A stretch of DNA of 64,000 nt from a virus, in the IMG/VR virus record IMGVR_UViG_3300044629_000431, positions 1 through 64,000 of that record; one strand, 5' to 3'. Positions 1 to 64,000 of the stretch are shown here, piece by piece (position 1 is the first letter of the stretch; every line of letters starts with the position of its first letter). Both the position numbers and the translations under genes were made by a program. A model generated the notes under the pieces. It was given only the letters and a program-made list of their open reading frames with translations, did no database searches and was not told where the DNA came from.

Positions 1-1295
1 TTGATTATCTTCGTTTTAACGCCATCGTCCTTGAGTAAGGAATAGGCAAAATCGTAATAAACGATTTCTTCTTTTTTCTTTGAAAGGTCTTCGAATGTTT
101 TTTGGAGATTGGTTTGAAATTCTTCTAACTTCTCATGCTCAGTATTTCTGTTTGCAAGGTTTTGGGTAATAGTTTGAATTTCAGATTCAAGGTCTCGTAT
201 TTGTCTCTGGTTGAGGGAAATCCGAGTATTGTTTTGAGAAATCTCATGGTTGAGTTTCGTAATCTCCTTAGATAGAACTGTGAATTGACGCTCTCGTTCC
301 TGTTCTAACTTTATAGTCTCCTCAAGTTCCTGAAAACCTTTCTGGAGTTCCTTTGCCTTATTTTGAGCGTCTGCTATTCTATTTAACCGAAACTCTTCTT
401 CTATAGTTTGAGTACAGGTAGGGCATACCGTATTTTCTGTGAAAAACTTATGTTCTTTCGTAATCACAGATACTTTCTGAGAAATCTTACCCTTTAGATT
501 GTTAAGCTTTACTAACTTATCATCAGCACCAATGACTTCTTCCTGTTCCTTAGTGTAAGCAAAAATCTGCTCTTCGGTCTTAGAGTTTTCAGTCATATAA
601 ATGCCAACTTCGGCATCTAAATTGGCAATCTTTTCTTTATTGACATTAATATTGGCATTACCACGATTCTCAAGTTCCTCAATAAACTCCTGCTGCATCT
701 TCATCTTATCCTTAAGAGTTTCTTTCTTAAGTTCAAGAGATTTAATCTGATCCTTTTTCTCACGAATCTTATCCTTAATGAGATTATTCATCGCAGAGAA
801 AATACGAATATCCAGAAGGTCCTCAATCACTTCCCGACGATTCGCAGTGGTCAATTGCATAAAGGGTACAAAAGTGCTAGAACCCAGAATCACAATCTGA
901 GTAAAAGACTTGTAATTAACCTTGAGGATATTTTCTTCTAAAATACGTTGATTTGCTCTATCATCTGCTTCTTTATGCAGAGAAACGCCATTCACTTCAA
1001 TGTCAAAAATATTTGGTTTGATGCCACGACGGACAAGATAGTCCCTACTATTCACAGAGAACTCAATCTCGACAAGACAATCTTTCTCATTCGTAGTATT
1101 AACCAATTGAGGTTTGTTGATCTTACGAAATGGTTTATTAAAAAGTGCAAACGTTAGAGCATCAAGAACTGTCGATTTACCAGCACCATTTGTACCAATA
1201 ATCAAATTAGTATGATTTTTCTGAAAATCAATTTCGCTCCAATGATTTCCAGTGCTTAAAAAGTTTTTCCAACGAATTTTTTTAAAAGTTATCAT
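1..1295 (-). CDS. g46: Recombination endonuclease ATPase subunit gp46 (SbcC/Rad50-like), truncated by the window edge
   Basis: Not in the ORF track. Translation from the ATG at 1295 gives MITFKKIRWKNFLSTGN...GTNGAGKSTVLDAL (Walker A)...FTQIVILGS, followed by coiled coil. It lies downstream of gp47. Confidence 0.95.
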   Translation of the reverse strand, partial: MITFKKIRWKNFLSTGNHWSEIDFQKNHTNLIIGTNGAGKSTVLDALTFALFNKPFRKINKPQLVNTTNEKDCLVEIEFSVNSRDYLVRRGIKPNIFDIEVNGVSLHKEADDRANQRILEENILKVNYKSFTQIVILGSSTFVPFMQLTTANRREVIEDLLDIRIFSAMNNLIKDKIREKKDQIKSLELKKETLKDKMKMQQEFIEELENRGNANINVNKEKIANLDAEVGIYMTENSKTEEQIFAYTKEQEEVIGADDKLVKLNNLKGKISQKVSVITKEHKFFTENTVCPTCTQTIEEEFRLNRIADAQNKAKELQKGFQELEETIKLEQERERQFTVLSKEITKLNHEISQNNTRISLNQRQIRDLESEIQTITQNLANRNTEHEKLEEFQTNLQKTFEDLSKKKEEIVYYDFAYSLLKDDGVKTKII

Positions 1296-1561
1296 GATTT
1301 AGGAATAGGAGGAATAACAATGTCATTAGATGTAATCACAGCATATTTGTAATTATGCATTTTACAAGTCTTTATTGCAATATCATCATCAACTTCAACG
1401 ACTTCCATTTCTTTAGAATAATTGGCATCGTCTTCTAACATTAAGGCGTATCTTACTGCATCATCTTCTTCTTCAAACATAAAAAGAACTTTTTCTCCAT
1501 ACTTGTCATGGACTGCATAGGCACCATCATCCTTTCTATCTTTAAGAGTTAGAAGATACAT
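1292..1561 (-). CDS. Conserved small protein between g47 and g46 (likely start MYLLT at 1561)
   Basis: Contains a FEEEDDAVRYALML motif. Its start and stop overlap both neighbouring genes. Confidence 0.75.
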   Translation of the reverse strand: MYLLTLKDRKDDGAYAVHDKYGEKVLFMFEEEDDAVRYALMLEDDANYSKEMEVVEVDDDIAIKTCKMHNYKYAVITSNDIVIPPIPKS

Positions 1562-2598
1562 TACTCGACTTCGCAAGCTTGCTTATACAAATCTTGAAAT
1601 ATTCCTTTGATAATGTTTTTATCAAAATCAAATTCTGCCTCATCAATATAGCGGTTCAGAATTGAAATGGTACTCTCTTCTTCATCAATGTCAAACTCTT
1701 CATTTTCTTGAATCTCAAAGTTCTCAACAATCTTGAGTTCTTGAATTCCAGCAGTATAGAGTTTATCAATAAACTTTTCAAAGTCTTTTGGTTTTGTCTT
1801 TTTACGAACAATCACCTTGACAATTTTATTCTCATATTCAGAAGCATCGAACAACTGATACGGAGTATCCTCATAATAAACATTATAAAACAATTTATAA
1901 GGATTATTAATTGGAGTGTGAGTGAGGGTTTCCGTATCAAAGATATGAAATCCGCGAGTATCATTCACATCTGTCCAGTACATTTCATAAGGATTACCGA
2001 GATAGAAAATGCGTCCATTATCAGAACGAGTGTGGTAATGCCCAGAAAATACTTTTGTGAAGTTCTTAAAAATATCTGCTTCCAGTCCATGCTCCTCCAT
2101 AATCAAATTTCGATTCACACGAAAACCTTGAAGTTCCAAATGACCCATAGCAACTTTTGCTTTGGTCTTCTTGATCTGAACTAAAGACTCTTCATAATTC
2201 TCACTGCAAATCCATGGCAGCATCATGATATCAAGATTTCCAACTTTAGCAGTTTGAGGAGAACTATAAGTACGAATATTAGGATAAGTCTGAAGTAGAA
2301 GGTTTGGAGAATTTACACTATTGGTATTCTTGTAATAACAATCATGATTACCAATAATCATATGGACTTCATACTTACGCATGGGTTCAAATACAACACG
2401 CTTTGCCCACTCTAAACTTTGATAATCGATTGACTTACGACTATCAAAAGCATCTCCCATATGGATGACTGCTTCTACCCCATGCTCCTCAAGGGCAGGG
2501 AAGAAGACATTCTTATAGAAGAGTTCAAAGTGATCATGAAGATACTTAGAACCCTTCCTTGCCCCATAATGCGTATCTGTAATGATGGCAACCTTCAT
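1561..2598 (-). CDS. g47: Recombination endonuclease nuclease subunit gp47 (SbcD/Mre11-like)
   Basis: Metallophosphoesterase motifs DTHYG, GDAFD, GNHD and GHYH. Confidence 0.95.
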   Translation of the reverse strand: MKVAIITDTHYGARKGSKYLHDHFELFYKNVFFPALEEHGVEAVIHMGDAFDSRKSIDYQSLEWAKRVVFEPMRKYEVHMIIGNHDCYYKNTNSVNSPNLLLQTYPNIRTYSSPQTAKVGNLDIMMLPWICSENYEESLVQIKKTKAKVAMGHLELQGFRVNRNLIMEEHGLEADIFKNFTKVFSGHYHTRSDNGRIFYLGNPYEMYWTDVNDTRGFHIFDTETLTHTPINNPYKLFYNVYYEDTPYQLFDASEYENKIVKVIVRKKTKPKDFEKFIDKLYTAGIQELKIVENFEIQENEEFDIDEEESTISILNRYIDEAEFDFDKNIIKGIFQDLYKQACEVE

Positions 2599-3068
2599 CG
2601 GTTCCTGTATGTAATGTTATCTTTAATGGTATTATAGTCGCTACTGTGCCCAGAAAGCAAGCTATCATCAACCATCATAACCTCATCAAACCCTGTTCTC
2701 TCAATAATTTTAGATTTGATATCGAGTTGCTTCTTCTCTTTCTGGATCCTACGGAGAAAAGCGTAGTGAATGATTTGAGTAAAATATGCAAAAGGATTTT
2801 GAGATTTCTCTGGATTAAAATTGTGAATATACTGAACACAGTTTTCTATGCCATCAGAAATCATATCATCCCGAAACATATAATTCACAAAATTTGGTTT
2901 GTATGACAAATGAGTTGCAATCTTTAGAAAGCATTCGCCCAGATAGTTTGTAATGCGAGGTTTGGGTAATCCCTTTTCCTTGGCATCGGCAACTTTGTTC
3001 CTATAGACGATAAGTGCTTCTAATAACTCTTTGTTATTCACATAATGTTCTGATTTCTTCTTTGGCAT
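2595..3068 (-). CDS. g55: Late-transcription sigma factor gp55
   Basis: HYVNNKELL, PNFVNYMFRDDMISDGIENC and NPFAYFTQII motifs; syntenic with g47. Confidence 0.95.
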   Translation of the reverse strand: MPKKKSEHYVNNKELLEALIVYRNKVADAKEKGLPKPRITNYLGECFLKIATHLSYKPNFVNYMFRDDMISDGIENCVQYIHNFNPEKSQNPFAYFTQIIHYAFLRRIQKEKKQLDIKSKIIERTGFDEVMMVDDSLLSGHSSDYNTIKDNITYRNR

Positions 3069-3103
3069 TGCTTGTCATCTTTATCCTAATATTAATTTTC
3101 TTA

Positions 3104-3154
3104 ATTATAGCACAAACACAGAGTCTTGACAAATTAGAAAAATATGACTAGACT
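3104..3154. promoter_or_regulatory. Divergent sigma70-like promoters between g55 and the uvsW operon
   Basis: Minus strand: extended -10 TGC-TATAAT (3104-3112) pointing to g55. Plus strand: TTGACA(3126-3131)-17 bp-TAGACT(3149-3154). Confidence 0.55.
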
Positions 3155-3182
3155 ACGTTTGTTAAGGTTGAAGATAATAATA

Positions 3183-3596
3183 TTAAAGATCTTTAGATTC
3201 CTTATTTTGATTAAAGAGTTTTTCAAGTTTCTTACGGGCTTCATCGACAGTAGAGACATATCCCATGTCTGTTGATACTCCTACTTGACCAGAAGGTTTA
3301 TAGACATCAATACTATCATCATCAATATAATCATTATAGATATCTATCATCTTTTTATCTCTTGTTTCAGTCATTGTAATGACCTTATCATATTTGATTA
3401 GAAATACATCATCATCTGTCAATTCCATCCATGGTTTAACTTTGATAAATGAACCATGGGGACTATGAACGATTTTAAAACTTAGTGGATTTTGTGCGAC
3501 TATGATGGGATCTCCATCGTTTTCATCAATGGAAATTAGTGAAAGAATTTCTTCTCCAGAAACTAATTTAATAACACAATAAAACTCTTCTCCCAT
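3183..3596 (-). CDS. Conserved hypothetical protein downstream of uvsW (Sm-like IKLVSGEEI family)
   Basis: 137-aa ORF coupled to the uvsW stop; has the IKLVSGEEI and KPWM motifs. Confidence 0.7.
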   Translation of the reverse strand: MGEEFYCVIKLVSGEEILSLISIDENDGDPIIVAQNPLSFKIVHSPHGSFIKVKPWMELTDDDVFLIKYDKVITMTETRDKKMIDIYNDYIDDDSIDVYKPSGQVGVSTDMGYVSTVDEARKKLEKLFNQNKESKDL

Positions 3597-5059
3597 TAGT
3601 TTTTAAGCGGTATGTTTACAATATCATAATTAAAGTTTTCTTCGTTATAAACTTTGATTCTTTCTATTAGATGATTGAGTGTATAATTTTTTCTTGACTT
3701 GTAACTAATATCATCGGCAATGTCATATAGAGTTGCCTTTGTTTTATTGTCACCTTTTCTTAGGACTCTTCCGATTGATTGGAGGTTTCTGATTCTTGAT
3801 TTACTAGGGGAAGCAAAGATGACATTATGTAGATTTCTTATGTTAATACCAGTAGAAAAAGTCCCGTAAGAAGCAACTATTATTGCATTGTTTTCTTTTT
3901 CAGTAATTTCTCTGACTTTTTCTCGGTCCTCAGTATCTACACCGCCATGAACAAAGAAGACATGACGTTCTTCAACTGTGCTACTATTTATGAGTTCGTA
4001 CAAAGGTTGTCCATGACCCTCTACTCTTGAAAATAGAATTAAAGTATTACCTTTAAGATCAATGGCAAGGTTTCTTATAAACTTATTGCGCTTTTCATGG
4101 TTGATAATATACTGAACTTCTTCTTCAAAGTTTTCAAACTTATTTGGTGGATGTTTCAATAGAAGAATATTAATATCCAGTTTGGCAACGTGACCCTTCT
4201 GCATCAGTTCCTCTGTTCTGATGATTTTGTATGAAGGACCAAATAAACCTTCTAAAACCCACTTATGTGTTTGTGTGCCGTCTAGGGTTCCTGTAAAACC
4301 GTAACGATATTTTGCATCTGAAAGTTTTGTCATTATAGATACTAATGACTTTGATTTAAACTGGTGTGCTTCATCTCCAACGACCACATTAAATCTTGAG
4401 AAATATTGTCGGGGAAGTTTGTAGATGGACTGCCAGGTCGTAATGATTACCTGAGAGTCTGTTTCTCTTTCTTTTCCAGCATATATCTTGTGGCAAAATG
4501 AACCCACGTCCCACCCATAATCTGCAAAGTCTTTATACATCTGTTCTACAAGGGATGTCGTCGGAACGACTATCAGAGTATTTTGTCCTTTCTCAACGTA
4601 ATATCTCACAATCGAATATATCATCAGGGACTTTCCAGAAGCAGTTGGAGATATCAACAACTTTCGATTATGTTTTAAAGCGTCGTATACTCCCTCAACT
4701 TGGTACTCACGGGGAGCATACTTGCAAATAGAAGTCATATAGTCTTTCACACCTTCTTTTGAAATCATTTCATTGACTTCAAAAGGAAGACCATAAAACT
4801 TATTGTTTACAAACTCATAAGTATAGTCGTGATTTTCACAGAAACGAGTGACTTTATCTAATAGACCAATATAAATTTCACCAGTCTGTGTATTGAATAA
4901 ACGTATCTTTCCGTCCCAGTGTCTGTTGCGAAACTGGGGCATAAACTTAGCACCTGGTACGTCAAATGTGAACTGATCCGCAAGTTCGTAATAGACGTGT
5001 GGTTCTGCCTTTACCTGAAGATATACCTCATTCTTTTTCGATATAACCAAATGTGACAT
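3596..5059 (-). CDS. uvsW: SF2 RNA-DNA/DNA helicase UvsW
   Basis: SPTASGKS, DEAH, TGT and QSIGRVLR helicase motifs. Confidence 0.96.
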   Translation of the reverse strand: MSHLVISKKNEVYLQVKAEPHVYYELADQFTFDVPGAKFMPQFRNRHWDGKIRLFNTQTGEIYIGLLDKVTRFCENHDYTYEFVNNKFYGLPFEVNEMISKEGVKDYMTSICKYAPREYQVEGVYDALKHNRKLLISPTASGKSLMIYSIVRYYVEKGQNTLIVVPTTSLVEQMYKDFADYGWDVGSFCHKIYAGKERETDSQVIITTWQSIYKLPRQYFSRFNVVVGDEAHQFKSKSLVSIMTKLSDAKYRYGFTGTLDGTQTHKWVLEGLFGPSYKIIRTEELMQKGHVAKLDINILLLKHPPNKFENFEEEVQYIINHEKRNKFIRNLAIDLKGNTLILFSRVEGHGQPLYELINSSTVEERHVFFVHGGVDTEDREKVREITEKENNAIIVASYGTFSTGINIRNLHNVIFASPSKSRIRNLQSIGRVLRKGDNKTKATLYDIADDISYKSRKNYTLNHLIERIKVYNEENFNYDIVNIPLKN

Positions 5060-5080
5060 ACGTTCATATCAATACAAAAA

Positions 5081-5087
5081 TATTTAT
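5081..5087 (-). promoter_or_regulatory. Late promoter ATAAATA upstream of uvsW
   Basis: Matches the gp55-type consensus, ~20 nt upstream of the ATG. Confidence 0.65.
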
Positions 5088-5094
5088 TGACAAT

Positions 5095-5120
5095 AAAAAA
5101 CGGGGTCAATTGAACCCCGC
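5095..5120 (-). terminator. Intrinsic terminator after uvsY
   Basis: CGGGGTTCAATTGACCCCG hairpin followed by a T6 run. Confidence 0.7.
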
Positions 5121-5537
5121 TTGGAACCGATGCCATTCAATAGCATTTTTGATTTGAAATGTTCTATTGGAAATAGTTTTAATCACTTCTTCCAAGAACT
5201 TTAACATAATATCGTAATATCGTATCTTCAGTTCTATCTTACTTAACTTCTCATCCCCATCCATATGCCTCTGTAATGCCTCTTTGTCCCGAACTTTATA
5301 AGGGAACGGTTCTTCTTCGTAGACCTCTATAGGCGCCTTTCCAGTGTAGTAATTGTAGCGTTCAAGTTTAACTCTATTAAAAGTTTCTCTTGCCTTTTCG
5401 CGCAACAAAGTAATCGTATTATAGATTGTATAATACTTTGAATGAAGTTGAGGAATTTTTAAAGACTCATCGTGTAAATTATCAGGATCAATGACAGAAT
5501 CTCTCTGCCACATCTCCTGAATTTCGTCAAGGTTCAT
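5106..5537 (-). CDS. uvsY: Recombination mediator UvsY
   Basis: IPQLHSKY and IKNAIEW motifs; lies between g3 and uvsW. Confidence 0.9.
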   Translation of the reverse strand: MNLDEIQEMWQRDSVIDPDNLHDESLKIPQLHSKYYTIYNTITLLREKARETFNRVKLERYNYYTGKAPIEVYEEEPFPYKVRDKEALQRHMDGDEKLSKIELKIRYYDIMLKFLEEVIKTISNRTFQIKNAIEWHRFQAGFN

Positions 5538-6088
5538 AAACGAGTTCTTCCGTCAGTATCGTAGATATTGTAGATAGTATACTTGAAAGATGCCTCTGCT
5601 GTAAAGTACTGAACATCAGTGATCGTGGCATCAAAGTCAAGTGAGGTTAATGAATATGGAAACAGGTCCTTAAACTTAACTATAGCAGCATTTCTATAAC
5701 TTGAGTTTAATATTGATAACGACCCGTCGCTAAATGCTTCTTTTGGATCTTGTATTCCTTTATCATTGGTAATAAGATCAGCATATTCTGCAGTCGTTTC
5801 AGGAAAACCAAGACCAGTTATCCAGTTATGAACTGCCATATAGTTTTCAAGATTTTCATCCACCAAAAAACGAATTGTCAAATCACCATAAGTAATTTTT
5901 TCTCCAGGAATATCAATATCTTTTAGATATGATGGTTGCATTGCAAGAGCCAGATTAATTTCTGGTATTCTTACACTGTTACAAAAGAAGGAAACTTTTG
6001 GTTCTTTAGCAAGAGTAAACTTAAACCCTGCTGGTGATAAAAAGTTTCTATTTGTAATTTGACCTGGAAAATTGCAAGCAGTTGCCAT
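5534..6088 (-). CDS. g3: Tail tube terminator / tail completion protein gp3
   Basis: NFLSP..FKF, FLVDENLENY and F.DLFP.SL motifs. Confidence 0.88.
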   Translation of the reverse strand: MATACNFPGQITNRNFLSPAGFKFTLAKEPKVSFFCNSVRIPEINLALAMQPSYLKDIDIPGEKITYGDLTIRFLVDENLENYMAVHNWITGLGFPETTAEYADLITNDKGIQDPKEAFSDGSLSILNSSYRNAAIVKFKDLFPYSLTSLDFDATITDVQYFTAEASFKYTIYNIYDTDGRTRL

Positions 6089-6092
6089 TATT

Positions 6093-6293
6093 TTATTGTG
6101 GAGAAAGTAAAGTATTTCTGATCATTCTTCCAACAAATTTACCAACACGATCTACTGGTTTTGTTGGTTTTGGTGGTGCTTGAATCATTGCATTTCTAAG
6201 ATTCCTTTGAACCTCAGGGTCATTTAGACTGATAACTTGTGCTGGTTTAATTGGATCACCAGCTGCTTCCAAAAACTGTCTAAAAGTTTTCAC
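6093..6293 (-). CDS. Small protein with a T4 capsid-targeting-like N-terminus (GTG start; MKTFRQFLEA)
   Basis: N-terminus resembles the T4 internal-protein CTS MKTYQEFIAE; sits in a late unit downstream of g23. Confidence 0.55.
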   Translation of the reverse strand: MKTFRQFLEAAGDPIKPAQVISLNDPEVQRNLRNAMIQAPPKPTKPVDRVGKFVGRMIRNTLLSPQ

Positions 6294-6296
6294 GTA

Positions 6297-6455
6297 TCAG
6301 TCTGCAATGATAAGATTGAACCACGCTTCACTCATACCTGAAATAATATTATCAGCAGACTCTTTATCATCTGCATAACCTTCATTGATCAGATGCTCAA
6401 CAACCTTTTCGTAGTTCTTATGAATTTCTTGTGATTGTTTTGGAGATGGTTTCAT
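6297..6455 (-). CDS. Hypothetical 52-aa protein (MKPSPKQSQE...VVEHLINEGYADDKESADNIISGMSEAWF)
   Basis: Translated by hand; a CTAAATA late-promoter-like box lies at 6477-6483. Confidence 0.6.
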   Translation of the reverse strand: MKPSPKQSQEIHKNYEKVVEHLINEGYADDKESADNIISGMSEAWFNLIIAD

Positions 6456-6485
6456 TGTTACTACTAGTTTTATTTTTATTTAGAT

Positions 6486-6511
6486 AAAAAAAGACCCCCT
6501 TTCGGGGGTCT
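6486..6511 (-). terminator. Intrinsic terminator after g23
   Basis: AGACCCCC-GAAA-GGGGGTCT hairpin running into a T tract. Confidence 0.9.
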
Positions 6512-6531
6512 GACAGATATGTGAATCGAGA

Positions 6532-7932
6532 TCACATAAGGTTGGTAACCTTGACTCTTCTGTAGTAACGGTTTGCGTTACGATCAAGACCAGCACCGCT
6601 GATTGCGCTAGTACCCTGCGAGAATGGGTTAGCAACAATGCCATAACGGGTCTTGAAGCCGATCTTAGGCTGGAAGGTGTCCTGACCAACGGCACGTACC
6701 ATCTGGAGAGGTACATATGGGCAGTAGAACAGACCAGCATCATAAGGGGAAGAACCCTTATAACCTACGACGTAGTACTGGTTAGCAGATACGTTAGCAG
6801 CATAAGGATCGATATAAACACGATACTTACCTTGCAGAACACCTGCGAAGGTGTTACCAGTGTCATCAACGTTCAGGTTAGCGTTGAGTGCAGGGGTGTA
6901 ATCAAGAACACCTGCCATGGTGAGTGCCGAAGCAACGTCAGCAGAGCAGAGGATCATGTTACCCTTGCCACGACGAGTTCTTTGGGCGATAGCGTTTGCG
7001 TCACGCTCGATCTGGAAGATCAGACCCTTGAACTTCTCAACCGACCAACGACCGTTGGAGTCAACGTCGAGGTCAAAAGTACCAGCGGTTGCAACGTTTG
7101 CTTGAGCACCAGACTCAGCAACGTTGTAGATGGTACGGATAACTTCGCGGTTGATTTCAGCGAGAATCTCAGTGCTAAGGATGTTAGCAAGCTCAGCTTC
7201 TGCATTCAGACCGTGAATTGCCTTCAGGTCTTGTGCGAGTTCGAGCGAGTACTCAGCTTTCAGAGCACGTGACTTAGCGGTAACGGTGACTTTCTCGATC
7301 GAGAATGCCATCTCGTTGAAGTGGTCGCCAGTGCCTTGTCCAAGATTTTCTGCGTCATCGGTACGCATACCCTGACCTACGTTGTAGGTTTGGGCATCGC
7401 CAGTTGCAGGATAGGTTGCATCCAGAAGACCAGGGTTGGTTCCACGCTGGGTGGTAGTACCCATACCAACGCTACCAGCGGTGAAACCGTTGGTGAGGTT
7501 GAATCCGTTATCTTGACCGGAGAATGCGGTGTCCGCTTCGTTGAACAGAGCTTCAGTTCCGTTCATGTTAGCGTACTTAGAACGCATTGCGAAGATGAGT
7601 CCAGTAGGACCGTTCATTGGTTGAACGCCAGCGAGGTCATAAGCGACCAGGTTAGGCATTGAACGTCTGATCAGGGAGATCAGAACAGGGTCGAAACCAG
7701 CAACAGGTGAACTTGCGCTAGCAGAGAAACCTGGGTTTCCAGTGCTTGAGAAAGTGTTAACTGTTGGTGCTTCGGAAAGGAAAGAACGCTCTTCACGGAG
7801 TTCTCTCTCTTGGTTTTCAAGCAGGATTGCGGTTACCGCTCTACGATGTGAATCTTTGATTGGATCAAGACCATCATAGTCGAGGATTGGTGCCCACTTC
7901 TCCTGCAGATGCTCGGCATTGAACATTTGCAT
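6532..7932 (-). CDS. g23: Major capsid protein gp23
   Basis: FDPVLISLIRR, GVQPMNGPTGLIFAMR, YCPYVPL and FQPKIGFKTRYG motifs. Confidence 0.99.
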   Translation of the reverse strand: MQMFNAEHLQEKWAPILDYDGLDPIKDSHRRAVTAILLENQERELREERSFLSEAPTVNTFSSTGNPGFSASASSPVAGFDPVLISLIRRSMPNLVAYDLAGVQPMNGPTGLIFAMRSKYANMNGTEALFNEADTAFSGQDNGFNLTNGFTAGSVGMGTTTQRGTNPGLLDATYPATGDAQTYNVGQGMRTDDAENLGQGTGDHFNEMAFSIEKVTVTAKSRALKAEYSLELAQDLKAIHGLNAEAELANILSTEILAEINREVIRTIYNVAESGAQANVATAGTFDLDVDSNGRWSVEKFKGLIFQIERDANAIAQRTRRGKGNMILCSADVASALTMAGVLDYTPALNANLNVDDTGNTFAGVLQGKYRVYIDPYAANVSANQYYVVGYKGSSPYDAGLFYCPYVPLQMVRAVGQDTFQPKIGFKTRYGIVANPFSQGTSAISGAGLDRNANRYYRRVKVTNLM

Positions 7933-7984
7933 TTGATTTTTACCTCTTTTAAAAAAGTGTTGTTGTTTGTTTATAATCTAAAAA

Positions 7985-9070
7985 TCACTTTTTAGATGCT
8001 CTAGCAAGAGTCTCTAAGTAAGCAGCCATAACTGGCGAAACTGACTCATTAAGAGCTTGCTTCTCGGTTGTGGTTACTTCTTCAGAGAAATTCTCACTTG
8101 TGCTTCTTTGAGTACCAGTGTTTGATGGGAAATACGATTCCCTCAGTGTTACTAGTTTCTCACGATAGTCTGCTTCACTTCCAAACTCAACATTTTCGGC
8201 AAGAGAAGCGAGTTTGTCCTTCTGAGAAAGTGCAAGACCCTCAGTGACTTCTGCAAAGATTACATCAGCAACCGACTCGGCTAATCTTCTATTCAGAGCA
8301 ACGTTTCTTTCGATTTGCTCGTTGAGTTTTGTTTCCATTTCATCAAGTTTATCTACCATGCTCTCGATTACATCATATCTATCTTCAGGGATTGAAACAT
8401 AATGATCTTCAAAAAGTTGCTTCATGCCTGAGAGGAAGCTCTCAGTCATTTCGGTCTTAAGACCATGCTCAACTGCGAGAGCGTTCTCTTGGATCCACTC
8501 ATCGGCAACATACTCAAGGTATGCGTCGAGTCTTTCGGTCAGACCAACTTTAATAGTTTCGATTTCTTCTACGAGTGCTTGCTCGTATGCGGTTTGGAGT
8601 TGCTCTTTGATCTCTCCAACCTTAGTCTTGATAGCAGTTTCGAAGATGGTACGTGCTTTCTCTTGGAATTCCTCAGAAAGCTCTTCACCTGCAAGAAGTG
8701 CATTAACATCTTCTTCGATGTCAAACTCTTGTACTTCTTCTTCTACAACCTCTTCTTCAGCGGAATCCTCTTCCACTTCTTCACCGCCCTCAACCTCTTC
8801 GGTTTCGTCTTCGGTTTCCTCTTCGATGACTTCTTCCTCTACTTCGGTCTCTTCTGCCTTCATTGCTTTCGCATTGACAACATCTTTGACCTGAGCAAGA
8901 GTTGCACCGGGAGTTTTGAGTGCAGCTGAATCGTCATCGGGACGATAGTTTTCTGGAGTAGGACCGCCAAGATCCTCATAAGGTGCGCCGCCGCTATGCA
9001 TTGGTTCAGCAGGTGCAGCTCCTTTGGTTACTACGTTTTCCATTTCTTGTAAATTGCTACCAACGGACAT
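7985..9070 (-). CDS. g22: Prohead core scaffold protein gp22
   Basis: Glu-rich protein with LSEEFQEKARTIFE and YLEYVADEW; late promoter TATAAATA at 9101-9108. Confidence 0.93.
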   Translation of the reverse strand: MSVGSNLQEMENVVTKGAAPAEPMHSGGAPYEDLGGPTPENYRPDDDSAALKTPGATLAQVKDVVNAKAMKAEETEVEEEVIEEETEDETEEVEGGEEVEEDSAEEEVVEEEVQEFDIEEDVNALLAGEELSEEFQEKARTIFETAIKTKVGEIKEQLQTAYEQALVEEIETIKVGLTERLDAYLEYVADEWIQENALAVEHGLKTEMTESFLSGMKQLFEDHYVSIPEDRYDVIESMVDKLDEMETKLNEQIERNVALNRRLAESVADVIFAEVTEGLALSQKDKLASLAENVEFGSEADYREKLVTLRESYFPSNTGTQRSTSENFSEEVTTTEKQALNESVSPVMAAYLETLARASKK

Positions 9071-9100
9071 TTTTGTTTAGATTCTGTGATAATCTATATT

Positions 9101-9108
9101 TATTTATA
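9101..9108 (-). promoter_or_regulatory. Late promoter TATAAATA upstream of g22
   Basis: Exact T4 late consensus. Confidence 0.8.
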
Positions 9109-9110
9109 AA

Positions 9111-9761
9111 TTAAAGATTTGATAGGAAATCGTTGAAAAGATTCAACTTATGCTCTTCAAGTCTTTTTTGATCAACAAGAGTATTAATTCTCTTTTGAGT
9201 TTGCTCGGCAAGTCTTTCACGAAGAATACCACCTTCCCAAACCCATTCTTTTCCTTCCATAATTCCCTGAACAAAAGCATCAGGAGCAGAAGGATCGGCA
9301 ACGATATCTGCAGCGGTTGCTAACATAAAATCTTCACCGACAATTTTATGACCCTCATTGGTCATCTTGAGTGAACCTACACCACGAGAAGAAACGCCAA
9401 GCATAACGCCTTCATCAATTAGTGACTTGGCAATTTTACCCATTGGTGTCTCAAGAAGTTGAGCTTTACCGATGAAGTTATTGCCATCCTTGTAAAGTTC
9501 ACAAATTTTATGTGAAACTCTATCAAGGTTTACAGTTGGACCATCAGGATGACCAAGTTCACCAAGAGCACGACCTTTCTGAACAAAGTTTTCATTATAA
9601 CGGGTTACCTCTCTTTCCATAATGGCAAGAGGATACATTCTTCCGTTACGATTAACTTGTTCTGCCTGTAAGAAAATACCTTTGATATAGGACTTTTTAG
9701 AAGATCCTTTACCTTCAGTAATAAATTCTACTTTTGAAATTTCTTCTGTAATGAGTTTCAT
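9111..9761 (-). CDS. g21: Prohead protease gp21
   Basis: NRNGRMYP, ALGELGHP, GVSSRG and DIVADPSAPDA motifs. Confidence 0.97.
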   Translation of the reverse strand: MKLITEEISKVEFITEGKGSSKKSYIKGIFLQAEQVNRNGRMYPLAIMEREVTRYNENFVQKGRALGELGHPDGPTVNLDRVSHKICELYKDGNNFIGKAQLLETPMGKIAKSLIDEGVMLGVSSRGVGSLKMTNEGHKIVGEDFMLATAADIVADPSAPDAFVQGIMEGKEWVWEGGILRERLAEQTQKRINTLVDQKRLEEHKLNLFNDFLSNL

Positions 9762-9763
9762 TT

Positions 9764-10291
9764 TTATTCGGAAACTAATTGGGTTACTTCTATGATGCTT
9801 ACATCTGTTCCACTGCTTGCGGCAAGTGCTCCAACCTTTACACTTCTAGAAACTGTTGCATTAGATGCGGTTACTACACCAACAGTTGATGATGTATTTG
9901 CCGAAAGTGTAATTGAAGAATCTGTTATTGCCGTAACTTCTTGATGTACAGTGTTAAGACCAACTGGTTGAGCATTTTCAATTGTTGCATAATCACCCAC
10001 TAAAAATGGGTGTCCAGCATTTTCTGGGAAAGTAATTACTGTTGTTGCTCCAGTTGTAATGCCAGCAATTCTTTGCTTAGCAATTCTTTCTTTTATAACT
10101 TCAGCACTAAATGGTGGAATATGGAAAGAGTTTGTAGTTGGCGTTGGATTTGATCCAATGTCAATATAAACTCCTGTAGCCCCAGTGGAAACTCTAATGT
10201 ACCCACTTTTCAATGCAATAGGATTACTAGTTGCAGCTACTGATACTGTTGGAGAAATACGATTTACACTTTGAACTATTTTTGTAGCCAT
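9764..10291 (-). CDS. Hypothetical beta-rich virion protein
   Basis: 175-aa Thr/Ser/Val-rich ORF between g20 and g21. Confidence 0.65.
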   Translation of the reverse strand: MATKIVQSVNRISPTVSVAATSNPIALKSGYIRVSTGATGVYIDIGSNPTPTTNSFHIPPFSAEVIKERIAKQRIAGITTGATTVITFPENAGHPFLVGDYATIENAQPVGLNTVHQEVTAITDSSITLSANTSSTVGVVTASNATVSRSVKVGALAASSGTDVSIIEVTQLVSE

Positions 10292-10467
10292 TATTCTTCC
10301 CCAGTTTCTTCTTCGGTGTCTTCAGTTTCACCAAACATTGATGTAGCCACAATGGGTTTTGCAACTTCAATTCTTTCAGCAGCTTTTGAGAACAAAAGTG
10401 ACTTAATTTTGTCACTAATATCCGAAGGAGATGCGTCAGTTGCAATCAAATCGATAACTTCTTCCAT
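10291..10467 (-). CDS. Small acidic protein (58 aa, MEEVIDLIATDASPSDISDKIK...), possibly a prohead-core component
   Basis: Translated by hand. TATAAATA lies at 10493-10500 and the stop overlaps the next ATG. Confidence 0.65.
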   Translation of the reverse strand: MEEVIDLIATDASPSDISDKIKSLLFSKAAERIEVAKPIVATSMFGETEDTEEETGEE

Positions 10468-10495
10468 AAATTTAAGTTATTAAGTATAACTTTAT

Positions 10496-12196
10496 TTATA
10501 TCTCAGCCTTCTTAGCATCTTTTTGCATTTGAGCATCTGTTGCTGCTCCTTGTGCTTCCAGATCTGGTTCTGCTGGAACTTGACCCATACCCATTACATC
10601 TTGACCCATTCCTGCCATACCACTACCCTCTCCTGGTTGAGGTAATGGTTCTCCAGTAATTGGATCTACCTGAGATGGATCTGGAATAATTCCTTTGCTA
10701 ATTTCATCTTCAATCTGCTCATCAATTTCAATTATCTCAGAGTCAGTTTGTCTCAGAATTCTCTTGCGAACATATTCAGTGGAATAATATTTCCCAATGT
10801 ATGGTTCAATAGTTGCCAAAGTTGCAAGTCTATTGTTGATAAGTTCGGATTCTTTGAGTTCTGCAAACTGGTTATCATAAAGGAAATCATATTGAATATG
10901 ATCGCTCATTGTTTCCCAGTCTTCTGGTGTTACGATATTCTTCAGAATAAGTTGCGTGCGAAGCATATCATTGAACATATTCGCAAAACGCTTTCTCAGT
11001 CTTCCGACAAATTTTGCAAACTTAAGTTCGTCTCTTAAAATTTCAGATGAACGACCAAGATTAAAACCACCATCAGAAGCAATTCTTGACTCTGGAACCC
11101 CAAGTGCTCTGTAGAGTTTCTTTTGGAAATACTCAACATCAGTGAGTTCTCCAAGATTCTGTCCACCAGGAAGAGTTGTGATTTCAGTTCCTCTACCACC
11201 CTCTCTTCTTGGTAACCAGAAGTCCTCAAGCATACTCATGAACTTGCGGTCATCACGAACTTCACCAGTCGATGCATCATAGACAAGTTTATTTCTGTAG
11301 CGAGACATTACCTCTTTAAGATACTGTTCTGCTTTTACTTTTGGAAGATTACCAACATCAATATAAAAAATACGACGCTCTGGTGCTCTTGATAATCTAT
11401 AAATGACCAAAGAGTCCTCAATCATACGAAGTTGATTGAGTGCTTTGATTGCTTTATGCAGATATGAAAGAACCGTACCCTTGTTTCTATCTACAAGACC
11501 TGAGGTGCAATATGTAATTGAGTCTTTGGCAATTTTTACAGCACCTTTCTGGTTATTACTTCCAGAGAACATTCCTGTTGGATAATTTGGCGTAGGCGTA
11601 TAGAGAAAATACTCTTCAATCTCTGGAGTTATAACTTTTGTTTCATCTACTTTACTAACAGAAATATAATCTCTCTTGCTTGTCTTTTTTTCTTGACGAA
11701 CAAATCTCATTTTCATTGGATCAATGAATCTGAGATCTTGAATTCCTTGATCTGGTCTTTTTACATCAATAACTTTTAAATAATAAATTCTTCCATCAAT
11801 GTACCAGTTTCTAAAAATTTCGTGAGACTTTTTATCAAAGTCTAATATTTCTTTGAGATATTTAAATTCGTCTCTAATTATTTTTTTAAGTTTATCACTT
11901 GCATTCAAATTAGAAAGTTCTATTTCTACCGGTGAATCATAAAGATCACTCACAATTGCTTCATTCACAACATCTTCAATGGCAGCATCACACTCTGGGT
12001 GAAGTGCCATTTCACGATATCTTTTAATTAGATCGTGTTCTGAACGATAAACACCTTCAATATCAATGTACTGACCATAAAAACCACTAGCAATATAATT
12101 ATCAACCCCGTCCTCATTGGTTTGAGGAACGGGGGATACTACTGAAGGTGACTTTGGATTTGAATCCTCAATAGAAAAACCAAAAAGTTTTGCCAT
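10496..12196 (-). CDS. g20: Portal protein gp20
   Basis: YRLSRAPERRIFYIDVGNLP and EDFWLPRREGGRGTEITTLPGG motifs. Confidence 0.99.
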   Translation of the reverse strand: MAKLFGFSIEDSNPKSPSVVSPVPQTNEDGVDNYIASGFYGQYIDIEGVYRSEHDLIKRYREMALHPECDAAIEDVVNEAIVSDLYDSPVEIELSNLNASDKLKKIIRDEFKYLKEILDFDKKSHEIFRNWYIDGRIYYLKVIDVKRPDQGIQDLRFIDPMKMRFVRQEKKTSKRDYISVSKVDETKVITPEIEEYFLYTPTPNYPTGMFSGSNNQKGAVKIAKDSITYCTSGLVDRNKGTVLSYLHKAIKALNQLRMIEDSLVIYRLSRAPERRIFYIDVGNLPKVKAEQYLKEVMSRYRNKLVYDASTGEVRDDRKFMSMLEDFWLPRREGGRGTEITTLPGGQNLGELTDVEYFQKKLYRALGVPESRIASDGGFNLGRSSEILRDELKFAKFVGRLRKRFANMFNDMLRTQLILKNIVTPEDWETMSDHIQYDFLYDNQFAELKESELINNRLATLATIEPYIGKYYSTEYVRKRILRQTDSEIIEIDEQIEDEISKGIIPDPSQVDPITGEPLPQPGEGSGMAGMGQDVMGMGQVPAEPDLEAQGAATDAQMQKDAKKAEI

Positions 12197-12229
12197 ATTA
12201 TAAAGTTTAAACTCTTATTATTCTACTAT

Positions 12230-12820
12230 TTAGTTGATGTCTTCTCCGCCTGCTGCATCGGCATTACCCTTAACAGCTTCCCACCATTGAACCTGAAGTT
12301 CAACTTGGAATTCTTCAATTCCTTGTGCATCGTATGAAAGTTCAATAGGAGTTACTTGAGTTGGGAAAACATCATAGAAGTGATACTGTCTGAGAGTACC
12401 GCCATTTCTATCTAACTGATAAACAAAAGCGTCAGACTGATAATCTGCTGGGTTTGTGAGACCAGTGTTATCAGAAACTCTGTTCATCTTATTCATCCAG
12501 TTTTCAAACGCTGAACGAATAGAGAAGTCAGTGTCGTTGATAACTGTAATAGTCCAGGTATCAAAGGTTCTATCTCCAGCAATCTTAAGAACTCTTCCTC
12601 TAAAAGGAACTTCAATATTTGCTACGTTTGATGCTGGAAGGTTTGCTGCTTTTGCTAAAAATCTAATTTTATCAAGAACAACAGATCCTGGTTGAGCAGC
12701 ATCTGGGAAAGACATTACGACTTCAAATAGATTGGCGCGAGCGCCGCCACCAGTTAGCTTACTTTTGAAGTCAGTAATCTTTCTTAGTGGGGGTGGATTT
12801 AGTTGATTTCTGGTTGCCAT
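12230..12820 (-). CDS. g19: Tail tube protein gp19
   Basis: GGARANLFEV and KIAGDRTFDTWTITVINDTDF motifs. Confidence 0.96.
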   Translation of the reverse strand: MATRNQLNPPPLRKITDFKSKLTGGGARANLFEVVMSFPDAAQPGSVVLDKIRFLAKAANLPASNVANIEVPFRGRVLKIAGDRTFDTWTITVINDTDFSIRSAFENWMNKMNRVSDNTGLTNPADYQSDAFVYQLDRNGGTLRQYHFYDVFPTQVTPIELSYDAQGIEEFQVELQVQWWEAVKGNADAAGGEDIN

Positions 12821-12842
12821 TTTTAAGTACCTCTAAGTTTGA

Positions 12843-14990
12843 TTAAACGTTACCGATGACTTCTTCAAAAGATACGCCAGTTCTAGTGGCAACAAAGGTC
12901 AGACCAATGAAGTTGATACTTCTTGTTGGTTTGATGTAGATATCAGCAACAAATTCATTATTATCAATAATAGCAGCGGTATTATTGGTCTCATCACAAA
13001 TAACAACATAGTCAAAGATTCCTCTCTTGGACTGAACATCACGAAGGAATGGTTCAATGATATTTACAAAGTTAGTTCTGGTAATCTCATCGTTGAACTC
13101 AAAGAGTTGATCTTTGGCAGCTGCTGCGATAGCATCTTCAAGATAGATGAACAGACGACGAACGTTGATTCTATCAAATGCCGACGACTTACCATAACCA
13201 GTCTTATCACCAAATAGAACGATTCCATCTCCAGGCGAGAAGATGACTGGGTTGATTCTATTTGAGTACAGTTTGTCTCTTTGAACTTTACTTGGATTGT
13301 ATGAAAGTTTTACTGCGTTTAGAATTGCACCTCTAGAAGTTCCTGCTGGTGAGAACCATGGGAAGTTGTTGATGTCATTTCTTGCACAGGTTCCAGCAAT
13401 GTCTCCATTCAGAGGAACATATCTGAATACATCATTGAATCTATCATACATGTACTTGTATCCACTATCAAATACTCCATAAGTTGTGGAAGTAACTGGT
13501 GCATAGAAACTAATTACGTTATCTGTAATAGTCTCATCACTATTAACAGTTACTGTGCCTACGGAAGAATCATTCAAGAAAGCTTGTCTGTATGGTGAAA
13601 TAAATGCCAAGGCATCTTTTCTTGTTTCTGCAACTGCAATACACTTATTAGCAAGTGCTTGTGCAGTTTCTTTTGGATAGTTTGCAGAACCCATCAGAAT
13701 GAAGTCAACTTCATAGTTTTCGGTATTTTCAAATAATGTGTAACCACTGATGATATCATTTAAACCAGGAGTAAGAGCACCAGTTGATGTGATACCAGTT
13801 GTTCCACCGTAGTTTTTACCGCTTGCAAGCGTTAAAACATTTGAACCAGTAACTTTAAAGATAGCTCCATCTGCATCTTGATCCCAAGCACTATCTGTGG
13901 CAACGGTATAACCATCTGCGGAGAAACCACTCGAAACTGTTCCTGCTGGTTCGGAACCACCAAAGACATACTGTGAGTTTGTTGCAAGATACTTTCTCCA
14001 ATATGATGGAGAACCAAGTGAGAACTCAGCATCTTTTGCCTTAGAAAGACTTAAGTGCTTCTCAAGAATTGTTCCTGCATTTCCAGTTACAGTTCCTAGA
14101 TCATCAAATACAACAACGTGAACTTCGTCAAATCTTGCTCCTCTTGCAGCAGCATATGCTGAAGTTGATGGTCTTGGTGCAAGAGTTTCCCACTCAATAG
14201 TGCTGTTTGAAAGTGCTATTGACTGGTTGCCAAACCAATCAACTTGAGATGAAACTGCAATAGTAGCAACTCCAATGTTGGAGTTATTTCTTACTGTGAG
14301 ATTTCCTGTAGTACCAAAATAATATACACCATTTGGTTGGTAATCTACAGCAGTTTCAGTTCCACCAGTTGCAGTGTAACTTAAAACCTTTACATCAATG
14401 GTGCTTGCGCCGATTCCAGTGATAATTCCTTTAAGTTGACCATTAAGAACTGAAGTTGTTCCTGCTCCGGGTAAAACTGAAGTAATTGATTGAGTTACTC
14501 CGTAACCAACTACAAGACCAGTTGTAACAATTCCTAGAGTTTGGTCTGCTTTAGCGTCTAGAAGAGCAACCTTAATACCATTTGCCCAAGTTCCAGGATT
14601 CTTGGCAACTACCGTGTAACCTGTAATGGTATTTTCATCATACCCGAGTTGGTTATAATGCTCTTCACTTTTAATTTTAATGTCGGATGAAGTTCCTGCA
14701 CAAGCATTCTTAAGACCAGAATCATCTGCTCTTACAACTCTTAGAGTTCCACCATACGCTAAGTATGATGAAGCAACCATCCAATGCTCATAATGCTTAT
14801 CAGTGCTGTATGGTTGACCGAAAGTTTGTAACAGGTCATTCTCATTTTCAACTACTGCGGGAAACCCAACAGGACCTTTAGCAAATGGTCCAACAACTGC
14901 CCCAACAGAATCTGAAGTAGGATCGACTCTTCCTACTGTTAAATCAACTTCTCTTACTACAATTCCAGGAGATGCTAAGTTTAGCGGCAT
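12843..14990 (-). CDS. g18: Tail sheath protein gp18
   Basis: SPGIVVREVDLT, PWFSPAG and FDRINVRRLF motifs; ATAAATA at 15027-15033. Confidence 0.97.
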   Translation of the reverse strand: MPLNLASPGIVVREVDLTVGRVDPTSDSVGAVVGPFAKGPVGFPAVVENENDLLQTFGQPYSTDKHYEHWMVASSYLAYGGTLRVVRADDSGLKNACAGTSSDIKIKSEEHYNQLGYDENTITGYTVVAKNPGTWANGIKVALLDAKADQTLGIVTTGLVVGYGVTQSITSVLPGAGTTSVLNGQLKGIITGIGASTIDVKVLSYTATGGTETAVDYQPNGVYYFGTTGNLTVRNNSNIGVATIAVSSQVDWFGNQSIALSNSTIEWETLAPRPSTSAYAAARGARFDEVHVVVFDDLGTVTGNAGTILEKHLSLSKAKDAEFSLGSPSYWRKYLATNSQYVFGGSEPAGTVSSGFSADGYTVATDSAWDQDADGAIFKVTGSNVLTLASGKNYGGTTGITSTGALTPGLNDIISGYTLFENTENYEVDFILMGSANYPKETAQALANKCIAVAETRKDALAFISPYRQAFLNDSSVGTVTVNSDETITDNVISFYAPVTSTTYGVFDSGYKYMYDRFNDVFRYVPLNGDIAGTCARNDINNFPWFSPAGTSRGAILNAVKLSYNPSKVQRDKLYSNRINPVIFSPGDGIVLFGDKTGYGKSSAFDRINVRRLFIYLEDAIAAAAKDQLFEFNDEITRTNFVNIIEPFLRDVQSKRGIFDYVVICDETNNTAAIIDNNEFVADIYIKPTRSINFIGLTFVATRTGVSFEEVIGNV

Positions 14991-15074
14991 CTTTATTCTC
15001 CGTGTTATCCAGAATTAATCTGAAATTATTTATTAAAAAGCCTACTTTGAATGGGGAATCTGTACGTGAACAAC

Positions 15075-15305
15075 CTACCAGTCAGGATATTCCCACTCAA
15101 CTCTACAATTTTTATTTTTTCTCTTAGATATAATTCTTGTCTTAGTGCATTCTTTACACTCATATGAATATGAAGATGGGAAAGAACCTCTACCTTTACG
15201 TGTCAGATAAAAATCATCTAATAAGTTTTTAACTTTACCACAAATACGACATTTTCTGTCAAAGAATAATATATGCTCTAGTTCAATTTGATCATCTAAG
15301 TCCAT
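15075..15305 (-). CDS. Small Zn-finger-like protein (CxxC...YECKEC) between g17 and g18
   Basis: Two Cys pairs; the likely start MDLDD overlaps the g17 stop. Confidence 0.65.
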   Translation of the reverse strand: MDLDDQIELEHILFFDRKCRICGKVKNLLDDFYLTRKGRGSFPSSYSYECKECTKTRIISKRKNKNCRVEWEYPDW

Positions 15306-16948
15306 TAAAGATAATCCCACATAAATGAGCGATCACCATACTCATCTAAATGCCATCTATCACCATCTTTATCAATGAAAGTTTCACTATCGAAACCATC
15401 AGATATAAAACCAAATGGTGCCATGTCTTGTTCTATCTGATTCTTTTGTTCCTCATAGATTCTTTTACGAACATCATTGTCCGTCATCTCTTTAAAGTAG
15501 TCTTGAGCAACTAACCAAGAGAAAATTACAAGGCACATTGCTAGGTCATCATTACAACCCTCTTCTGCTTCAAAAGAGTTATGACGTTGAGCAAAAGTTG
15601 TAAGTTCTGAAATGATATCATAGTCAACTGTAAGTAACTTATCATCCTCCAATAAAGTCTTGAGGTTGGAACATCCAAGTTTTTTAACAGCAGCGGTCAT
15701 TCTCACACCAAGTTGAGACTTCTTTCCACTAAAACCAGAACCAACAATCTGACCAGCACGACCTCTCATTGCACACATCAGAACATTATCATACTCAAGA
15801 TCAAAATGAAGAATATTTGCTACTTGATCTCCAATATCGTTGACTTCAACCAATAACCAAGCATTATTGTATCCTCTTGCAACTTCATTGATAACACTGG
15901 GGAACAACATTGGTTTGATTTCATTGTTTCTATATTTTGCTACTACTTTATATGGAAACTCAGTAATATCAAAAACAATAAATGCCGAATAGTCATTACC
16001 TAAACCACGAGCAACGTCAACCGTCATTAAATAGTTATGCTCTTCTTTTGGATGTTCATAAACATCTAAACCAGCATTTCTTTTGATGGGATCTTCATAT
16101 ACAAGATTTCTAAGTTTTGCTGGATTAATAAGTGTATTGACCGAACCTAAGAACTCACACTCAAACTCAACTTTGAACTGTTGTTCAGAAGTGTTGGCAA
16201 TTGTTTGTTCTTTCCAAACTTGATCTCTGCCAGGCACTTCTGACCAATGAACATCTGTAGGTACATATTCATTCTTATTTCTCTCAGCATCGTGCCACAT
16301 ACGGTAGAAGTGATTCATACCGCGTGGCGTGGATACGATGATTACCTTCGTGCTCTGTCCAGAAGAAATAGTAGGATAAACAGAGGCAAAGAAGTCATCA
16401 GCAATGTGATTCGGGATGAAAGCGAACTCGTCAAGAAAGATGACATTATAGGATCCGCCTCGGACAGCAGATGAAGAAGTAGAGTTAGATGAAATCTTGG
16501 AGCCATTTTCTAATTCTAAACTACCTTTGTTCCAGGATATAATGCCCTGCTGCATCCACTTCGGTAAGTTCTCATAAGCAAGTTGCAATCTTCCAAGAAG
16601 GTCTCTGGCAGTGGATGCTTTGTTTGCTAGAATTGCTATATTCACATTATCGTTAAATACCGCATAATGTAACAAATATGAAACACAAGTTGTAGATTTA
16701 CCCGTCTGACGGGGCATCTTACAAATGTTAAATCTATTCTTATGGAAATTATGAATTAATTTCTCTTGAAATGGATACATCTCAAAAGGAACCAGACCGT
16801 GATCCAGAGAAACAATTTTAATATAATTTCTAGCAAAATAAACGGGATCCTCTTTACACTTTAAAAACTCAATAATTTGTTCTTCTGTAAATTCAATCTG
16901 AGTATTTGCTTTTTTTAAATTCGGATTACCAAGATAAACTTCACTCAT
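15305..16948 (-). CDS. g17: Terminase large subunit gp17
   Basis: PRQTGKST Walker A, IFLDEFAF Walker B, STPRG and DDLAM nuclease motifs. Confidence 0.98.
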   Translation of the reverse strand: MSEVYLGNPNLKKANTQIEFTEEQIIEFLKCKEDPVYFARNYIKIVSLDHGLVPFEMYPFQEKLIHNFHKNRFNICKMPRQTGKSTTCVSYLLHYAVFNDNVNIAILANKASTARDLLGRLQLAYENLPKWMQQGIISWNKGSLELENGSKISSNSTSSSAVRGGSYNVIFLDEFAFIPNHIADDFFASVYPTISSGQSTKVIIVSTPRGMNHFYRMWHDAERNKNEYVPTDVHWSEVPGRDQVWKEQTIANTSEQQFKVEFECEFLGSVNTLINPAKLRNLVYEDPIKRNAGLDVYEHPKEEHNYLMTVDVARGLGNDYSAFIVFDITEFPYKVVAKYRNNEIKPMLFPSVINEVARGYNNAWLLVEVNDIGDQVANILHFDLEYDNVLMCAMRGRAGQIVGSGFSGKKSQLGVRMTAAVKKLGCSNLKTLLEDDKLLTVDYDIISELTTFAQRHNSFEAEEGCNDDLAMCLVIFSWLVAQDYFKEMTDNDVRKRIYEEQKNQIEQDMAPFGFISDGFDSETFIDKDGDRWHLDEYGDRSFMWDYL

Positions 16949-16951
16949 AAT

Positions 16952-18382
16952 TTAGTAAATTTCCCTCCATTGAAGAGCAGCAGCAACGTTAGCAACAGCA
17001 TTACCTGTAGTAGTAATGGTTCTTACAACAAGAACATAAATTTCAGAACTTGTTGAGTCTATATTTTGAACAATAATATTTTTCTTTGCGGCACTTAATG
17101 TTCCAGAAGCAACTGGTGAAAGTGAGTTTTGAGACGCACCAGAAGGAACATACCCTGATGCAAACTCGTCACCATCACTATAAGTTGTAGCATCCACACA
17201 AACTTCAACTCCACTATTAGCAGAAGCAGAGGTCCAAGTTAGAGTTCCAGCATTGCTCAAATAAGCAGAACTTGGAAGTTTAATAACTCTATAAATGATA
17301 CTATTTGTTTCACAATGTATTGAAAGGTTATTCAACCTTACTGATATTCTATTTGGATAATTTTGAAAACTATTTTTGAGGCGAATCGCAACCAATGGAA
17401 GTTCTGTTCCTGCCGGTGTTGGTGTTGTTCTTGATGTGGTCATTGTGTAGGCAAAATCAATACCACTTTCAATATATCCACCTTCCGACATTACAGAAGA
17501 ACAGATTTGATCAAATGATGCTCCAATACCTACACCAGTATTTCTGAGTTCACAACGAACTGGTAGATTTGGATTAGCAATATAAACTGTGCTCAAATAA
17601 TTGGAATGGTTAAATTCATGAGCAGTAATAAGTTGTCCATTATGAGCAAAACCACAACGGACTCTACCGACACCTAACCACTGGAAATCTATAAATGCAA
17701 GTTGAGTTTTTGTAATATCCAAATTAAATCCAGAAATACCTGTTCCATCGCATTTGTCTTTATTCCATTGTGACTGTGGAATTCTAGTTTCTGTTGCAAT
17801 ACCACTTGTAAAGGTTCTGATTACCCAGTTGTTTGTTCCAATACCAGCGTTTATTCCGTCAGAAGTGCTTAATCCAACTTGTTCAAAATAAATTCCATCT
17901 CTATCATCAAAATATCCAGTTCTTTTCGTTGCGTTTTGTTGAGGAGCATAAAAGTTAAAAGAACTAAAAATTAATTGCCCCTTTCCTGGTTGATAATGAT
18001 GATAAAATTTTGTTTGGTGAATGCAAGATGCTGTAGAACCAATTCCAGTTTGCAATCTTGCACACGCTTGGTTTTGAAAGAAAGTTACTGATGATCCTGC
18101 ACCAGAAACACTATCTAAAAAGTTTGGGTCAATTGCGTAAACGTGCTTATAGTCACCAAGAGTAAATAATTCAGAAACTCTTGCTCTACCAAATGCATCA
18201 ACAGCATTTGTATCTGGATTAATCGTTACAACAGTCTCTGATGATATTCCAACAGTTCCGGTGACTGGAAATGGGTTATCAAGTGTAACAACCTCGCCAT
18301 TTTTATTGGCGACCATATTTACTTCAAAAAGAGTTCTCTCTTGATTTAAAAAATCTTGAGTACTTTTATTAAATTGTGCCAT
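16952..18382 (-). CDS. Hypothetical virion-associated protein (476 aa)
   Basis: Beta-rich ORF with DAFGR.RVS, YQPGK and DFQWLGVGRVR motifs, inside a late operon. Confidence 0.65.
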   Translation of the reverse strand: MAQFNKSTQDFLNQERTLFEVNMVANKNGEVVTLDNPFPVTGTVGISSETVVTINPDTNAVDAFGRARVSELFTLGDYKHVYAIDPNFLDSVSGAGSSVTFFQNQACARLQTGIGSTASCIHQTKFYHHYQPGKGQLIFSSFNFYAPQQNATKRTGYFDDRDGIYFEQVGLSTSDGINAGIGTNNWVIRTFTSGIATETRIPQSQWNKDKCDGTGISGFNLDITKTQLAFIDFQWLGVGRVRCGFAHNGQLITAHEFNHSNYLSTVYIANPNLPVRCELRNTGVGIGASFDQICSSVMSEGGYIESGIDFAYTMTTSRTTPTPAGTELPLVAIRLKNSFQNYPNRISVRLNNLSIHCETNSIIYRVIKLPSSAYLSNAGTLTWTSASANSGVEVCVDATTYSDGDEFASGYVPSGASQNSLSPVASGTLSAAKKNIIVQNIDSTSSEIYVLVVRTITTTGNAVANVAAALQWREIY

Positions 18383-18385
18383 AAT

Positions 18386-18694
18386 TTATTCACCCCAAGA
18401 TAATCTTTCTGGTTGATATCTTTGTGCGTTTTTAATTCTTGAAGTATTTAACTGAGCAGGATAGATGTTATGAACGATTGCTCCAGGATATTCTCCTTGA
18501 ATTTGTTCTGCAAGTTCGTTTTTAGAAAGCATTTTACCTTCTACTTCTAAACGATACATCTTTCCTTCCCAAACCACATCGGCAAAAAAAGATTCACTTG
18601 CCTGTTCTGGTTGAGAAGAACCCACATTTAGAGTTCCGTTAAAGTCACCGTTGATAGTGATACTTTCTGAAATAAATTGTTGAAAAGATTTCAT
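18386..18694 (-). CDS. Hypothetical protein with a CTS-like N-terminus (MKSFQQFISE)
   Basis: N-terminus resembles the T4 capsid-targeting sequence. Confidence 0.65.
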   Translation of the reverse strand: MKSFQQFISESITINGDFNGTLNVGSSQPEQASESFFADVVWEGKMYRLEVEGKMLSKNELAEQIQGEYPGAIVHNIYPAQLNTSRIKNAQRYQPERLSWGE

Positions 18695-18695
18695 T

Positions 18696-20486
18696 TTAGT
18701 TACAGTTCCAACGACGAAGTGCTTTGTTGATTCTTGAATCTGGATCTCTTGCAGTTTTTGCAGAAGTTAGTTTTGACTTCATCCCTTTCATACGACGACA
18801 GAAGTTGGCACGGCGCTTTGCTCTTTTTCCTTTTGGATTTTTTTCAGTTACTGCAGTTTGAAGTTTTGAACCTGGATTTTCACGACGATAAGCATCTACT
18901 GCTGCTTGACTCAATCCATCAGTTTTATCCTGACGATTAACTTTCTGCCAGTCTTCTCCGAGGTCATTTCTCCAGTTTGAAGATTCAACTAGTTCATACT
19001 CCATATCATAAGAATTCATTTGAAGACCTGCTTGTTTTAATTTTTCTTCTCTATTTTTTTTAATTTGTTGTGCAGCATTATAGGCTTGTTGGGCAAGATA
19101 AGCACCACCTGCAGCAATTCCCAAAGCAGCACCAGCAGCTATTGGATTTTCGTCAAGTTGTTTTAATTCTTCTCGCCAGTTAGATAAAGTTTCCTCCCTG
19201 ACGGAAAGTTTACTTCCCAATCCTTTAGAAGGTTGTAATGGTTCTGGTTTAATGACATCAATAAACTCAACATAATCATTACCAGTAGAATCTTGGACTA
19301 TAACAGACTCATCAACGTTATGCTCACCACTCTCTAAGTAATCTGCTGCAGTATCAATGTAATCTGCTGCTTTGGTAATTTTTGACTGAACCCAAGCTTC
19401 AATACTACCCTCACCCTTCATTTTTTTCTTCAGTCTTTTTGCTGCTGAAATGATGGTAGAAAGTTCTGAGCGAGCCATTGAATACTCATGATCCTTTTCT
19501 TCATTTGCAGGATGAGGTCTGTTTGGATCATACTTTATCTGATTTGAAGTCAATGCGGGAGGTCTTGAAAACATTTCCCAAAACTTTGGACCATACTTAC
19601 ATTCGTTTCTAGTTTCATCTTTTTGGCATTTTGGACAGTATCTAATCATCTCTACTGCTTCTGATTTCGTTCCCCAATTTGCAGCACCAACTTTACGGCA
19701 TTTGACAAGTGCTCCCGATGCATATGCACTTGGCCAAACGTCATATCTTGACTTAACTTTATGGTAGCAAGCATCTTTTTTACCGCTACCTTTACCTGGT
19801 TTGTCTTTTACTTCTTGGAGATCCATTTCTTCAGTTCTTACATTTGTTGGTTTAGCACCACCAGTTTTTTCTGGTTGATTTGGGTCTTGTCTATTTTTTC
19901 TTCTTCTTGCTTTCTCTTCTTCTTCAGGTGAAAGATTTGCTGACATTTTGGAACTTCCACATTTTGGTGTTGAAGTTTGTCCTGGTTGACGAGCACAGGG
20001 TTTTCCTGCCCACTTTCCGCCAAGTTGAACCCAACCTGATTTTCCATCAGAAGACTTTGATTTGTTAAACCAATCGTGAAGACCTTCATCTCCAGATTTG
20101 GTTTCTTCTTTTACATCTTTAAATTTTTTGTGATGCTTTTTAGCATCCGATTCCATCTTTTTTAAACGAGTATAATAATCAGGAATTTCGTCAAGATGCT
20201 GAAGAGCAATATCAGTTGCTAAATCCTTATCTCTTGTATGTTCATGCTCAATAGGAATTCCCATCTCTAGTTGCTTCTGAATGAAAGAAACTTCAAGACG
20301 ATGTTTCTTTGCAATCTGCTCAACTGTTTTATGGGACTTTACTTCGTGCATTTCATTGAATGGAGATCTGGACTTTGTTTTCTCACCTTTTTGTCTTTTT
20401 TTGCGAGCAGCACAATGAGCTTTTTGTGAGAATCCTTGTGGATTATCACAATCGATTGATCTTTTGTATTTGTCAGACCAACTCAT
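18696..20486 (-). CDS. Multi-module basic/acidic protein (596 aa), putative head-associated protein
   Basis: Chain of short modules separated by Glu-rich linkers; CTAAATA at 20510-20516. Confidence 0.7.
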   Translation of the reverse strand: MSWSDKYKRSIDCDNPQGFSQKAHCAARKKRQKGEKTKSRSPFNEMHEVKSHKTVEQIAKKHRLEVSFIQKQLEMGIPIEHEHTRDKDLATDIALQHLDEIPDYYTRLKKMESDAKKHHKKFKDVKEETKSGDEGLHDWFNKSKSSDGKSGWVQLGGKWAGKPCARQPGQTSTPKCGSSKMSANLSPEEEEKARRRKNRQDPNQPEKTGGAKPTNVRTEEMDLQEVKDKPGKGSGKKDACYHKVKSRYDVWPSAYASGALVKCRKVGAANWGTKSEAVEMIRYCPKCQKDETRNECKYGPKFWEMFSRPPALTSNQIKYDPNRPHPANEEKDHEYSMARSELSTIISAAKRLKKKMKGEGSIEAWVQSKITKAADYIDTAADYLESGEHNVDESVIVQDSTGNDYVEFIDVIKPEPLQPSKGLGSKLSVREETLSNWREELKQLDENPIAAGAALGIAAGGAYLAQQAYNAAQQIKKNREEKLKQAGLQMNSYDMEYELVESSNWRNDLGEDWQKVNRQDKTDGLSQAAVDAYRRENPGSKLQTAVTEKNPKGKRAKRRANFCRRMKGMKSKLTSAKTARDPDSRINKALRRWNCN

Positions 20487-20498
20487 TAAAATATTAAT

Positions 20499-20921
20499 TT
20501 ACTCTTTATTATTTAGAAAACCTTGTTTGAGCAGTTTTGATAGTTCTGATGTTGAACCGACAAATACTGCATTGTTGGTAACATTATTTGTTGTTTTTAC
20601 AGTATCTTCCTCAACATCTTTAAGTTTCTTTTGCAAATCAATTAATTTATCCGTTACATCACCAACACTTTTAATTAACTGCCCAGCAACCTCATATGCT
20701 CTTGGAGAATCTGATTCTCCAGCGAGTTCCATAATTCCATTAATTGCTTCTTGACCTTTTTCTATAAGAGAATATAAGTTTGCGCGAGTGTATTCATAAT
20801 CTTTTTTAATATCATTTTGATTGGAATTTGTTGATTGAATTATTTCAGAGTTAGTAGGTTCGACTTGAACAATACTACTCTCAACGTTTAGAGCTTTATC
20901 AATGCTATCAAAGTTTGGCAT
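20499..20921 (-). CDS. g16: Terminase small subunit gp16
   Basis: DYEYTRANLY, SPRAYEV and FVGSTSEL motifs. Confidence 0.93.
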   Translation of the reverse strand: MPNFDSIDKALNVESSIVQVEPTNSEIIQSTNSNQNDIKKDYEYTRANLYSLIEKGQEAINGIMELAGESDSPRAYEVAGQLIKSVGDVTDKLIDLQKKLKDVEEDTVKTTNNVTNNAVFVGSTSELSKLLKQGFLNNKE

Positions 20922-20931
20922 AACTTAAAAA

Positions 20932-21978
20932 TTAAATGTCTAGTTTTCTTGTTGGACTATATTCTTTAGAGTCTCCCAGATATGTCCAACTTTCGTTGAA
21001 ACCAAAATCATCGTCCGCTTCAACTAAAGCATCATCCACAGCAGTCAAACGATTAACGATTGCACCCGTTAAATGGGATGCTGAGTTTGTATTATTATAT
21101 CCTCTTTGAACATTTAGTGTATCTGCATCAACAATTCCAGTCACCAACATGATTTCACTGCCAACGATAATTCTATCGTTTACACTGAATGATGAAGTAT
21201 TGCTAACTTGTAATATCAGAGATGCACTATTTACATCATCATTCAAGTATGCAGAATTATCATTATTATAATCTTGCTTCGCTTGAGGTGTAACTACATA
21301 TCTCATCTCACGTCTTGCATTTCTAACATCAGTATTACTGAAAAGATCAACTTGAACTTTCTTAATGAGACCTTCGCTGCTTTCTGCAATAGGACCAAAC
21401 ATATAAGTCTTTGCTGTAAATTGCAAAGTATAAATTAATGCTCTTCTAGTTGAAAAGTCTCCTTCGTAATCATCTTGGAAGTTGATACTATCAAGAGTAA
21501 TAGGAATATCTCGCTTTTCACCAATAGCATCTACAAGATCAATAGTGATATTGAATGCTGGTTGAAAATATGGTAAAATCTGCTCTACAATCTGTAAAGC
21601 ATCATCATTTAACTTGCAAAGAATGCTCAGTTCGAATCCAATATTATATGGAACTGGCATAAAAACTTTTTTTACAGTTCCGTTATCACATGCTTTGAAG
21701 GTTTGAGTAATACTTGTTTTTCTTGTTGGGTCATATGAAATTGAAACCATTTCAAAAGACATTCTTGGCAATGTAATTTGAATTGGTTTATTAAGTTCGG
21801 ATTGTTGCCTTAACCTTGCTAAAAACTTTTGTGCAGGTCCATATGCCAAAGGAACTCTCATATCACTGATACTATTACCAGACTCATCTTTGTGGCGAAT
21901 ATGAATCTGATTAAAAATTGTACCAAAAGATATAATTGTCTTTCGTATTATTTCGTGATAATAATAAGTTCCTAACAT
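20932..21978 (-). CDS. g15: Tail sheath stabilizer / tail terminator gp15 with C-terminal extension
   Basis: VPLAYGP, LPRMSFE, PVPYNI and QIVEQILPYFQP motifs. Confidence 0.93.
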   Translation of the reverse strand: MLGTYYYHEIIRKTIISFGTIFNQIHIRHKDESGNSISDMRVPLAYGPAQKFLARLRQQSELNKPIQITLPRMSFEMVSISYDPTRKTSITQTFKACDNGTVKKVFMPVPYNIGFELSILCKLNDDALQIVEQILPYFQPAFNITIDLVDAIGEKRDIPITLDSINFQDDYEGDFSTRRALIYTLQFTAKTYMFGPIAESSEGLIKKVQVDLFSNTDVRNARREMRYVVTPQAKQDYNNDNSAYLNDDVNSASLILQVSNTSSFSVNDRIIVGSEIMLVTGIVDADTLNVQRGYNNTNSASHLTGAIVNRLTAVDDALVEADDDFGFNESWTYLGDSKEYSPTRKLDI

Positions 21979-23405
21979 TAAAACGTACCAAATGGATTTG
22001 ATTCTGAGAAATCAACAATAAGATCTGCTTCTTCTTCGATTTCGTCATTTTGACTATATTTATCATATAGATCCATTCTGTCATATGACTGAACAGAATA
22101 CAACGCTCCTGACTCAGTTCCAATAATTATTTCTCCAGGATAGAATACGGGTGTTGTGTTACCAATTCCAGCATTTGAAATTTTAAGTATCTTTGTATCC
22201 TTGTCCCAACTCTTAACTCTGGCTCGGGTTTGAGAGCGTGATCCTCTAACAACCTCATTGAACGCATATGTTCCAAATCCAGTAATAGTTTCTGGATTTG
22301 AAATAGTTACCGTTGGGTTTTGAGTATATCCAATTCCTGGATTGGATACATAAATGAATCTTACTTGAGAATCTGAACCAACTAGTCCAATAGAAGAAAT
22401 TCCTACTGCTGTTTGTCCTATGCCTATAACACCAGGGGCAGAGACTGTCACTGTCGGAGCAGTTCCATATCCAATTCCACCATCAGTTACAACAAATCTA
22501 ATTATTCCATTATAGTTTGTTTCAACAGAACACGTTGCTGCCGCTCCAGTTCCACCTCCACCAGAAATTGTTATAATAGGCGGAACAGTATATCCGATTC
22601 CAGCGTGAGTTAAAAGAATACTTTCAACTGAATATACACCAGCTCTATTTGTTGTAATTGCAACTGCCTTAGCATCATTATTTGGATTAAGTGTAGGAGA
22701 TGATGAAATTGCAACTACGGGGGTAGATGTATATCCACTTCCATCATTGTTTAAAAATATTTGTCTAATATATCCAGTATCTACGAGAGCAGTTGCAGTT
22801 GCAGTTTCTCCAACTCCAACCAAACGTAAAGTTGTAATATAACCCTCTTCTTCAACTTGTCTGTCAACCTCATCAATAGAAGTATCCAGAATTTCATCTT
22901 CATACTCAAAGAGTTCACACTTTAGTTCATAAACATATGTTTTACCTAATTGATAAAATGGTTGCTCATGCTCTACAAATTTTACTTCAAAAATTCTTTG
23001 ACCTAGTGGAAAATATACAAGATCTCCTTCTCTTGGGCGTGTTGACACTTCAATAGGAGAAGTTTCTGTTCCAGTGTCTAATGCACCCAAAAATGGTGCG
23101 ATAAAGTCTTCAAATCTTTCTTTTGAGATTGTAATTAATAACTCATCTCTAAGACTCATTCCAAACTTTGTTAAAATATCTCCAGCGCCAGAGTATCCAT
23201 CATAAGTGTTTACATATGCTTCAATTGCAAAGTTATCATCAAAAGCAGATGACTGAATTTCTTGAATGATAGTTTGCTTTCTTACAAATTTTCTTGGTAT
23301 GTAAATAACTTCCACACCATACATTCTCATCTGTTCGTTTACTAAGTCTTGTAGTAAACGTTGTTCGCTTGCAGTTCCTTGTAAGAAAAAAGGATTAAGT
23401 GCCAT
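21978..23405 (-). CDS. g14: Neck protein gp14 with inserted G.GY repeat domains
   Basis: RPREGDLVYFP, FYQLGK.YVYEL.CELFEY and a C-terminal DFSESNPFG. Confidence 0.92.
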   Translation of the reverse strand: MALNPFFLQGTASEQRLLQDLVNEQMRMYGVEVIYIPRKFVRKQTIIQEIQSSAFDDNFAIEAYVNTYDGYSGAGDILTKFGMSLRDELLITISKERFEDFIAPFLGALDTGTETSPIEVSTRPREGDLVYFPLGQRIFEVKFVEHEQPFYQLGKTYVYELKCELFEYEDEILDTSIDEVDRQVEEEGYITTLRLVGVGETATATALVDTGYIRQIFLNNDGSGYTSTPVVAISSSPTLNPNNDAKAVAITTNRAGVYSVESILLTHAGIGYTVPPIITISGGGGTGAAATCSVETNYNGIIRFVVTDGGIGYGTAPTVTVSAPGVIGIGQTAVGISSIGLVGSDSQVRFIYVSNPGIGYTQNPTVTISNPETITGFGTYAFNEVVRGSRSQTRARVKSWDKDTKILKISNAGIGNTTPVFYPGEIIIGTESGALYSVQSYDRMDLYDKYSQNDEIEEEADLIVDFSESNPFGTF

Positions 23406-24271
23406 TATCCAATAAAGTCGTATGGTGGGAGCTCGTATTCCAGAGCCATATCTCTCTTAATTTGTTCTAGTTCTCTTTCAGCATCTTCATATATTTCTCT
23501 ACCATTAAACTCAATTCCACCAGGAAGTTTTACTCCCCTAAACTTAATTAAATTCTGACCCCATTGGCGTTTGATAAGTGCTGTTAAATATTTTTTGACA
23601 AAACTGTCATTGTAAATTTTACTAAAATCTTGTGGGTCTAGTGCTCTATAACAATCTATAACTATAAAGTTACCAGCGGATTGCGCTCCCCATTCAATGT
23701 CCAAATACAGTCTATTTTGTCTCTTATTAAAACGAACTTGTTTATCTGTAGTTAATAAAAAGTCAATATCTGCTAGATATGATTTAACCATTGAATATTG
23801 TAAAAGTTCAACGGAGTTAAAATAATATAAGTCGTTTAAAAATAACTGATATTTGATACTAAACATTCCTCCAGAAATAGAACTAGTATCAAATTTAAAA
23901 ACGTTTTCAATACCTATTACCGAATCTGGTACTTGTATAAAGTTTGATGTTTCGTAAAAGGTTGAAGTTACTACGCCACTGCCACTATTGGTAGAAGTTC
24001 CTCTAGTTGTTACAATACCAACTCCCGTGGTTGAAACACCCACAGATCCTACTGATGTAAGACCTCTACCTCTAGCAATATCATCCTGAGTAATTTTGTA
24101 CTTCAGATACATTCTTTCAACACCATCGTAGTGGCGTTCATTGAAGTACTGAATGGCATCATCAACTAAATCATCTATTTGGTCATCATCAACGTTAATC
24201 TCCAATACAGGAGCTCCTAGGCGTCTTAGACAGTAATCAATGAGTTCTTGTCTAGTTGATGGTTTTGCCAT
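23405..24271 (-). CDS. g13: Neck protein gp13
   Basis: YCLRRLGAPVLEINV and KRQWGQNLIKF.GVKLPGG motifs. Confidence 0.95.
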   Translation of the reverse strand: MAKPSTRQELIDYCLRRLGAPVLEINVDDDQIDDLVDDAIQYFNERHYDGVERMYLKYKITQDDIARGRGLTSVGSVGVSTTGVGIVTTRGTSTNSGSGVVTSTFYETSNFIQVPDSVIGIENVFKFDTSSISGGMFSIKYQLFLNDLYYFNSVELLQYSMVKSYLADIDFLLTTDKQVRFNKRQNRLYLDIEWGAQSAGNFIVIDCYRALDPQDFSKIYNDSFVKKYLTALIKRQWGQNLIKFRGVKLPGGIEFNGREIYEDAERELEQIKRDMALEYELPPYDFIG

Positions 24272-24277
24272 TTCTTT

Positions 24278-24490
24278 TTACTCTTCAGACTTTTTTGACT
24301 TTTTCAATTCATCATATTTATTTTGTAGTTCAAGATTTGCTGCCAAAAGTTCATTTTTTTCTTGAGCAAAATCATCAACCAAAGTCTGCAATTTTGCTTC
24401 TAATAAAACATTTTGATTTGTAAGTGTTGCTAATTTTTGATTATATAAACGCATTAAAACATTTACATCAACTTCACTGTCTCTAGTCAT
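24278..24490 (-). CDS. Small coiled-coil protein
   Basis: 70-aa heptad-rich ORF within the operon. Confidence 0.65.
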   Translation of the reverse strand: MTRDSEVDVNVLMRLYNQKLATLTNQNVLLEAKLQTLVDDFAQEKNELLAANLELQNKYDELKKSKKSEE

Positions 24491-24493
24491 ATT

Positions 24494-26191
24494 TTAAAAA
24501 GTTCCTCCATCTAAGGTTGAAGTCCAGTGTGGTAAATTAGTATGTATACCAACTACAGAAGTTGGAATTATTAATAGATCTTGAATGGAACCATTATTTC
24601 CTTCTCTTCTTAAGTTGTAGGTATTTGTGAAGGTTCCTTCAACACCAGTCAAAATAAGAGTGGAAACTGTTCCACCAACTTTAACTACACCATAAGCATT
24701 TGAACTATCTTGTTTGATAATATCACCAACCGAAACAGTAACTGAACTACCTAAAAGTAGGTTAACTTCACTAACTGCAGTCAAAATCTGCTTAGATGTA
24801 ATTGTTGGAGAGTTTGGATTATTTGTAGAAGTTTGTAATCCATTCTCATCGAAGTATACAACTCCGTGAGTATTGAAATCTCCAGTTTGATAGAAGATAC
24901 CCTTGATATCAAGGAAACCTCTGGTTCCAGTAACTACACTATTTGTGATAGTTGCATCTGGAATGTAAGTCCAGGATCTTATTGAAGCGGCACTTCCTAC
25001 ATTGGTTCCATCAATATAACCGAAGAAACCAGTTTTGTTGTTTGCAGTTCCAGTGCTTGTATTGTAGTTAAAACCAACACCACGATCTGTATTTGTATCA
25101 AATGCGTGAGTAATTGTTAATTGTGATGTTGTTGAAATACCACCAATAACTGCATTAGTTAATGTGATAATTTTATTTGTTGTGTCATACGCAGTAACGG
25201 TATTGACACCAGATAGTGACAGAGAAGCATTACCACTAACAACATCACCAGTGTTGATGCCAACAACAGAATCTAATCTGATTGTGCTTACACCAGTAAC
25301 AACCGTGGTCATTACCGTTCTTACACTTGTTACATCACCAAGAATAATGATAGGATCATTAAGATCAACAGTTGTAGAATTTACAGATGTTGTAGTACCA
25401 TCAACTTGAAGATTTCCTTTAACAACAACTGTACCTTCATTGCTCAGTCCACCGGGGAATGGATCAATATAGAGAGTATCTGAAGAAATTGTGGATATTA
25501 CATTATTCTCTATTCTAATATCATCAAATAATGCATTTCCACCTATTACAACGTTTCCACCAACGTTTAAATTCTTTTCAATACCAACTCCACCTTCTAC
25601 TACCAGAGCACCAGTATCTTTGTTGGTTGATTCTGTAACATCGCCAATTTTAATTGCTACGCCATTTTCAAAGTACCAGTCGGCACCTTCAATTTCAAAT
25701 CTATCATCAGTTGCTTCATCGTAGCGCATTGCTACGTCTCTATCATCACCAAAACTTAGATAAGTATTGTCTGGTATACGAACACTACCAATACCAGTTG
25801 GGTCAATAATAATATCACCATCAGTATTTGTTGATGATAAAGTATTGGCGTCTAATCTAAGATTATCTACGTTCCACTGATCTACTTTTAATGAACTAGA
25901 ACTATCGCTTGTGTTGGTTGCTGGAGCCAGAACCGCAACTACACCATTGTCACTATTTCTTGTGTTGGATACGCCAGCAATAGTTCCTGGCTGGTGCTCC
26001 ATCATAGATGTGTAATAGTAACCACCAACTGGATTTACGTTACTACCATCGTCACCAACAAAGATTCTATCTTTATATTGATTGATACCACCGTAACTTC
26101 CAATACCTGTTACGTATGCTAATTCACCCCAGTTTAGACTAGAAGGTTTGTTAGTACCTGAGGATCTTTTGATCCTGATAATACTTGCCAT
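24494..26191 (-). CDS. Tail fibre-like / virion structural protein
   Basis: N-terminal IRIKRS...GELAY, a GALVVEGGVGIEKNL repeat motif and a C-terminal DGGTF. Confidence 0.7.
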   Translation of the reverse strand: MASIIRIKRSSGTNKPSSLNWGELAYVTGIGSYGGINQYKDRIFVGDDGSNVNPVGGYYYTSMMEHQPGTIAGVSNTRNSDNGVVAVLAPATNTSDSSSSLKVDQWNVDNLRLDANTLSSTNTDGDIIIDPTGIGSVRIPDNTYLSFGDDRDVAMRYDEATDDRFEIEGADWYFENGVAIKIGDVTESTNKDTGALVVEGGVGIEKNLNVGGNVVIGGNALFDDIRIENNVISTISSDTLYIDPFPGGLSNEGTVVVKGNLQVDGTTTSVNSTTVDLNDPIIILGDVTSVRTVMTTVVTGVSTIRLDSVVGINTGDVVSGNASLSLSGVNTVTAYDTTNKIITLTNAVIGGISTTSQLTITHAFDTNTDRGVGFNYNTSTGTANNKTGFFGYIDGTNVGSAASIRSWTYIPDATITNSVVTGTRGFLDIKGIFYQTGDFNTHGVVYFDENGLQTSTNNPNSPTITSKQILTAVSEVNLLLGSSVTVSVGDIIKQDSSNAYGVVKVGGTVSTLILTGVEGTFTNTYNLRREGNNGSIQDLLIIPTSVVGIHTNLPHWTSTLDGGTF

Positions 26192-26192
26192 T

Positions 26193-26420
26193 TTAGAAAT
26201 TTCCCCCGTTGATGTCTAAATTCTGTGTTGCCCCTGGAGTTAGGGTTAATGTTGCATCCCATTTTTTAGTTGAGCCATTATATACCAACACCATACCATC
26301 TAATAAGTTAGTGGCATTAACATCAATAAGTTCAGACAAAGACAGACCTTGAGCACCAGCGAGTGAAGATATTACTTTTACCGCAGGTTGTTGCCCTACT
26401 CTGACCTTAATTTCTGCCAT
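26193..26420 (-). CDS. Small virion structural protein
   Basis: LSELIDV...DGMVLVYNGS..KW and INGGNF motifs; TATAAATA at 26447-26454. Confidence 0.65.
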   Translation of the reverse strand: MAEIKVRVGQQPAVKVISSLAGAQGLSLSELIDVNATNLLDGMVLVYNGSTKKWDATLTLTPGATQNLDINGGNF

Positions 26421-26455
26421 TTATAAACAGTTCAGGATCTAAAATATATTTATAC

Positions 26456-26641
26456 TTACTCAATCCCAATGTTTCCCAATGAACTAATAACCTCTTGTTG
26501 TTTCAAATAGAGTTTATAATAAGATTTAGCAATATTTTTTAATTCGTCAATATCAGTGATCGAATCAATTTCAGATGCATACTTAAAGTATTCAAATGAC
26601 TTACTCAAGTTTTCTAAATTAATTTTGTCTGGATCCATCAA
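26456..26641 (-). CDS. Hypothetical protein
   Basis: 61-aa ORF within the operon. Confidence 0.6.
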   Translation of the reverse strand: MMDPDKINLENLSKSFEYFKYASEIDSITDIDELKNIAKSYYKLYLKQQEVISSLGNIGIE

Positions 26642-26825
26642 TAAGCTCCCTCAATAAATTTTTAATTTCAGAGATATCTTCTTTAATCTTTTCAATCTCT
26701 TCACGTTGCTTCTTTTTTTCACCTTTCATTTTAAGATATTGTGAATATCCGAAGGTATCGCAATTTACAATTGCACCACTATTTTCATCTCTGTAAAGAT
26801 TTTTTTCTCCTTCTACGGGTATCAT
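26619..26825 (-). CDS. Hypothetical protein (L.RD..SGAIVN family)
   Basis: 68-aa ORF directly after the large virion gene. Confidence 0.65.
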   Translation of the reverse strand: MIPVEGEKNLYRDENSGAIVNCDTFGYSQYLKMKGEKKKQREEIEKIKEDISEIKNLLRELIDGSRQN

Positions 26826-26826
26826 A

Positions 26827-29800
26827 TTATGCTAAGGCAATAACTCTGAGATCTTTAAACTCTGGAGCATTTGATTCGTTAGTAGAACTCATAACAATTT
26901 TAATAGCAAATCCTGTAAATGGATCCAAGTTATCAACACTAAATTGATATTCTAAGAATTCTCCAGCATTGCTTGCTCTTACAAATGCATCAGGTCTACC
27001 ACTATTTCTTGAAGGATCGATGATAACATCACCAAATCCATCACCATCAGTATCTCTAAGATTGTCATAACCAGGGAAAAGAACGAATGATTGCTCAATG
27101 CCACTAGAATCTGGTCTGAACAATTGATAGAGAACTCTAAAGTCTGATCCAGATGGTCTATAAGCACCAACTAAAACTTTAAGTGAAGATGCTGCTTGCT
27201 GCAAATCAACTCTGTTAGAAATATAAACGGAACTGTGAGGATCTCCAGTAATATTATTGGACCTTCCATCAAGTGCATAATCGCTAACAGGATTGTTAAC
27301 TCTATTGCGTCCCAGAATCATATATGCATTTTGTATGTCAAGGACTGGCGAAAGATTTTGATCTTCCGTGCTCATATTTACTCTCAGAGTAAATGACTTA
27401 TTCTTTGGTAAAGATGTAAGTCTTGTCGTTTCATTTTGCTGGGAACAAACAAGTCTTGGATCTGATAAGAAGTTCATCTTATTAAGTTGAACACTTTCAT
27501 ATCCCTTATCTGCAAATGAAACTTCAGTTCCACCAGAACTTGTTCCAGTTACTGTTCTTATTTGAGCATTGACTGTAGTATTTTTTCCAGGAGTAATTGC
27601 GTTGATATATGGTTCAACAGTATTAAACTGATAATTTTGGGATGCTGATACTACTTTTCCACCAACGACTTTCTCATCGGTAAAGCTTACTTGAGAGTTT
27701 CCAGTTTCTCTCTGACCACGACCAATTTGTAAGTGATAAGTATCCAATCCTCTTAGAGATTTTAATGTGCTGTTTGAAGGTAAGGTATGAGTTGTGTTGA
27801 TATTAGTTAAAGAAATACCATTTAATTCATACTTATAAACAACATCTCCAGAGACGTGATTTGTAATAGAAGTTCCATCAACTCCTCTTGTAGAAATTCC
27901 AAGAGAACCAGCACCACCAGAACCAGCAGTGATGGAAGTATAATACATTATTTCATTATTAACTTTGAGATATCCTCTAGAAGTGCTAATACCTTCAAAC
28001 TGAGCAAATACACTTGTATTTGCGATTGATATTGAAGTTGAGTTGATATCAACATTTGCAGTTAGTTGTACAGGTATTGTGTCTGGAGCAACATTTTTAA
28101 TCTGAACAACGTTGTTGTCAGAATGCATTCCATGGTTAAACTGTTTTACCTGAAGTATGTTTCCAGAATAAAGAGGACTAATTTCTGATGAAGATCCTCT
28201 AATAGTTGTACTTGCAGTTGCAACGGCAGTTGTTCCATCATAATAAATGAGTGGTTGACCGTTGGTAAATGATTCACCTTGAACGTTAGTTAGATACAGA
28301 GTATCAATACCATTGATTGAGGAAACTGAAATTCTTGCTCCAGTTCCTTTTACTACACTACTTGTGGTAATTCCAAGAACATCTCCAACTGCATATCCAT
28401 TACCAATATTTGTAATACTTACAGAACTTACAGATCCAGAACTTGTAATGTTAACAGTTCCAGTTGCTCCAGATCCAGATCCTGTAATGTTGTAGAATGG
28501 AACATTACTATAAGTTCCACCAGACGAACCACCAGAATATCCAATACCAGTGTTGGCAACAGATACTGAAACAATGCTTCCACCTGTGCTTTCAACATAA
28601 CCATATGAACCTGGAGAAGAAACAGAGCCATTGCTTACTTTTTTACCAGATGTTAAAATGGAATTCATTGTTGTAGTTGTTACAATTCCAACTTTTAACT
28701 TTCTTGGATAAGTTACGATAGAGTTGTCGCCCAGATAAGGTATCGCTGATGATTCTGGAACTAAAGGTGGATTGTAGAAGACTGCTGTTCCTTGATTAGA
28801 AGTGAACTTTGCCTTATAAAGTTTGAATTTCAAGTCTTCAAACTGGCTTGCTGTCCAAATAGTTCCATTCTGAGACTTAAATAGACTTCCACCACCATAC
28901 TGTTTGGTTACGACAACACTTTCAGCGGATGGTAACGTTGCAGTTCCAACTGTCTTTTGACCCATTTGGGCAATCCACATTTTATACTTATCTGTAGTTG
29001 GTGCTAAGAATACCAACGCATATTCAGTATTTGGTTGGAGATAAACTGGCGATGGGAATGTAATATTTGTTTTTACAGATGCATCAGATGAAACATTAAT
29101 TTGACTTGGTTCTAATGCAACTCTTGCATAATCTGCAACAATTTGACTTGTTGGGGTGCCAAGTTCTACAGTTCTAAGTTCAACAAATAATCTTTCATTT
29201 GGATCTTTTTCAGCAAAATAAACATCAACAGAAGTTAAGAATGCTCCGGTTTCATCAACTGTAAATGACTGTGCAAGTGGATCCTTTCCGCCTCCTCTAG
29301 CTGGAGGTGGTGGTGGCGGTGGGGGTGGATTTCTAACTTGAATAATATTTGTAATTTGTGTTTGAATTATGCCAGTTCCACTGTATGTTGTCTGTGCAGA
29401 TGAGATAGATGCACTGTCACCTGGCAGCGGTCTAACGTTCTCAGCATTTTGGTTAAGTTTAAACAGTCTATCACCAGTTTTAATTCTAACTAAAGGAACT
29501 GGAGAAGCATTTGGATCTCTTATGAAGAAGCAACCAATCAAATCACCAAAAGTATCAGTTACTAATCTGATATTGGATATAGTTGCTACAGCACCGCTTG
29601 AAGTTCCAACAAGTCTTGCTCCAACTTGAACATAACCACCAAAACGAGTTATTGATTCATCTGCTAAAGAGAATGTATCAATGTTTAATACTGTAGAAGA
29701 TGCTGAATATGCTGCTGGTAAAGATTGATCTCTATTATATGGGTTTGCATTATATTCATTAGTTGGATTATTGTAAGGACCTGCCTTATGAGTTGGTTTT

Positions 29801-32800
29801 GCAGTTCTGAAAGAGATAATTCTTTGAGAACCAACATATGCCTCAACAGTTTCACCGATGCTAAAGGAACCAGAAACCATTGAAATTTCCAGTAACTTTG
29901 GTATAATATCAACAGAACTTATATCATCAATAAAACTATAGTGAGTAGTTAAAGGACGTAATGCTAAAGCTCTAAACTCAACGTTCCTAGATCTCATAAA
30001 TGGATCTGGTTCGCTACTAATTCTTACACTTTCAACATAATCATAACTTCTACCATCTTGTTGACCATCACTTATTGTTCTTCTGTTTTCAATATAAATG
30101 TTTCTTACCCAGTTGTCTGCAGAAGGATTGAGTGTTACGCCACCAACATATTCGACAATATTGAAGGGGTTTACATTTTCAACTTGTGAAGCAAATGGTT
30201 GCTCTAACCATCCAGTTTCTTCATAGTTAAGAGTAATTAAGTCTCCAGTTTTTCTTACGTTACTATCTAAAAGTTGAACGTTTGTGGAAAAATCAACCGT
30301 GGTTGTATCAATGCTTTCTGCAAGAGCTGGTTCAAGTTTTAGTGACCAGAAATCTACAGATGGAATTAGTTTTTTCTCATCTACGTTAACATCACACTTA
30401 ACATCTGGATTTTGCTTTTCGATAAAATCATTATTTTTAAAATCGTCAACAAAGAAACCAGATTTAAATCTTGATAAACCATCTGCATCTTGAATTTGTA
30501 AAGTTTTTGTATTGACTTCAAGAAGAGATAATGATGTTGTAAGTTCAAGATTTTCAATTCTATCTTCAAGAGATCCAATATCTCTCATCGTATATCTTCT
30601 ATTATCTACTAGAGTGATAACAGCATCATCTGGGTTGTATAAGTAAGCTGGTAGGCTTATTGTTGCAATATCCATTGCCTCTTCAACATTGAGAGAGGGT
30701 TTTGGTGATAATGCAGAAATACCTTTAATAACTGAAAACTGTCCCAACTTATCTAATACAATTCTATCAATTCTTGGGAGATAGAATGAATAACCAAGTA
30801 GAGAACTTTCATTTGGTGTAACAGCAGAAAACGCTGTTAGTGTTGTAAATGAACGAGTAGAATAGTCAAAAGGTGATGCCGAAACCGAAGTAAACTCTGA
30901 TACTCTTGGTCTGAAATCAAGAATATTAGATGCTCTTGTTCCACTCGAAAGTGTTGGAATATCATTTAAATATCTTTCTTCATCATAAGAATTGACTGTA
31001 AACAAGTCACCATTATCGTTAGTTGAAACTGTATAATAGTTAAAAATAACTAAAAGTTGTCTTGAAGGTGCAGAAGTATTTTCTATTCTTACGAGTTTTG
31101 AATAGTCGTAGAACTGTTCTTTTTGACCTTTATCTAAGGTGAACTGACTTGTTATATCTAAGTAACTTCCAAGAGTAATTGACTGAATAGATGTTGTAAT
31201 ATTTGATTCTTCAAATGTTACAGATTCTCCTGCTGCAAATTTAGCACTATTTAAATATACAAATTCTGCAACATTTCCTGCTCCAGGTAAAGTTATAACC
31301 TGAGCAACTGCTCCACTTGTATTTCCAATAATTCTCTCACCAACAATAGCGTCTGTATTAAGCGAAAGACCAGATATAAACGTTAGTTTATCTAAAATTG
31401 GTGTTGCCGTGTCTAAAGACTCATAGACACATACAACATTAACTACATCAGGAACATTTAATGAAATTTCAGTATCTTCAATTCTTGTTCCATAAAATTG
31501 ACTGGTTGTTAAACCACTAATTGCTGCAGTTGAAGCACTGTTTGTTTTAGTAATGCTTAACTGTCTACTTCTTGTGAATATTTTATTTTTATTTTGTAGT
31601 ATCTGTTTTCTCAGCGTTGTATTTACAGTTACGTTTGAACTTTGACTTGCTTTCAAACCACTTAAAGTAATTTGAGTTCCATCATTATTCAATGCAAACT
31701 GGTCAGATGATAATTGCTCAACTTCGCCATTGGAATAAAATACCGAGTATCTTTCTACATCAAATGCTTCAAAATATGCACTGGAAATACCGGTGTTTGC
31801 AACGGTAACTACTGCAACACCGCTAGAGTTAGTTGAAACTTCTCTTACTTGAGAAGTAACAACAAGATTAGAACCAGAAAGATTTACTGATGATACGTTA
31901 TCTGAGTTTAATTTTGAATATAGACCAGATTTTTCTGTATTTTTAAAATCTGGAATACCTAACGTAAATGTTGTAGTCTCTGATGTGGATGGAAGAGTTC
32001 CATCGCAAACTCCACTTACAGATGGAACACTTGTAAGTGTCATTGAGAAACCATCTGCAGAAACAGAAACAACTTTGTTGAACGTTGCAACGTTTGTAGA
32101 AACACCTGCTTTTTGATATCTGATGATGGAATCAGATCTAATTCCTAAGAAAGACTTTCCAGGGCAAGTTACAATACCTGCTGAAGTAATTGTAATTCTA
32201 TCGGTAGCATTAAACCCTGCAGGAATTTTCCTAAACAGAGAAGCATCAGCAGAAAATGCTGTTTTAAGTGCTGGAGTAATGCCTACGGCATTTTGATAAA
32301 TTGATTTGATATCATCAGTTGAATAAGATCTTAATGATTTTACTGAACGAGCATTCAAGAGTGAATCATTAATTTTGAGTTGTTCGCCAACAATAAATGC
32401 ACCAGAAGTCTGTGTTAAAGTAAGACTAGTGCCTGTAGGTGCGGTTGAAACGTATCCAGAGGCACCACTGCTTATACCCTTAACAAAAGAACCTGCAGGG
32501 CATTGTGATGAGTTAAGAGACTCATTTAAAACCAATTCGGTATAAGTTTGAATATCATACAGATATAAGTCCCACTCTGTCGAAGAACCTGTATATGGCG
32601 CATCACTTACATTGAGTGTATAAACTCTAGCATCTCCAATGTAGGTAGTTCCTGAACCAGTTGCACCCTTTCTCTGGTTAAAGAGTTTTACAGTATTTCC
32701 ACTTGTATGTACACCTACAAATGGAGTTCCTACAACGTTATTAACTCTAAGAAGATTCCCCATTTCAAAGGGAACAAGTGCGCTATCGATTGTTTGTGTA

Positions 32801-33939
32801 TCTCTTGGTTTATCTACATCTAAAATGGTTGATGATGGGATATCAATATCATATCCACGAACATAGGCGGTTCCTGGAGATACCTTATAGCATAAGAGAT
32901 CATCTGATGGTTGATTTCCTTGCTCAGTCTTTTGAGTTGATAGGTAAATACCATCATTACCAACTCTATTGTTTAATGAGTTTAATGCGTCTACTGTAAA
33001 GTTTTTAAGAGCATAATTTCCAGACTCATCAAAAGTTCTCTTCGCAAAATAATCCTTTATAATAGAATATACTGATTTGTCTTGAAGTTTTTTAATCTGA
33101 CCATTATCAATTCTTATCAGTTCAACGAAATTTTTATCATCAAAGTCATCAATATCTTTTTTAGATAATACTGTACTTATTTTAAATCTATCGGCACCAG
33201 GTGCTGCATAATTTGAAAACCCTCTTGCATTATCATTTAACGATTCATCATCACTTGAGGTTATAATTTCTTCTAGAATGTTTAAACCAACTCTATATGT
33301 TGGAGTATTTGAATATGGTTCCAGAATAACTAACGAGTTCTGAACATTTACAAACGTTCCACGTATGAAGTAAACACCTGCACTAAGACCAACTGCAGAA
33401 CCAGTCGCGGTAGCAGCAAAATCTACCAGAGTAGCAACTGTATCTCCAGAATTGATGGATGTATTTCCATAGGTCAAACTATCTAAAAGGATTAATAACT
33501 CACCATCTTCAAATACGTTTGTCTCAAAATCAGATCCACTTCTTACATACTTAACATATAAAGTTACATCTTCTACATTTTCACTTGGTGGTAAACTATA
33601 GTTTTTAACTACAGCAGTTACTCCCGAATTTTGACCTTCTACTCTCTTACCAATAAGTTGATTTAGATATAAAGAAACATCAATACCTAAGTGCTCGGCA
33701 TTAATTTTTACTGAGTAATACTTATCATCAAATGTAATGGATCCAGGAATAACCATAGATCCTTCTTTGAAAATATGACTACCAAACGACTCAATTTGAT
33801 TTTGTAGTATTGACTGTAGAGTCGTTAATTCTCTTGCCTGTATTGGATATCCTGGTTTAAACAAAACCCGATAAAAATTATTATCGACATCAAAATCGTC
33901 GAAATATGGGTTAATGTTGAGATTAGTTTTCTGTGGCAT
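26827..33939 (-). CDS. Large virion structural protein (VrlC/DUF4815-like), 2370 aa
   Basis: PYFDDFD, QARELTTLQSILQNQIE, APGADR, RFKSGFFVDDF and DPLAQSF motifs; contains a poly-Pro linker. Confidence 0.85.
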   Translation of the reverse strand: MPQKTNLNINPYFDDFDVDNNFYRVLFKPGYPIQARELTTLQSILQNQIESFGSHIFKEGSMVIPGSITFDDKYYSVKINAEHLGIDVSLYLNQLIGKRVEGQNSGVTAVVKNYSLPPSENVEDVTLYVKYVRSGSDFETNVFEDGELLILLDSLTYGNTSINSGDTVATLVDFAATATGSAVGLSAGVYFIRGTFVNVQNSLVILEPYSNTPTYRVGLNILEEIITSSDDESLNDNARGFSNYAAPGADRFKISTVLSKKDIDDFDDKNFVELIRIDNGQIKKLQDKSVYSIIKDYFAKRTFDESGNYALKNFTVDALNSLNNRVGNDGIYLSTQKTEQGNQPSDDLLCYKVSPGTAYVRGYDIDIPSSTILDVDKPRDTQTIDSALVPFEMGNLLRVNNVVGTPFVGVHTSGNTVKLFNQRKGATGSGTTYIGDARVYTLNVSDAPYTGSSTEWDLYLYDIQTYTELVLNESLNSSQCPAGSFVKGISSGASGYVSTAPTGTSLTLTQTSGAFIVGEQLKINDSLLNARSVKSLRSYSTDDIKSIYQNAVGITPALKTAFSADASLFRKIPAGFNATDRITITSAGIVTCPGKSFLGIRSDSIIRYQKAGVSTNVATFNKVVSVSADGFSMTLTSVPSVSGVCDGTLPSTSETTTFTLGIPDFKNTEKSGLYSKLNSDNVSSVNLSGSNLVVTSQVREVSTNSSGVAVVTVANTGISSAYFEAFDVERYSVFYSNGEVEQLSSDQFALNNDGTQITLSGLKASQSSNVTVNTTLRKQILQNKNKIFTRSRQLSITKTNSASTAAISGLTTSQFYGTRIEDTEISLNVPDVVNVVCVYESLDTATPILDKLTFISGLSLNTDAIVGERIIGNTSGAVAQVITLPGAGNVAEFVYLNSAKFAAGESVTFEESNITTSIQSITLGSYLDITSQFTLDKGQKEQFYDYSKLVRIENTSAPSRQLLVIFNYYTVSTNDNGDLFTVNSYDEERYLNDIPTLSSGTRASNILDFRPRVSEFTSVSASPFDYSTRSFTTLTAFSAVTPNESSLLGYSFYLPRIDRIVLDKLGQFSVIKGISALSPKPSLNVEEAMDIATISLPAYLYNPDDAVITLVDNRRYTMRDIGSLEDRIENLELTTSLSLLEVNTKTLQIQDADGLSRFKSGFFVDDFKNNDFIEKQNPDVKCDVNVDEKKLIPSVDFWSLKLEPALAESIDTTTVDFSTNVQLLDSNVRKTGDLITLNYEETGWLEQPFASQVENVNPFNIVEYVGGVTLNPSADNWVRNIYIENRRTISDGQQDGRSYDYVESVRISSEPDPFMRSRNVEFRALALRPLTTHYSFIDDISSVDIIPKLLEISMVSGSFSIGETVEAYVGSQRIISFRTAKPTHKAGPYNNPTNEYNANPYNRDQSLPAAYSASSTVLNIDTFSLADESITRFGGYVQVGARLVGTSSGAVATISNIRLVTDTFGDLIGCFFIRDPNASPVPLVRIKTGDRLFKLNQNAENVRPLPGDSASISSAQTTYSGTGIIQTQITNIIQVRNPPPPPPPPPARGGGKDPLAQSFTVDETGAFLTSVDVYFAEKDPNERLFVELRTVELGTPTSQIVADYARVALEPSQINVSSDASVKTNITFPSPVYLQPNTEYALVFLAPTTDKYKMWIAQMGQKTVGTATLPSAESVVVTKQYGGGSLFKSQNGTIWTASQFEDLKFKLYKAKFTSNQGTAVFYNPPLVPESSAIPYLGDNSIVTYPRKLKVGIVTTTTMNSILTSGKKVSNGSVSSPGSYGYVESTGGSIVSVSVANTGIGYSGGSSGGTYSNVPFYNITGSGSGATGTVNITSSGSVSSVSITNIGNGYAVGDVLGITTSSVVKGTGARISVSSINGIDTLYLTNVQGESFTNGQPLIYYDGTTAVATASTTIRGSSSEISPLYSGNILQVKQFNHGMHSDNNVVQIKNVAPDTIPVQLTANVDINSTSISIANTSVFAQFEGISTSRGYLKVNNEIMYYTSITAGSGGAGSLGISTRGVDGTSITNHVSGDVVYKYELNGISLTNINTTHTLPSNSTLKSLRGLDTYHLQIGRGQRETGNSQVSFTDEKVVGGKVVSASQNYQFNTVEPYINAITPGKNTTVNAQIRTVTGTSSGGTEVSFADKGYESVQLNKMNFLSDPRLVCSQQNETTRLTSLPKNKSFTLRVNMSTEDQNLSPVLDIQNAYMILGRNRVNNPVSDYALDGRSNNITGDPHSSVYISNRVDLQQAASSLKVLVGAYRPSGSDFRVLYQLFRPDSSGIEQSFVLFPGYDNLRDTDGDGFGDVIIDPSRNSGRPDAFVRASNAGEFLEYQFSVDNLDPFTGFAIKIVMSSTNESNAPEFKDLRVIALA

Positions 33940-33942
33940 TTT

Positions 33943-35493
33943 TTAAAATTCCAGGATAATTTTAATATCTTCTTTTTGGCGAGTATTCCTAGAGATCAGA
34001 GGTCTGTTATCTAAGTAAATAATTTCCCCTGAGCCTTTATTTATCTCTGGAGAAGCAAGACCATTTGCAAAATTAACTCCTAAGTTAATAACTTTGCTTC
34101 CGGTTGGATTGGTTGAAATTCCTGTAAACGTTTGATCAATTGAACCAGAGAACCCACTAGGGGCAGTTACTGCATTAGAGGAGGACTCGAAAGATAAAAC
34201 TCTAGAACCAGTAGAAACACCGACATAATCGGTTTGATCTAAAGCACTTTGGTTGTAGTATAGTGATCGATCTTGAATATATTTAAGAACTTTTGTCTCA
34301 GTATCATATGATGCAACATACCCAACTGCCTTTCCATTAGTTACAGTTTGAGTTATTTTTTCACCTATAGTTGGAACCCCATTTGCAGAATTAAACTTCA
34401 GTGCATATAATGAAGAAAATTGACTTTGCGTATATGTTGAGGTTGAACCAATAGATGTTGGGTTTTTAACTATACCAACTTGAGCAAATCTAGTATCTAC
34501 TGGAAAATCTTTCGTGGAGTCATCAAATCTTGCATACAATAAAACTTTATCAGTTCCTAACTCTTTATAAAGATTGTATCCATGACCTCTTGATGGTGGA
34601 ATAATTGGAATTAAACGAGCAGGAGAACTAGTCGCATTGCTATTGATAGAACCTAAGTCAACTACACCATAACTATAACCTTTACCACCAGCAGAAACTG
34701 TTGTATTTGTAATTTTTCCACCAACTACATCAACAATAACTTTTGCACCACTACCGTCACCAAGTATATTAAACTCCTGTCCTAATCCATTAGAATAGTT
34801 ACCACCTTGACTGTCTATGTAAACTTTTTTAATTTGGTTATCATTTACAGTTGAATCGCCATTTTCTCTAACTGCTTGTATTTGAGCATCAGTAGAAGAA
34901 CTCCAATCATTTGGAACTGTTATATATTCTGTAGAGTCAAACTTTACAATGTCACTGGGCGATACACTAAAAAGATATTTCCAAATATAACCATCACCAC
35001 TTGACCCAGCTTTAGATGGTTCTAGATCTGTAAATGTTGGTTCATCCTGAGAAGCATTTCCTGTTGTATTGATTCCAGAAGAACCATTATCTATGCAAAT
35101 ATAAACTTTATAATCAGAATTCAATACATAGTAGTTCGCATCATAAAGTCTACTTGCTTGAGTAATCGGAGATGGATTGTTTACACTATAGTCATGACGG
35201 TACATTTCATATTTTGTACCTTTTGTCCAGTCAATTCTTCTGACAATTCTTTTAATATTTGCAGACGTTACCTTTTTACCAAAAAGCATAGTATCATAAG
35301 TATGCGATTGGTAACTAAAATTATCAGTAGGGTTTGGAACATTTGTATTCCAAGTCGTAGATCTACCAAACCCAACCTGAGTCGGATTTGGTAGACTTAG
35401 AAAAATATAATATGAATTGGAATCACTCCCAGCAGAATCAATAAAGTTATCAGTATTTAAAATTCTAAATTGATCTGTTACAATTGCAGACAT
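33943..35493 (-). CDS. g8: Baseplate wedge protein gp8
   Basis: W..GTKYEMY, VYICIDN and DGYIWKYLF motifs, ending EDIKIILEF; TATAAATA at 35512-35519. Confidence 0.9.
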   Translation of the reverse strand: MSAIVTDQFRILNTDNFIDSAGSDSNSYYIFLSLPNPTQVGFGRSTTWNTNVPNPTDNFSYQSHTYDTMLFGKKVTSANIKRIVRRIDWTKGTKYEMYRHDYSVNNPSPITQASRLYDANYYVLNSDYKVYICIDNGSSGINTTGNASQDEPTFTDLEPSKAGSSGDGYIWKYLFSVSPSDIVKFDSTEYITVPNDWSSSTDAQIQAVRENGDSTVNDNQIKKVYIDSQGGNYSNGLGQEFNILGDGSGAKVIVDVVGGKITNTTVSAGGKGYSYGVVDLGSINSNATSSPARLIPIIPPSRGHGYNLYKELGTDKVLLYARFDDSTKDFPVDTRFAQVGIVKNPTSIGSTSTYTQSQFSSLYALKFNSANGVPTIGEKITQTVTNGKAVGYVASYDTETKVLKYIQDRSLYYNQSALDQTDYVGVSTGSRVLSFESSSNAVTAPSGFSGSIDQTFTGISTNPTGSKVINLGVNFANGLASPEINKGSGEIIYLDNRPLISRNTRQKEDIKIILEF

Positions 35494-35519
35494 ATTATTA
35501 GCTTTTTTCTATATTTATA

Positions 35520-38500
35520 CTACACATTAGATTGCTTTCGCAGTGCTCCAGTATCTCTTAAACCAAATCCTCTTCTTTGAATGGTTGGGAATGTACTCAA
35601 ACCAGAATCAACAGTTAGACCAGATACTCCAATTGCAACTGGTGATGAAGCTCTAGACAACCCAGACAGTTTGCCCCAAGAATATTCTCCACAAGTAGAA
35701 ATTCCAGAAGTTTGTATTCCAGTTATATTAGTATCAGACTTAACATTTACAGTAATTACTGCATTTGTCCCAGAAACAACTAGATTTGATACAAAGTAAA
35801 TATTGTCAAGATAAGACGTGCTAATTGCAACTACTGCGCTGTTAGAATCATAAAGTGAAGTTACTCCATTACCAACTAAAGTGTTCTTAATAAGGAGAGG
35901 ATAACCAGTATTCAAACCTGTAAATGCGCTTGGTCCCTGAACAAAGAAGTTAAGTGCCAATGGATTTCCAGAAGTACCAGTGGTAGTACTAATGCCAGTA
36001 ATAATTCCAGAAAAACCTTCAACAGTAGTAATATTAGTAACTTGCTCAACTTGTATATCAGGATAAGAAACAATTACTTGTGGTGGATTTGTGGTTGTAT
36101 ATCCAAAACCAGGACTTGTGATGTTTGTTGAAGATATTGAACCACCAACAATAGAAACTGTAGCAGTTGCAGTCGATCCAACTCCAACTCCTATTGCTTT
36201 TGGAGCTGCTATTTTAACAGTAGCAGTTCCAGTGTATCCACTACCAGCATTAGTGATGGTTAAAGCAGAAATTGTTCCAGCAGCAGATACTGTCGCTGTG
36301 ATAGCGGCAGAAACTGGATCATTTGCTTGAACGATAATACCATCAACATCAGTTATTGTTATTGCATAGTTATTTTCTTCGTAGTTAAAGAACTGAGCAT
36401 TATCAACGAATATTTCAGTATCAGTAGATTTAATATCTTTAATAATTTTTGATGTTGGATAAATTTGAGTTTCTAATGAATCTCTTGACTTGGATACAAC
36501 ATCACCATTTATAACCTTATCTACTTTTTGCTTAATCCAAGTTAGTGGTTTGAAGAATGTTTCATCAATTCCAGCACCCGTATAAATGTTTGTTTCAATC
36601 TTATCAGATCCAACAATATTTGTTATATCTCTAATTTCTTGAGTAACAGTTGATGGATATTCATTATTTCTGAATATTTGAACAGAATCACCTATTTTAA
36701 GAGTTTCGTTGATGTTGACGGTGAACGAATCTGTTCCTCTAGTTCCTCTATAGAAGAATACGGCAACATTATCTTCAGATCTTGGGGGATCTGCGAAGAC
36801 AAAAGATGTTCCACCTTCAAATACATATGAAGTTCCTGGTTCTTGTGCAACACCATTAATGAATATGAGAAGAACAGCGTTCAAATCAATATTAACAGAT
36901 GATGTGTCACTTGGATCAATTTCAAAACTTAGCAACTGACCATTATAGTAAAGTGGGAATCTCTTTCTTACACCATTTTGAAGATTTTTGATAGAATCGA
37001 TATAATCAAGTTCACCAAACTGCCAGAATGAGAATGAATCTGTAAAGACATCTAATACTGTCAATTCAAAATCCTGTAATGGAGCACTTAAACCTCTGGC
37101 AGTTACAAGACCAACAGGTTTAAACTTGTCGCCAATTCTAAATCCATATCCAGGTCTTGCAATTTTGAAAGAAGAAACTTCAAATAATGTTGAACCAATA
37201 CCTGTAGTTGAAATTGCTCCAACATCTAAAGTTAGTAGTAAGTTGGAACCAGTTACTGTAGTTGAACCAATTCCAGCTCTGTATGTACCAACAACTGATA
37301 AGTTTTCATAAGATGGTTGAGGAACATTAATTTTAACCGTAGATGTATTATATCCAGTTCCACCGCTGTTTACCACAAAACTTAGAGTTCCACCAGCACC
37401 AACAACCGCAGTAATGCTTGCTGCGGTTCCTGTGTGACTTGAATCAGTAATTGCGATAGAAACGGGAGATCTATAACCAGAACCAAATACGTCTAAAGTT
37501 CCAAGTCCAACCGAAACAATGCTTCCACCAGCACCAACAACAGCGGTTACTGCTGCACCAACTAAAGGCGCAAACCCAGCGCCAGAAGTTGAACCAAGAG
37601 AAACTATTACGCCACCTCTTGGTAGTTGATTTTGATTAACATCTGACGAAATAACAATTTGTCCATTTGTAGAAGTTATTCCACTAAATGTTACGCTTGA
37701 AATTCCAGTCCCAAATCCACCAAGAGAGAAATTATTTCCAGCATTATTATCTGTAGTTGGAGTTTGGAAGATATCATTCAAGAATAGAACGCCATTTCCA
37801 GTTTCAATACCAGTTGTGTTAATTCCTCTTACAGTTAATGTGTAAGTTTGTCCAATACCAGTGAAACGATCTGAAATGTCATCATATATTGTATTTGTTG
37901 CATAATCATTTCTAAGATATACTCTTCCAGTAAATGTTGTTTTTGGATATAAAATATTTGATCTATCTCTGATCTGTCTTGGATTTCCTTTTGGTGCTTC
38001 GGTAAACCAAATTTTATTTTTGGTAATATTATAAGCACCTCTATAGATTTCAACAGGACTACCATCGTTATGAGTTGTAGCAGAACTACCAACAAATCCA
38101 CGATTAACTTGAACCAGAGGGAATGTACCTAGTCCAGTTATTGGTCCAGAACTTGTAGTTCCAAATCCAACTTCAACAACATTACAATATTCACTGCTGA
38201 TCTTAAGAACATCTTTTGGTTTGATGGAAGAAATTCCAGAAAGTGCAAAATAAGTTGTAGCAGTGCTAACTTGACCAAAGTTATTGGCAACATTATAAGA
38301 AATTGGGACGAAGGATAGTGGTTTTTGTACCACGCCGTTCAATGAAATAAGACTCTTCTCTAATTTCTTAGACATTTCAAGAGTATGAACGTTACCACTA
38401 CCAACTGCTGTCGTAAACGTTACATAAATTCCAGCATTTGCATACTGCTTTTTAGTTGAAAGTCTGAACTGACTATCATTAATTTTTAAAGCATACACAA

Positions 38501-41500
38501 CTGGGGGTAAAATATTTGTAGTAACCCCAAGATAACTTTCAGTTAAACCTATTCCTATTCCTGTGCCTGCAACTCCAACAAATGAAGAACCTGGTTCATA
38601 ATACAATTCTTCTCCAGTGCTGAAGAAATGATTTGGAATGGTAAATATCCCAGTTTCTGGATTTAATATACTTGTTGTAAATGGATTAAATGTTTTGACA
38701 AAAATTGGAGTTCCACTATATCTTACATCAAAATCTAATCTGTTTGCTCTGTTTCCATTGATTGCATCATATGCTGACAACTGAACTAATGAACTTGCAG
38801 TTCCATAATCCAACTGTTCTGGAGTATTGTCATAATCATTTGTATCATAAAGAACTTCACTAAAACTTTGTACCTCAACATTTGCACCGATAGATGCATC
38901 TGGATAAAACTTAAGATATGCTTTTGAGCCTAGTATTTCTCCACCAAATGTTCCAATTCCAGAAGTGCTTCCAATTGATAAGAATGGATATTGGACTGTA
39001 TAAACATTTGTCTCATCTTGAAGCATCAATACTTGATGAACTGCACTGGTGTTTCCGTATGAAACTCTAACTATTGATTTTAGAGCAGAAACATTTTCCG
39101 TTGATACTCCAATTACACTTGTGGAACCAGAAGAAACTGTATAGTTAGACTCATATCTGGCACTACTTTCAGATCCTTCTGGCTGACCATCTGCTAAAAA
39201 TCTGTATGTTCCAACGCCAACTGCAGTTGTACCAAAACCAACAATATTTGATCTAACTAAAATTTGGTTACTTTCGGTATTATAGTATGTTACGGTTAGA
39301 ATACCTGATTGAATAGAGGAATCAAAGACTCCCATGTAATTTGACGAATTTCCTTCTGTACCAGTACTATCAAAGTAAAAATCAGATTGATATGTGTTTG
39401 TTCCGTCGTGATCTAAGAACAACTCAACATAATTCATTTTGTTGGTAACTGTATTTAAAATTTCAATATTTGCATAAAAACTATCAAAGTTATTTGTACG
39501 GTAAGATACTAATTTTACAGTAGTGCCAACTCCAACTACAGTATTGATACCTGTTAGATTTACAAATCCAACACTTTGAGTACCTATTCCATTGACTATA
39601 GAATTAAATTTATTTTTGATAATTTTGATATCATAATCAGTATCATATGGATCTGCTGGAGTAAATCTTAAAGTTTGCGATTCGCTATCACTTTTTCCAC
39701 TTAACGTTCCTAAAGGAATATCAGTGTTTGTTAAAAATGCTTTTTCTAAAACATAAGCATTTGTATCATCTTTTAAAGCAACAATTTCACTAACTTGTCT
39801 TTCCGATGATGCTGGGTCTAAAATTTGAATCAAATACTTAGAGTAAGTATCATCAAAAGTATCAATATCAACAAAAGGTTCTATTCCAGTTTCTTTATTT
39901 GAGAATCTGGAACTAATATTGTCCATTACCAAAACTCTATTGCTAACACACTTAATATAATCTGTTAATTTTTTGTTTTGGAATTTGATAAACTTAGATT
40001 TAGTTTGATTTGTCGAAGTGTCAACATCTACCGTCAAATCTATGTTATTAATAGCATCGACTCTTTTTTCTTCAGTAACATCTAGAACAATAGTATCATT
40101 GGTCGTTGATGCGTATGAGACGACACTATCAGATTCTGAGACAACTTGAGTGTCTGAGAAATTTTTCAATCCAGAAGTATGGAGAAGTCTGTTAACAGGG
40201 TTTACTAAATCTTGATATTGAATTTTGCTTCTTACGGAGTAAGATAAATTCTGATAATAGTCATTATCTGAAGTTACTTGATAAGTTTCGTCAAGTTTTC
40301 CAGTGTCTGTTGTCCACCCATAATCTTGTCTTGATGCATAAGAAACTTCAAAATAACCAGCATTGTTATCCAAACTTTGAACAGTTGCTTTAACACCAGA
40401 ATTTTTTCCTTTTAGTCTCTCTCCGACTTCTAAAATGTACGAACCAGATATTTTAATATAATTTCTTGTGCTATCAGTAACTGATAAATCTCTTTCAATA
40501 TATCCAGTTCCAGTATCAGTCAATAGTTTTTCATTTTTTTCAAACAATGCAAACTCTTGAGTTGTGTCAAATGTTGGATAGTTTCTCTTGGCGATAATAG
40601 TCGCATATCCTTGATTTGTTTTTGCCAAACCTGCATTAGTTGCTATTCCTGCAAGGTTAAACTCAACAACTGCTGGGTTTGTGTTGTAATATGCGCTAAC
40701 TGTAAAGAAGCGATATCCATAATCTGCAGAATTAAATCCTTGACCACTAGGATTGTCTTTTTCAATCCCTTCTACAAAAATTTCTTCTCCAGCAGAGAAC
40801 ACATTAGTGGTAAATCCTAGAATTGGTGTTGAAATAACACAAGTTACAATACCTGCTGGAGATGAAGTGATTGAACTAATAGAAACTCCGTTATCGTTAT
40901 CAACAGCGACAATTCTTTGTTTTGATGAGTTTAATCCATATGGTTGAGAAATGATATTAACAGAACTAATTGCGCTACCAAATAATGAACAAGAAAGAGA
41001 GTTGGAATCGATCAGTGTTCCAGTATCAGGATCAACAATAACTAAGTTTGGTGCAGAAGAGTAATTTTTTCCACCATATAGTACATCAATATCACTAATT
41101 GTGTTTGAATTTTGAATATAAACAATTGGAGATACTGCTGCTTCAGGTTTTAAAGTCTTATCGGATGAGTATTCGAAACCATAATTTAAAATTCTGGTCT
41201 TGTTAATATTTCCTACTTCTGTTGACTTAGCAACAAGGTTAGCGTTTTCACCACTACTGGATGAGAATCCAACAAACTTTGGAAGTTTTTTGTAGTTATA
41301 TCCACCAAAAATAGTTTTTAACTTGCTTACCCCACCAGAAGCAGTTGGTGAAGATGTTGAATATTTTAAAGTATCACATTGAGATTGTGTAAGTGTGTAT
41401 TTTTCTGGAGTTTTTCTTAGCGCAATATTAAATGTTGTGTTTCCTACACCAGTTACAACATAATTTCCATTGTAAGCACTATCAACAAAAGAGATTTCCG

Positions 41501-44500
41501 AATTAAATTTAACTTCTTTATCTGAAGTGCTGATGTATCCAGAGTTTTCTAAACTATAATACAGTTTAGAAGGAATACCACTAGAATATTTGAGAGTAAA
41601 TGTTGCGGTTGAGGTAATTCCAACAGTTCCTACACCTATGGTGTTGAATGTGTTGGTATTTCCTACCGCAATAAATTCATTATTAAAGTTTTGGTCATAA
41701 AATATCTTTAATTTTTTACCTTGCAGAGAAGAGTGTGAAACATTAAATACTAGATCGGAATTTTTAACTACTGGTATTTGTGGGTTAATTAAACTGAGAC
41801 TATGTTGTGATCCACCAGCACCCACAATACTGACCGTATTCGGATATGCAAGAGTAGTATCCAAATAAGTATCAGTTAATTTAATAGTATTGTCATCAAT
41901 TTTGTAAACAAAATATGTTCCAGTTTCTAATCCAGATGCAATTGAATCACTTGAGTCATAAAATACTTTATCTCCAGTTTTTAAGTTTGATGCGTCTAAT
42001 GTAATTCTTGAACTGGATGTATTAATTCCAGTTGAGTTAAATCCAATTGGATTGACTAAAATTTTATCATACTCTTGGTTATACCTTAGTATAACTGAAC
42101 CAGATGTTCCTATTCCAGTTGTAACATTTGGTTCAACATTAAGTGATATTGTATCACCAATTTTTAATCCATGAGAAGTTGAAACGGAAACTCTAGAATT
42201 AATTTTTTGAACTTTTCCAGTTACTTGTGTCGAAAGACCGGAAATATTATATTCATAATTATCTGAACCATTTGTTAAGAATGAAAGACCCTCAGTATTT
42301 GTAGTAAGACCTACAAGAGTTGCAATTCCAATATAATCTTTTGATTTGTTAATGATATAAACAGTTTGGGAATTTGAAGACGCTGGTAAGTTTACAGTAG
42401 TAGCACCTTGATCTGCTGAGCATATTAATGCAGATGCGCCAGACTGTTTAGCGAAAGAAACTTGCTGACCTGTCTTGAATGGGTGATTTGGAATGTAAAT
42501 GCTCTGATTGGGTACAGAAACATTTTTAGATACACCACCAACAGTGTTTGACACATTCGAAGACAATCCTAATGTTGTTCCAACACCTACACTTTGCCTC
42601 GAATTAAAGTATATAACGTCTCTAACTTTTGAATCAAAGTAAGATGCCTTTACTGGTATTTCTATTTTGTTTGGAAGAACATTGATTGGAGTTGATGATG
42701 TATGTGCTACTCCAGTATCAGATCTTCTTACCCTTAAGATAGATCCTTCATTATAAACATTCAGTACTTTAACAGTCTCAGATCCACCAATTCCTATAGT
42801 GAGAGTGCTTCCTACAGAAACTGATGCTGGAATAGTTGAGACAAAAATGTCCTCAACTGTTCCTGGAGAAACAACAGCACTTATATTCTTAAGTAATACT
42901 AGTGTATTAGTAGTAACACCAACTTTATGAGTTCCTGTAAGTTTGTATATTGTTGTAGATAAACCAGAAACGGTAACATATTCATTATCACTTACGGTAT
43001 GATATGGTGTAATGTATGCTTCGATTGTTTCTTTATCTTTCCAAACAAATATTGAATTTGAATAGGTCTCTACTTCTGTAGAAATTTCTACAATTGGTTT
43101 ACCTTCTACTTCAGATATTTCAAGACTTAAACCACTTCCATTTGTTCCGGAATCATCAAAGACAGTATTTTCTCCAACACGATATCCATCACCCGAATTT
43201 AAGATTGAGACGGATGTTACAGAACCTTTAGTTACAGATTCTATTTTTGTTTGTTGGTTAACTATTTCATTTGATTCTATGAAGAAGTCATTATCGGCAT
43301 ATTTTTCGCCAGCCTTATATGGGAAGGTATTTCTTACTAACCCAGAATTATTGAAGTCAAAAGTTTGATTTAAAATAAAGTTGTCAGTATTGACATTTGA
43401 TCTGTATGAATCTCCCACAAAGTAGGGATATGCTGGTGTTAATGTGCTTGTCGCAGGGTTTGTTGTGACTCCAACAAAGTAGGCATAAGTTCCATTAGGA
43501 AATTCTGGAGTTTTGCAGAATCTTCCATTATGAACATCTAAGTTGCCAGAATTTGTAAATCTATAATCATCGACAAAAAATCCGCTACCAAAAACTGATG
43601 GTCTGTTTACAACATTTGATGTATCTAATACATATCCACTTTGAATTAAACTGATAGGTGAAGATGTATTTTGTGGGTCTGAGTATCCAAAAGGTCCATA
43701 TATTGGGTTTCCATCATATGCCCAACCAATAATTGGAGAGTGGTTTACACCATTATCATTAAACTCAGTTCCTAAAACACTTGTGGAATATCCAACAACT
43801 GAATATTGTAAATTGTTTAGTGTTTCAATTAGTGTATCTTCGGTGTTTCTATACTGTTCATTTAACGTTAAACTTCTTACTGAAGATGTTAGTACTGCTC
43901 CAGAACCAGATGGGATTACATTAATTGTTGTAGTTGCTTGATTATAGTTTACACCAGAATTAATAACAACAACATCAACCAGTTTTTGATTTGAAATTAC
44001 AGGTCTCAGTATAGCACCATACCCATCCCCTATAATTCTTAAATTGGGAACCGAGTAATATTCAGAACCACCAGATAAAACTTGAACATCTATAATTCTA
44101 CCGTTTTTAATGATTGGTGCAACTTCAGCATTTTTGCCAGTTTTAATGGTAATGTTTGGATTTTTACTAAAGTTGATAATATCTGAACCATAACCAGTTC
44201 CCTGTTCATACAGATATGCATCAACTATTTGACCTTTAATTACTGGTGTTGCAGTAATTACTCCAACTACGCTGCTGCCAAATGAAACATTGACTGTTAC
44301 TTCAATATTTGGATATTTGAAAATATGGTATCCAGAACCAGTAGAGGAAAGTTTTACATAGTTTCTTCTCTCATAATTTGATGAGATAGATGCCCCGATA
44401 CCAGCATTTGCAAGTTTAAATGAATTATTGTCTGTCTTTAAAATATAATAAGAATTTGCAGTAGATAAACCAGATATTGGAGTACCAGTTGTTTCATATC

Positions 44501-47429
44501 TGATTACATCACCATCATTAAAATTATGATCATTGAAAATAACAGAGTCAGTTTCGGTAGAAATTCCTGAAGATTTTACATATAAGTTTCTATTCTGATA
44601 TCCACTTCCTGGTTCAATTACTTTGATATCTCTTAATGTATTTTTCTCAAGTGTTCTAAATTTATGAATTCCAGCAGTATTCTCTGTTGTAAATCCAACA
44701 GTATTCAAACCAACATAAAAGTCGTTGACAGTTTGGTATAACTTAATGGTGCTTGGGTTTACAACCTGAACATAATATTCAGAACCACTTACTAAAGTCT
44801 TATTTTGTATTTTATTAAAAACATTATCTGGTGGACCAAACGTTCCTATTCCTAAACTTGAATTGCCATTATTATTATAGATTATTGTTTGACCATTTGT
44901 AAAATTATGATTTGCTAAGAAAGTAATGGTCTCATTTGTGGCATCAATTCCACCACCATAAAGGTTTTCTCTAGCATCAAATTCAACTTCTCTATATCTT
45001 TTTGAAAGGATGGGTTTTAATATAGCACCATTACCATTTCCGCCAGTTATTGTGGCAGATACTACGGTCTCAACATCAAAGTCTTGAGGATCGACCAAAA
45101 CAGATTCTACAGATCCACTAACGACTGGTTTGACGAGTGCTGTAGTAAATCCAGAAGATGGCGAATCAACTACAATCTGAGGTGGATTTAGGACATCATA
45201 TCCTGAACCAGAGTTTACAACTTTTACGCTGGATAGTGGTCCATAATAAACCTTATCGTTTGTTTTTGGACTTAGAATCTCTACACCATTGATTAGAAGA
45301 CCAACTCCTCCAGGAATTGTTTTTTCAGCACTTCCAAGAGATAGGTTTCTTTCGAGAGGAAACTTTCTAAGTATTTTTTGAGGACTAATGAGGAATTTTT
45401 TATGTCTTGACAATACAAACTGGTGATATCCTGTTCCTGCTGCTAATTCACCAAATTCCAAATACTCTGAGGTTCCAACAAAAGATCTAGAAGCGTATAG
45501 TCTAATTTGGTTTGCTGAACTTAAAACCTGAACATAATAAGTATTTCCAGAAATTAAACCAGGCATTGCCGTTTTTTCTGGGAAATAAACAACCTCATCT
45601 CCAGTTATGAATGGTACGTTTGTTGAGAATGATATGATAGAGTAAAGTAACGTAGTTACGTTTAAGTCTTGTAAACGAGAACCATTCGCCTCACTAATTG
45701 TAGACTGAGAAATATTTTTAGAAATAGTATATTTCGGTAAGCAGTTAGAAGCTACGTATGAATATTGGTTATCAGTGTATAAGTTTTGAATATCACTTAT
45801 GAGTTTATTATTTCCATACTGAAGTGCTGCACCAGAACTAGAAGCCTTTTTAATATTTCTTCTAATATCATAACTTAATGAAGATGATGGTGAAAAAGAT
45901 CCCAACCCGTTAAGAATAACCTGTTTTGTTGTGGTATTGATGACAGAAACCGTTGCATTTGCTGCGGCAACAGTTTGAGAACCTCTTACGAGTACATCTA
46001 CAGAGTCCCCTACTTTTAAACTTGATTTATCAATAGGACTCAATACTGTAAATGTAGATCCAGAAATTGATTCAACTTGATATCTTGAACTTGTGTTGTA
46101 AATCCAAGAATTAGCGAAAATTTCTTTAAATGTTTTATTCTCTGATGGGTTTTTAATTGACTGACCAAGATTTCTGACACCAACATACTGACCCTCATCT
46201 ACCAAAGATATTGTTCCTGTCGGAACAAACTCTGAAAGAACACCAGTAAGTCTTAGTTCAACCTTTTTAGTTGTATCTCCACCCTCATAACCAAAGGCAA
46301 TTTCATCAGAACGAATATTTGAAGCAATAGAAATTGCACTTGTGACACCAGAGCAACCAAGAAATTGGTTTACACTTTTATCTGAATAAGATATTTTATT
46401 AGAACCACTTATAAGCGTTCCAGTTTGCCCAAAACCAATTGTAGAGTCTACCGAAATAATTGATGCACCAACAGATACATTTTCTAGTGCTTTTGTATTA
46501 CCCGTAATATTGAAGTTACCCTCTCCACGATCTTGCTCATCATATCCAATGAAGAGAGATAGTTTATAATATGTTTTATTATTTCTTGAAATAATTTCAA
46601 CTTCAGAAACGGAACCTTGTGTTCTTTGATCCGTAGATTTTCTAATAGTCTGTCCAACTAACTTAAGAGGATCGCCAGACAATGCCTCTGCAACTATAAC
46701 TTCTCTTCTGGAAAACTTGGCAGAAGATGGTTTTGAAAGATAGTTTTCAAGATCTATTACACTAACGTTTTCATTATATAAAACTCTAAACAGGATCTTA
46801 AAGGACTCTTCTGTTCCTTTTGACTGATAAAGACTTCTTGCTTCTTTGATGAAGTTACTTACATCAAGGTTTGGAGTAAATGCAACATTCTCTAAACCAG
46901 GAACGAAAGTGTATTTAATTTTATTGTAAAACTCTTGTAAAAAGAGTGAGCTTAGGTTTTTAACTTCTACGCCACTGGTATGGATTCCTGCCTTTGAAGT
47001 TGAGAATTCTAACTCTTCTGGGTTGTTAACCTGACTATAAGTTGTAATTCCACTAAAACCACGAATACAACCAGTAAAACTGTTTGTAGTAATACCTGTG
47101 TAGGTAATGATCTCATTATCAATTTTTAAGAGACCATACTGATCTGGAAATCCTTTTGTAGAACCAACTACAATGGTATCAGATGTTGTTGTGAGAGTGT
47201 TCTGTAGTGTGGTCTTTCCACTTATTACATTTGTAGTTAGATTATCAACCTTTAAATATTGATCTAAGTTCTCAGCAATATCTACAGGACCACCTTGATA
47301 CTCCTGTGAGATGTAGTATTGCTTTAAAAAATCTACTGCTTTTGGAGACTCCGAGAGTAAAAATTCTGGTAGTTGATTTTGTACAATTTGTTGAATCTTT
47401 ACCCTTCTATCAAAACCAGTTTCGATCAT
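35520..47429 (-). CDS. g7: Giant baseplate wedge protein (gp7-like), 3969 aa, with a YHYH-like domain
   Basis: Lies between g6 and g8. N-terminal QLPEF..FLKQYY and Y.SKGT..SFK.LFR motifs; HSPIIGWAYDGNPIYGP; YYQNLSYSV...HTSG. Confidence 0.78.
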   Translation of the reverse strand: MIETGFDRRVKIQQIVQNQLPEFLLSESPKAVDFLKQYYISQEYQGGPVDIAENLDQYLKVDNLTTNVISGKTTLQNTLTTTSDTIVVGSTKGFPDQYGLLKIDNEIITYTGITTNSFTGCIRGFSGITTYSQVNNPEELEFSTSKAGIHTSGVEVKNLSSLFLQEFYNKIKYTFVPGLENVAFTPNLDVSNFIKEARSLYQSKGTEESFKILFRVLYNENVSVIDLENYLSKPSSAKFSRREVIVAEALSGDPLKLVGQTIRKSTDQRTQGSVSEVEIISRNNKTYYKLSLFIGYDEQDRGEGNFNITGNTKALENVSVGASIISVDSTIGFGQTGTLISGSNKISYSDKSVNQFLGCSGVTSAISIASNIRSDEIAFGYEGGDTTKKVELRLTGVLSEFVPTGTISLVDEGQYVGVRNLGQSIKNPSENKTFKEIFANSWIYNTSSRYQVESISGSTFTVLSPIDKSSLKVGDSVDVLVRGSQTVAAANATVSVINTTTKQVILNGLGSFSPSSSLSYDIRRNIKKASSSGAALQYGNNKLISDIQNLYTDNQYSYVASNCLPKYTISKNISQSTISEANGSRLQDLNVTTLLYSIISFSTNVPFITGDEVVYFPEKTAMPGLISGNTYYVQVLSSANQIRLYASRSFVGTSEYLEFGELAAGTGYHQFVLSRHKKFLISPQKILRKFPLERNLSLGSAEKTIPGGVGLLINGVEILSPKTNDKVYYGPLSSVKVVNSGSGYDVLNPPQIVVDSPSSGFTTALVKPVVSGSVESVLVDPQDFDVETVVSATITGGNGNGAILKPILSKRYREVEFDARENLYGGGIDATNETITFLANHNFTNGQTIIYNNNGNSSLGIGTFGPPDNVFNKIQNKTLVSGSEYYVQVVNPSTIKLYQTVNDFYVGLNTVGFTTENTAGIHKFRTLEKNTLRDIKVIEPGSGYQNRNLYVKSSGISTETDSVIFNDHNFNDGDVIRYETTGTPISGLSTANSYYILKTDNNSFKLANAGIGASISSNYERRNYVKLSSTGSGYHIFKYPNIEVTVNVSFGSSVVGVITATPVIKGQIVDAYLYEQGTGYGSDIINFSKNPNITIKTGKNAEVAPIIKNGRIIDVQVLSGGSEYYSVPNLRIIGDGYGAILRPVISNQKLVDVVVINSGVNYNQATTTINVIPSGSGAVLTSSVRSLTLNEQYRNTEDTLIETLNNLQYSVVGYSTSVLGTEFNDNGVNHSPIIGWAYDGNPIYGPFGYSDPQNTSSPISLIQSGYVLDTSNVVNRPSVFGSGFFVDDYRFTNSGNLDVHNGRFCKTPEFPNGTYAYFVGVTTNPATSTLTPAYPYFVGDSYRSNVNTDNFILNQTFDFNNSGLVRNTFPYKAGEKYADNDFFIESNEIVNQQTKIESVTKGSVTSVSILNSGDGYRVGENTVFDDSGTNGSGLSLEISEVEGKPIVEISTEVETYSNSIFVWKDKETIEAYITPYHTVSDNEYVTVSGLSTTIYKLTGTHKVGVTTNTLVLLKNISAVVSPGTVEDIFVSTIPASVSVGSTLTIGIGGSETVKVLNVYNEGSILRVRRSDTGVAHTSSTPINVLPNKIEIPVKASYFDSKVRDVIYFNSRQSVGVGTTLGLSSNVSNTVGGVSKNVSVPNQSIYIPNHPFKTGQQVSFAKQSGASALICSADQGATTVNLPASSNSQTVYIINKSKDYIGIATLVGLTTNTEGLSFLTNGSDNYEYNISGLSTQVTGKVQKINSRVSVSTSHGLKIGDTISLNVEPNVTTGIGTSGSVILRYNQEYDKILVNPIGFNSTGINTSSSRITLDASNLKTGDKVFYDSSDSIASGLETGTYFVYKIDDNTIKLTDTYLDTTLAYPNTVSIVGAGGSQHSLSLINPQIPVVKNSDLVFNVSHSSLQGKKLKIFYDQNFNNEFIAVGNTNTFNTIGVGTVGITSTATFTLKYSSGIPSKLYYSLENSGYISTSDKEVKFNSEISFVDSAYNGNYVVTGVGNTTFNIALRKTPEKYTLTQSQCDTLKYSTSSPTASGGVSKLKTIFGGYNYKKLPKFVGFSSSSGENANLVAKSTEVGNINKTRILNYGFEYSSDKTLKPEAAVSPIVYIQNSNTISDIDVLYGGKNYSSAPNLVIVDPDTGTLIDSNSLSCSLFGSAISSVNIISQPYGLNSSKQRIVAVDNDNGVSISSITSSPAGIVTCVISTPILGFTTNVFSAGEEIFVEGIEKDNPSGQGFNSADYGYRFFTVSAYYNTNPAVVEFNLAGIATNAGLAKTNQGYATIIAKRNYPTFDTTQEFALFEKNEKLLTDTGTGYIERDLSVTDSTRNYIKISGSYILEVGERLKGKNSGVKATVQSLDNNAGYFEVSYASRQDYGWTTDTGKLDETYQVTSDNDYYQNLSYSVRSKIQYQDLVNPVNRLLHTSGLKNFSDTQVVSESDSVVSYASTTNDTIVLDVTEEKRVDAINNIDLTVDVDTSTNQTKSKFIKFQNKKLTDYIKCVSNRVLVMDNISSRFSNKETGIEPFVDIDTFDDTYSKYLIQILDPASSERQVSEIVALKDDTNAYVLEKAFLTNTDIPLGTLSGKSDSESQTLRFTPADPYDTDYDIKIIKNKFNSIVNGIGTQSVGFVNLTGINTVVGVGTTVKLVSYRTNNFDSFYANIEILNTVTNKMNYVELFLDHDGTNTYQSDFYFDSTGTEGNSSNYMGVFDSSIQSGILTVTYYNTESNQILVRSNIVGFGTTAVGVGTYRFLADGQPEGSESSARYESNYTVSSGSTSVIGVSTENVSALKSIVRVSYGNTSAVHQVLMLQDETNVYTVQYPFLSIGSTSGIGTFGGEILGSKAYLKFYPDASIGANVEVQSFSEVLYDTNDYDNTPEQLDYGTASSLVQLSAYDAINGNRANRLDFDVRYSGTPIFVKTFNPFTTSILNPETGIFTIPNHFFSTGEELYYEPGSSFVGVAGTGIGIGLTESYLGVTTNILPPVVYALKINDSQFRLSTKKQYANAGIYVTFTTAVGSGNVHTLEMSKKLEKSLISLNGVVQKPLSFVPISYNVANNFGQVSTATTYFALSGISSIKPKDVLKISSEYCNVVEVGFGTTSSGPITGLGTFPLVQVNRGFVGSSATTHNDGSPVEIYRGAYNITKNKIWFTEAPKGNPRQIRDRSNILYPKTTFTGRVYLRNDYATNTIYDDISDRFTGIGQTYTLTVRGINTTGIETGNGVLFLNDIFQTPTTDNNAGNNFSLGGFGTGISSVTFSGITSTNGQIVISSDVNQNQLPRGGVIVSLGSTSGAGFAPLVGAAVTAVVGAGGSIVSVGLGTLDVFGSGYRSPVSIAITDSSHTGTAASITAVVGAGGTLSFVVNSGGTGYNTSTVKINVPQPSYENLSVVGTYRAGIGSTTVTGSNLLLTLDVGAISTTGIGSTLFEVSSFKIARPGYGFRIGDKFKPVGLVTARGLSAPLQDFELTVLDVFTDSFSFWQFGELDYIDSIKNLQNGVRKRFPLYYNGQLLSFEIDPSDTSSVNIDLNAVLLIFINGVAQEPGTSYVFEGGTSFVFADPPRSEDNVAVFFYRGTRGTDSFTVNINETLKIGDSVQIFRNNEYPSTVTQEIRDITNIVGSDKIETNIYTGAGIDETFFKPLTWIKQKVDKVINGDVVSKSRDSLETQIYPTSKIIKDIKSTDTEIFVDNAQFFNYEENNYAITITDVDGIIVQANDPVSAAITATVSAAGTISALTITNAGSGYTGTATVKIAAPKAIGVGVGSTATATVSIVGGSISSTNITSPGFGYTTTNPPQVIVSYPDIQVEQVTNITTVEGFSGIITGISTTTGTSGNPLALNFFVQGPSAFTGLNTGYPLLIKNTLVGNGVTSLYDSNSAVVAISTSYLDNIYFVSNLVVSGTNAVITVNVKSDTNITGIQTSGISTCGEYSWGKLSGLSRASSPVAIGVSGLTVDSGLSTFPTIQRRGFGLRDTGALRKQSNV

Positions 47430-47432
47430 ATT

Positions 47433-49361
47433 TTATTTCCTCTCTAGTTCTCCGTTAGAGTAGCTTGATGTATAGTAATCTCTTGTAAAAGTAACCCCAG
47501 AGATATCCTCTCCAGAAGAAATGACATCCTTAACCATATTTATGGTGCTATCTGAAATACTAAAACTTAAATATAGGTCACTTAAACCAACAACATCATT
47601 TGATTCTGGATATGCTTGAACCTCAATAATATTATTTTCTTTTTCTGTTGATATGATATTAATTGTGTTTATGGTAATTTCACCTTTGGTATAATCAATA
47701 ACCCCAGCAGAAGAAACTAAAACTCGATAACTTCCATCTGCATTTCTTTTAACGACAGATAGAACTCCTTTTCCACTACCATCTAACTCACCAGTTCCTG
47801 GAATTGTGTTTGGTGTATCAGTGAAATGAACCATATCTGGTTCATTGCTAATATAAAAACCAGTACTCTTAATATTATATCCGTCACAATTGATGTGAAA
47901 CTTATTACCAAAGCACAACTCATACTGTGCAAACTGATTTAATAATGCTTTCAGATTTCTACGTACTCTTACCTTCGTGATATTTGAAGTAATTGATCTA
48001 TCTGCATTATCAATAACTTGAAGTATTTTACTATATTTGAATCTTCCACCAAACTTATTCAAGTCAATGGAAGAAGCATAAGTATTCAATGCATTTGTAA
48101 CTGTGGTCTTTAAGTTATCTACGCTTGAAACTTGAGGTGCATTGTAGTAAATTGAGGAGTCAATCTCAACATACAATACTTTCAGATCGACAATTTCTTG
48201 GTTGATACCACTCAAAGAGTATTGCTTGAGTTTTGTTAGTATATTTCCCTTATCAAAGTCTGATAGATAGTCTCCATTTTTTGGTTTGATACTAATCAGA
48301 ACTTTTCCAAACTGTGGTGGATCTAACTCTTCTCCACCGACAACAGAGACAGACTCGGTGTTTGGATATATTTGCTGAATAATTGCCTCATAGTCTCTAG
48401 CAGTTACTGCTCTGTACTGAGCAGAATAGAGTCTTGGTGCAAAATATTTGACAGATGATACAGGTTCAATGTCACCACCATTCATTGCCTTCTGAATAGT
48501 AGTCATTGTTACTGAACTAGAAGGAATCGCAACGTTATTACTTGCGTCTCTTAATGAACCAGAGAAACTAAACTCAGATGGTCCATTACCTTCTTTTCCA
48601 TCAGTCACAATATAAGTGACAGTAACAACAGAACTGTTCTCTAACTTTTTACCAAACAGTCCGTCACCAAATAGAATTTCATACTTTTCGTCCTGAACTT
48701 CCTGAAGAAGATAAATTTCAGAAGTTCTTTCAACTCCAATGATATTATCGACTTTTGAGTATTCTCTTCCAAGACCACTATCGGAAGGTCCCTTTACATA
48801 AACAACAATGGTTGAAGTATCAATGAATGAGTTATCAAGAATAAAACGTTGATCCAGAGAACCATCTACAACAAATTGCTTTGTCAAGAACGTTCCCTGA
48901 TACACTTCAATTGGTGCATCTGTCGTACCAAATGTGGCAACTCCACCACTGATAGTGGTAGAGACGTTTTCTGGTATTGAGAAGGTATATGTGCTCTGTT
49001 CTGCCGTTCCAACACACACCAGACCCGCCTGCAAGGTCAATGTGGGACTTGTTGAGGTAGTTGGTACGTTAATAGTTACGTGCGCTCTTGCCGCTGTTCT
49101 AGAGCGTGGTGTGTAACCAATATTTCTTGCCAGTGAAACAACATTTTCTCTGAGAGTTGCAGAGTCCAGAAAGGACTCATTCACAATCATATTTGAGTTA
49201 AATGCTGTAATATATGTGTTATATGCTAACGTATCGATCAGAACAGAAAAGTTTGAACCCTCAAAGTCAAAGTCTGTAAAGTTGGAGTTCGCACGAAGAT
49301 AATCCTTGATGGATGTCTTGATCTGATCAAAATCGAGGTTGGTAAATTTAGTGAAAGGCAT
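47433..49361 (-). CDS. g6: Baseplate wedge protein gp6
   Basis: LDFDQIK, FTDFDFEGS, ESFLDSA.LR.NVVS and RAVTARDY motifs. Confidence 0.95.
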   Translation of the reverse strand: MPFTKFTNLDFDQIKTSIKDYLRANSNFTDFDFEGSNFSVLIDTLAYNTYITAFNSNMIVNESFLDSATLRENVVSLARNIGYTPRSRTAARAHVTINVPTTSTSPTLTLQAGLVCVGTAEQSTYTFSIPENVSTTISGGVATFGTTDAPIEVYQGTFLTKQFVVDGSLDQRFILDNSFIDTSTIVVYVKGPSDSGLGREYSKVDNIIGVERTSEIYLLQEVQDEKYEILFGDGLFGKKLENSSVVTVTYIVTDGKEGNGPSEFSFSGSLRDASNNVAIPSSSVTMTTIQKAMNGGDIEPVSSVKYFAPRLYSAQYRAVTARDYEAIIQQIYPNTESVSVVGGEELDPPQFGKVLISIKPKNGDYLSDFDKGNILTKLKQYSLSGINQEIVDLKVLYVEIDSSIYYNAPQVSSVDNLKTTVTNALNTYASSIDLNKFGGRFKYSKILQVIDNADRSITSNITKVRVRRNLKALLNQFAQYELCFGNKFHINCDGYNIKSTGFYISNEPDMVHFTDTPNTIPGTGELDGSGKGVLSVVKRNADGSYRVLVSSAGVIDYTKGEITINTINIISTEKENNIIEVQAYPESNDVVGLSDLYLSFSISDSTINMVKDVISSGEDISGVTFTRDYYTSSYSNGELERK

Positions 49362-49362
49362 T

Positions 49363-49764
49363 TTATCTTGTTGCCTCTAATATGAATGTAAACGCTTGTG
49401 TCGGAACATCTTGTCCAATAATATCAAATATTACGGTTACATTGAATGTATTCTCATCGGGTGATGGTTCAACATCCACTCGTGTATTTGTAACACGTGG
49501 TTCAAAGTTTCGAATCGTTGTAAGAATCTGGTCCTCAATAATTGCCGCAGTACCATAGTCAACAAATTCAAACAGACTTGAGCGTACTTCAGAACCCAAC
49601 AGGGAGTTAAAGAATCTCTCTGTTGGGATTGTTTCGACTAAATTTCTGACGGAACGACGAATTGCATTCTCATTCTTAAGAATTGGCAGATCCTTTGTAA
49701 CAGGATGAGGATCGAAGGACAAACTAATGTCCTTGAAGGCTCTTGATACTCTGGTAACTGCCAT
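49363..49764 (-). CDS. g25: Baseplate protein gp25
   Basis: AIRRSVRNLV.T...ERFF and I..FEPRV motifs; ATAAATA at 49787-49793. Confidence 0.93.
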   Translation of the reverse strand: MAVTRVSRAFKDISLSFDPHPVTKDLPILKNENAIRRSVRNLVETIPTERFFNSLLGSEVRSSLFEFVDYGTAAIIEDQILTTIRNFEPRVTNTRVDVEPSPDENTFNVTVIFDIIGQDVPTQAFTFILEATR

Positions 49765-49796
49765 TTGGACGTGGATTTTCTCTCATTATTTATGAG

Positions 49797-50039
49797 TTAT
49801 TTCCAAGGAATCCCATAAGATGGTTCAGTCCCATAGTTCCAATCATCGTAATCTTCATCATTACGAATTTTTTCATGCAACTCTTCTTGTTTTTTCAGAT
49901 CATGGCGTGGTGCAACATCGTGCATGACTTCTTGAATCACTCTTTTTGGTTTAATATCACCATAATCAGTGATTAAATGAGATGTTCCCCACATCTCTCT
50001 CATGTAATTACTGTCTCTATCGACGGGTAAGTTCGACAT
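49797..50039 (-). CDS. Hypothetical protein
   Basis: 80-aa ORF with an AGGAG RBS inside a hairpin. Confidence 0.65.
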   Translation of the reverse strand: MSNLPVDRDSNYMREMWGTSHLITDYGDIKPKRVIQEVMHDVAPRHDLKKQEELHEKIRNDEDYDDWNYGTEPSYGIPWK

Positions 50040-50106
50040 TTTAGCTCCTGTTTTAATGAATAAAACAGAACTTTTATAAAGGAGGTTGCTATCTCCTTAT
50101 TTCTAT

Positions 50107-50448
50107 TTAACGTTCGACTTCACGAAGCGAATATGAGTCAGAATTGAGGTATTTGAGTATTTCTAAGGCAATTAAACGTGGGTTTCCTTCACCACAAGTG
50201 TACACATCGACTGCCAAACACCCATTTTCTGGCCAAGTATGACAAGAAACATGACTTTCTGCCAGTGCAATGACGACTGTGCATCCTTGTGGTAGAAAAC
50301 AATGCGAAAATGTGTTCAAAATTGTCATTTTCGCACGCTCTATGCCCCTAATCATGACGTTCTGTAGAGATTCTACGTCATTAATCAGATCAAACTGAAC
50401 ATCATACACCTCTAAGAGGAGGTGTTTACCCATCGAAAACTGTTCCAA
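50107..50448 (-). CDS. speD: S-adenosylmethionine decarboxylase proenzyme (class 1B, pyruvoyl-dependent)
   Basis: GKHLL, F.PQG.T, LAE|SH autocleavage site, HTWPE and DVYTCG motifs. Confidence 0.9.
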   Translation of the reverse strand: MEQFSMGKHLLLEVYDVQFDLINDVESLQNVMIRGIERAKMTILNTFSHCFLPQGCTVVIALAESHVSCHTWPENGCLAVDVYTCGEGNPRLIALEILKYLNSDSYSLREVER

Positions 50449-50472
50449 CTCAATTTTTATGAAAAAATTTAT

Positions 50473-51156
50473 TTATTCTACCTCTTCAACGTAAAATCCA
50501 CGCCGAACATCACTTAAATGACCATTTGCAGAGTAATAACGGAGATCAGATTCGTGATTTGGAGAAAATTTTAAGTGTTTTTTTGCATTTATCCCATCTT
50601 CATCCCATATTGGATACACTTTTGACCCCATAGGAAGATTCCATATCTGATCATTACCAGTTCGAAGATGAATTTCAAACGGTTTTCCACCTTTTGACTC
50701 AACATTCAAGTACTCTACATCAATTTCTTCAATAAAATTGGGTAGTTTAAACTCTGGTATCGCAACTTTTGTCCAAACTTCAAAACGAGTTAGATTATTT
50801 TCTGTTTCATGAGTGCCAATCATCGCACTAAATGGAATCCAACATCCATTTTCACGTTTATAGTCAATACTAAAATGATCTCCCTCTAGATATTCACACC
50901 AGAAATATCCAGGGGAGACGTATTGATGAAGAATCATTTCTTCGGTATGTAATTTTGGATCAAGGAATTGTTTTTTAGCACCAATTCCTTGACCAAATAA
51001 ATTGTAGATTGGTCTTATAATATAAAAACCTTTCTTTTGAATCGGAACACAAGCAGGACCTGCATCATAACCACATCGTAGAGCAATGTCTAATTTATTG
51101 AATACCCAACGATATTGAGGATAAGATCTCCAAGCTTGCACATCGTCATCAATCAT
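50473..51156 (-). CDS. Hypothetical protein, possible degenerate ATP-grasp-like fold
   Basis: IIRPI.N..G.G.GA, EYLEGDHFSIDY and LNVE...FEIHLR patterns; fold call is by eye only. Confidence 0.5.
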   Translation of the reverse strand: MIDDDVQAWRSYPQYRWVFNKLDIALRCGYDAGPACVPIQKKGFYIIRPIYNLFGQGIGAKKQFLDPKLHTEEMILHQYVSPGYFWCEYLEGDHFSIDYKRENGCWIPFSAMIGTHETENNLTRFEVWTKVAIPEFKLPNFIEEIDVEYLNVESKGGKPFEIHLRTGNDQIWNLPMGSKVYPIWDEDGINAKKHLKFSPNHESDLRYYSANGHLSDVRRGFYVEEVE

Positions 51157-51311
51157 CCTTTACCTTGACCCCTATACTTCTTTCGTGCTCCATTGCGAGA
51201 AGACGCGGCATATTTGGTTCCGTTCCCAGTGCCTTGGCGAGATTTCTTAGGAGGTCCAGGAATATAAGACGTGCGCTTATTCAGTCCGCCAGTTTTTGCT
51301 TTTGCAGCCAT
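51153..51311 (-). CDS. Small basic protein (52 aa, ...PKKSRQG.G..TKYAASSRN..RKKYRGQG)
   Basis: Translated by hand; the stop overlaps the next ATG. Confidence 0.7.
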   Translation of the reverse strand: MAAKAKTGGLNKRTSYIPGPPKKSRQGTGNGTKYAASSRNGARKKYRGQGKG

Positions 51312-51478
51312 TGATTATTCTCCAATAAAATTTCAGTTTCAAGATCTTCAGGTCGTGGAGAACCTGTCTGATAAAACTCTATCGACAGATCCTCCATGGT
51401 ATCGAAATATTCTTCCTCTGAAAGCGCAGTATAAATGCGCTTTCCTTTGCACAAAATGTTATAGCGTTCGTTAGCCAT
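51281..51478 (-). CDS. Hypothetical protein (start MANERYNIL)
   Basis: ATG immediately after the glycosyltransferase-like stop; similar to 52284-52445. Confidence 0.65.
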   Translation of the reverse strand: MANERYNILCKGKRIYTALSEEEYFDTMEDLSIEFYQTGSPRPEDLETEILLENNQWLQKQKLAD

Positions 51479-51479
51479 C

Positions 51480-52235
51480 TCAAATGATTCTTGTTTTTTC
51501 GTGACCAACGCGAACGCGAGGATCACACCAGATTTCAAAGCCTGCTTCCTTTGCATCCAAACAGAACGATACGTCTTCTCCACACATGTCCTGTACTTCA
51601 CCAGACTCAAAGACTTGCATCTTCGGTGCAAACCAAGGATACTTCATCTCAGGATGCTCAAAGACTCCTTTCTTAATCAGCAACCATCCAAAACCTGCAT
51701 AGTCAACAGTAAATGGCTTCCGACGCTTTTGAATCGTTTCTACGGTTTCATGATTCATCACACCACCATTGTTACGGAAGTCTTCCTCTTCCATCCAATG
51801 AGCAACAGATGTCGTGACACCATCTTCGGTTGCATACCAACCAGAAGCAATGTCTTGATCCATCAGAACCAGTTGCCAGAACTTTTCAGTATTGAATACA
51901 ATATCACTATCAATCCAAAGTTGCCAGTCATAGTTCAGTTTCCCATCCCAGGGAACCTGATCAGGACCACGCAGAACATTTGCACCCAGACACTTACAAC
52001 GTGCAAAGTTCACCATCGAACTGTAGTCTTGAGAGATCTGAATGCTTGCACCTGCCTGAACAAGATCAAAGCAGAGTTGTACAAAGTTCTTCAGATACGT
52101 GTAAGAAACACCTCTTCCAGGAAGACAGAATACAACTGACTTTCCTCTGACCATTTCTTTTGCCAAGTTGTAGTCCCATTCCTGTTCTTTTGCTACAACT
52201 GGAGTTTTTGCTTTTACGGTAAATCCTTTAGCCAT
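51480..52235 (-). CDS. GT-A fold glycosyltransferase-like protein
   Basis: WIDSD (DxD) motif, G.GW.LI.K.VFE and GED..FC; sigma70 promoter upstream. Confidence 0.72.
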   Translation of the reverse strand: MAKGFTVKAKTPVVAKEQEWDYNLAKEMVRGKSVVFCLPGRGVSYTYLKNFVQLCFDLVQAGASIQISQDYSSMVNFARCKCLGANVLRGPDQVPWDGKLNYDWQLWIDSDIVFNTEKFWQLVLMDQDIASGWYATEDGVTTSVAHWMEEEDFRNNGGVMNHETVETIQKRRKPFTVDYAGFGWLLIKKGVFEHPEMKYPWFAPKMQVFESGEVQDMCGEDVSFCLDAKEAGFEIWCDPRVRVGHEKTRII

Positions 52236-52258
52236 AGAGTTGATAAATTTACATTCAT

Positions 52259-52287
52259 ATCATACAGTATTATCTATGTAAAGTCAA
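52259..52287 (-). promoter_or_regulatory. sigma70-like promoter TTGACT-17-TATGAT
   Basis: Near-consensus boxes at exact 17-bp spacing, upstream of the glycosyltransferase-like gene. Confidence 0.7.
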
Positions 52288-52445
52288 GCAGAGAGTTCTT
52301 GAAAACTTAAGTCTTCTTTGCGGTAGTTTCCAATCAATTCTACAACGTGATTTAACATATCCCAGGTTTGATGAAAGTCTGTTTCAGTAAGATCTTCATA
52401 GATGCATTTCTCTTGAACGTAAATGCAGTAATGCTTTTCATTCAT
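52284..52445 (-). CDS. Hypothetical 53-aa protein (MNEKHYCIYVQEKCIYEDLTETDF...)
   Basis: Translated by hand; paralog-like to 51281-51478. Confidence 0.6.
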   Translation of the reverse strand: MNEKHYCIYVQEKCIYEDLTETDFHQTWDMLNHVVELIGNYRKEDLSFQELSA

Positions 52446-52611
52446 CACGTTCACTTAGAACAACCTCATCACCTTCTATTTTAACACATATCTCAGTATC
52501 TTCATACCATGAGAGTTCATTGATGATTGCTTCTGGTATATTAATAAAGTACTCACCAGTAATTGGATCGACTTGTAGGGGTTGAAAAAATTCTCCGGAG
52601 TTTTTCTTCAT
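52438..52611 (-). CDS. AbrB/MazE-like small DNA-binding protein (start MKKNSGE)
   Basis: GEYFINIPE.I.NEL.W.EDTEI.VKIEGDEVVL matches the swapped-hairpin pattern. Confidence 0.6.
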   Translation of the reverse strand: MKKNSGEFFQPLQVDPITGEYFINIPEAIINELSWYEDTEICVKIEGDEVVLSERDE

Positions 52612-52831
52612 TGAATGTATTATATGATTCGATTTTGTTTTTTTATATAGTACTTTTATACCTTTGATTATATCTCCGGGAAATTTTGAATTCGATGAAT
52701 ATTGATCGCTCGTTTTGGGTCGTTTATAGCTTACAGGGACCCAGAGGATTATAAAACGCCCCCACGCGCCCCGCGCCACGGGGACGCGGCGGGCGGGGGA
52801 ACTGCTGCCCCCCGCACGAACGCACAAGGCG

Positions 52832-53023
52832 TCACCAGGACGGCAGCGCCTCCTGTGCCTCCTGGGCGTGGGTCTCTGAATACTGGGCGGCGATGGCGGT
52901 AGCGGGCAACCCCCAGTGAATGTAGGCGGAGGGGCGGGAACCGTTCTTCAGCTGGTCAGCACGGGAGACCCACTTGATCTGACGGGTCTGGAGGTCAGAG
53001 CACATGCAGAGGGGGAAGCGCAT
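52832..53023 (-). CDS. Small early-region protein
   Basis: Preceded by a TAGGAT -10 box (53047-53052) and a GTTCAACCGACACCCG leader. Confidence 0.6.
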   Translation of the reverse strand: MRFPLCMCSDLQTRQIKWVSRADQLKNGSRPSAYIHWGLPATAIAAQYSETHAQEAQEALPSW

Positions 53024-53064
53024 CGGGTGTCGGTTGAACTGAGAGTATCCTACAGGGTCAGGGG

Positions 53065-53436
53065 TCAGATGGCAAGGGCATCATCGATCCGATCCATCAG
53101 GCGGTCACGGGCAGCGGCGCGACGGTCGGCAGCATACTGGGCAGCAGCGGCGGCAGCGTTGGCATCCTTATCCCCGACCCACTGGCGACCCAGAGAGTTG
53201 ACGGGGTTGAGCGTCCCCATGCGACCAGCACCGATAGCAATGTCACCCGACCCGACGTAAGAACCCTTACCAGCGTCGTGAGTCCCCAGAGCAGAGCGAC
53301 CCGAAGAATTGGTTTTGGTCAGAGCAGAGCGGCGGGTCTTACGGGCGGCAGACTTGAGCACCTTCACCTTAGGGGTCAGACCGTTGGCAGCGAGGTCAGC
53401 AGCGATGGCGGTCAGGTTGGCGGTCGAGCGGGTCAT
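53065..53436 (-). CDS. Basic Ala-rich early protein (start MTRSTANL)
   Basis: Promoter TGC-TACAAT (-10 at 53461-53466) and CAAACGACCC leader. Confidence 0.7.
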   Translation of the reverse strand: MTRSTANLTAIAADLAANGLTPKVKVLKSAARKTRRSALTKTNSSGRSALGTHDAGKGSYVGSGDIAIGAGRMGTLNPVNSLGRQWVGDKDANAAAAAAQYAADRRAAARDRLMDRIDDALAI

Positions 53437-53480
53437 GGGTCGTTTGTTTGAACTGAAAGTATTGTAGCAGGGGGGTCGGG

Positions 53481-53660
53481 TCAGTCGCGGTCGCTGATGT
53501 GCCAGATGCCCCACTGTCCATCCTGCTGGTTGCGAACCCTGATCGCTTCCTGCCGTTGCTGCCAATCATAGGTCTGCCATGCGTCAACCGTAGCGGCAAC
53601 GTCCGAAGGGTCGGAACCGTAGCAGGCATTCCAGATCAGGTTCGCTTCGTCAAGGGTCAT
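53481..53660 (-). CDS. Small early protein (start MTLDEANLIW)
   Basis: TGC-TACAAT (-10 at 53681-53686) and CAAACGACCC leader. Confidence 0.65.
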   Translation of the reverse strand: MTLDEANLIWNACYGSDPSDVAATVDAWQTYDWQQRQEAIRVRNQQDGQWGIWHISDRD

Positions 53661-53691
53661 GGGTCGTTTGCTTTGGGAGTATTGTAGCAGA

Positions 53692-53865
53692 TCAGAGGGC
53701 ATTCAGTTGGGAGGCGATCCGTTCCGCTTCGGCAGGGGTAGCGCAGTGGGCGGCATCATACCAGACCCCAGGCATCAGGCGGCGGCGGATTCGGGCGCCG
53801 TCCGTTCTATAGGTGCCAGGCGCCTTAAGGATCTTATCCAGCAGGGGGAGGCGGGGCAGGAGCAT
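53692..53865 (-). CDS. Small early protein (57 aa, MLLPRLPLLDK...)
   Basis: Translated by hand; TATACT -10 at 53889-53894. Confidence 0.55.
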   Translation of the reverse strand: MLLPRLPLLDKILKAPGTYRTDGARIRRRLMPGVWYDAAHCATPAEAERIASQLNAL

Positions 53866-53935
53866 CGGAGGTCGTCTGAACTGGAATCAGTATAGAAGCA
53901 AAAGGGAGGGGGGATGCCCCTCCGTTGTGCCACTA

Positions 53936-54103
53936 TCAGAATTGGATGGGTTCGGCAGTCGGTGCGCTGATGGCAGCATAGTGGGCGGCGGCATCAGCGA
54001 TGTTTGCGTCTGCCACGTCGTCAGCGATGGAGTCCAGCACCTGCAGGAGTTCGGCACCGTTGGCGGCGCGGTTCAGAAGAGCGGTAGCAAGGTCAGCGGT
54101 CAT
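53936..54103 (-). CDS. Small acidic Ala-rich early protein (MTADLATALLNRAANGAELL...)
   Basis: Its stop codon lies inside palindrome 53926-53949. Confidence 0.65.
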   Translation of the reverse strand: MTADLATALLNRAANGAELLQVLDSIADDVADANIADAAAHYAAISAPTAEPIQF

Positions 54104-54140
54104 GATGGAAGGAAGGTAAAGGGTCAAAGGGTAGGAAGGG

Positions 54141-54317
54141 TCAGGCAGCGATCAGCAGGTCATTCTCCCAGCGGGCAGCGGTCAGGATCTCATCGTAGAT
54201 CCGATCGGCAACCTGGTCAACGTAGCGGCGCTCATCCGCTTTCAGGATGGCAGCGCGGCACTGAGCGGCGATCTCATCAATGTTCAGAGCGCGGTCGGTG
54301 CGGGGGTTGTAGCGCAT
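54141..54317 (-). CDS. Small early protein (58 aa, MRYNPRTDRAL...ENDLLIAA)
   Basis: Translated by hand; TACACT -10 at 54342-54347 and CAAACGACCC leader. Confidence 0.65.
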   Translation of the reverse strand: MRYNPRTDRALNIDEIAAQCRAAILKADERRYVDQVADRIYDEILTAARWENDLLIAA

Positions 54318-54389
54318 GGGTCGTTTGCGGTTGACTTGTTAAGTGTAAGGGGTCAGGTGGGGGGTTGGTGCCCCCCTTGTGCCAGTTGA

Positions 54390-54566
54390 TCAATCGGCAT
54401 AGAGGCGCTGGAAGTCGTCCACAAACTCCCGTGCCTCATCGCCTGACATACGGGAGATCATCTCAGTGGCGATGGTCTCCCAGGAGTAGAGGTCTGCCAG
54501 ATCATAGATGGCGGACCGTGCCTGAGAGGCGGTCAGTTCGGAGGCGGTGATCTGAGCGTAGGTCAT
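54390..54566 (-). CDS. Small early protein (58 aa, MTYAQITASEL...MSGDEAREFVDDF)
   Basis: Translated by hand; TACAAT at 54590-54595; stop inside a palindrome. Confidence 0.65.
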   Translation of the reverse strand: MTYAQITASELTASQARSAIYDLADLYSWETIATEMISRMSGDEAREFVDDFQRLYAD

Positions 54567-54608
54567 GGGGTTTCGGTTGAACTGAAAGTATTGTAAGGGG
54601 TCAGGGGG

Positions 54609-54809
54609 TCAGGCGGCGGTGCTTTGTGCCACTTCCTCATCTGGCACACCGTGAAGAATGTCGATCATCTGCTGGTGGTAAGCATCAGCTTTGACCACTA
54701 CATTGTGAGACTCAGTTACATCCTCAATGTCATACTTTGTGAGTTCCAAAGTATTAATCACAGTGGAGAGGAGATCAGTCAGTGCCTCAATCTTTTGAGC
54801 GTCAGTCAT
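54609..54809 (-). CDS. Small acidic early protein (MTDAQKIEAL...)
   Basis: TACAAT at 54833-54838. Confidence 0.65.
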   Translation of the reverse strand: MTDAQKIEALTDLLSTVINTLELTKYDIEDVTESHNVVVKADAYHQQMIDILHGVPDEEVAQSTAA

Positions 54810-54852
54810 CAGATCCCTTTGCGGTTGATCCTATTGTAGGGGGTGGCGCCCC

Positions 54853-55104
54853 TCAGAACGCCACCAACTGATCCAGATCCCATTGTGGCACACGGGCGAC
54901 CTCATCGATCACGTAGTTGCCGCGATGCTTGCGAATCCAGGCGTTAACGTGCTTCGTGGTGGTGGCGCTCCACTGGTAAGCGGTGCGGATCCAACCCTTG
55001 CCAGGGACGATGGCGGCGACGGGTTGATCATAGGAGAACAGGATGCAGGTCCCGTCTGCCAGGGTCACCTCGGTTTGGTTGCTGCCGACTTGCTGGACTT
55101 TCAT
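54853..55104 (-). CDS. Early protein (83 aa, MKVQQVGSNQTEV...LFSYDQPVAA...SATTTKHVN.W)
   Basis: TACAAT at 55129-55134; carries an SY...S.TT..H motif typical of small phage proteins. Confidence 0.7.
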   Translation of the reverse strand: MKVQQVGSNQTEVTLADGTCILFSYDQPVAAIVPGKGWIRTAYQWSATTTKHVNAWIRKHRGNYVIDEVARVPQWDLDQLVAF

Positions 55105-55139
55105 GTGGTTCGCTTGTGAACTGAGAGTATTGTAAGGGG

Positions 55140-55307
55140 TCAGCGGGCGATCAGGTCGCCTGCAGTGTACAGTGCCTGAGCTGTCACATGGCGGACGGGG
55201 CGAATCGGTTCCCAGAGCAACCACAGCAGCAGAGCACCAACGGTCAGGCGGAGCATGGTAGCACGGTGGAAGTCTGCGGAGCGGGAACGGGTCAGGGCTT
55301 TGATCAT
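55140..55307 (-). CDS. Small putative membrane protein (55 aa, MIKALTRSRS...VGALLLWLLW)
   Basis: Translated by hand; ATGA overlap with the upstream ORF. Confidence 0.6.
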   Translation of the reverse strand: MIKALTRSRSADFHRATMLRLTVGALLLWLLWEPIRPVRHVTAQALYTAGDLIAR

Positions 55308-55450
55308 GGTGCCAGGTGAGCGGGGGAACCACAGGAGCGGTAGAATTCTACCATGCGTTCCGCTTCGTCAAGGGTGGGGAACCATTGCGACCGCCACTCA
55401 CAATTGTTGTAGGGGACCTGGTAGCGGACTTCGTAGCGGGTCAGTGCCAT
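55304..55450 (-). CDS. Small protein (48 aa, MALTRYEVRYQVPYNNCEWRSQWFPTLDEAERMVEFYRSCGSPA)
   Basis: Translated by hand; CATACT -10 at 55531-55536. Confidence 0.65.
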   Translation of the reverse strand: MALTRYEVRYQVPYNNCEWRSQWFPTLDEAERMVEFYRSCGSPAHLAP

Positions 55451-55631
55451 GGGTCGATTGAAATGCTTTGGGGTGGGCAGTCCTCACCTCTGCCCTTGGG
55501 GGGTCCTCTTTCCTCCCCCCTGGTGAACATAGTATGGCACGGGCTGGGGGTCAGATCAACGGGGTCTGTGCCAGTTCAAAAAGTGGCACAGGGTGGCTGG
55601 TCAGGGGGTGCTGGGGCTCTATGATAAGGTC

Positions 55632-55705
55632 ACAAGCGAAGGAGGGGCGGGGTATCCCTGAGGATGAAAAAGGTCGCCACGGGAGCAGCCTTAAATTATA
55701 AAAAG
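55632..55705 (+). ncRNA. Candidate small RNA, copy A (ends approximate)
   Basis: Plus-strand TATGAT (55620-55625) lies 29 bp from palindrome 55567. Core is 44/59 identical to 58680-58738 with no shared reading frame. Confidence 0.45.
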
Positions 55706-55711
55706 CATCGC

Positions 55712-55738
55712 AAAAAAGGGAGGGCGTCACCGCCACCC
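55712..55738 (-). terminator. Probable intrinsic terminator
   Basis: GGGTGGCG-GTGA-CGCCCTCCC imperfect hairpin followed by T6. Confidence 0.5.
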
Positions 55739-55903
55739 CAGAAAGGTGGCAGGGTTGCCATAGTCTGCGATCACAATCCCATTGCAACGGATCTCACAGT
55801 AACCGTAATCCTCAGACAGACTGTAGCACAGATCGTAGGCGCGATCCTCATCAGTGGTCGTGTTCTCCCAGGGAGCGGAGGGGCAGATCACATCGTAACG
55901 CAT
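55727..55903 (-). CDS. Small early protein (58 aa, MRYDVICPSAPWE...)
   Basis: TATACT -10 at 55931-55936. Confidence 0.65.
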   Translation of the reverse strand: MRYDVICPSAPWENTTTDEDRAYDLCYSLSEDYGYCEIRCNGIVIADYGNPATFLGWR

Positions 55904-55979
55904 TCGGTTTGGTTCGTTTGGTATGAAACCAGTATAAGGGGTCAGGCGGCAGGATCGGGGGTGGCAGTGTGCCACCTAT

Positions 55980-56876
55980 TCAACTGGCACACTGAAAGCG
56001 TCCGCTGTTGAAGTTATGATAAGCGAAGACCTCACGATTGACCAGTTTGAACATACCAAACTCATTGGTCATGACATAACCTTCGGCATCAATTCGGTTG
56101 CCGTTAATGTAAGCGGCAGGACCATCATTGCGGCAGAGGAACAAACAATCATCTTTGATAGACTTCACCAATGCCCACAGACGCAGCAGGTTAATGTCAC
56201 AATCAAAGTCTTTGGGGTTGACTTCTTCACCAGCACGAATGCAGGCATTGATCTGTTGTTTGATCTTTGTCGCTTCCTTATCACTCACAAAGGTGGCAGT
56301 GGTTGCCATTTGACGGGCAAAGTTGCAGACCTCTTCAACATCAGCGAACGACTCCTGATTGTGCAGGATGTATGCATTCGGTTTCACGAACTTCACGTGC
56401 TCAGTATCATTCCAGATAGCACGGTCAGGGAATGCAACAGCGTCACGAAGATCGCTCTCAGCATAATAGCAAGTGTGCGGAGCGATGATGATGCTTTGCG
56501 TTACAATGTCACCGAACTGATAGGTAATGGTGTTGGAAGTGTACTCATTCAGTCCACCAAACCCGATGAAGTCTGCCTGATAGATTGTCTCAGTACGGGG
56601 CAGACTATCAAAGCAACAGTGCAGAATCTGTGCAACGTTGCCATCATAAAATGCATCTACCTCTTCGTGAGAGTGAGCAATACGAATCTTTTTCTTGTTA
56701 AAGACTGCTTTGGTGCCCACGAAAAATGTACCCGTGGCAGGGTCAATACCCCACACGATAGCAGGAGCACCATCAATCTTCACAGAAAGATGACCCTTTG
56801 CAGTGAACCAATCAAGAACCGAAAGGTCACCCGTCAGGATGGTATCTTCGGGGTGTTCGAGGTGTGTGTTTTTCAT
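55980..56876 (-). CDS. Conserved phage protein with ligase/nucleotidyltransferase-like motifs (DUF6267-like)
   Basis: HLEHPED, SVKIDGAPA (KxDG), YQADF, EGYV and KLVNR motifs. Confidence 0.65.
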   Translation of the reverse strand: MKNTHLEHPEDTILTGDLSVLDWFTAKGHLSVKIDGAPAIVWGIDPATGTFFVGTKAVFNKKKIRIAHSHEEVDAFYDGNVAQILHCCFDSLPRTETIYQADFIGFGGLNEYTSNTITYQFGDIVTQSIIIAPHTCYYAESDLRDAVAFPDRAIWNDTEHVKFVKPNAYILHNQESFADVEEVCNFARQMATTATFVSDKEATKIKQQINACIRAGEEVNPKDFDCDINLLRLWALVKSIKDDCLFLCRNDGPAAYINGNRIDAEGYVMTNEFGMFKLVNREVFAYHNFNSGRFQCAS

Positions 56877-56937
56877 ACTGTTAGTATTGCACGAAAAAAG
56901 GAGGTCTGCAAGGGGGTGTGTGACAGTTCCTCAACTG

Positions 56938-57297
56938 TCACAAGTCATCCAGATTTACATTTTCCCAACCACTAAAATCAGGTTCTACATCACCCAGAAG
57001 TTGCTGAGCATAATATAACGTGCCACGTTCAAAGTTTCTATCACGAAAATCATCAGTTTGCCCACGATGCTTATACCAACTGAGAACACCGTGACCAACA
57101 TCAGAACGACTCACAATCGCCATATAATGATCATCACACCACACTTCATTCTCTTCTGCCATCTCACGCAATGCGGTGAGAGTTGCACAACACCAGTTGC
57201 GTTCTAGAAAGTTACCATTCTCATCAAAACCACATTTAGGATCATCACCTTCCCAATCTTTCACGAATGTGGAACAACGGGGGCATTTGTAAGTCAT
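56938..57297 (-). CDS. Cys-rich hypothetical protein
   Basis: CPRC...C.F....NWCC motif; has its own promoter cassette. Confidence 0.65.
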   Translation of the reverse strand: MTYKCPRCSTFVKDWEGDDPKCGFDENGNFLERNWCCATLTALREMAEENEVWCDDHYMAIVSRSDVGHGVLSWYKHRGQTDDFRDRNFERGTLYYAQQLLGDVEPDFSGWENVNLDDL

Positions 57298-57364
57298 CAG
57301 ATCCCTTTGTTTGTGATCTTAGTATTGCACGAAAAAAGGGGGGACGCAACCCCCCTTGTGCCAC

Positions 57365-57580
57365 TTATTCAACTGTCACACTCTCAATCAGTTCTTGAAT
57401 CACATCTTCATCATACACATACGAAATCTCAGTGAGAACATCCTCCTCAGATTTACCTGCGAAGTTCTCAACAATCGTATCATACGCAAACTGAATCAAA
57501 CACTTAACGTCCATCTCATCAACAATACGCTCAGCGTAGTTTTCAATGAGTTGGTCAAGTTGTTGGGAAGTGAGAGTCAT
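57365..57580 (-). CDS. Small acidic protein (Y..RIVDEMD.K.L family)
   Basis: 71-aa ORF; stop inside palindrome 57357. Confidence 0.65.
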   Translation of the reverse strand: MTLTSQQLDQLIENYAERIVDEMDVKCLIQFAYDTIVENFAGKSEEDVLTEISYVYDEDVIQELIESVTVE

Positions 57581-57589
57581 GAGTTTGTA

Positions 57590-57769
57590 TCAGTTAGAAG
57601 GAAAGTTACGGCAGACAGCATCACATAGCGTCTTCACCAGTTCCTGTTGTTCTTCATTGTATTCATCACCCCAAGTGTCATAAAAAAAACTTTCGATGAT
57701 ACAATCAATGTCCTCCATGAGTTGTTCACGAGCAGACAACATTTCCAGTTTAGGATTCAATTCAGGCAT
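57590..57769 (-). CDS. Small acidic protein (59 aa, MPELNPKLEML...LCDAVCRNF)
   Basis: Translated by hand; TGATG coupling with the upstream ORF. Confidence 0.6.
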   Translation of the reverse strand: MPELNPKLEMLSAREQLMEDIDCIIESFFYDTWGDEYNEEQQELVKTLCDAVCRNFPSN

Positions 57770-57894
57770 CAGTAATCGTAGTTAGCGTTCAGGTACTCAT
57801 TGACATCGAACTTCTCATCACGAAGTTCAGGAATGTCAAGGTCAAAAATCTCACCGGGCATGTCTTGGATTTCAGACCAGAGTTCATCAAACAT
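57769..57894 (-). CDS. Very acidic 41-aa protein (MFDELWSEIQDMPGEIFDLD...)
   Basis: Translated by hand; promoter TTGCAA-17-TACATT. Confidence 0.6.
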   Translation of the reverse strand: MFDELWSEIQDMPGEIFDLDIPELRDEKFDVNEYLNANYDY

Positions 57895-57973
57895 GGTTTG
57901 TCTCTCAGGGACGAATGTAATGTATCAGGGTCTGGGGGGCATTGCAACCCCCCTTGTGCCACTTGTCAGACTG

Positions 57974-58267
57974 TCACACCAAACAGAATGCGTGGTTTTG
58001 AACAACATTTACCATGACACATTCCTGACGAAACTGTTTCTTATACTCGTCTGCAATGATCAACACTTCATCCAACATTTCCTCAGAGATAACAGTGAGA
58101 ATACGAACCTTTTCGTATTCACCATTCCAACAACCATAACCCTCAGTGAGTGTAAACCCCGTCAGGTTTTCTTGAATGATTTCTTTCAAAAACGAAGAGA
58201 ACATTACTGCATTCACTTCACCTGCATCAGGAATGTTTGCACCGAAGTAAACAGTGGTGGTGAACAT
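57974..58267 (-). CDS. DUF3574-like protein, candidate phage SAM lyase
   Basis: FG.NIP, GFT....G.W.G..E and IA.EYK.QF.Q.CV motif pattern. Confidence 0.55.
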   Translation of the reverse strand: MFTTTVYFGANIPDAGEVNAVMFSSFLKEIIQENLTGFTLTEGYGCWNGEYEKVRILTVISEEMLDEVLIIADEYKKQFRQECVMVNVVQNHAFCLV

Positions 58268-58335
58268 TGAAGTTTCTCAACTGTGGTTAGAATACACGAA
58301 ACCAGGGACCTTGCAACATACCCTGTGACACTTTC

Positions 58336-58551
58336 TCAACTGGCACTCTTCATGTAGATACGGTCCATAATGCACAATGAAAGGTCAAAACGAATGTCAT
58401 CATCAACATCACCCATCTTTGCCTGAATAGCATCAGGAATGATCTCTTGCATAAAGTCTACCCAACGTTCATCAGCAAAAATATAATCAACCACTTCAGG
58501 GGTCAAAGCATCAGCGAGTTTCTGAATAGTTTGGTTGGAGAGAGTCATCAA
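58336..58551 (-). CDS. Small early protein (LS..TI.KLADAL..EV family)
   Basis: Stop inside palindrome 58324; has its own promoter cassette. Confidence 0.65.
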   Translation of the reverse strand: MMTLSNQTIQKLADALTPEVVDYIFADERWVDFMQEIIPDAIQAKMGDVDDDIRFDLSLCIMDRIYMKSAS

Positions 58552-58671
58552 AACCTCACGAACAAATGTACACTAACCCATCACCTGGTAGGTTGCAACC
58601 ACCCTTGTGCCACTAGACAAACTGGCACAAGACCCCTTGATCGGGACCATCTGCCGTGATATCTTATAACA

Positions 58672-58740
58672 AATTCAATGAGGGGAGAGGTATCCCTGTA
58701 GACGAAAATACATCGCCACCGCTCCTGCCATAAAATATTC
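58672..58740 (+). ncRNA. Candidate small RNA, copy B (ends approximate)
   Basis: Plus-strand TTGATC-17-TATCTT (58637-58665), with the -10 box 30 bp from palindrome 58606; homologous to copy A. Confidence 0.45.
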
Positions 58741-58770
58741 ATTCTCAATAAGGCGCGCCTTATTGAGAAT
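58741..58770. promoter_or_regulatory. Perfect 30-bp palindrome ATTCTCAATAA-GGCGCGCC-TTATTGAGAAT
   Basis: Seen directly; a second copy of the arms lies at 59466-59497. Confidence 0.7.
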
Positions 58771-58801
58771 TATATCATGTGCCAATATTTAAACTGGCAC
58801 A

Positions 58802-58954
58802 TTACTCGAACGGATCGAACTCTTGTACCCTACAATGGATATCTTCACCTGGTTCGAGTTCGAGTAAGTCACGCCAATTAATATTATCTAGATCTAGATC
58901 ATCATAACACATGATGTCTAGTGTTACCTGTATGATGCGTTTTTGTGCTAGCAT
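58802..58954 (-). CDS. Small acidic protein (50 aa, MLAQKRIIQVTLDIMCYDDLDLDNINWRDLLEL...)
   Basis: Translated by hand; the stop abuts palindrome 58778. Confidence 0.6.
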   Translation of the reverse strand: MLAQKRIIQVTLDIMCYDDLDLDNINWRDLLELEPGEDIHCRVQEFDPFE

Positions 58955-58960
58955 AGGTGT

Positions 58961-59301
58961 CTCGTCTAGATGTATGTGTCTAGTCTAGATTGTATCATGC
59001 ATAATGACGATATGCAAGACTTTCGTAATCTTGCCCATCTCGTGCATAATCCTCGTCGAGATCTAGTGCATCTTGTGCATAATACTCGTCGAGATCGTAT
59101 GAATGATCGTTACAGTATGTGTAGTCGAGATCGTAGTCGTCGTACATAAGCTCGTCGAGATCTTTGAAACGCATGTGTATTGTAGCATAAAGCTCGACGA
59201 GATGCAAGATATACTAGATGTAGATCTCGACGAGATTCATAACAATATATATGTGTTCTCGTCTAGAATTGTGTGCTTCTCGACACATGTTCTCGACTAG
59301 A
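58961..59301. repeat. Ten copies of the 10-mer CT(C/A)G(T/A)C(G/T)AGA, mostly ~33 bp apart
   Basis: Starts at 58961, 58980, 59052, 59085, 59121 (one mismatch), 59151, 59193, 59226, 59258 and 59292. Confidence 0.8.
58995..59147 (-). CDS. Asp/Tyr-rich 50-aa protein (MYDDYDLDYTY...)
   Basis: Promoter TTGCAT-17-TACAAT at 59179-59207. Confidence 0.55.
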   Translation of the reverse strand: MYDDYDLDYTYCNDHSYDLDEYYAQDALDLDEDYARDGQDYESLAYRHYA

Positions 59302-59409
59302 TTCTATCACGAACTCATAAGAATGTCAAGTCCTTATAAGTCTTGTGTGGGTCTCGGAGCATTTTCGCGGGGGGGCGGACTTGACAAACTCCGCGTCTTA
59401 TGATACGCT
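59301..59409. promoter_or_regulatory. Divergent sigma70 promoters
   Basis: Minus strand TTGACA-17-TAGAAT (59301-59329); plus strand TTGACA-17-TACGCT (59381-59409). Confidence 0.7.
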
Positions 59410-59465
59410 CGCTTAGGTCACAAGACCCAGACACATTTATAAGTATTAAACACATAAGGTCTGGG

Positions 59466-59497
59466 TATTCTCAATAATATCAACTTTATTGAGAATA
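59466..59497. promoter_or_regulatory. Inverted repeat TATTCTCAATAA-N8-TTATTGAGAATA
   Basis: Same arms and the same 8-bp spacer length as 58741-58770. Confidence 0.7.
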
Positions 59498-59636
59498 TTA
59501 TAAAAAACACAAATATATTTCTGTTAATAATAGGTTAAATCTTCATTGTATACTATACGACACAAAATCTGTCATACCATACAATAAATCATATATACCA
59601 TACAATATATTATGGTGTAACACCTTACAATATAAA

Positions 59637-60413
59637 ATGGAAAGAGGCATCATCTATCTCATTCTCAACAAGCAAACAGGTGAAAAATACGTCGGAAACA
59701 CCACACTTGCGATGAATAAAGAATGGGTACACCACATCGACCGTTCTAAAAGAATGTCATCTGAACCTTTACATAAGGCATTCAGACAATATGGTGTGCA
59801 TAACTTTATGATCAAAGAGTTAGATGAATACGATGATACCTGTTTAGAGAACAAACTCAATGAATGGATAGACAAATATAAACCTGAATACAATCTTATT
59901 GTTACTAATGTAGAAAAAACGGTAATCTCAATGCAGGAAAAGCGGGAACCCGTAGGGTTGAGCGATAGCGAGATACCTAAACCTAAAAAAGAAAGAACAT
60001 ATAAGTCATCACCACACCTTATACAATGGAATGAAGAGAATAGAGGAGATGGTAAACACTTTGGTATTAAAATAAGAGGTAAGAACTTAGATACTGGTTT
60101 ATGTACTGACTATGAAAATGCAAGAGTCGCAGCAGAACAAGTGACAGGTAATCCGCGAAACAATTCTAACATTCTACTTGCTGCCAAAACTGGTAGAACT
60201 GCATACGGATACAAATGGCAATTATTAGAAGAGAAGAAGAATAAAAGATCGGTATTTGGTGTCCATAAAAAAACGGGGTTGATTGGTCCCCGTTATGAAA
60301 GTATTAACGCTGCTGTTCGTGCCTTTGAATGTACTGATAAACACAGCATTCTCAAAAGTCTGAAGAACCCTGGTAAGTACAGTTGGAAGGGTTACTTTTG
60401 GTTCTTTGGTTGA
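59637..60413 (+). CDS. GIY-YIG (Seg-like) homing endonuclease with NUMOD1-like C-terminal modules
   Basis: GIIY...KYVG.T, H...S, LHKAFRQYG..NF and YN motifs, plus TAYGYKW and YESINAAVR repeats. It is the only well-supported plus-strand CDS. Confidence 0.8.
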   Translation: MERGIIYLILNKQTGEKYVGNTTLAMNKEWVHHIDRSKRMSSEPLHKAFRQYGVHNFMIKELDEYDDTCLENKLNEWIDKYKPEYNLIVTNVEKTVISMQEKREPVGLSDSEIPKPKKERTYKSSPHLIQWNEENRGDGKHFGIKIRGKNLDTGLCTDYENARVAAEQVTGNPRNNSNILLAAKTGRTAYGYKWQLLEEKKNKRSVFGVHKKTGLIGPRYESINAAVRAFECTDKHSILKSLKNPGKYSWKGYFWFFG

Positions 60414-60652
60414 ACTGTTGCCTTATACGGAACTTTACCAGTCTCGGTATACATCAGAATATCATACTTGAACTTGCATTCTAATGGACGTTCATTGCAC
60501 AACTTGAGTGTTTGATTGACCGTTGACTGATGTGTCACTGCACCAGAGAGTGAATATCCAATAAGTGTTGAAAGAATACAATAAACAGGTATCAGAAAAC
60601 TGGTACGATTTCTGAGTCTGTGTACCCTTGTTTCTTCACGTGTTGTTCCCAT
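60392..60652 (-). CDS. Small membrane protein
   Basis: Hydrophobic segment plus a C..RP.EC motif. Confidence 0.55.
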   Translation of the reverse strand: MGTTREETRVHRLRNRTSFLIPVYCILSTLIGYSLSGAVTHQSTVNQTLKLCNERPLECKFKYDILMYTETGKVPYKATVQPKNQK

Positions 60653-60670
60653 AATGATGCATCCTCAATG

Positions 60671-60913
60671 TTATAGAAAATTGCGGTTTGTTTGGTGATT
60701 TTGTTCTTCTTCAATTTGTAGTATACAACTTGGTATTTCATTGTCATTCCAATGTCGAATTACGCCTGCAATAATAAAAAGATTAGTGAGAAGATAAGTG
60801 CCGAATATAATAGTCCGTATATGAGCAACGTGGTCTGATTCTCTGTCATTCTTTGATGCCTTTTCGCCTAATGCCTTTGCCCAGAATCTCCATAATGTTT
60901 TTCTCTTCTTCAT
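60671..60913 (-). CDS. Small membrane protein (WAKALGEKA...IAGVIRHW family)
   Basis: Conserved-looking motif and one transmembrane segment. Confidence 0.65.
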   Translation of the reverse strand: MKKRKTLWRFWAKALGEKASKNDRESDHVAHIRTIIFGTYLLTNLFIIAGVIRHWNDNEIPSCILQIEEEQNHQTNRNFL

Positions 60914-61575
60914 GGAACTTTATAACGTTTGCCGATGTCAGGGTTGTATGGAAGTAGGTCTGCTTCAATCTTTATTTCCTTTTGCTTTTCTTTTGTGGTT
61001 CTTGTATCCAGAACATTGGTATTCATTAACTTTGGAGCAGTCATTTGTTCTGGTACATAAGAGTCTGCCAGACCAACACCAGTTGATGTTCTCATTCCTG
61101 GTCGATACTTGAGTTGAGCAGTGAGTGGAATCTTATCCTGGTTGCGGTCATAGGCAGCAGCCATTCTTGCAGATAATGTTGCTTTGACTGGTGTTGCTTT
61201 TTCTTTTGCCTGTTGAATCTTTGCTAGAAAGTCTTTGAATGTTGTTTGTGTTCCAGTTCTTAATGCTTGACCTGATGAATACCGTTCTCTTTCGGAGGCA
61301 GAAGATTCAGATGGTTTTGGTTGTGCAACTGGTTTTGCTTGTGGTGCCTGAGCAACTGGTTTTGGTGTCACACCAAACTGTGAAAGACGTGACTTTAACT
61401 CTGCCTGAAAGTTCTTGAATGATCTCCAGTCACTTGTTGTTTTTGGTGATGTGATCTGTGCTCCAGAAGAGTGCTTCCAAATGTTGTGCTTTCCCGTATC
61501 ACGCACAAGTTCAAATCCTTTCTCAAGGGCATGTTTTGCAAACGGGTCTTTTCTGCCTTCTTGTATGTCGTTCAC
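60910..61575 (-). CDS. Protein with an N-terminal HicA-like domain
   Basis: GFELVR..GKH.IWKH.SGA.I..PKT.SD motif; late promoter ATAAATA at 61603-61609. Confidence 0.55.
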   Translation of the reverse strand: MNDIQEGRKDPFAKHALEKGFELVRDTGKHNIWKHSSGAQITSPKTTSDWRSFKNFQAELKSRLSQFGVTPKPVAQAPQAKPVAQPKPSESSASERERYSSGQALRTGTQTTFKDFLAKIQQAKEKATPVKATLSARMAAAYDRNQDKIPLTAQLKYRPGMRTSTGVGLADSYVPEQMTAPKLMNTNVLDTRTTKEKQKEIKIEADLLPYNPDIGKRYKVP

Positions 61576-61838
61576 TACTTCTCTGAAAGAATCTCTTCTG
61601 AATATTTATCAGTACGGTATCCGACATACTCTAATTGACTCCACTGTTCTTTGTAACAAAGCACAAGCACTCTGTTGTTTTTGTGCAGTGAACATGCTTG
61701 AATGTTTTGTTCATCTTTTGGAAACACATTGGTCTCAATGGTGATGTACTCCTTATCGGCAAAGTATACCCACCCCTCAACACCTTTGGTCCATGAAACA
61801 TAGTCATTCAAACTGGGTTTATACATACGCTGCTTCAA
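61575..61838 (-). CDS. Hypothetical protein (DYV.W...EGWVYF...EYITIE family)
   Basis: ORF within a tightly packed operon. Confidence 0.65.
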   Translation of the reverse strand: MKQRMYKPSLNDYVSWTKGVEGWVYFADKEYITIETNVFPKDEQNIQACSLHKNNRVLVLCYKEQWSQLEYVGYRTDKYSEEILSEK

Positions 61839-62097
61839 GTGGAGTTTGCTTTGGAATCATTGCAGAATACGGTGTTGTGTTTCCTATATCCACCGACTGT
61901 CCAATGGTTTTGGAGTTGATGGGGGAATAATAGGTTCTTGTTTTTGTGTTGTAGAACCCCCAGATACAACGGACGGGATCACCAAGATTGTAGTCAAACC
62001 GACGCTGATAATGAATCCAGATAGCAATAACATTGCGTTTAAACTCTGTTTGCTCATAATACATTCTTTTGGGTGCCTTATGGGGAAACTCAAGCAT
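61819..62097 (-). CDS. Hypothetical protein (likely start MLEFPHKAP)
   Basis: IWGFYN...YYSPIN...TTPYSAM motif. Confidence 0.65.
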   Translation of the reverse strand: MLEFPHKAPKRMYYEQTEFKRNVIAIWIHYQRRFDYNLGDPVRCIWGFYNTKTRTYYSPINSKTIGQSVDIGNTTPYSAMIPKQTPLEAAYV

Positions 62098-62251
62098 CGA
62101 CAACGGCACGGAGACGGTTTGGATTGTATCCTTCGGCAATGAGGTCATTTAACTTTGCACTTGCTTGTTCTTTGGTCAGTTGAACAGTATCAACATCCAC
62201 CAGTTCCCAACCGCTGGTGGTCAGTTCTTCAAGACGATAAAGTTTTTCCAT
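62090..62251 (-). CDS. Hypothetical 53-aa protein (MEKLYRLEELTTSGWE...EGYNPNRLRAV)
   Basis: Translated by hand; fills the gap in the operon. Confidence 0.65.
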   Translation of the reverse strand: MEKLYRLEELTTSGWELVDVDTVQLTKEQASAKLNDLIAEGYNPNRLRAVVDA

Positions 62252-62256
62252 GGTTA

Positions 62257-62487
62257 TCAGGTCGTAAATGCATCAATGATACCAGATTCATACTCATCCA
62301 CAAGAGCAAACTTTTGTGCCTTGACAACGTTTGGCATAATCAGATTCTGATAACGTTCATCAAAACCTTCTTCTTCTGCAAGAAGTTCAAATGCTTCCGT
62401 GTCATTCTCAGCAATCAGTGAAACGACTCCACCATACTCAGAAGATGGAAACGGAACCCAGTAGTCAACAATGTAAAGAGATTTCAT
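62257..62487 (-). CDS. Hypothetical protein (YIVDYWVPFPSSEYGG family)
   Basis: Promoter TTGACA-17-TAAAAT upstream. Confidence 0.7.
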   Translation of the reverse strand: MKSLYIVDYWVPFPSSEYGGVVSLIAENDTEAFELLAEEEGFDERYQNLIMPNVVKAQKFALVDEYESGIIDAFTT

Positions 62488-62500
62488 TGGTATGTGTAAA

Positions 62501-62683
62501 TTACTCCTTTATTTTAGTATGACGCTCAGTGTTTGTCAAGTTTGCAAGTTGTCTTTGAATCTCAAACTTGACGGGAAACAAATGTGATGAAAAGAAACCA
62601 GCATACTGCCCATCCTTGAGAAGATTGTAAATGTTCTCAACCTGCATCTGTGCCAGAATGAGTTTTGTCTTCTGGTCCATCAA
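62501..62683 (-). CDS. Hypothetical protein
   Basis: 60-aa ORF coupled to the upstream gene. Confidence 0.6.
   Translation of the reverse strand: MMDQKTKLILAQMQVENIYNLLKDGQYAGFFSSHLFPVKFEIQRQLANLTNTERHTKIKE
62511..62539 (-). promoter_or_regulatory. sigma70-like promoter TTGACA-17-TAAAAT
   Basis: Near-consensus; lies in the 3' end of the upstream ORF. Confidence 0.7.
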
Positions 62684-62862
62684 ACAAACTCCTGAATGTA
62701 GTAGTCTACGGTGACTTCCAGTTCTGCTGCTTTTTGTTCATAAAAGTTGTCAGTGTACTGCTGGGCAGCGACCCATGCTTGATGGTTAAACTGTTCGACC
62801 TCAGCATGTTTCATAAAGTCTTCAAATGCGTTCATAAACTGTTTAATGTCCTCGTCGTTCAT
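62680..62862 (-). CDS. Hypothetical protein (E.KAAELEVTVDYY..EF family)
   Basis: 60-aa ORF with overlapping start and stop codons. Confidence 0.65.
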   Translation of the reverse strand: MNDEDIKQFMNAFEDFMKHAEVEQFNHQAWVAAQQYTDNFYEQKAAELEVTVDYYIQEFV

Positions 62863-63008
62863 TTTGCGTAGCGGCAGTTAGGGTGAGGTGCAGGAAGTTC
62901 GGCACATGCTTTATCATATGCCTTGAACAGTTCTTGGTCACGTTTGATGAGAACACCGTTCCACATCAAAATAGCAATGAAAGCGAGAAAGATGTAAGAG
63001 GTCTTCAT
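62859..63008 (-). CDS. Small membrane protein (49 aa, MKTSYIFLAFIAILMWN...RDQELFKAYD)
   Basis: Translated by hand; start and stop overlap both neighbours. Confidence 0.6.
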   Translation of the reverse strand: MKTSYIFLAFIAILMWNGVLIKRDQELFKAYDKACAELPAPHPNCRYAK

Positions 63009-63268
63009 CAGCAGGCACCGTAGAAAGGATTGCCAAGTTGAGGCAGGTTGGAGTTGTCACGGGTCTCAGTGTAACCAAGTGCCACACGCTCACGGATGTC
63101 CAGCAGCATCTCCACACGGTTCAGAAACTTCTTCGACACTTGACCGTGAGGAGCAAAGGTAACAGCACGGAGAAACCACTCTTTGCTGATGTCACCGTAG
63201 GGGGTCTTGACGGGGTAGAAGTCAACAACCATGTTACCGTCCTTGCTGGTCAGTTGAGGCGTTTGCAT
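63008..63268 (-). CDS. Hypothetical early protein (LTSKDGNMVVDFYP family)
   Basis: TATAAT at 63295-63300, with a degenerate 24-bp palindrome 29 bp upstream. Confidence 0.65.
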   Translation of the reverse strand: MQTPQLTSKDGNMVVDFYPVKTPYGDISKEWFLRAVTFAPHGQVSKKFLNRVEMLLDIRERVALGYTETRDNSNLPQLGNPFYGAC

Positions 63269-63302
63269 CGGGTCTTCCCCTTGACTACCTTAGTATTATA
63301 GG

Positions 63303-63507
63303 TCAGAAGGACGGCACCACGTCGTTCCGTAGACCAGTTTGCGAAGTGTCCATCTGCTCAAACACCGTGTAAAGTTTGTTATACAGTGCTGGCACACTTC
63401 CATATTCTCTTGCGATTTGATGTTCTTCCCTGACTCCAAGTAACTGCAGTGCAGATAGAATCACACCAATTTCATGAACATTCAGTTGTACAGTTGTTTC
63501 AGTCATT
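63303..63507 (-). CDS. Hypothetical protein (LNVHEIGVILSAL; start approximate, MTETT)
   Basis: ORF within the operon. Confidence 0.55.
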
Positions 63508-63511
63508 GTTA

Positions 63512-63892
63512 TCAGTCCCAAGATACGTTTTGAAGTAAGAAACCAGGCATTACCATTGACCAGGCACCCTGCTCACCAGTACCACTAATTTTATATTCCC
63601 ATTTATAGGCAAACTTATTATGACTGTCCCAAGTCATAAAACCTTTCTCCTTATCAAACCAGGATTTGATGGTCAGACCAAACCGATTGGAGTAAATGTT
63701 ACGGGTTCGCAGTGCTCCACCAGTCTCACGGGTTTCTACAACCTTACAGGTATCAAACTGAGCCTGAAGACCTGCATCCAGGGCACAAGGAGTTTCATAC
63801 ACAAATGGACGATAGACTTTCGGTTTTTGTGTAGTCTGTGCCAGTGCTGGAGAAGTCAGCAACAAAGTAGCGGCAAGTGCAAGCAGTTTCAT
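63512..63892 (-). CDS. Putative secreted/periplasmic protein
   Basis: Signal peptide MKLLALAATLLLTSPALA. Confidence 0.65.
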   Translation of the reverse strand: MKLLALAATLLLTSPALAQTTQKPKVYRPFVYETPCALDAGLQAQFDTCKVVETRETGGALRTRNIYSNRFGLTIKSWFDKEKGFMTWDSHNKFAYKWEYKISGTGEQGAWSMVMPGFLLQNVSWD

Positions 63893-64000
63893 TCAAACTC
63901 TCCAGTGCGATTATGTGGTTTAGAGTTTTTGAGTGAATAAACTTCTGTGCTCAATGTTTGAACGGCACTATACAGATTGCTTTCGACTTGATTCACTTTA

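What the first reader, a model, noticed from the sequence alone, without database searches (positions are those of the whole stretch)
53498..58801. Array of mini-gene cassettes each headed by a 24-bp palindrome at fixed distance from a sigma70 promoter
Seen: 14 copies of TGTG(C/A)CA-N10-TG(G/T)CACA; the best copy is TGTGACAGTT-CCTC-AACTGTCACA at 56919. Thirteen lie 29-31 bp upstream of a minus-strand -10 box (TACAAT, TATACT, TACACT, AATACT and similar), just upstream of the -35 position, which is weak (TTGCNN) or absent. A degenerate copy at 63330 keeps the 29-bp spacing. Each unit reads palindrome, promoter, short leader, then 1-3 tiny ORFs. Inference: a dimeric activator site defining an immediate-early regulon. 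The factor must be host-encoded or injected; the outer TGTG/CACA resembles CRP-family half-sites but with longer spacing. Established analog: PeSL promoter cassettes of T4-type phages. I recall a palindrome being reported at early promoters of marine cyanomyoviruses, so novelty needs a literature check; I know of no identified binding factor.
Basis: partly seen in the sequence, partly recalled or inferred. Interest (0 to 1): 0.8.

Follow-up and report, generated by a model that had tools for sequence, protein, structure and literature searches.

The report
Cyanophage early-promoter cassettes with upstream palindrome
A lake virus of cyanobacteria starts about fourteen small early transcription units with one promoter type, a 24-base two-armed protein docking site a fixed 29-30 bases before a -10 box; this promoter type is shared by T4-like cyanophages, and its arms are the same as those of a host regulator's (PlmA) known DNA site, which gives a testable candidate for the unknown switch.

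Summary
TGTGMCA-N10-TGKCACA occurs 8 times exactly (0 expected), and 13-15 times with decayed copies. All copies lie at 53.5-64.8 kb of a 146-kb uncultured lake cyanomyovirus, in the small-gene region upstream of the gp25/gp6 baseplate genes.

A -10 box sits 29-31 nt downstream in 13 units. In 451 copies from over 100 related viral contigs, strong -10 boxes pile up at offsets 29-30 (282 against about 4 background).

The arms show no base-pair covariation, so this is a DNA site for a protein, not a hairpin. Syn9 and ACG-2014f carry the same element in the same region. From memory, unverified, this is the "novel regulatory element" of early genes reported by Doron et al. 2016.

Host genomes lack the phage arrangement. 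The two 10-nt arms nevertheless equal the arms of CGRE1, the site bound by host GntR regulator PlmA/PMM1637 at yfr2 promoters, in swapped order. The phages encode no GntR. The PlmA DNA-binding domain is 97-100% identical across marine and freshwater hosts.

Population variants break inside the repeated cassettes, as with PeSLs.

Earlier notes of this scan reached the same reading, including the PlmA link, on other genomes. I re-tested the arm identity here. The activator remains unproven.

The parts
58778..58801 (.). Exact palindrome copy. It has no minus-strand -10, but TACAAT lies 29 nt downstream on the plus strand, facing the repeat region and the only plus-strand gene (GIY-YIG-like, 59637-60413).
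58606..58629 (.). Exact palindrome copy with promoters on both sides. Minus strand: TACATT at 35 nt, leading to ORF 58336-58548. Plus strand: TTGATC-17-TG-TATCTT at 30 nt, leading into the non-coding element.
58324..58347 (-). Palindrome copy with 1 mismatch. -10 TATTCT at 29 nt; leads to ORF 57974-58267 (DUF3574, weak match to the S-AdoMet lyase family).
57955..57978 (-). Exact copy with mixed arms. Followed by a G6-TTGCAA-C6 hairpin and TG-TACATT at 30 nt. Heads a three-ORF unit at 57365-57894.
57357..57380 (-). Exact copy with mixed arms. Followed by a terminator hairpin (57336-57357) with the -35 TTGCGT in its loop, then a T-run and TG-AATACT at 30 nt. Leads to ORF 56938-57297.
56919..56942 (-). 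Best copy, with perfect 10-nt arms. TTGCAG -35 and TG-AATACT -10 at 30 nt. Leads to the DUF6267 gene at 55980-56876.
55968..55991 (-). Exact copy. TATACT at 31 nt; leads to ORF 55727-55903. Many related contigs lose homology exactly at this palindrome.
55567..55590 (.). Exact copy with promoters on both sides. Minus strand: TG-CATACT at 30 nt, leading to ORFs 54853-55450. Plus strand: TATGAT at 29 nt, leading into the non-coding element.
54869..54892 (-). Decayed copy (2 mismatches) in the GC-rich block. TACAAT at 30 nt; leads to ORF 54609-54809.
54625..54648 (-). Exact copy in the GC-rich block. TACAAT at 29 nt; leads to ORF 54390-54566.
54378..54401 (-). Decayed copy (2 mismatches). Followed by a G6/C6 hairpin and TACACT at 30 nt; leads to ORFs 53936-54317.
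53926..53949 (-). Half-site copy with only the promoter-proximal arm. Followed by a terminator-like hairpin at 53905-53923 and TATACT at 31 nt.
53498..53521 (-). Decayed copy (3 mismatches). TG-TACAAT at 31 nt; leads to ORF 53065-53436.
63330..63353 (-). Strongly decayed copy (6 of 12 fixed positions). TATAAT at 29 nt. Its promoter and leader are homologous to those of the exact copy at 64800, just outside the window.
55628..55706 (+). Conserved non-coding element, copy 1, downstream of the plus-strand promoter of palindrome 55567.
58667..58745 (+). Conserved non-coding element, copy 2, downstream of the plus-strand promoter of palindrome 58606. A 13-bp-stem hairpin at 58741-58770 follows it.

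Best explanation
The array is the early-gene promoter set of a T4-like cyanophage (Kyanoviridae-type, from lake water).

Each unit is a regulatory cassette made of:
- a 24-bp dyad, TGTGMCASTT-N4-AASTGKCACA;
- 6-7 nt later a weak -35 (TTGnnn), in some units placed in the loop of a G/C terminator hairpin;
- after a 16-18-nt spacer, a -10 box, often TGn-extended;
- a 25-nt leader with a ribosome-binding site;
- 1-3 small genes.

With the start site inferred 7 nt after the -10, the dyad spans about -66 to -43.

The dyad is a double-stranded DNA site for a two-fold symmetric protein that helps host sigma70-type RNA polymerase use promoters with poor -35 boxes. It can serve promoters on either side.

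The most likely protein, which is inferred and not shown, is the host's single PlmA-type GntR regulator. The two 10-nt arms are identical to the arms of its proven operator CGRE1 at yfr2 sRNA promoters, but in swapped order.

Because the cassettes are repeated, they also act as short homologies at which genes are gained, lost and swapped, as at PeSLs.
For: Shown here:
- The motif is far above chance and confined to the small-gene region.
- Strong -10 boxes sit at offsets 29-30 in 282 of 451 copies, against a background of about 4 per offset.
- 61% of 572 copies have a -35/-10 pair at the fixed offset, against 5.5% of random positions.
- There is no pairing covariation in 348 copies from 106 loci. 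Pair 5-20 is Watson-Crick in 0.52 of copies, with 0.53 expected. Pair 8-17 is Watson-Crick in 0.27, with 0.43 expected.
- Hairpin energies range from -13.7 to -3.0 kcal/mol, and mixed-arm copies fold no better than shuffles.
- ACG-2014f has 29 copies, all in gene orientation, 27 of them between the tail-fibre genes and gp25/gp6. Syn9 has decayed copies before gp55, 63, 68, 73, 75, 78 and 79.
- The phage arrangement is absent from 5 marine Synechococcus. In 201 host-family genomes there were 9 single hits, mostly on tiny MAG contigs.
- Six of 13 Cyano-1/yfr2 genes in marine Synechococcus are preceded by AACTGGCAC-A-GTGCCAGTT, or a variant in which the degenerate arm position takes the other base. 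This is the CGRE1 site that PMM1637 binds in pull-down and EMSA experiments (PMC6191309).
- The host-type arrangement occurs 0-1 times in phage DNA, against 354 copies of the phage type.
- No GntR domain is present in G000, ACG-2014f or Syn9.
- Each host genome searched has one strong GntR gene (plus sub-threshold hits in three of the five). Its 62-aa DNA-binding domain is 97-100% identical between marine and freshwater picocyanobacteria.
- Cassette-level variants have joints in repeated cassette sequence. One joint, 56880 to 57319, shares 21 nt on both sides. Other contigs diverge at or inside palindromes.
Against: - There is no transcription start or expression-timing data for this phage. 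RNA runs were available only as contigs.
- Arm order and spacing differ from CGRE1. The host site is R.L with half-site centres about 10 bp apart; the phage site is L-N4-R with centres about 14 bp apart. One dimer would have to bind two geometries.
- No host promoter uses the phage arrangement.
- Freshwater hosts, which fit this lake phage, show no full CGRE1 at yfr2 promoters. The paper itself says CGRE1 seems restricted to marine strains.
- Positions 8 and 17 tend to carry the same base (G..G or C..C), which breaks the dyad.
- Activator versus repressor is not resolved.
- The four decayed copies in the GC-rich block still have good -10 boxes, so the dyad may not be essential.
Confidence: 0.8

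Rival explanations
1. The dyad is bound by a phage protein, either carried in the virion or made early, and not by host PlmA. It might be an activator delivered with the DNA, or a repressor that shuts off early promoters at the early-to-middle switch. On this reading the likeness to CGRE1 arms is mimicry or chance.
For: The phage arrangement is absent from host genomes, as expected for a phage-private operator. Arm order and spacing differ from CGRE1. T4-like cyanophages lack Alt/Mod and MotA/AsiA (PMC2984593), so some other control of early promoters must exist.
Against: No DNA-binding domain was found in 30 ORFs of the 50-67 kb region by Pfam, or in 10 by PHROGs. No GntR is present in three phage genomes. 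A full 10-of-10 arm identity with a proven host operator, including the same degenerate position, is unlikely by chance.
Confidence: 0.3
2. The palindrome acts as an RNA hairpin at the 3' end of the upstream transcript (a terminator, stabiliser or RNase site), or as an extruded DNA cruciform, rather than as a duplex protein site.
For: It lies at the 3' end of the upstream ORF and often holds that ORF's stop codon. Symmetric copies fold at -10 to -14 kcal/mol. In PeSLs a stem-loop sits in this place (PMC4122927).
Against: There is no compensatory covariation in 348 copies, and pair 8-17 is anti-complementary. Mixed-arm copies fold no better than shuffles, and mixed arms are the rule in ACG-2014f. 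No U-run follows the palindrome. Where termination is needed, a separate G/C hairpin with a T-run follows. The distance to the -10 is fixed to within 1 nt.
Confidence: 0.05
3. The palindrome is chiefly a recombination or mobility signal: the target of a site-specific recombinase or homing nuclease that moves gene cassettes. On this reading the constant distance to the promoter is inherited with the cassette.
For: Homology blocks with related contigs end in palindromes 3.8 times more often than expected by space. Variant contigs diverge inside palindromes at 55573, 57963 and 57964. A GIY-YIG-like gene lies nearby.
Against: The spacing is kept where spacer sequences are unrelated. Joints also fall in the -10/T-run part (21 shared nt) and at plain gene borders, which fits ordinary homologous recombination. 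The HSP test is partly circular, because the loci were chosen for holding the motif. No recombinase was found in the region.
Confidence: 0.1

Closest known systems
Early-gene 'novel regulatory element' of T4-like cyanophages (Doron et al. 2016, ISME J 10:1437; Syn9, P-TIM40). Cited from memory of the abstract; the paper is not held here.
   Same: It lies in the same genome region and synteny: the small-gene block upstream of gp25/gp6. Syn9 carries decayed copies of this dyad at the same 29-30-nt distance before gp55-gp79. The element is abundant across cyanomyovirus contigs.
   Different: I could not confirm that the published motif is this dyad. This instance comes from an uncultured lake phage. 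To my knowledge no binding factor has been published.
PeSL promoter-early stem-loop cassettes of T4-type phages (Arbiol et al. 2010, PMC2839356; Comeau et al. 2014, PMC4122927)
   Same: Repeated composite terminator and sigma70-type early-promoter units lie in a hyperplastic region of small ORFans. The RB49 type also has a Gn-loop-Cn stem. Indels have breakpoints in the repeated cassettes.
   Different: PeSLs have no separate upstream dyad. Here the G/C hairpin is optional and holds the -35 in its loop. The conserved part is a 24-bp protein-type site. The -35 is weak rather than near-consensus.
CGRE1, the operator of the PlmA-type GntR regulator PMM1637 at yfr2 sRNA promoters of marine picocyanobacteria (Lambrecht et al. 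2018, PMC6191309)
   Same: It has the same two 10-nt arms, TGTGMCAGTT and AACTGKCACA, with the same degenerate position. It lies upstream of or overlapping a sigma70-type promoter, and in the phage it also drives non-coding elements.
   Different: In CGRE1 the arms abut as R.L (21-22 nt). In the phage they are swapped and 4 nt apart (L-N4-R, 24 nt). The two arrangements are mutually exclusive between hosts and phages. Their position relative to the start site also differs.
Class I CRP-type activation and UP elements of T4 early promoters
   Same: The site lies upstream of the -35, at about -43 to -66, on promoters with a weak -35. The outer TGTG/CACA recalls CRP half-sites.
   Different: CRP sites are TGTGA-N6-TCACA. 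Here the spacing is 8 bp wider, the conserved arm is 10 nt long, and the centre is near -54.5, which is not a CRP class I position. UP elements are A/T-rich and not dyads.

Membership tests
Cyanomyovirus early-promoter element (Syn9 type) | Located in the small-gene block upstream of the gp25/gp6 baseplate genes of a T4-like cyanophage | tested here: met
   ORFs at 49363-49764 (133 aa) and 47433-49361 (642 aa) sit in the same position and have similar sizes to the annotated gp25/gp6 wedge genes of Syn9 and ACG-2014f. All genes are on the minus strand. Their identity was assigned by synteny only and was not searched.
Cyanomyovirus early-promoter element (Syn9 type) | The same sequence motif at a fixed distance from a -10 box in reference phages | tested here: met
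   ACG-2014f has 29 copies. Syn9 has 7 decayed copies. Across 451 copies the -10 peaks at 29-30 nt.
Cyanomyovirus early-promoter element (Syn9 type) | Transcription starts and early timing shown by RNA-seq | not testable with these tools
   Only RNA contigs were available. The Doron et al. paper is not held.
PeSL | A stem-loop terminator directly fused to an early sigma70 promoter | tested here: inconclusive
   A G/C hairpin with a T-run is present at 57357 and 53926. Hairpins at 57955 and 54378 lack the T-run. Other units have none.
PeSL | Repeats in a hyperplastic region flanking variable ORFans, with indels at the repeats | tested here: met
   Joints 54608 to 54853 and 56880 to 57319 (21 nt shared), many skips in DNA run X1, and loose ends at palindromes. 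HSP ends are enriched 3.8-fold in palindromes.
PlmA/CGRE1 regulon | Half-site sequence of CGRE1 | tested here: met
   Both 10-nt arms are identical, including the M/K position.
PlmA/CGRE1 regulon | CGRE1 arrangement: arms abutting as a 21-22-nt inverted repeat | tested here: not met
   The phage arms are swapped and 4 nt apart. The host-type arrangement occurs 0-1 times in phage DNA. The phage type is absent from hosts.
PlmA/CGRE1 regulon | Binding by PlmA/PMM1637 | not testable with these tools
   This needs EMSA or pull-down. Supporting context only: there is no phage GntR, and the host DNA-binding domain is 97-100% conserved.
CRP/FNR-type site | TGTGA-N6-TCACA geometry (16-bp core) | tested here: not met
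   The spacing is TGTG-N16-CACA, and the conserved positions extend over 10 nt per arm.

The most novel reading that the evidence does not exclude
T4-like cyanophages switch on their first genes by borrowing the host's single PlmA-type GntR regulator, a partner of the PII-PipX nitrogen/energy signalling pair. They do so through a permuted version of its yfr2 operator that exists only in phage DNA. Early infection would then be gated by host nitrogen, light or energy status. The repeated operator-promoter cassettes would double as the recombination points that shuffle early genes.
Probability: 0.4. Interest if true: 0.8.

Novelty: new member of a known kind. Interest (0 to 1): 0.55.

Why it matters
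T4-like cyanophages kill a large share of the ocean's and lakes' picocyanobacteria. They lack the T4 tools (Alt/Mod, MotA/AsiA) that retarget host RNA polymerase. What reads their early promoters is still an open question.

This window adds a freshwater member and shows the promoter geometry to be very strict. Its main contribution is a concrete candidate that can be tested at the bench. The arm identity with the proven PlmA/PMM1637 operator, the absence of a phage GntR, and a near-invariant host DNA-binding domain together make one EMSA able to support or reject that candidate.

The population data also show, in natural samples, gene cassettes being lost at these repeats.

Tried and rejected
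- Rfam found nothing on the whole window at gathering threshold, and nothing credible on 53-60 kb at E<=5. There are no tRNAs.
- Sigma54 was considered because of TGGCAC...TTGC. The GG-to-GC spacing is 3 bp too long, and a sigma70 -10 sits at fixed distance, so it was rejected (reasoning).
- CRP, NtcA, LexA, HLR1 and CIRCE sites were compared from memory only. None fits.
- Pfam (30 ORFs) and PHROGs (10 ORFs) on the 50-67 kb region found no HTH, RHH or recombinase.
- Literature searches for a published palindrome at cyanophage early promoters found no text. Sullivan 2010, Clokie 2010, Puxty 2018 and Thompson 2016 do not mention it. Doron 2016 could not be opened.
- RNA contig depth is higher over 57.2-59.3 kb than over the GC-rich block. 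Contig depth cannot rank expression, so I did not use it.
- The TTG that lies 7 nt after the proximal arm aligns with the GTTG flank of CGRE1. I regard it simply as the -35 (TTGACA consensus) and draw nothing from the alignment.
- The exact CGRE1 pattern in freshwater hosts gave only 1-mismatch GC-rich hits, close to control.

Full report
WHAT IS THERE

The window is the first 64 kb of a 146,477-bp IMG/VR virus record, about 69% complete. All long genes are on the minus strand. ORFs in the position of the gp25 and gp6 baseplate genes lie at 49363-49764 and 47433-49361, assigned by synteny only. They are followed by giant fibre genes. Upstream of them, at 50-76 kb, lies a block of small ORFs. 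This is the same order as in Syn9 and Synechococcus phage ACG-2014f.

The DNA is found in 17 lake-water metagenomes and 2-3 aquatic metatranscriptomes. It is therefore an uncultured freshwater cyanomyovirus.

CHECK OF THE OBSERVATION

- TGTGMCA-N10-TGKCACA occurs 8 times exactly, with 0 in 100 shuffles.
- There are 13 matches with up to 2 mismatches, against 0.96 expected.
- Decayed copies lie at 53498, 53926 and 63330.
- One more exact copy lies at 64800, and there are none elsewhere in the record.
- On the minus strand a -10 box lies 29-31 nt after the palindrome in 13 units. It lies at 35 nt for 58606. Copy 58778 has its -10 on the plus strand instead.
- The -35 is TTGCNN or absent, and a generic sigma70 scan misses nearly all of these promoters.
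- Upstream ORFs usually end inside the palindrome.
- In some units a G6/C6 hairpin with a T-run, holding the -35 in its loop, follows the palindrome.

IS IT GENERAL?

ACG-2014f has 29 copies, all in gene orientation. Of these, 27 lie in its small-gene block, one lies about 270 bp before psbA, and one lies elsewhere. Its unit is almost invariant: dyad, N7, T(T/A)GGCA, N17, TGcTATACT, then a conserved leader with a ribosome-binding site.

Syn9 has decayed copies before gp55, 63, 68, 73, 75, 78 and 79.

From these I collected 572 distinct copies.
- 61% have a -35/-10 pair at the fixed offset, against 5.5% of random positions.
- Without any selection, strong -10 boxes peak at offsets 29 (172 copies) and 30 (110 copies), over a background of about 4.
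- A conserted A-T 7-8 nt after the -10 suggests the start site. This places the dyad at about -66 to -43 (inference).

DNA SITE OR HAIRPIN?

In 348 promoter-linked copies from 106 loci the variable arm positions do not covary.
- Pair 5-20 is complementary in 0.52 of copies, with 0.53 expected under independence.
- Pair 8-17 is complementary in only 0.27, with 0.43 expected. G..G and C..C dominate.
- RNA folding gives -13.7 kcal/mol for the one perfect copy. Mixed-arm copies give -3.0 to -3.8, no better than shuffles. Mixed arms are the rule in ACG-2014f.

The conserved feature is therefore the sequence of two inverted 10-nt arms, which points to a site for a symmetric DNA-binding protein. Use of both faces supports this: copies 55567 and 58606 have -10 boxes at 29-30 nt on both strands.

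In an AT-rich relative (L076), two to seven dyad-plus-TTGACA modules stand in tandem every 57 bp before genes. I have no explanation for this.

WHOSE PROTEIN?

The phage arrangement is not in host genomes.
- Five marine Synechococcus, including WH7803, have 0 exact copies. With one mismatch they have 3, against 2 in the control.
- Among 201 genomes of the host family there were 9 single hits, mostly on tiny MAG contigs with phage-like inner sequence.

Earlier notes of this scan on other genomes pointed to the PlmA-type GntR regulator, and I tested that lead here. Lambrecht et al. 2018 (PMC6191309) showed by pull-down and EMSA that PMM1637 binds CGRE1, a 21-22-nt palindrome at yfr2 sRNA promoters.

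I located Cyano-1/yfr2 genes in five marine Synechococcus. Before six of the 13 I found AACTGGCAC-A-GTGCCAGTT or close variants. Its arms, AACTGKCACA and TGTGMCAGTT, are letter for letter the arms of the phage dyad, with the same degenerate position. The order is swapped, however: the host site is R.L with the arms abutting, and the phage site is L-N4-R.

The two arrangements exclude each other. Phage DNA has 0-1 of the host type against 354 of its own type. Of 61 host-family genomes, 17 carry CGRE1.

G000, ACG-2014f and Syn9 encode no GntR domain. Each host genome searched has one strong GntR gene of about 330 aa. Its 62-aa winged-helix domain is 97-100% identical between marine strains and freshwater Cyanobium or lake MAGs. 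This would explain why a lake phage keeps the same arms, even though freshwater yfr2 promoters show only single arms and no full CGRE1.

This makes PlmA the leading candidate. The different geometry is a real objection, and binding remains untested.

CASSETTES AND SHUFFLING

RNA contigs from lake metatranscriptomes carry variants that skip whole cassettes.
- 54608 to 54853 skips 244 bp. Both ends lie 16-17 bp from palindromes.
- 56880 to 57319 skips 438 bp. The joint lies in 21 nt shared by two identical -10/T-run segments.
- 57580 to 57769 is a third such skip.

One DNA run shows six skips of 151-2790 bp within 53.0-55.8 kb and a seventh, of 1735 bp, from 55609 to 57345. Several contigs diverge inside or at palindromes, at 55573, 57381, 57963 and 57964.

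Homology blocks with related contigs often run exactly from palindrome to palindrome, for example 55968-56942. HSP ends fall in palindromes 3.8 times more often than expected by space. That test is partly circular, because the loci were chosen for holding the motif.

This is the behaviour described for PeSLs (PMC2839356, PMC4122927). It is best explained by ordinary recombination at repeated regulatory cassettes.

COMPARISON AND NOVELTY

From memory, the abstract of Doron et al. 2016 states that a novel regulatory element controls early-gene transcription in Syn9 and P-TIM40, and that it is abundant among T4-like cyanophages. The paper is not held here. No held paper describes the motif. Since Syn9's small-gene block carries this dyad, I think it is the same element.

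The array is thus a new, freshwater member of a known promoter type. It also shares features with PeSLs.

The link to CGRE1/PlmA is, as far as I could find, not in the papers I could read. PMC6191309 mentions phage only in its reference list. The scan has found the link before on other genomes, and I verified the arm identity independently here.

WHAT IS SHOWN AND WHAT IS INFERRED

Shown:
- the copy number and fixed geometry;
- the spread of the element among cyanomyoviruses;
- the lack of hairpin covariation;
- the absence of the phage arrangement from hosts;
- the arm identity with CGRE1;
- the absence of a phage GntR;
- the conservation of the host DNA-binding domain;
- the cassette-level variants.

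Inferred:
- the start sites;
- early timing;
- activation rather than repression;
- PlmA as the factor.

Noticed in passing
window 55628-55706 (+) and 58667-58745 (+); also L010, L053, L080, L082, L095, L107 (two copies), L112, L113, L115, L116, L118, L121, L122: A conserved non-coding element of about 75 nt lies behind the plus-strand promoters of palindromes 55567 and 58606. It has a hairpin, GGGGn-loop-nCCCU, with covariation at 3 of 5 pairs and a G-U pair that favours the plus strand. A conserved single-stranded stretch follows: GACGAAAAU..AUCGCCAC. No Rfam family matches. It is a candidate phage sRNA that runs antisense to the early genes.
   Followed up: partly
window 52000-56000: This block has 52-57% G+C, against 33-40% in the rest of the window. 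Its cassettes have decayed palindromes and a leader of their own (ACTTTCAGTTCAAaC.AAC.ACCC-ATG). DNA contigs of the same lake population skip all or parts of it, for example 53048 to 55839 and 53690 to 55837. It looks like a variable insertion from a GC-richer phage.
   Followed up: partly
L076 1-2800 and L070 (AT-rich IMG/VR contigs): Two to seven tandem modules of the palindrome plus N7 plus TTGACA stand every 57 bp in the intergenic regions before small genes. The upstream modules face away from the gene and have no -10 box. Their function is unexplained; they might be cooperative binding sites or a sink.
   Followed up: partly
window 58741-58770: A perfect 30-bp palindrome, ATTCTCAATAAGGCGCGCCTTATTGAGAAT, lies between palindromes 58606 and 58778. 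It acts as a two-way terminator-like hairpin at the end of the non-coding element. The same pair of palindromes flanking the same hairpin occurs in L010 and L040.
   Followed up: no
window 58887-59330 and 59637-60413 (+): A tract rich in CTCGWCKAGA-type repeats and in GATC and CTAG sites lies upstream of the only plus-strand gene. That gene is a weak GIY-YIG match (E 0.004, below the Pfam cut-off). Palindrome 58778 has its -10 box facing this tract. RNA contig depth is high at 58.8-59.3 kb.
   Followed up: no
G000 64766-65638 (-), L223 766-1638: A D12-class N6-adenine DNA methyltransferase gene has a palindrome-promoter cassette (64800) inside its 3' end. The same order, methyltransferase followed by a palindrome, occurs in Syn9 (gp62/gp63) and ACG-2014f (gene 53, palindrome at 38213).
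   Followed up: partly
window 57974-58267 (-): A 97-aa early ORF matches DUF3574 and, more weakly, the S-adenosylmethionine lyase family (E 7.6e-5, below cut-off). It could be an anti-restriction function.
   Followed up: no
KJ019037.1 171581-171604 (ACG-2014f): One of the two palindrome copies outside that phage's early block lies about 270 bp upstream of psbA. The photosystem gene may therefore share the early promoter type.
   Followed up: no
L225, L226, L229, L233 (marine Synechococcus yfr2 promoters): Besides CGRE1, these host promoters carry a third, isolated TGTGCCA arm 20-30 nt further upstream. This gives an L...R.L layout that loosely recalls the phage L-N4-R.
   Followed up: no

What the first reader, a model, noticed from the sequence alone, without database searches (positions are those of the whole stretch)
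55567..58740. Two palindromes with promoters on both sides, each pointing into a homologous non-coding element: candidate new phage sRNA family
Seen: palindromes 55567 and 58606 have -10 boxes at 29-30 bp on both sides. About 8-10 nt after each predicted plus-strand start lies a related sequence. Copy A (55642-55699) is GAGGGGCGGGGTATCCCTGAGGATGAAAA-AGGTCGCCACGGGAGCAGCCTTAAATTAT. Copy B (58680-58738) is GAGGGGAGAGGTATCCCTGTAGACGAAAATACATCGCCACCGCTCCTGCCATAAAATAT. They match at 44 of 59 positions, with conserved blocks GGTATCCCTG, GAAAA, TCGCCAC and GCC.TAAA. A 1-nt indel and an ATG/ACG difference argue against coding. Both occupy gene-free gaps and run opposite to the array. Inference: paralogous early small RNAs acting as protein decoys, anti-defence RNAs or host-mRNA regulators, co-regulated with the early cassettes. 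I do not recognise the family.
Basis: partly seen in the sequence, partly recalled or inferred. Interest (0 to 1): 0.82.

Follow-up and report, generated by a model that had tools for sequence, protein, structure and literature searches.

The report
Paired small-RNA genes in lake cyanophages
The two look-alike gap sequences are real, anciently duplicated copies of an undescribed, promoter-driven, hairpin-forming non-coding RNA that many freshwater T4-like cyanophages (four cultured ones included) carry pointing against their early genes; what the RNA does is still unknown.

Summary
Copies A (55642-55699) and B (58680-58738) match at 44 of 59 positions, far above shuffles. Each lies 6-8 nt downstream of a plus-strand -10 box that sits 29-30 nt from a 24-bp palindrome.

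They are not a local duplication. Pattern scans plus profile searches found the element in 155 viral loci, giving 96 distinct sequences. It also occurs in the cultured phages S-SRM01, DSL-LC03, B3 and B23. In 24 of 26 two-copy loci an A-type copy precedes a B-type copy on the same strand, in conserved gene order.

A 5-bp hairpin (P1) near the RNA start is paired in 99.8% of cells, and three of its five pairs show compensatory changes. Its G-U pairs favour the plus strand. No reading frame stays open across the family, and indels are 1, 2 and 5 nt.

There was no Rfam match. Nothing was found in five marine cyanomyoviruses or in 151 cyanobacterial genomes.

Best reading: an early, host-sigma70-driven, structured small-RNA gene family whose partner is unknown. 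Transcription itself is not shown, because no read data were available.

Earlier reports of this scan describe backward small-RNA cassettes on other DNA and name B3 and B23. That is probably the same or a related family.

The parts
55567..55590 (.). 24-bp palindrome (PeSL-like stem-loop) flanked by promoters on both sides
   Evidence: Pattern search: 9 copies against 0.17 expected. A half-site ends 29-32 nt upstream of the -10 box in 78 of 96 family members.
55598..55625 (+). Promoter of copy A: TGGTCA, 16-nt spacer, TATGAT
   Evidence: Listed by the promoter scan at 9 of 12 matches. Family members keep a TAnnnT hexamer 6 or 8 nt before the element in 89 of 96 sequences.
55634..55703 (+). Copy A, the A-type RNA core; predicted start near 55632-55634
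   Evidence: R2 model: 73.4 bits, E 1.6e-18. nhmmer: E 2e-11.
55644..55659 (+). P1 hairpin of copy A: stem 55644-55648 with 55655-55659, loop 55649-55654. The loop-closing pair is a C.U mismatch in this copy.
   Evidence: Family covariation. The mismatch is the single unpaired cell at that pair.
55663..55678 (+). Possible P2 hairpin of copy A (55663-55667 with 55674-55678), followed by the near-invariant CAC
   Evidence: 82.7% of cells paired, one-sided changes only.
55721..55739 (-). Intrinsic terminator of the convergent minus-strand gene, just beyond copy A
   Evidence: Terminator scan: stem followed by a T run on the minus strand.
58606..58629 (.). 24-bp palindrome flanked by promoters on both sides
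   Evidence: The same palindrome plus -35 region heads ordinary early genes in marine cyanophages.
58637..58665 (+). Promoter of copy B: TTGATC, 17-nt spacer, TGn-extended TATCTT
   Evidence: Read. TATCTT is the commonest -10 box of the family, in 40 of 96 sequences.
58672..58741 (+). Copy B, the B-type RNA core; predicted start near 58671-58673
   Evidence: R2 model: 81.6 bits, E 6.2e-21. R1 model: 92.5 bits.
58682..58697 (+). P1 hairpin of copy B: stem 58682-58686 with 58693-58697, loop 58687-58692
58701..58717 (+). Possible P2 hairpin of copy B (58701-58705 with 58713-58717)
58741..58770 (.). 13-bp hairpin: terminator of the convergent 50-aa gene and the likely 3' end of the B RNA
   Evidence: Terminator scan, minus strand. 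It folds in both strands. In relatives the arms are conserved and the loop varies.

Best explanation
Copies A and B are two paralogous genes of one family of short, structured, non-coding RNAs found in freshwater T4-like cyanophages.

Each is probably transcribed early in infection by the host sigma70-type RNA polymerase. The promoter is built like those of the neighbouring early-gene cassettes but points the other way.

Predicted layout of the RNA:
- It starts about 10 nt before a 5-bp hairpin (P1) with a purine-rich six-base loop, usually GGGGUA.
- A small second hairpin follows, overlapping a near-invariant UCGCCAC box.
- Then come a C- or G-rich tail and an A/U-rich stretch.
- It probably ends at the two-way hairpin that also terminates the convergent gene, which would make the B RNA roughly 100 nt.

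Shown here: homology, spread across phages, conserved order of the two subtypes, promoter conservation, covariation in P1, the strand preference implied by G-U pairs, and absence of a conserved reading frame.

Inferred only: that the RNA is made, and that it acts in trans through its conserved loop and box on a protein or RNA partner that remains unknown.
For: Family size and spread:
- 155 viral loci hold the element, giving 96 distinct sequences.
- It is present and unannotated in S-SRM01, DSL-LC03, B3 and B23.

Structure:
- P1 is paired in 99.8% of cells.
- The closing pair is CG 42, AU 36, UA 8, GC 6. Two further pairs show double changes.
- The covariation score is 0.246, against 0.070 for shuffles (0 of 500 reach it) and at most 0.069 when the partner columns are slid (smaller set).

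Strand:
- The base pair of P1 is G-U in 90 of 96 sequences, and P2 has U-G in 13. These would be A.C mismatches on the other strand.
- The elements lie just beyond minus-strand terminators.

Promoter:
- A TAnnnT hexamer lies 6 or 8 nt upstream in 89 of 96 sequences. The hexamer varies among 13 forms.
- 40 of 96 carry a TGn extension.

Not coding:
- No frame is open in more than 57 of 96 sequences.
- Indels are 1, 2 and 5 nt.
- The compensatory stem changes would be radical amino-acid changes.

Old paralogy: the order is A-type then B-type, on the same strand, in 24 of 26 two-copy loci, with shared flanking genes.
Against:
- Apart from P1 the structure is weak. P2 has no double-sided changes.
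- The whole-element fold of copy A is no better than shuffles (z -0.97 and 0.05).
- Copy A in this window has a mismatch at the loop-closing pair and a poor -35 box.
- No clear plus-strand terminator follows copy A.
- No target or partner could be named. Complementarity to the phage's own genome does not exceed shuffles.
Confidence: 0.6

Rival explanations
1. Cis-acting convergent (antisense) element. The backward transcript overlaps the 3' end of the gene that runs into it: the DUF6267 gene or its small neighbour for copy A, and the 50-aa acidic gene for copy B. It would control that mRNA's stability, or act as an insulator that stops read-through between cassettes.
For: - Conserved linkage: the A-type copy is followed by a convergent DUF6267 gene and the B-type copy by homologues of the 50-aa gene in most two-copy loci.
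- The hairpins next to the elements are terminators of those genes and could be shared by both transcripts.
Against: - The strongly conserved, covarying part lies outside any overlap with the neighbouring gene.
- In S-SRM01, L077 and L136 the B-type copy is not next to the 50-aa gene.
- DSL-LC03 and a complete 236-kb relative carry a single copy in other surroundings.
Confidence: 0.17
2. A promoter-proximal RNA that modifies the transcribing polymerase in cis, as the put RNAs of phage HK022 do. Transcription would then read through the converging terminators and produce long antisense RNA over the early cassettes.
For: - Hairpins form within about 50 nt of the predicted start.
- There are two paralogues per genome, each behind an early promoter.
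- No plus-strand terminator was found after copy A.
- The comparison with put rests on my own knowledge of that system.
Against: - There is no sequence or structure match to any curated RNA family.
- The second hairpin is poorly supported.
- Copy number ranges from 1 to 3.
- No benefit of antisense read-through is evident.
Confidence: 0.05
3. Primer-RNA replication origin of the T4 oriF/oriG type: a promoter, a G-rich structured transcript that forms an R-loop, and an A/T-rich unwinding stretch.
For: - A/T-rich sequence follows nearly every copy.
Against: - Cumulative GC skew shows no turning point here.
- The G runs are not conserved as such. They change whenever the stem covaries.
- The neighbouring 'iteron' repeats fall inside a small acidic reading frame with repeated D-L-D codons.
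- The A/T-rich stretch doubles as the U-tract of the convergent terminator.
Confidence: 0.05
4. The A-type copies encode an 11-12-residue micro-peptide (of the form M-T-K-T-V-A-T-P-P-A-I-K), possibly alongside an RNA role.
For: - 33 of 45 A-type sequences have an in-frame ATG at one of two adjacent codons, and 20 of those stop after 10-13 codons.
- The changes at the last two positions are conservative.
Against: - 10 of 45 A-type sequences have no start codon, and 13 run on without a stop.
- 43 of 51 B-type sequences have no start.
- The shared box is read in different frames in the two types.
- In this window the frame runs 115 codons antisense through real genes.
Confidence: 0.05
5. A DNA-level site, such as a protein-binding or recombination site of the cassette array, with no RNA product.
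For: - The element sits in a PeSL-like array that exchanges cassettes in relatives.
- Large blocks are invariant at the sequence level.
Against: - Compensatory changes keep a hairpin that includes G-U pairs, which points to RNA.
- A promoter is conserved at a fixed distance upstream.
Confidence: 0.03

Closest known systems
PeSL cassettes (promoter-early stem-loops) of T4-type phages (Arbiol et al. 2010, PMC2839356; Comeau et al. 2014, PMC4122927)
   Same: A composite stem-loop plus host-type early promoter is repeated between small genes of a variable region in a T4-like phage. The same palindrome-plus-promoter unit heads ordinary early genes in marine cyanophages.
   Different: - PeSLs as described drive the next open reading frame along the array.
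- Here the unit fires backwards into a conserved, covarying, frame-less 70-nt element.
- The palindrome is absent from the DSL-LC03 and B3 copies.
put antitermination RNAs of phage HK022 (from my own knowledge)
   Same: Two paralogous elements of about 70 nt per genome, each behind an early promoter and built from small hairpins.
   Different: No detectable similarity to any curated family. The second hairpin is weak. The element faces converging genes rather than an operon to be read through.
Known cyanophage RNAs: the CfrI antisense RNA of S-PM2 and the wcaG, manA, glnA and abiF motifs (review PMC12197685)
   Same: Non-coding RNA elements carried by cyanomyoviruses.
   Different: - No Rfam family matches, even at E up to 10 over 55400-59000.
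- Nothing was found in S-PM2, Syn9, Syn19, Syn30 or P-RSM1.
- The element is not a leader of a downstream gene and is not antisense to psbA.
Convergent antisense RNAs of type I toxin-antitoxin pairs, such as txpA/RatA (from my own knowledge)
   Same: A small RNA gene convergent with a small protein gene, possibly overlapping at the shared terminator.
   Different: The convergent 50-aa protein is acidic and not hydrophobic. The conserved part of the RNA lies outside any overlap. The linkage is not obligatory.

Membership tests
Any Rfam 15 family | Covariance-model match at the family's gathering score | tested here: not met
   There were no matches in the whole window at gathering scores. At E up to 10 over 55400-59000, nothing overlaps either copy.
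PeSL cassette | Stem-loop joined to a sigma70-type early promoter, repeated between small genes of a variable region | tested here: met
   The palindrome occurs 9 times against 0.17 expected. A half-site lies 29-32 nt from the -10 box in 78 of 96 family members. Flanking genes differ among relatives.
PeSL cassette | The promoter drives the next open reading frame in the direction of the array | tested here: not met
   Both promoters point against the minus-strand genes. No frame stays open across the family.
HK022 put-type antiterminator RNA | Two adjacent conserved stem-loops in the nascent RNA | tested here: inconclusive
   P1 is strongly supported. P2 is 82.7% paired but has no double-sided changes.
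HK022 put-type antiterminator RNA | Terminator read-through by the polymerase that made the RNA | not testable with these tools
   This needs in vitro or in vivo transcription assays.
Type I toxin-antitoxin antisense RNA | The partner gene encodes a small hydrophobic toxin | tested here: not met
   The convergent 50-aa product is acidic.
T4 oriF/oriG-type origin | Promoter followed by an A/T-rich unwinding element used for R-loop priming | tested here: inconclusive
   A/T-rich sequence is present, but GC skew has no turning point and the stretch also serves as a terminator U-tract.
Cyanobacterial Yfr1 sRNA | Conserved unpaired C-rich motif between two hairpins; match to the Rfam model | tested here: not met
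   No Rfam match. The C-rich tail is replaced by a G-rich one in many A-type copies. No homologue was found in the 151 cyanobacterial genomes searched.

The most novel reading that the evidence does not exclude
The family is an early phage RNA whose conserved hairpin loop and box bind and neutralise a host protein, for example a defence or RNA-processing factor of freshwater picocyanobacteria. The A and B types would be two specialised decoys. This would be a new class of RNA-based takeover or counter-defence factor in T4-like phages.
Probability: 0.12. Interest if true: 0.8.

Novelty: new variant of a known kind. Interest (0 to 1): 0.55.

Why it matters
Very few trans-acting RNAs are known from lytic phages, and none has been described for the early programme of cyanomyoviruses.

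- This family is widespread in lake viromes.
- Its structure has covariation support.
- Its two subtypes keep a fixed order in most two-copy genomes.
- It is present in four phages that can be grown in the laboratory (S-SRM01, DSL-LC03, B3, B23), so its expression and role can be tested directly.
- It also shows that PeSL-type promoter cassettes can carry an RNA gene facing backwards, and not only small protein genes.

Tried and rejected
- Rfam at gathering scores and at permissive thresholds: nothing.
- Long-range pairing of the 5' G-rich strand with the 3' tail, which is the minimum-energy fold of copy B: not supported. 73% of cells are paired against 72% in shuffles, and covariation is 0.079 against 0.076.
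- Minus-strand RNA: it gives slightly better consensus energy on the first, biased alignment. I rejected it because of the G-U pairs, the minus-strand terminators upstream of it, and the conserved plus-strand promoter.
- Coding in the frame starting at GAG, and a short minus-strand peptide: rejected because there are no conserved starts, indels are not multiples of three, and no frame is conserved.
- Hammerhead-like CUGAUGA...GAAA in A-type copies: there is no helix II and the motif is not conserved.
- Origin of replication: GC skew is uninformative.
- Host origin:
  - The exact B-type pattern is absent from one genome for each of 185,579 prokaryote species.
  - A looser pattern gave only chance hits.
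  - 151 cyanobacterial genomes gave only two weak hits at chance level.
- Marine cyanomyoviruses Syn30, P-RSM1, Syn19, Syn9 and S-PM2: no match, with S-SRM01 as a positive control.
- Targets in the phage's own genome: strict complementarity equals shuffles, and the wobble excess is compositional.
- Literature: no paper holds the motifs. The S-SRM01 paper mentions no such RNA.
Full report
**Context.** The window is the first 64 kb of a 146-kb IMG/VR virus record estimated 69% complete. Gene content and nearest relatives place it among T4-like cyanomyoviruses (Kyanoviridae). The closest cultured relative at this locus is the freshwater Synechococcus phage S-SRM01. Between about 53.5 and 58.9 kb the minus strand carries an array of small genes. 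One of them, at 55983-56876, is a DUF6267 protein (Pfam E 4.7e-76). The long plus-strand frame opposite it has no family match and I take it to be spurious.

**Checking the observation.**
- The palindrome occurs nine times between 54625 and 58801, against 0.17 expected.
- In minus-strand sense each copy is followed by a -35/-10 pair and a small gene. This is the layout of PeSL cassettes of T4-type phages (PMC2839356, PMC4122927).
- The palindromes at 55567 and 58606 also have plus-strand -10 boxes 29 and 30 nt away.
- Copies A and B share 44 of 59 positions with one 1-nt gap. The local score is 42 against a shuffle mean of 14.4.

The description is therefore accurate.

**Relatives.**
- Two scans of IMG/VR anchored on the first conserved blocks gave many true homologues with the same anatomy.
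- Those scans fixed one strand of the hairpin. I therefore repeated them with patterns from the second half of the element only.
- Together with profile searches this gives 155 loci and 96 distinct 70-nt sequences.
- Two subtypes exist, differing mainly in the loop of the second hairpin. Copy A is A-type and copy B is B-type.
- In 26 loci that hold two copies, both are always on the same strand, 0.9-5.3 kb apart. In 24 of these the order is A-type then B-type.
- Flanking genes are shared. The DUF6267 gene converges on the A-type copy, and homologues of the 50-aa gene at 58802-58954 converge on the B-type copy.
- The pair is therefore an old duplication kept in order, not a recent local repeat.
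- Copy number by covariance model:

| Genome | Copies |
|---|---|
| This record (146 kb) | 2 |
| Complete 236-kb relative | 1 |
| DSL-LC03 | 1 |
| S-SRM01 | 2 |
| B3 | 3 |

. None of the copies is annotated in the GenBank records.

**Structure.**
- On the 96-sequence alignment, the hairpin P1 (columns 11-15 with 22-26) is paired in 99.8% of cells.
- The loop-closing pair is CG in 42 sequences, AU in 36, UA in 8 and GC in 6.
- The third pair is GC 80, UA 10, CG 6. The second pair is GC 90, CG 5, AU 1.
- The covariation score is 0.246. Shuffles give 0.070 and none of 500 reaches the observed value. Sliding the partner columns gives at most 0.069.
- A smaller hand-picked set, which includes the S-SRM01-type stem with four changed pairs, agrees.
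- The six-base loop is nearly constant.
- A second hairpin (columns 30-34 with 42-46) is compatible with the data but shows only one-sided changes. An alternative 3-bp register fits the B3 and DSL-LC03 copies better.
- The extended 5'-3' fold that RNAfold prefers for copy B has no comparative support.

**Strand and promoter.**
- The base pair of P1 is G-U in 90 of 96 sequences, and P2 has U-G in 13. Both would be mismatches in the complementary RNA.
- The hairpins just beyond each element score as minus-strand terminators of the converging genes. Minus-strand polymerases should therefore mostly stop before reaching the element.
- Upstream on the plus strand, a TAnnnT hexamer lies 6 or 8 nt before the element in 89 of 96 sequences. 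It takes 13 different forms, and 40 have a TGn extension.
- A palindrome half-site ends 29-32 nt before the hexamer in 78 of 96.
- The palindrome-plus-(-35) unit in front of copy B matches units that head ordinary early genes in Syn30, Syn19 and P-RSM1.
- DSL-LC03 has a near-consensus promoter without the palindrome.
- A conserved promoter whose letters drift while its form stays is good indirect evidence for plus-strand transcription. It is still indirect, because I could obtain no read data.

**Coding potential.**
- No frame is open across the core in more than 57 of 96 sequences.
- Indels of 1, 2 and 5 nt separate A-type from B-type, the S-SRM01 B-type copy from the others, and the S-SRM01 A-type copy from the others.
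- The compensatory stem changes would be radical at the protein level.
- One oddity remains. Most A-type copies could encode an 11-12-residue peptide. However, a fifth of them lack a start codon, many lack the stop, and B-type copies lack the frame altogether.

**Limits of the family.**
- No Rfam match.
- No match in five marine cyanomyoviruses.
- No B-type pattern in one genome for each of 185,579 prokaryote species.
- Nothing above chance in 151 cyanobacterial genomes.
- No paper with these motifs, and no mention in the S-SRM01 genome paper.
- The known cyanophage RNAs listed in a 2025 review are different elements.

**Mechanism.**
- The best-supported statement is that these are genes for a small structured RNA made early, from cassette-type promoters, against the gene flow.
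- The strongest sequence constraint falls on the P1 loop and on the box after P2, not on the variable tail. I therefore favour recognition of these parts by a protein or by a loop-loop contact over a classical linear seed. This is inference.
- I found no complementarity to the phage's own genome beyond shuffles.
- The conserved convergent neighbours keep a cis-antisense or insulator role alive.
- Polymerase modification, origin priming, a micro-peptide and a purely DNA-level site are less likely, for the reasons given under each rival.

**Earlier notes of this scan.**
- Reports on other genomes (e1-5699156, e1-5340261, e1-5340299) describe promoter-driven backward small-RNA cassettes with a covarying mini-hairpin in lake cyanophages and name B3 and B23.
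- My models hit B3 and B23 at E 1.4e-12 and weaker.
- This is therefore probably the same or a related family, seen here in its two-copy form. I could not compare the sequences directly.

Noticed in passing
window 52000-56000: A G+C-rich island (0.52-0.57, against about 0.35 for most of the record) with positive GC skew covers the small-gene cassettes just left of copy A.
   Followed up: no
window 58995-59207 (minus) and 58802-58954 (minus): Both frames encode small, very acidic proteins rich in D-L-D repeats. The 'iteron-like' DNA repeats that other readers noted right of copy B fall inside the first frame and may simply be codon repeats.
   Followed up: partly
window 58741-58770; relatives such as L003, L013, L041: The 11-bp arms of this perfect palindrome are conserved directly after B-type copies in many relatives, while the 4-8-nt loop varies. 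It scores as a minus-strand terminator. This fits a shared two-way terminator better than a recombinase site.
   Followed up: partly
window 56016-56975 (plus): A 319-codon open frame lies antisense to the DUF6267 gene. It has no Pfam match and is probably spurious.
   Followed up: partly
L269, L271, L288 and similar loci (A-type copies): In one subgroup the A/U-rich stretch after the tail is replaced by a short direct repeat of about 10 nt (CAGCCGACTT-like) before the terminator.
   Followed up: no
L344 5060-5210 (phage DSL-LC03): The single copy in DSL-LC03 is followed by about 150 nt of A/T-rich DNA with several short direct and inverted repeats before the next terminator.
   Followed up: no
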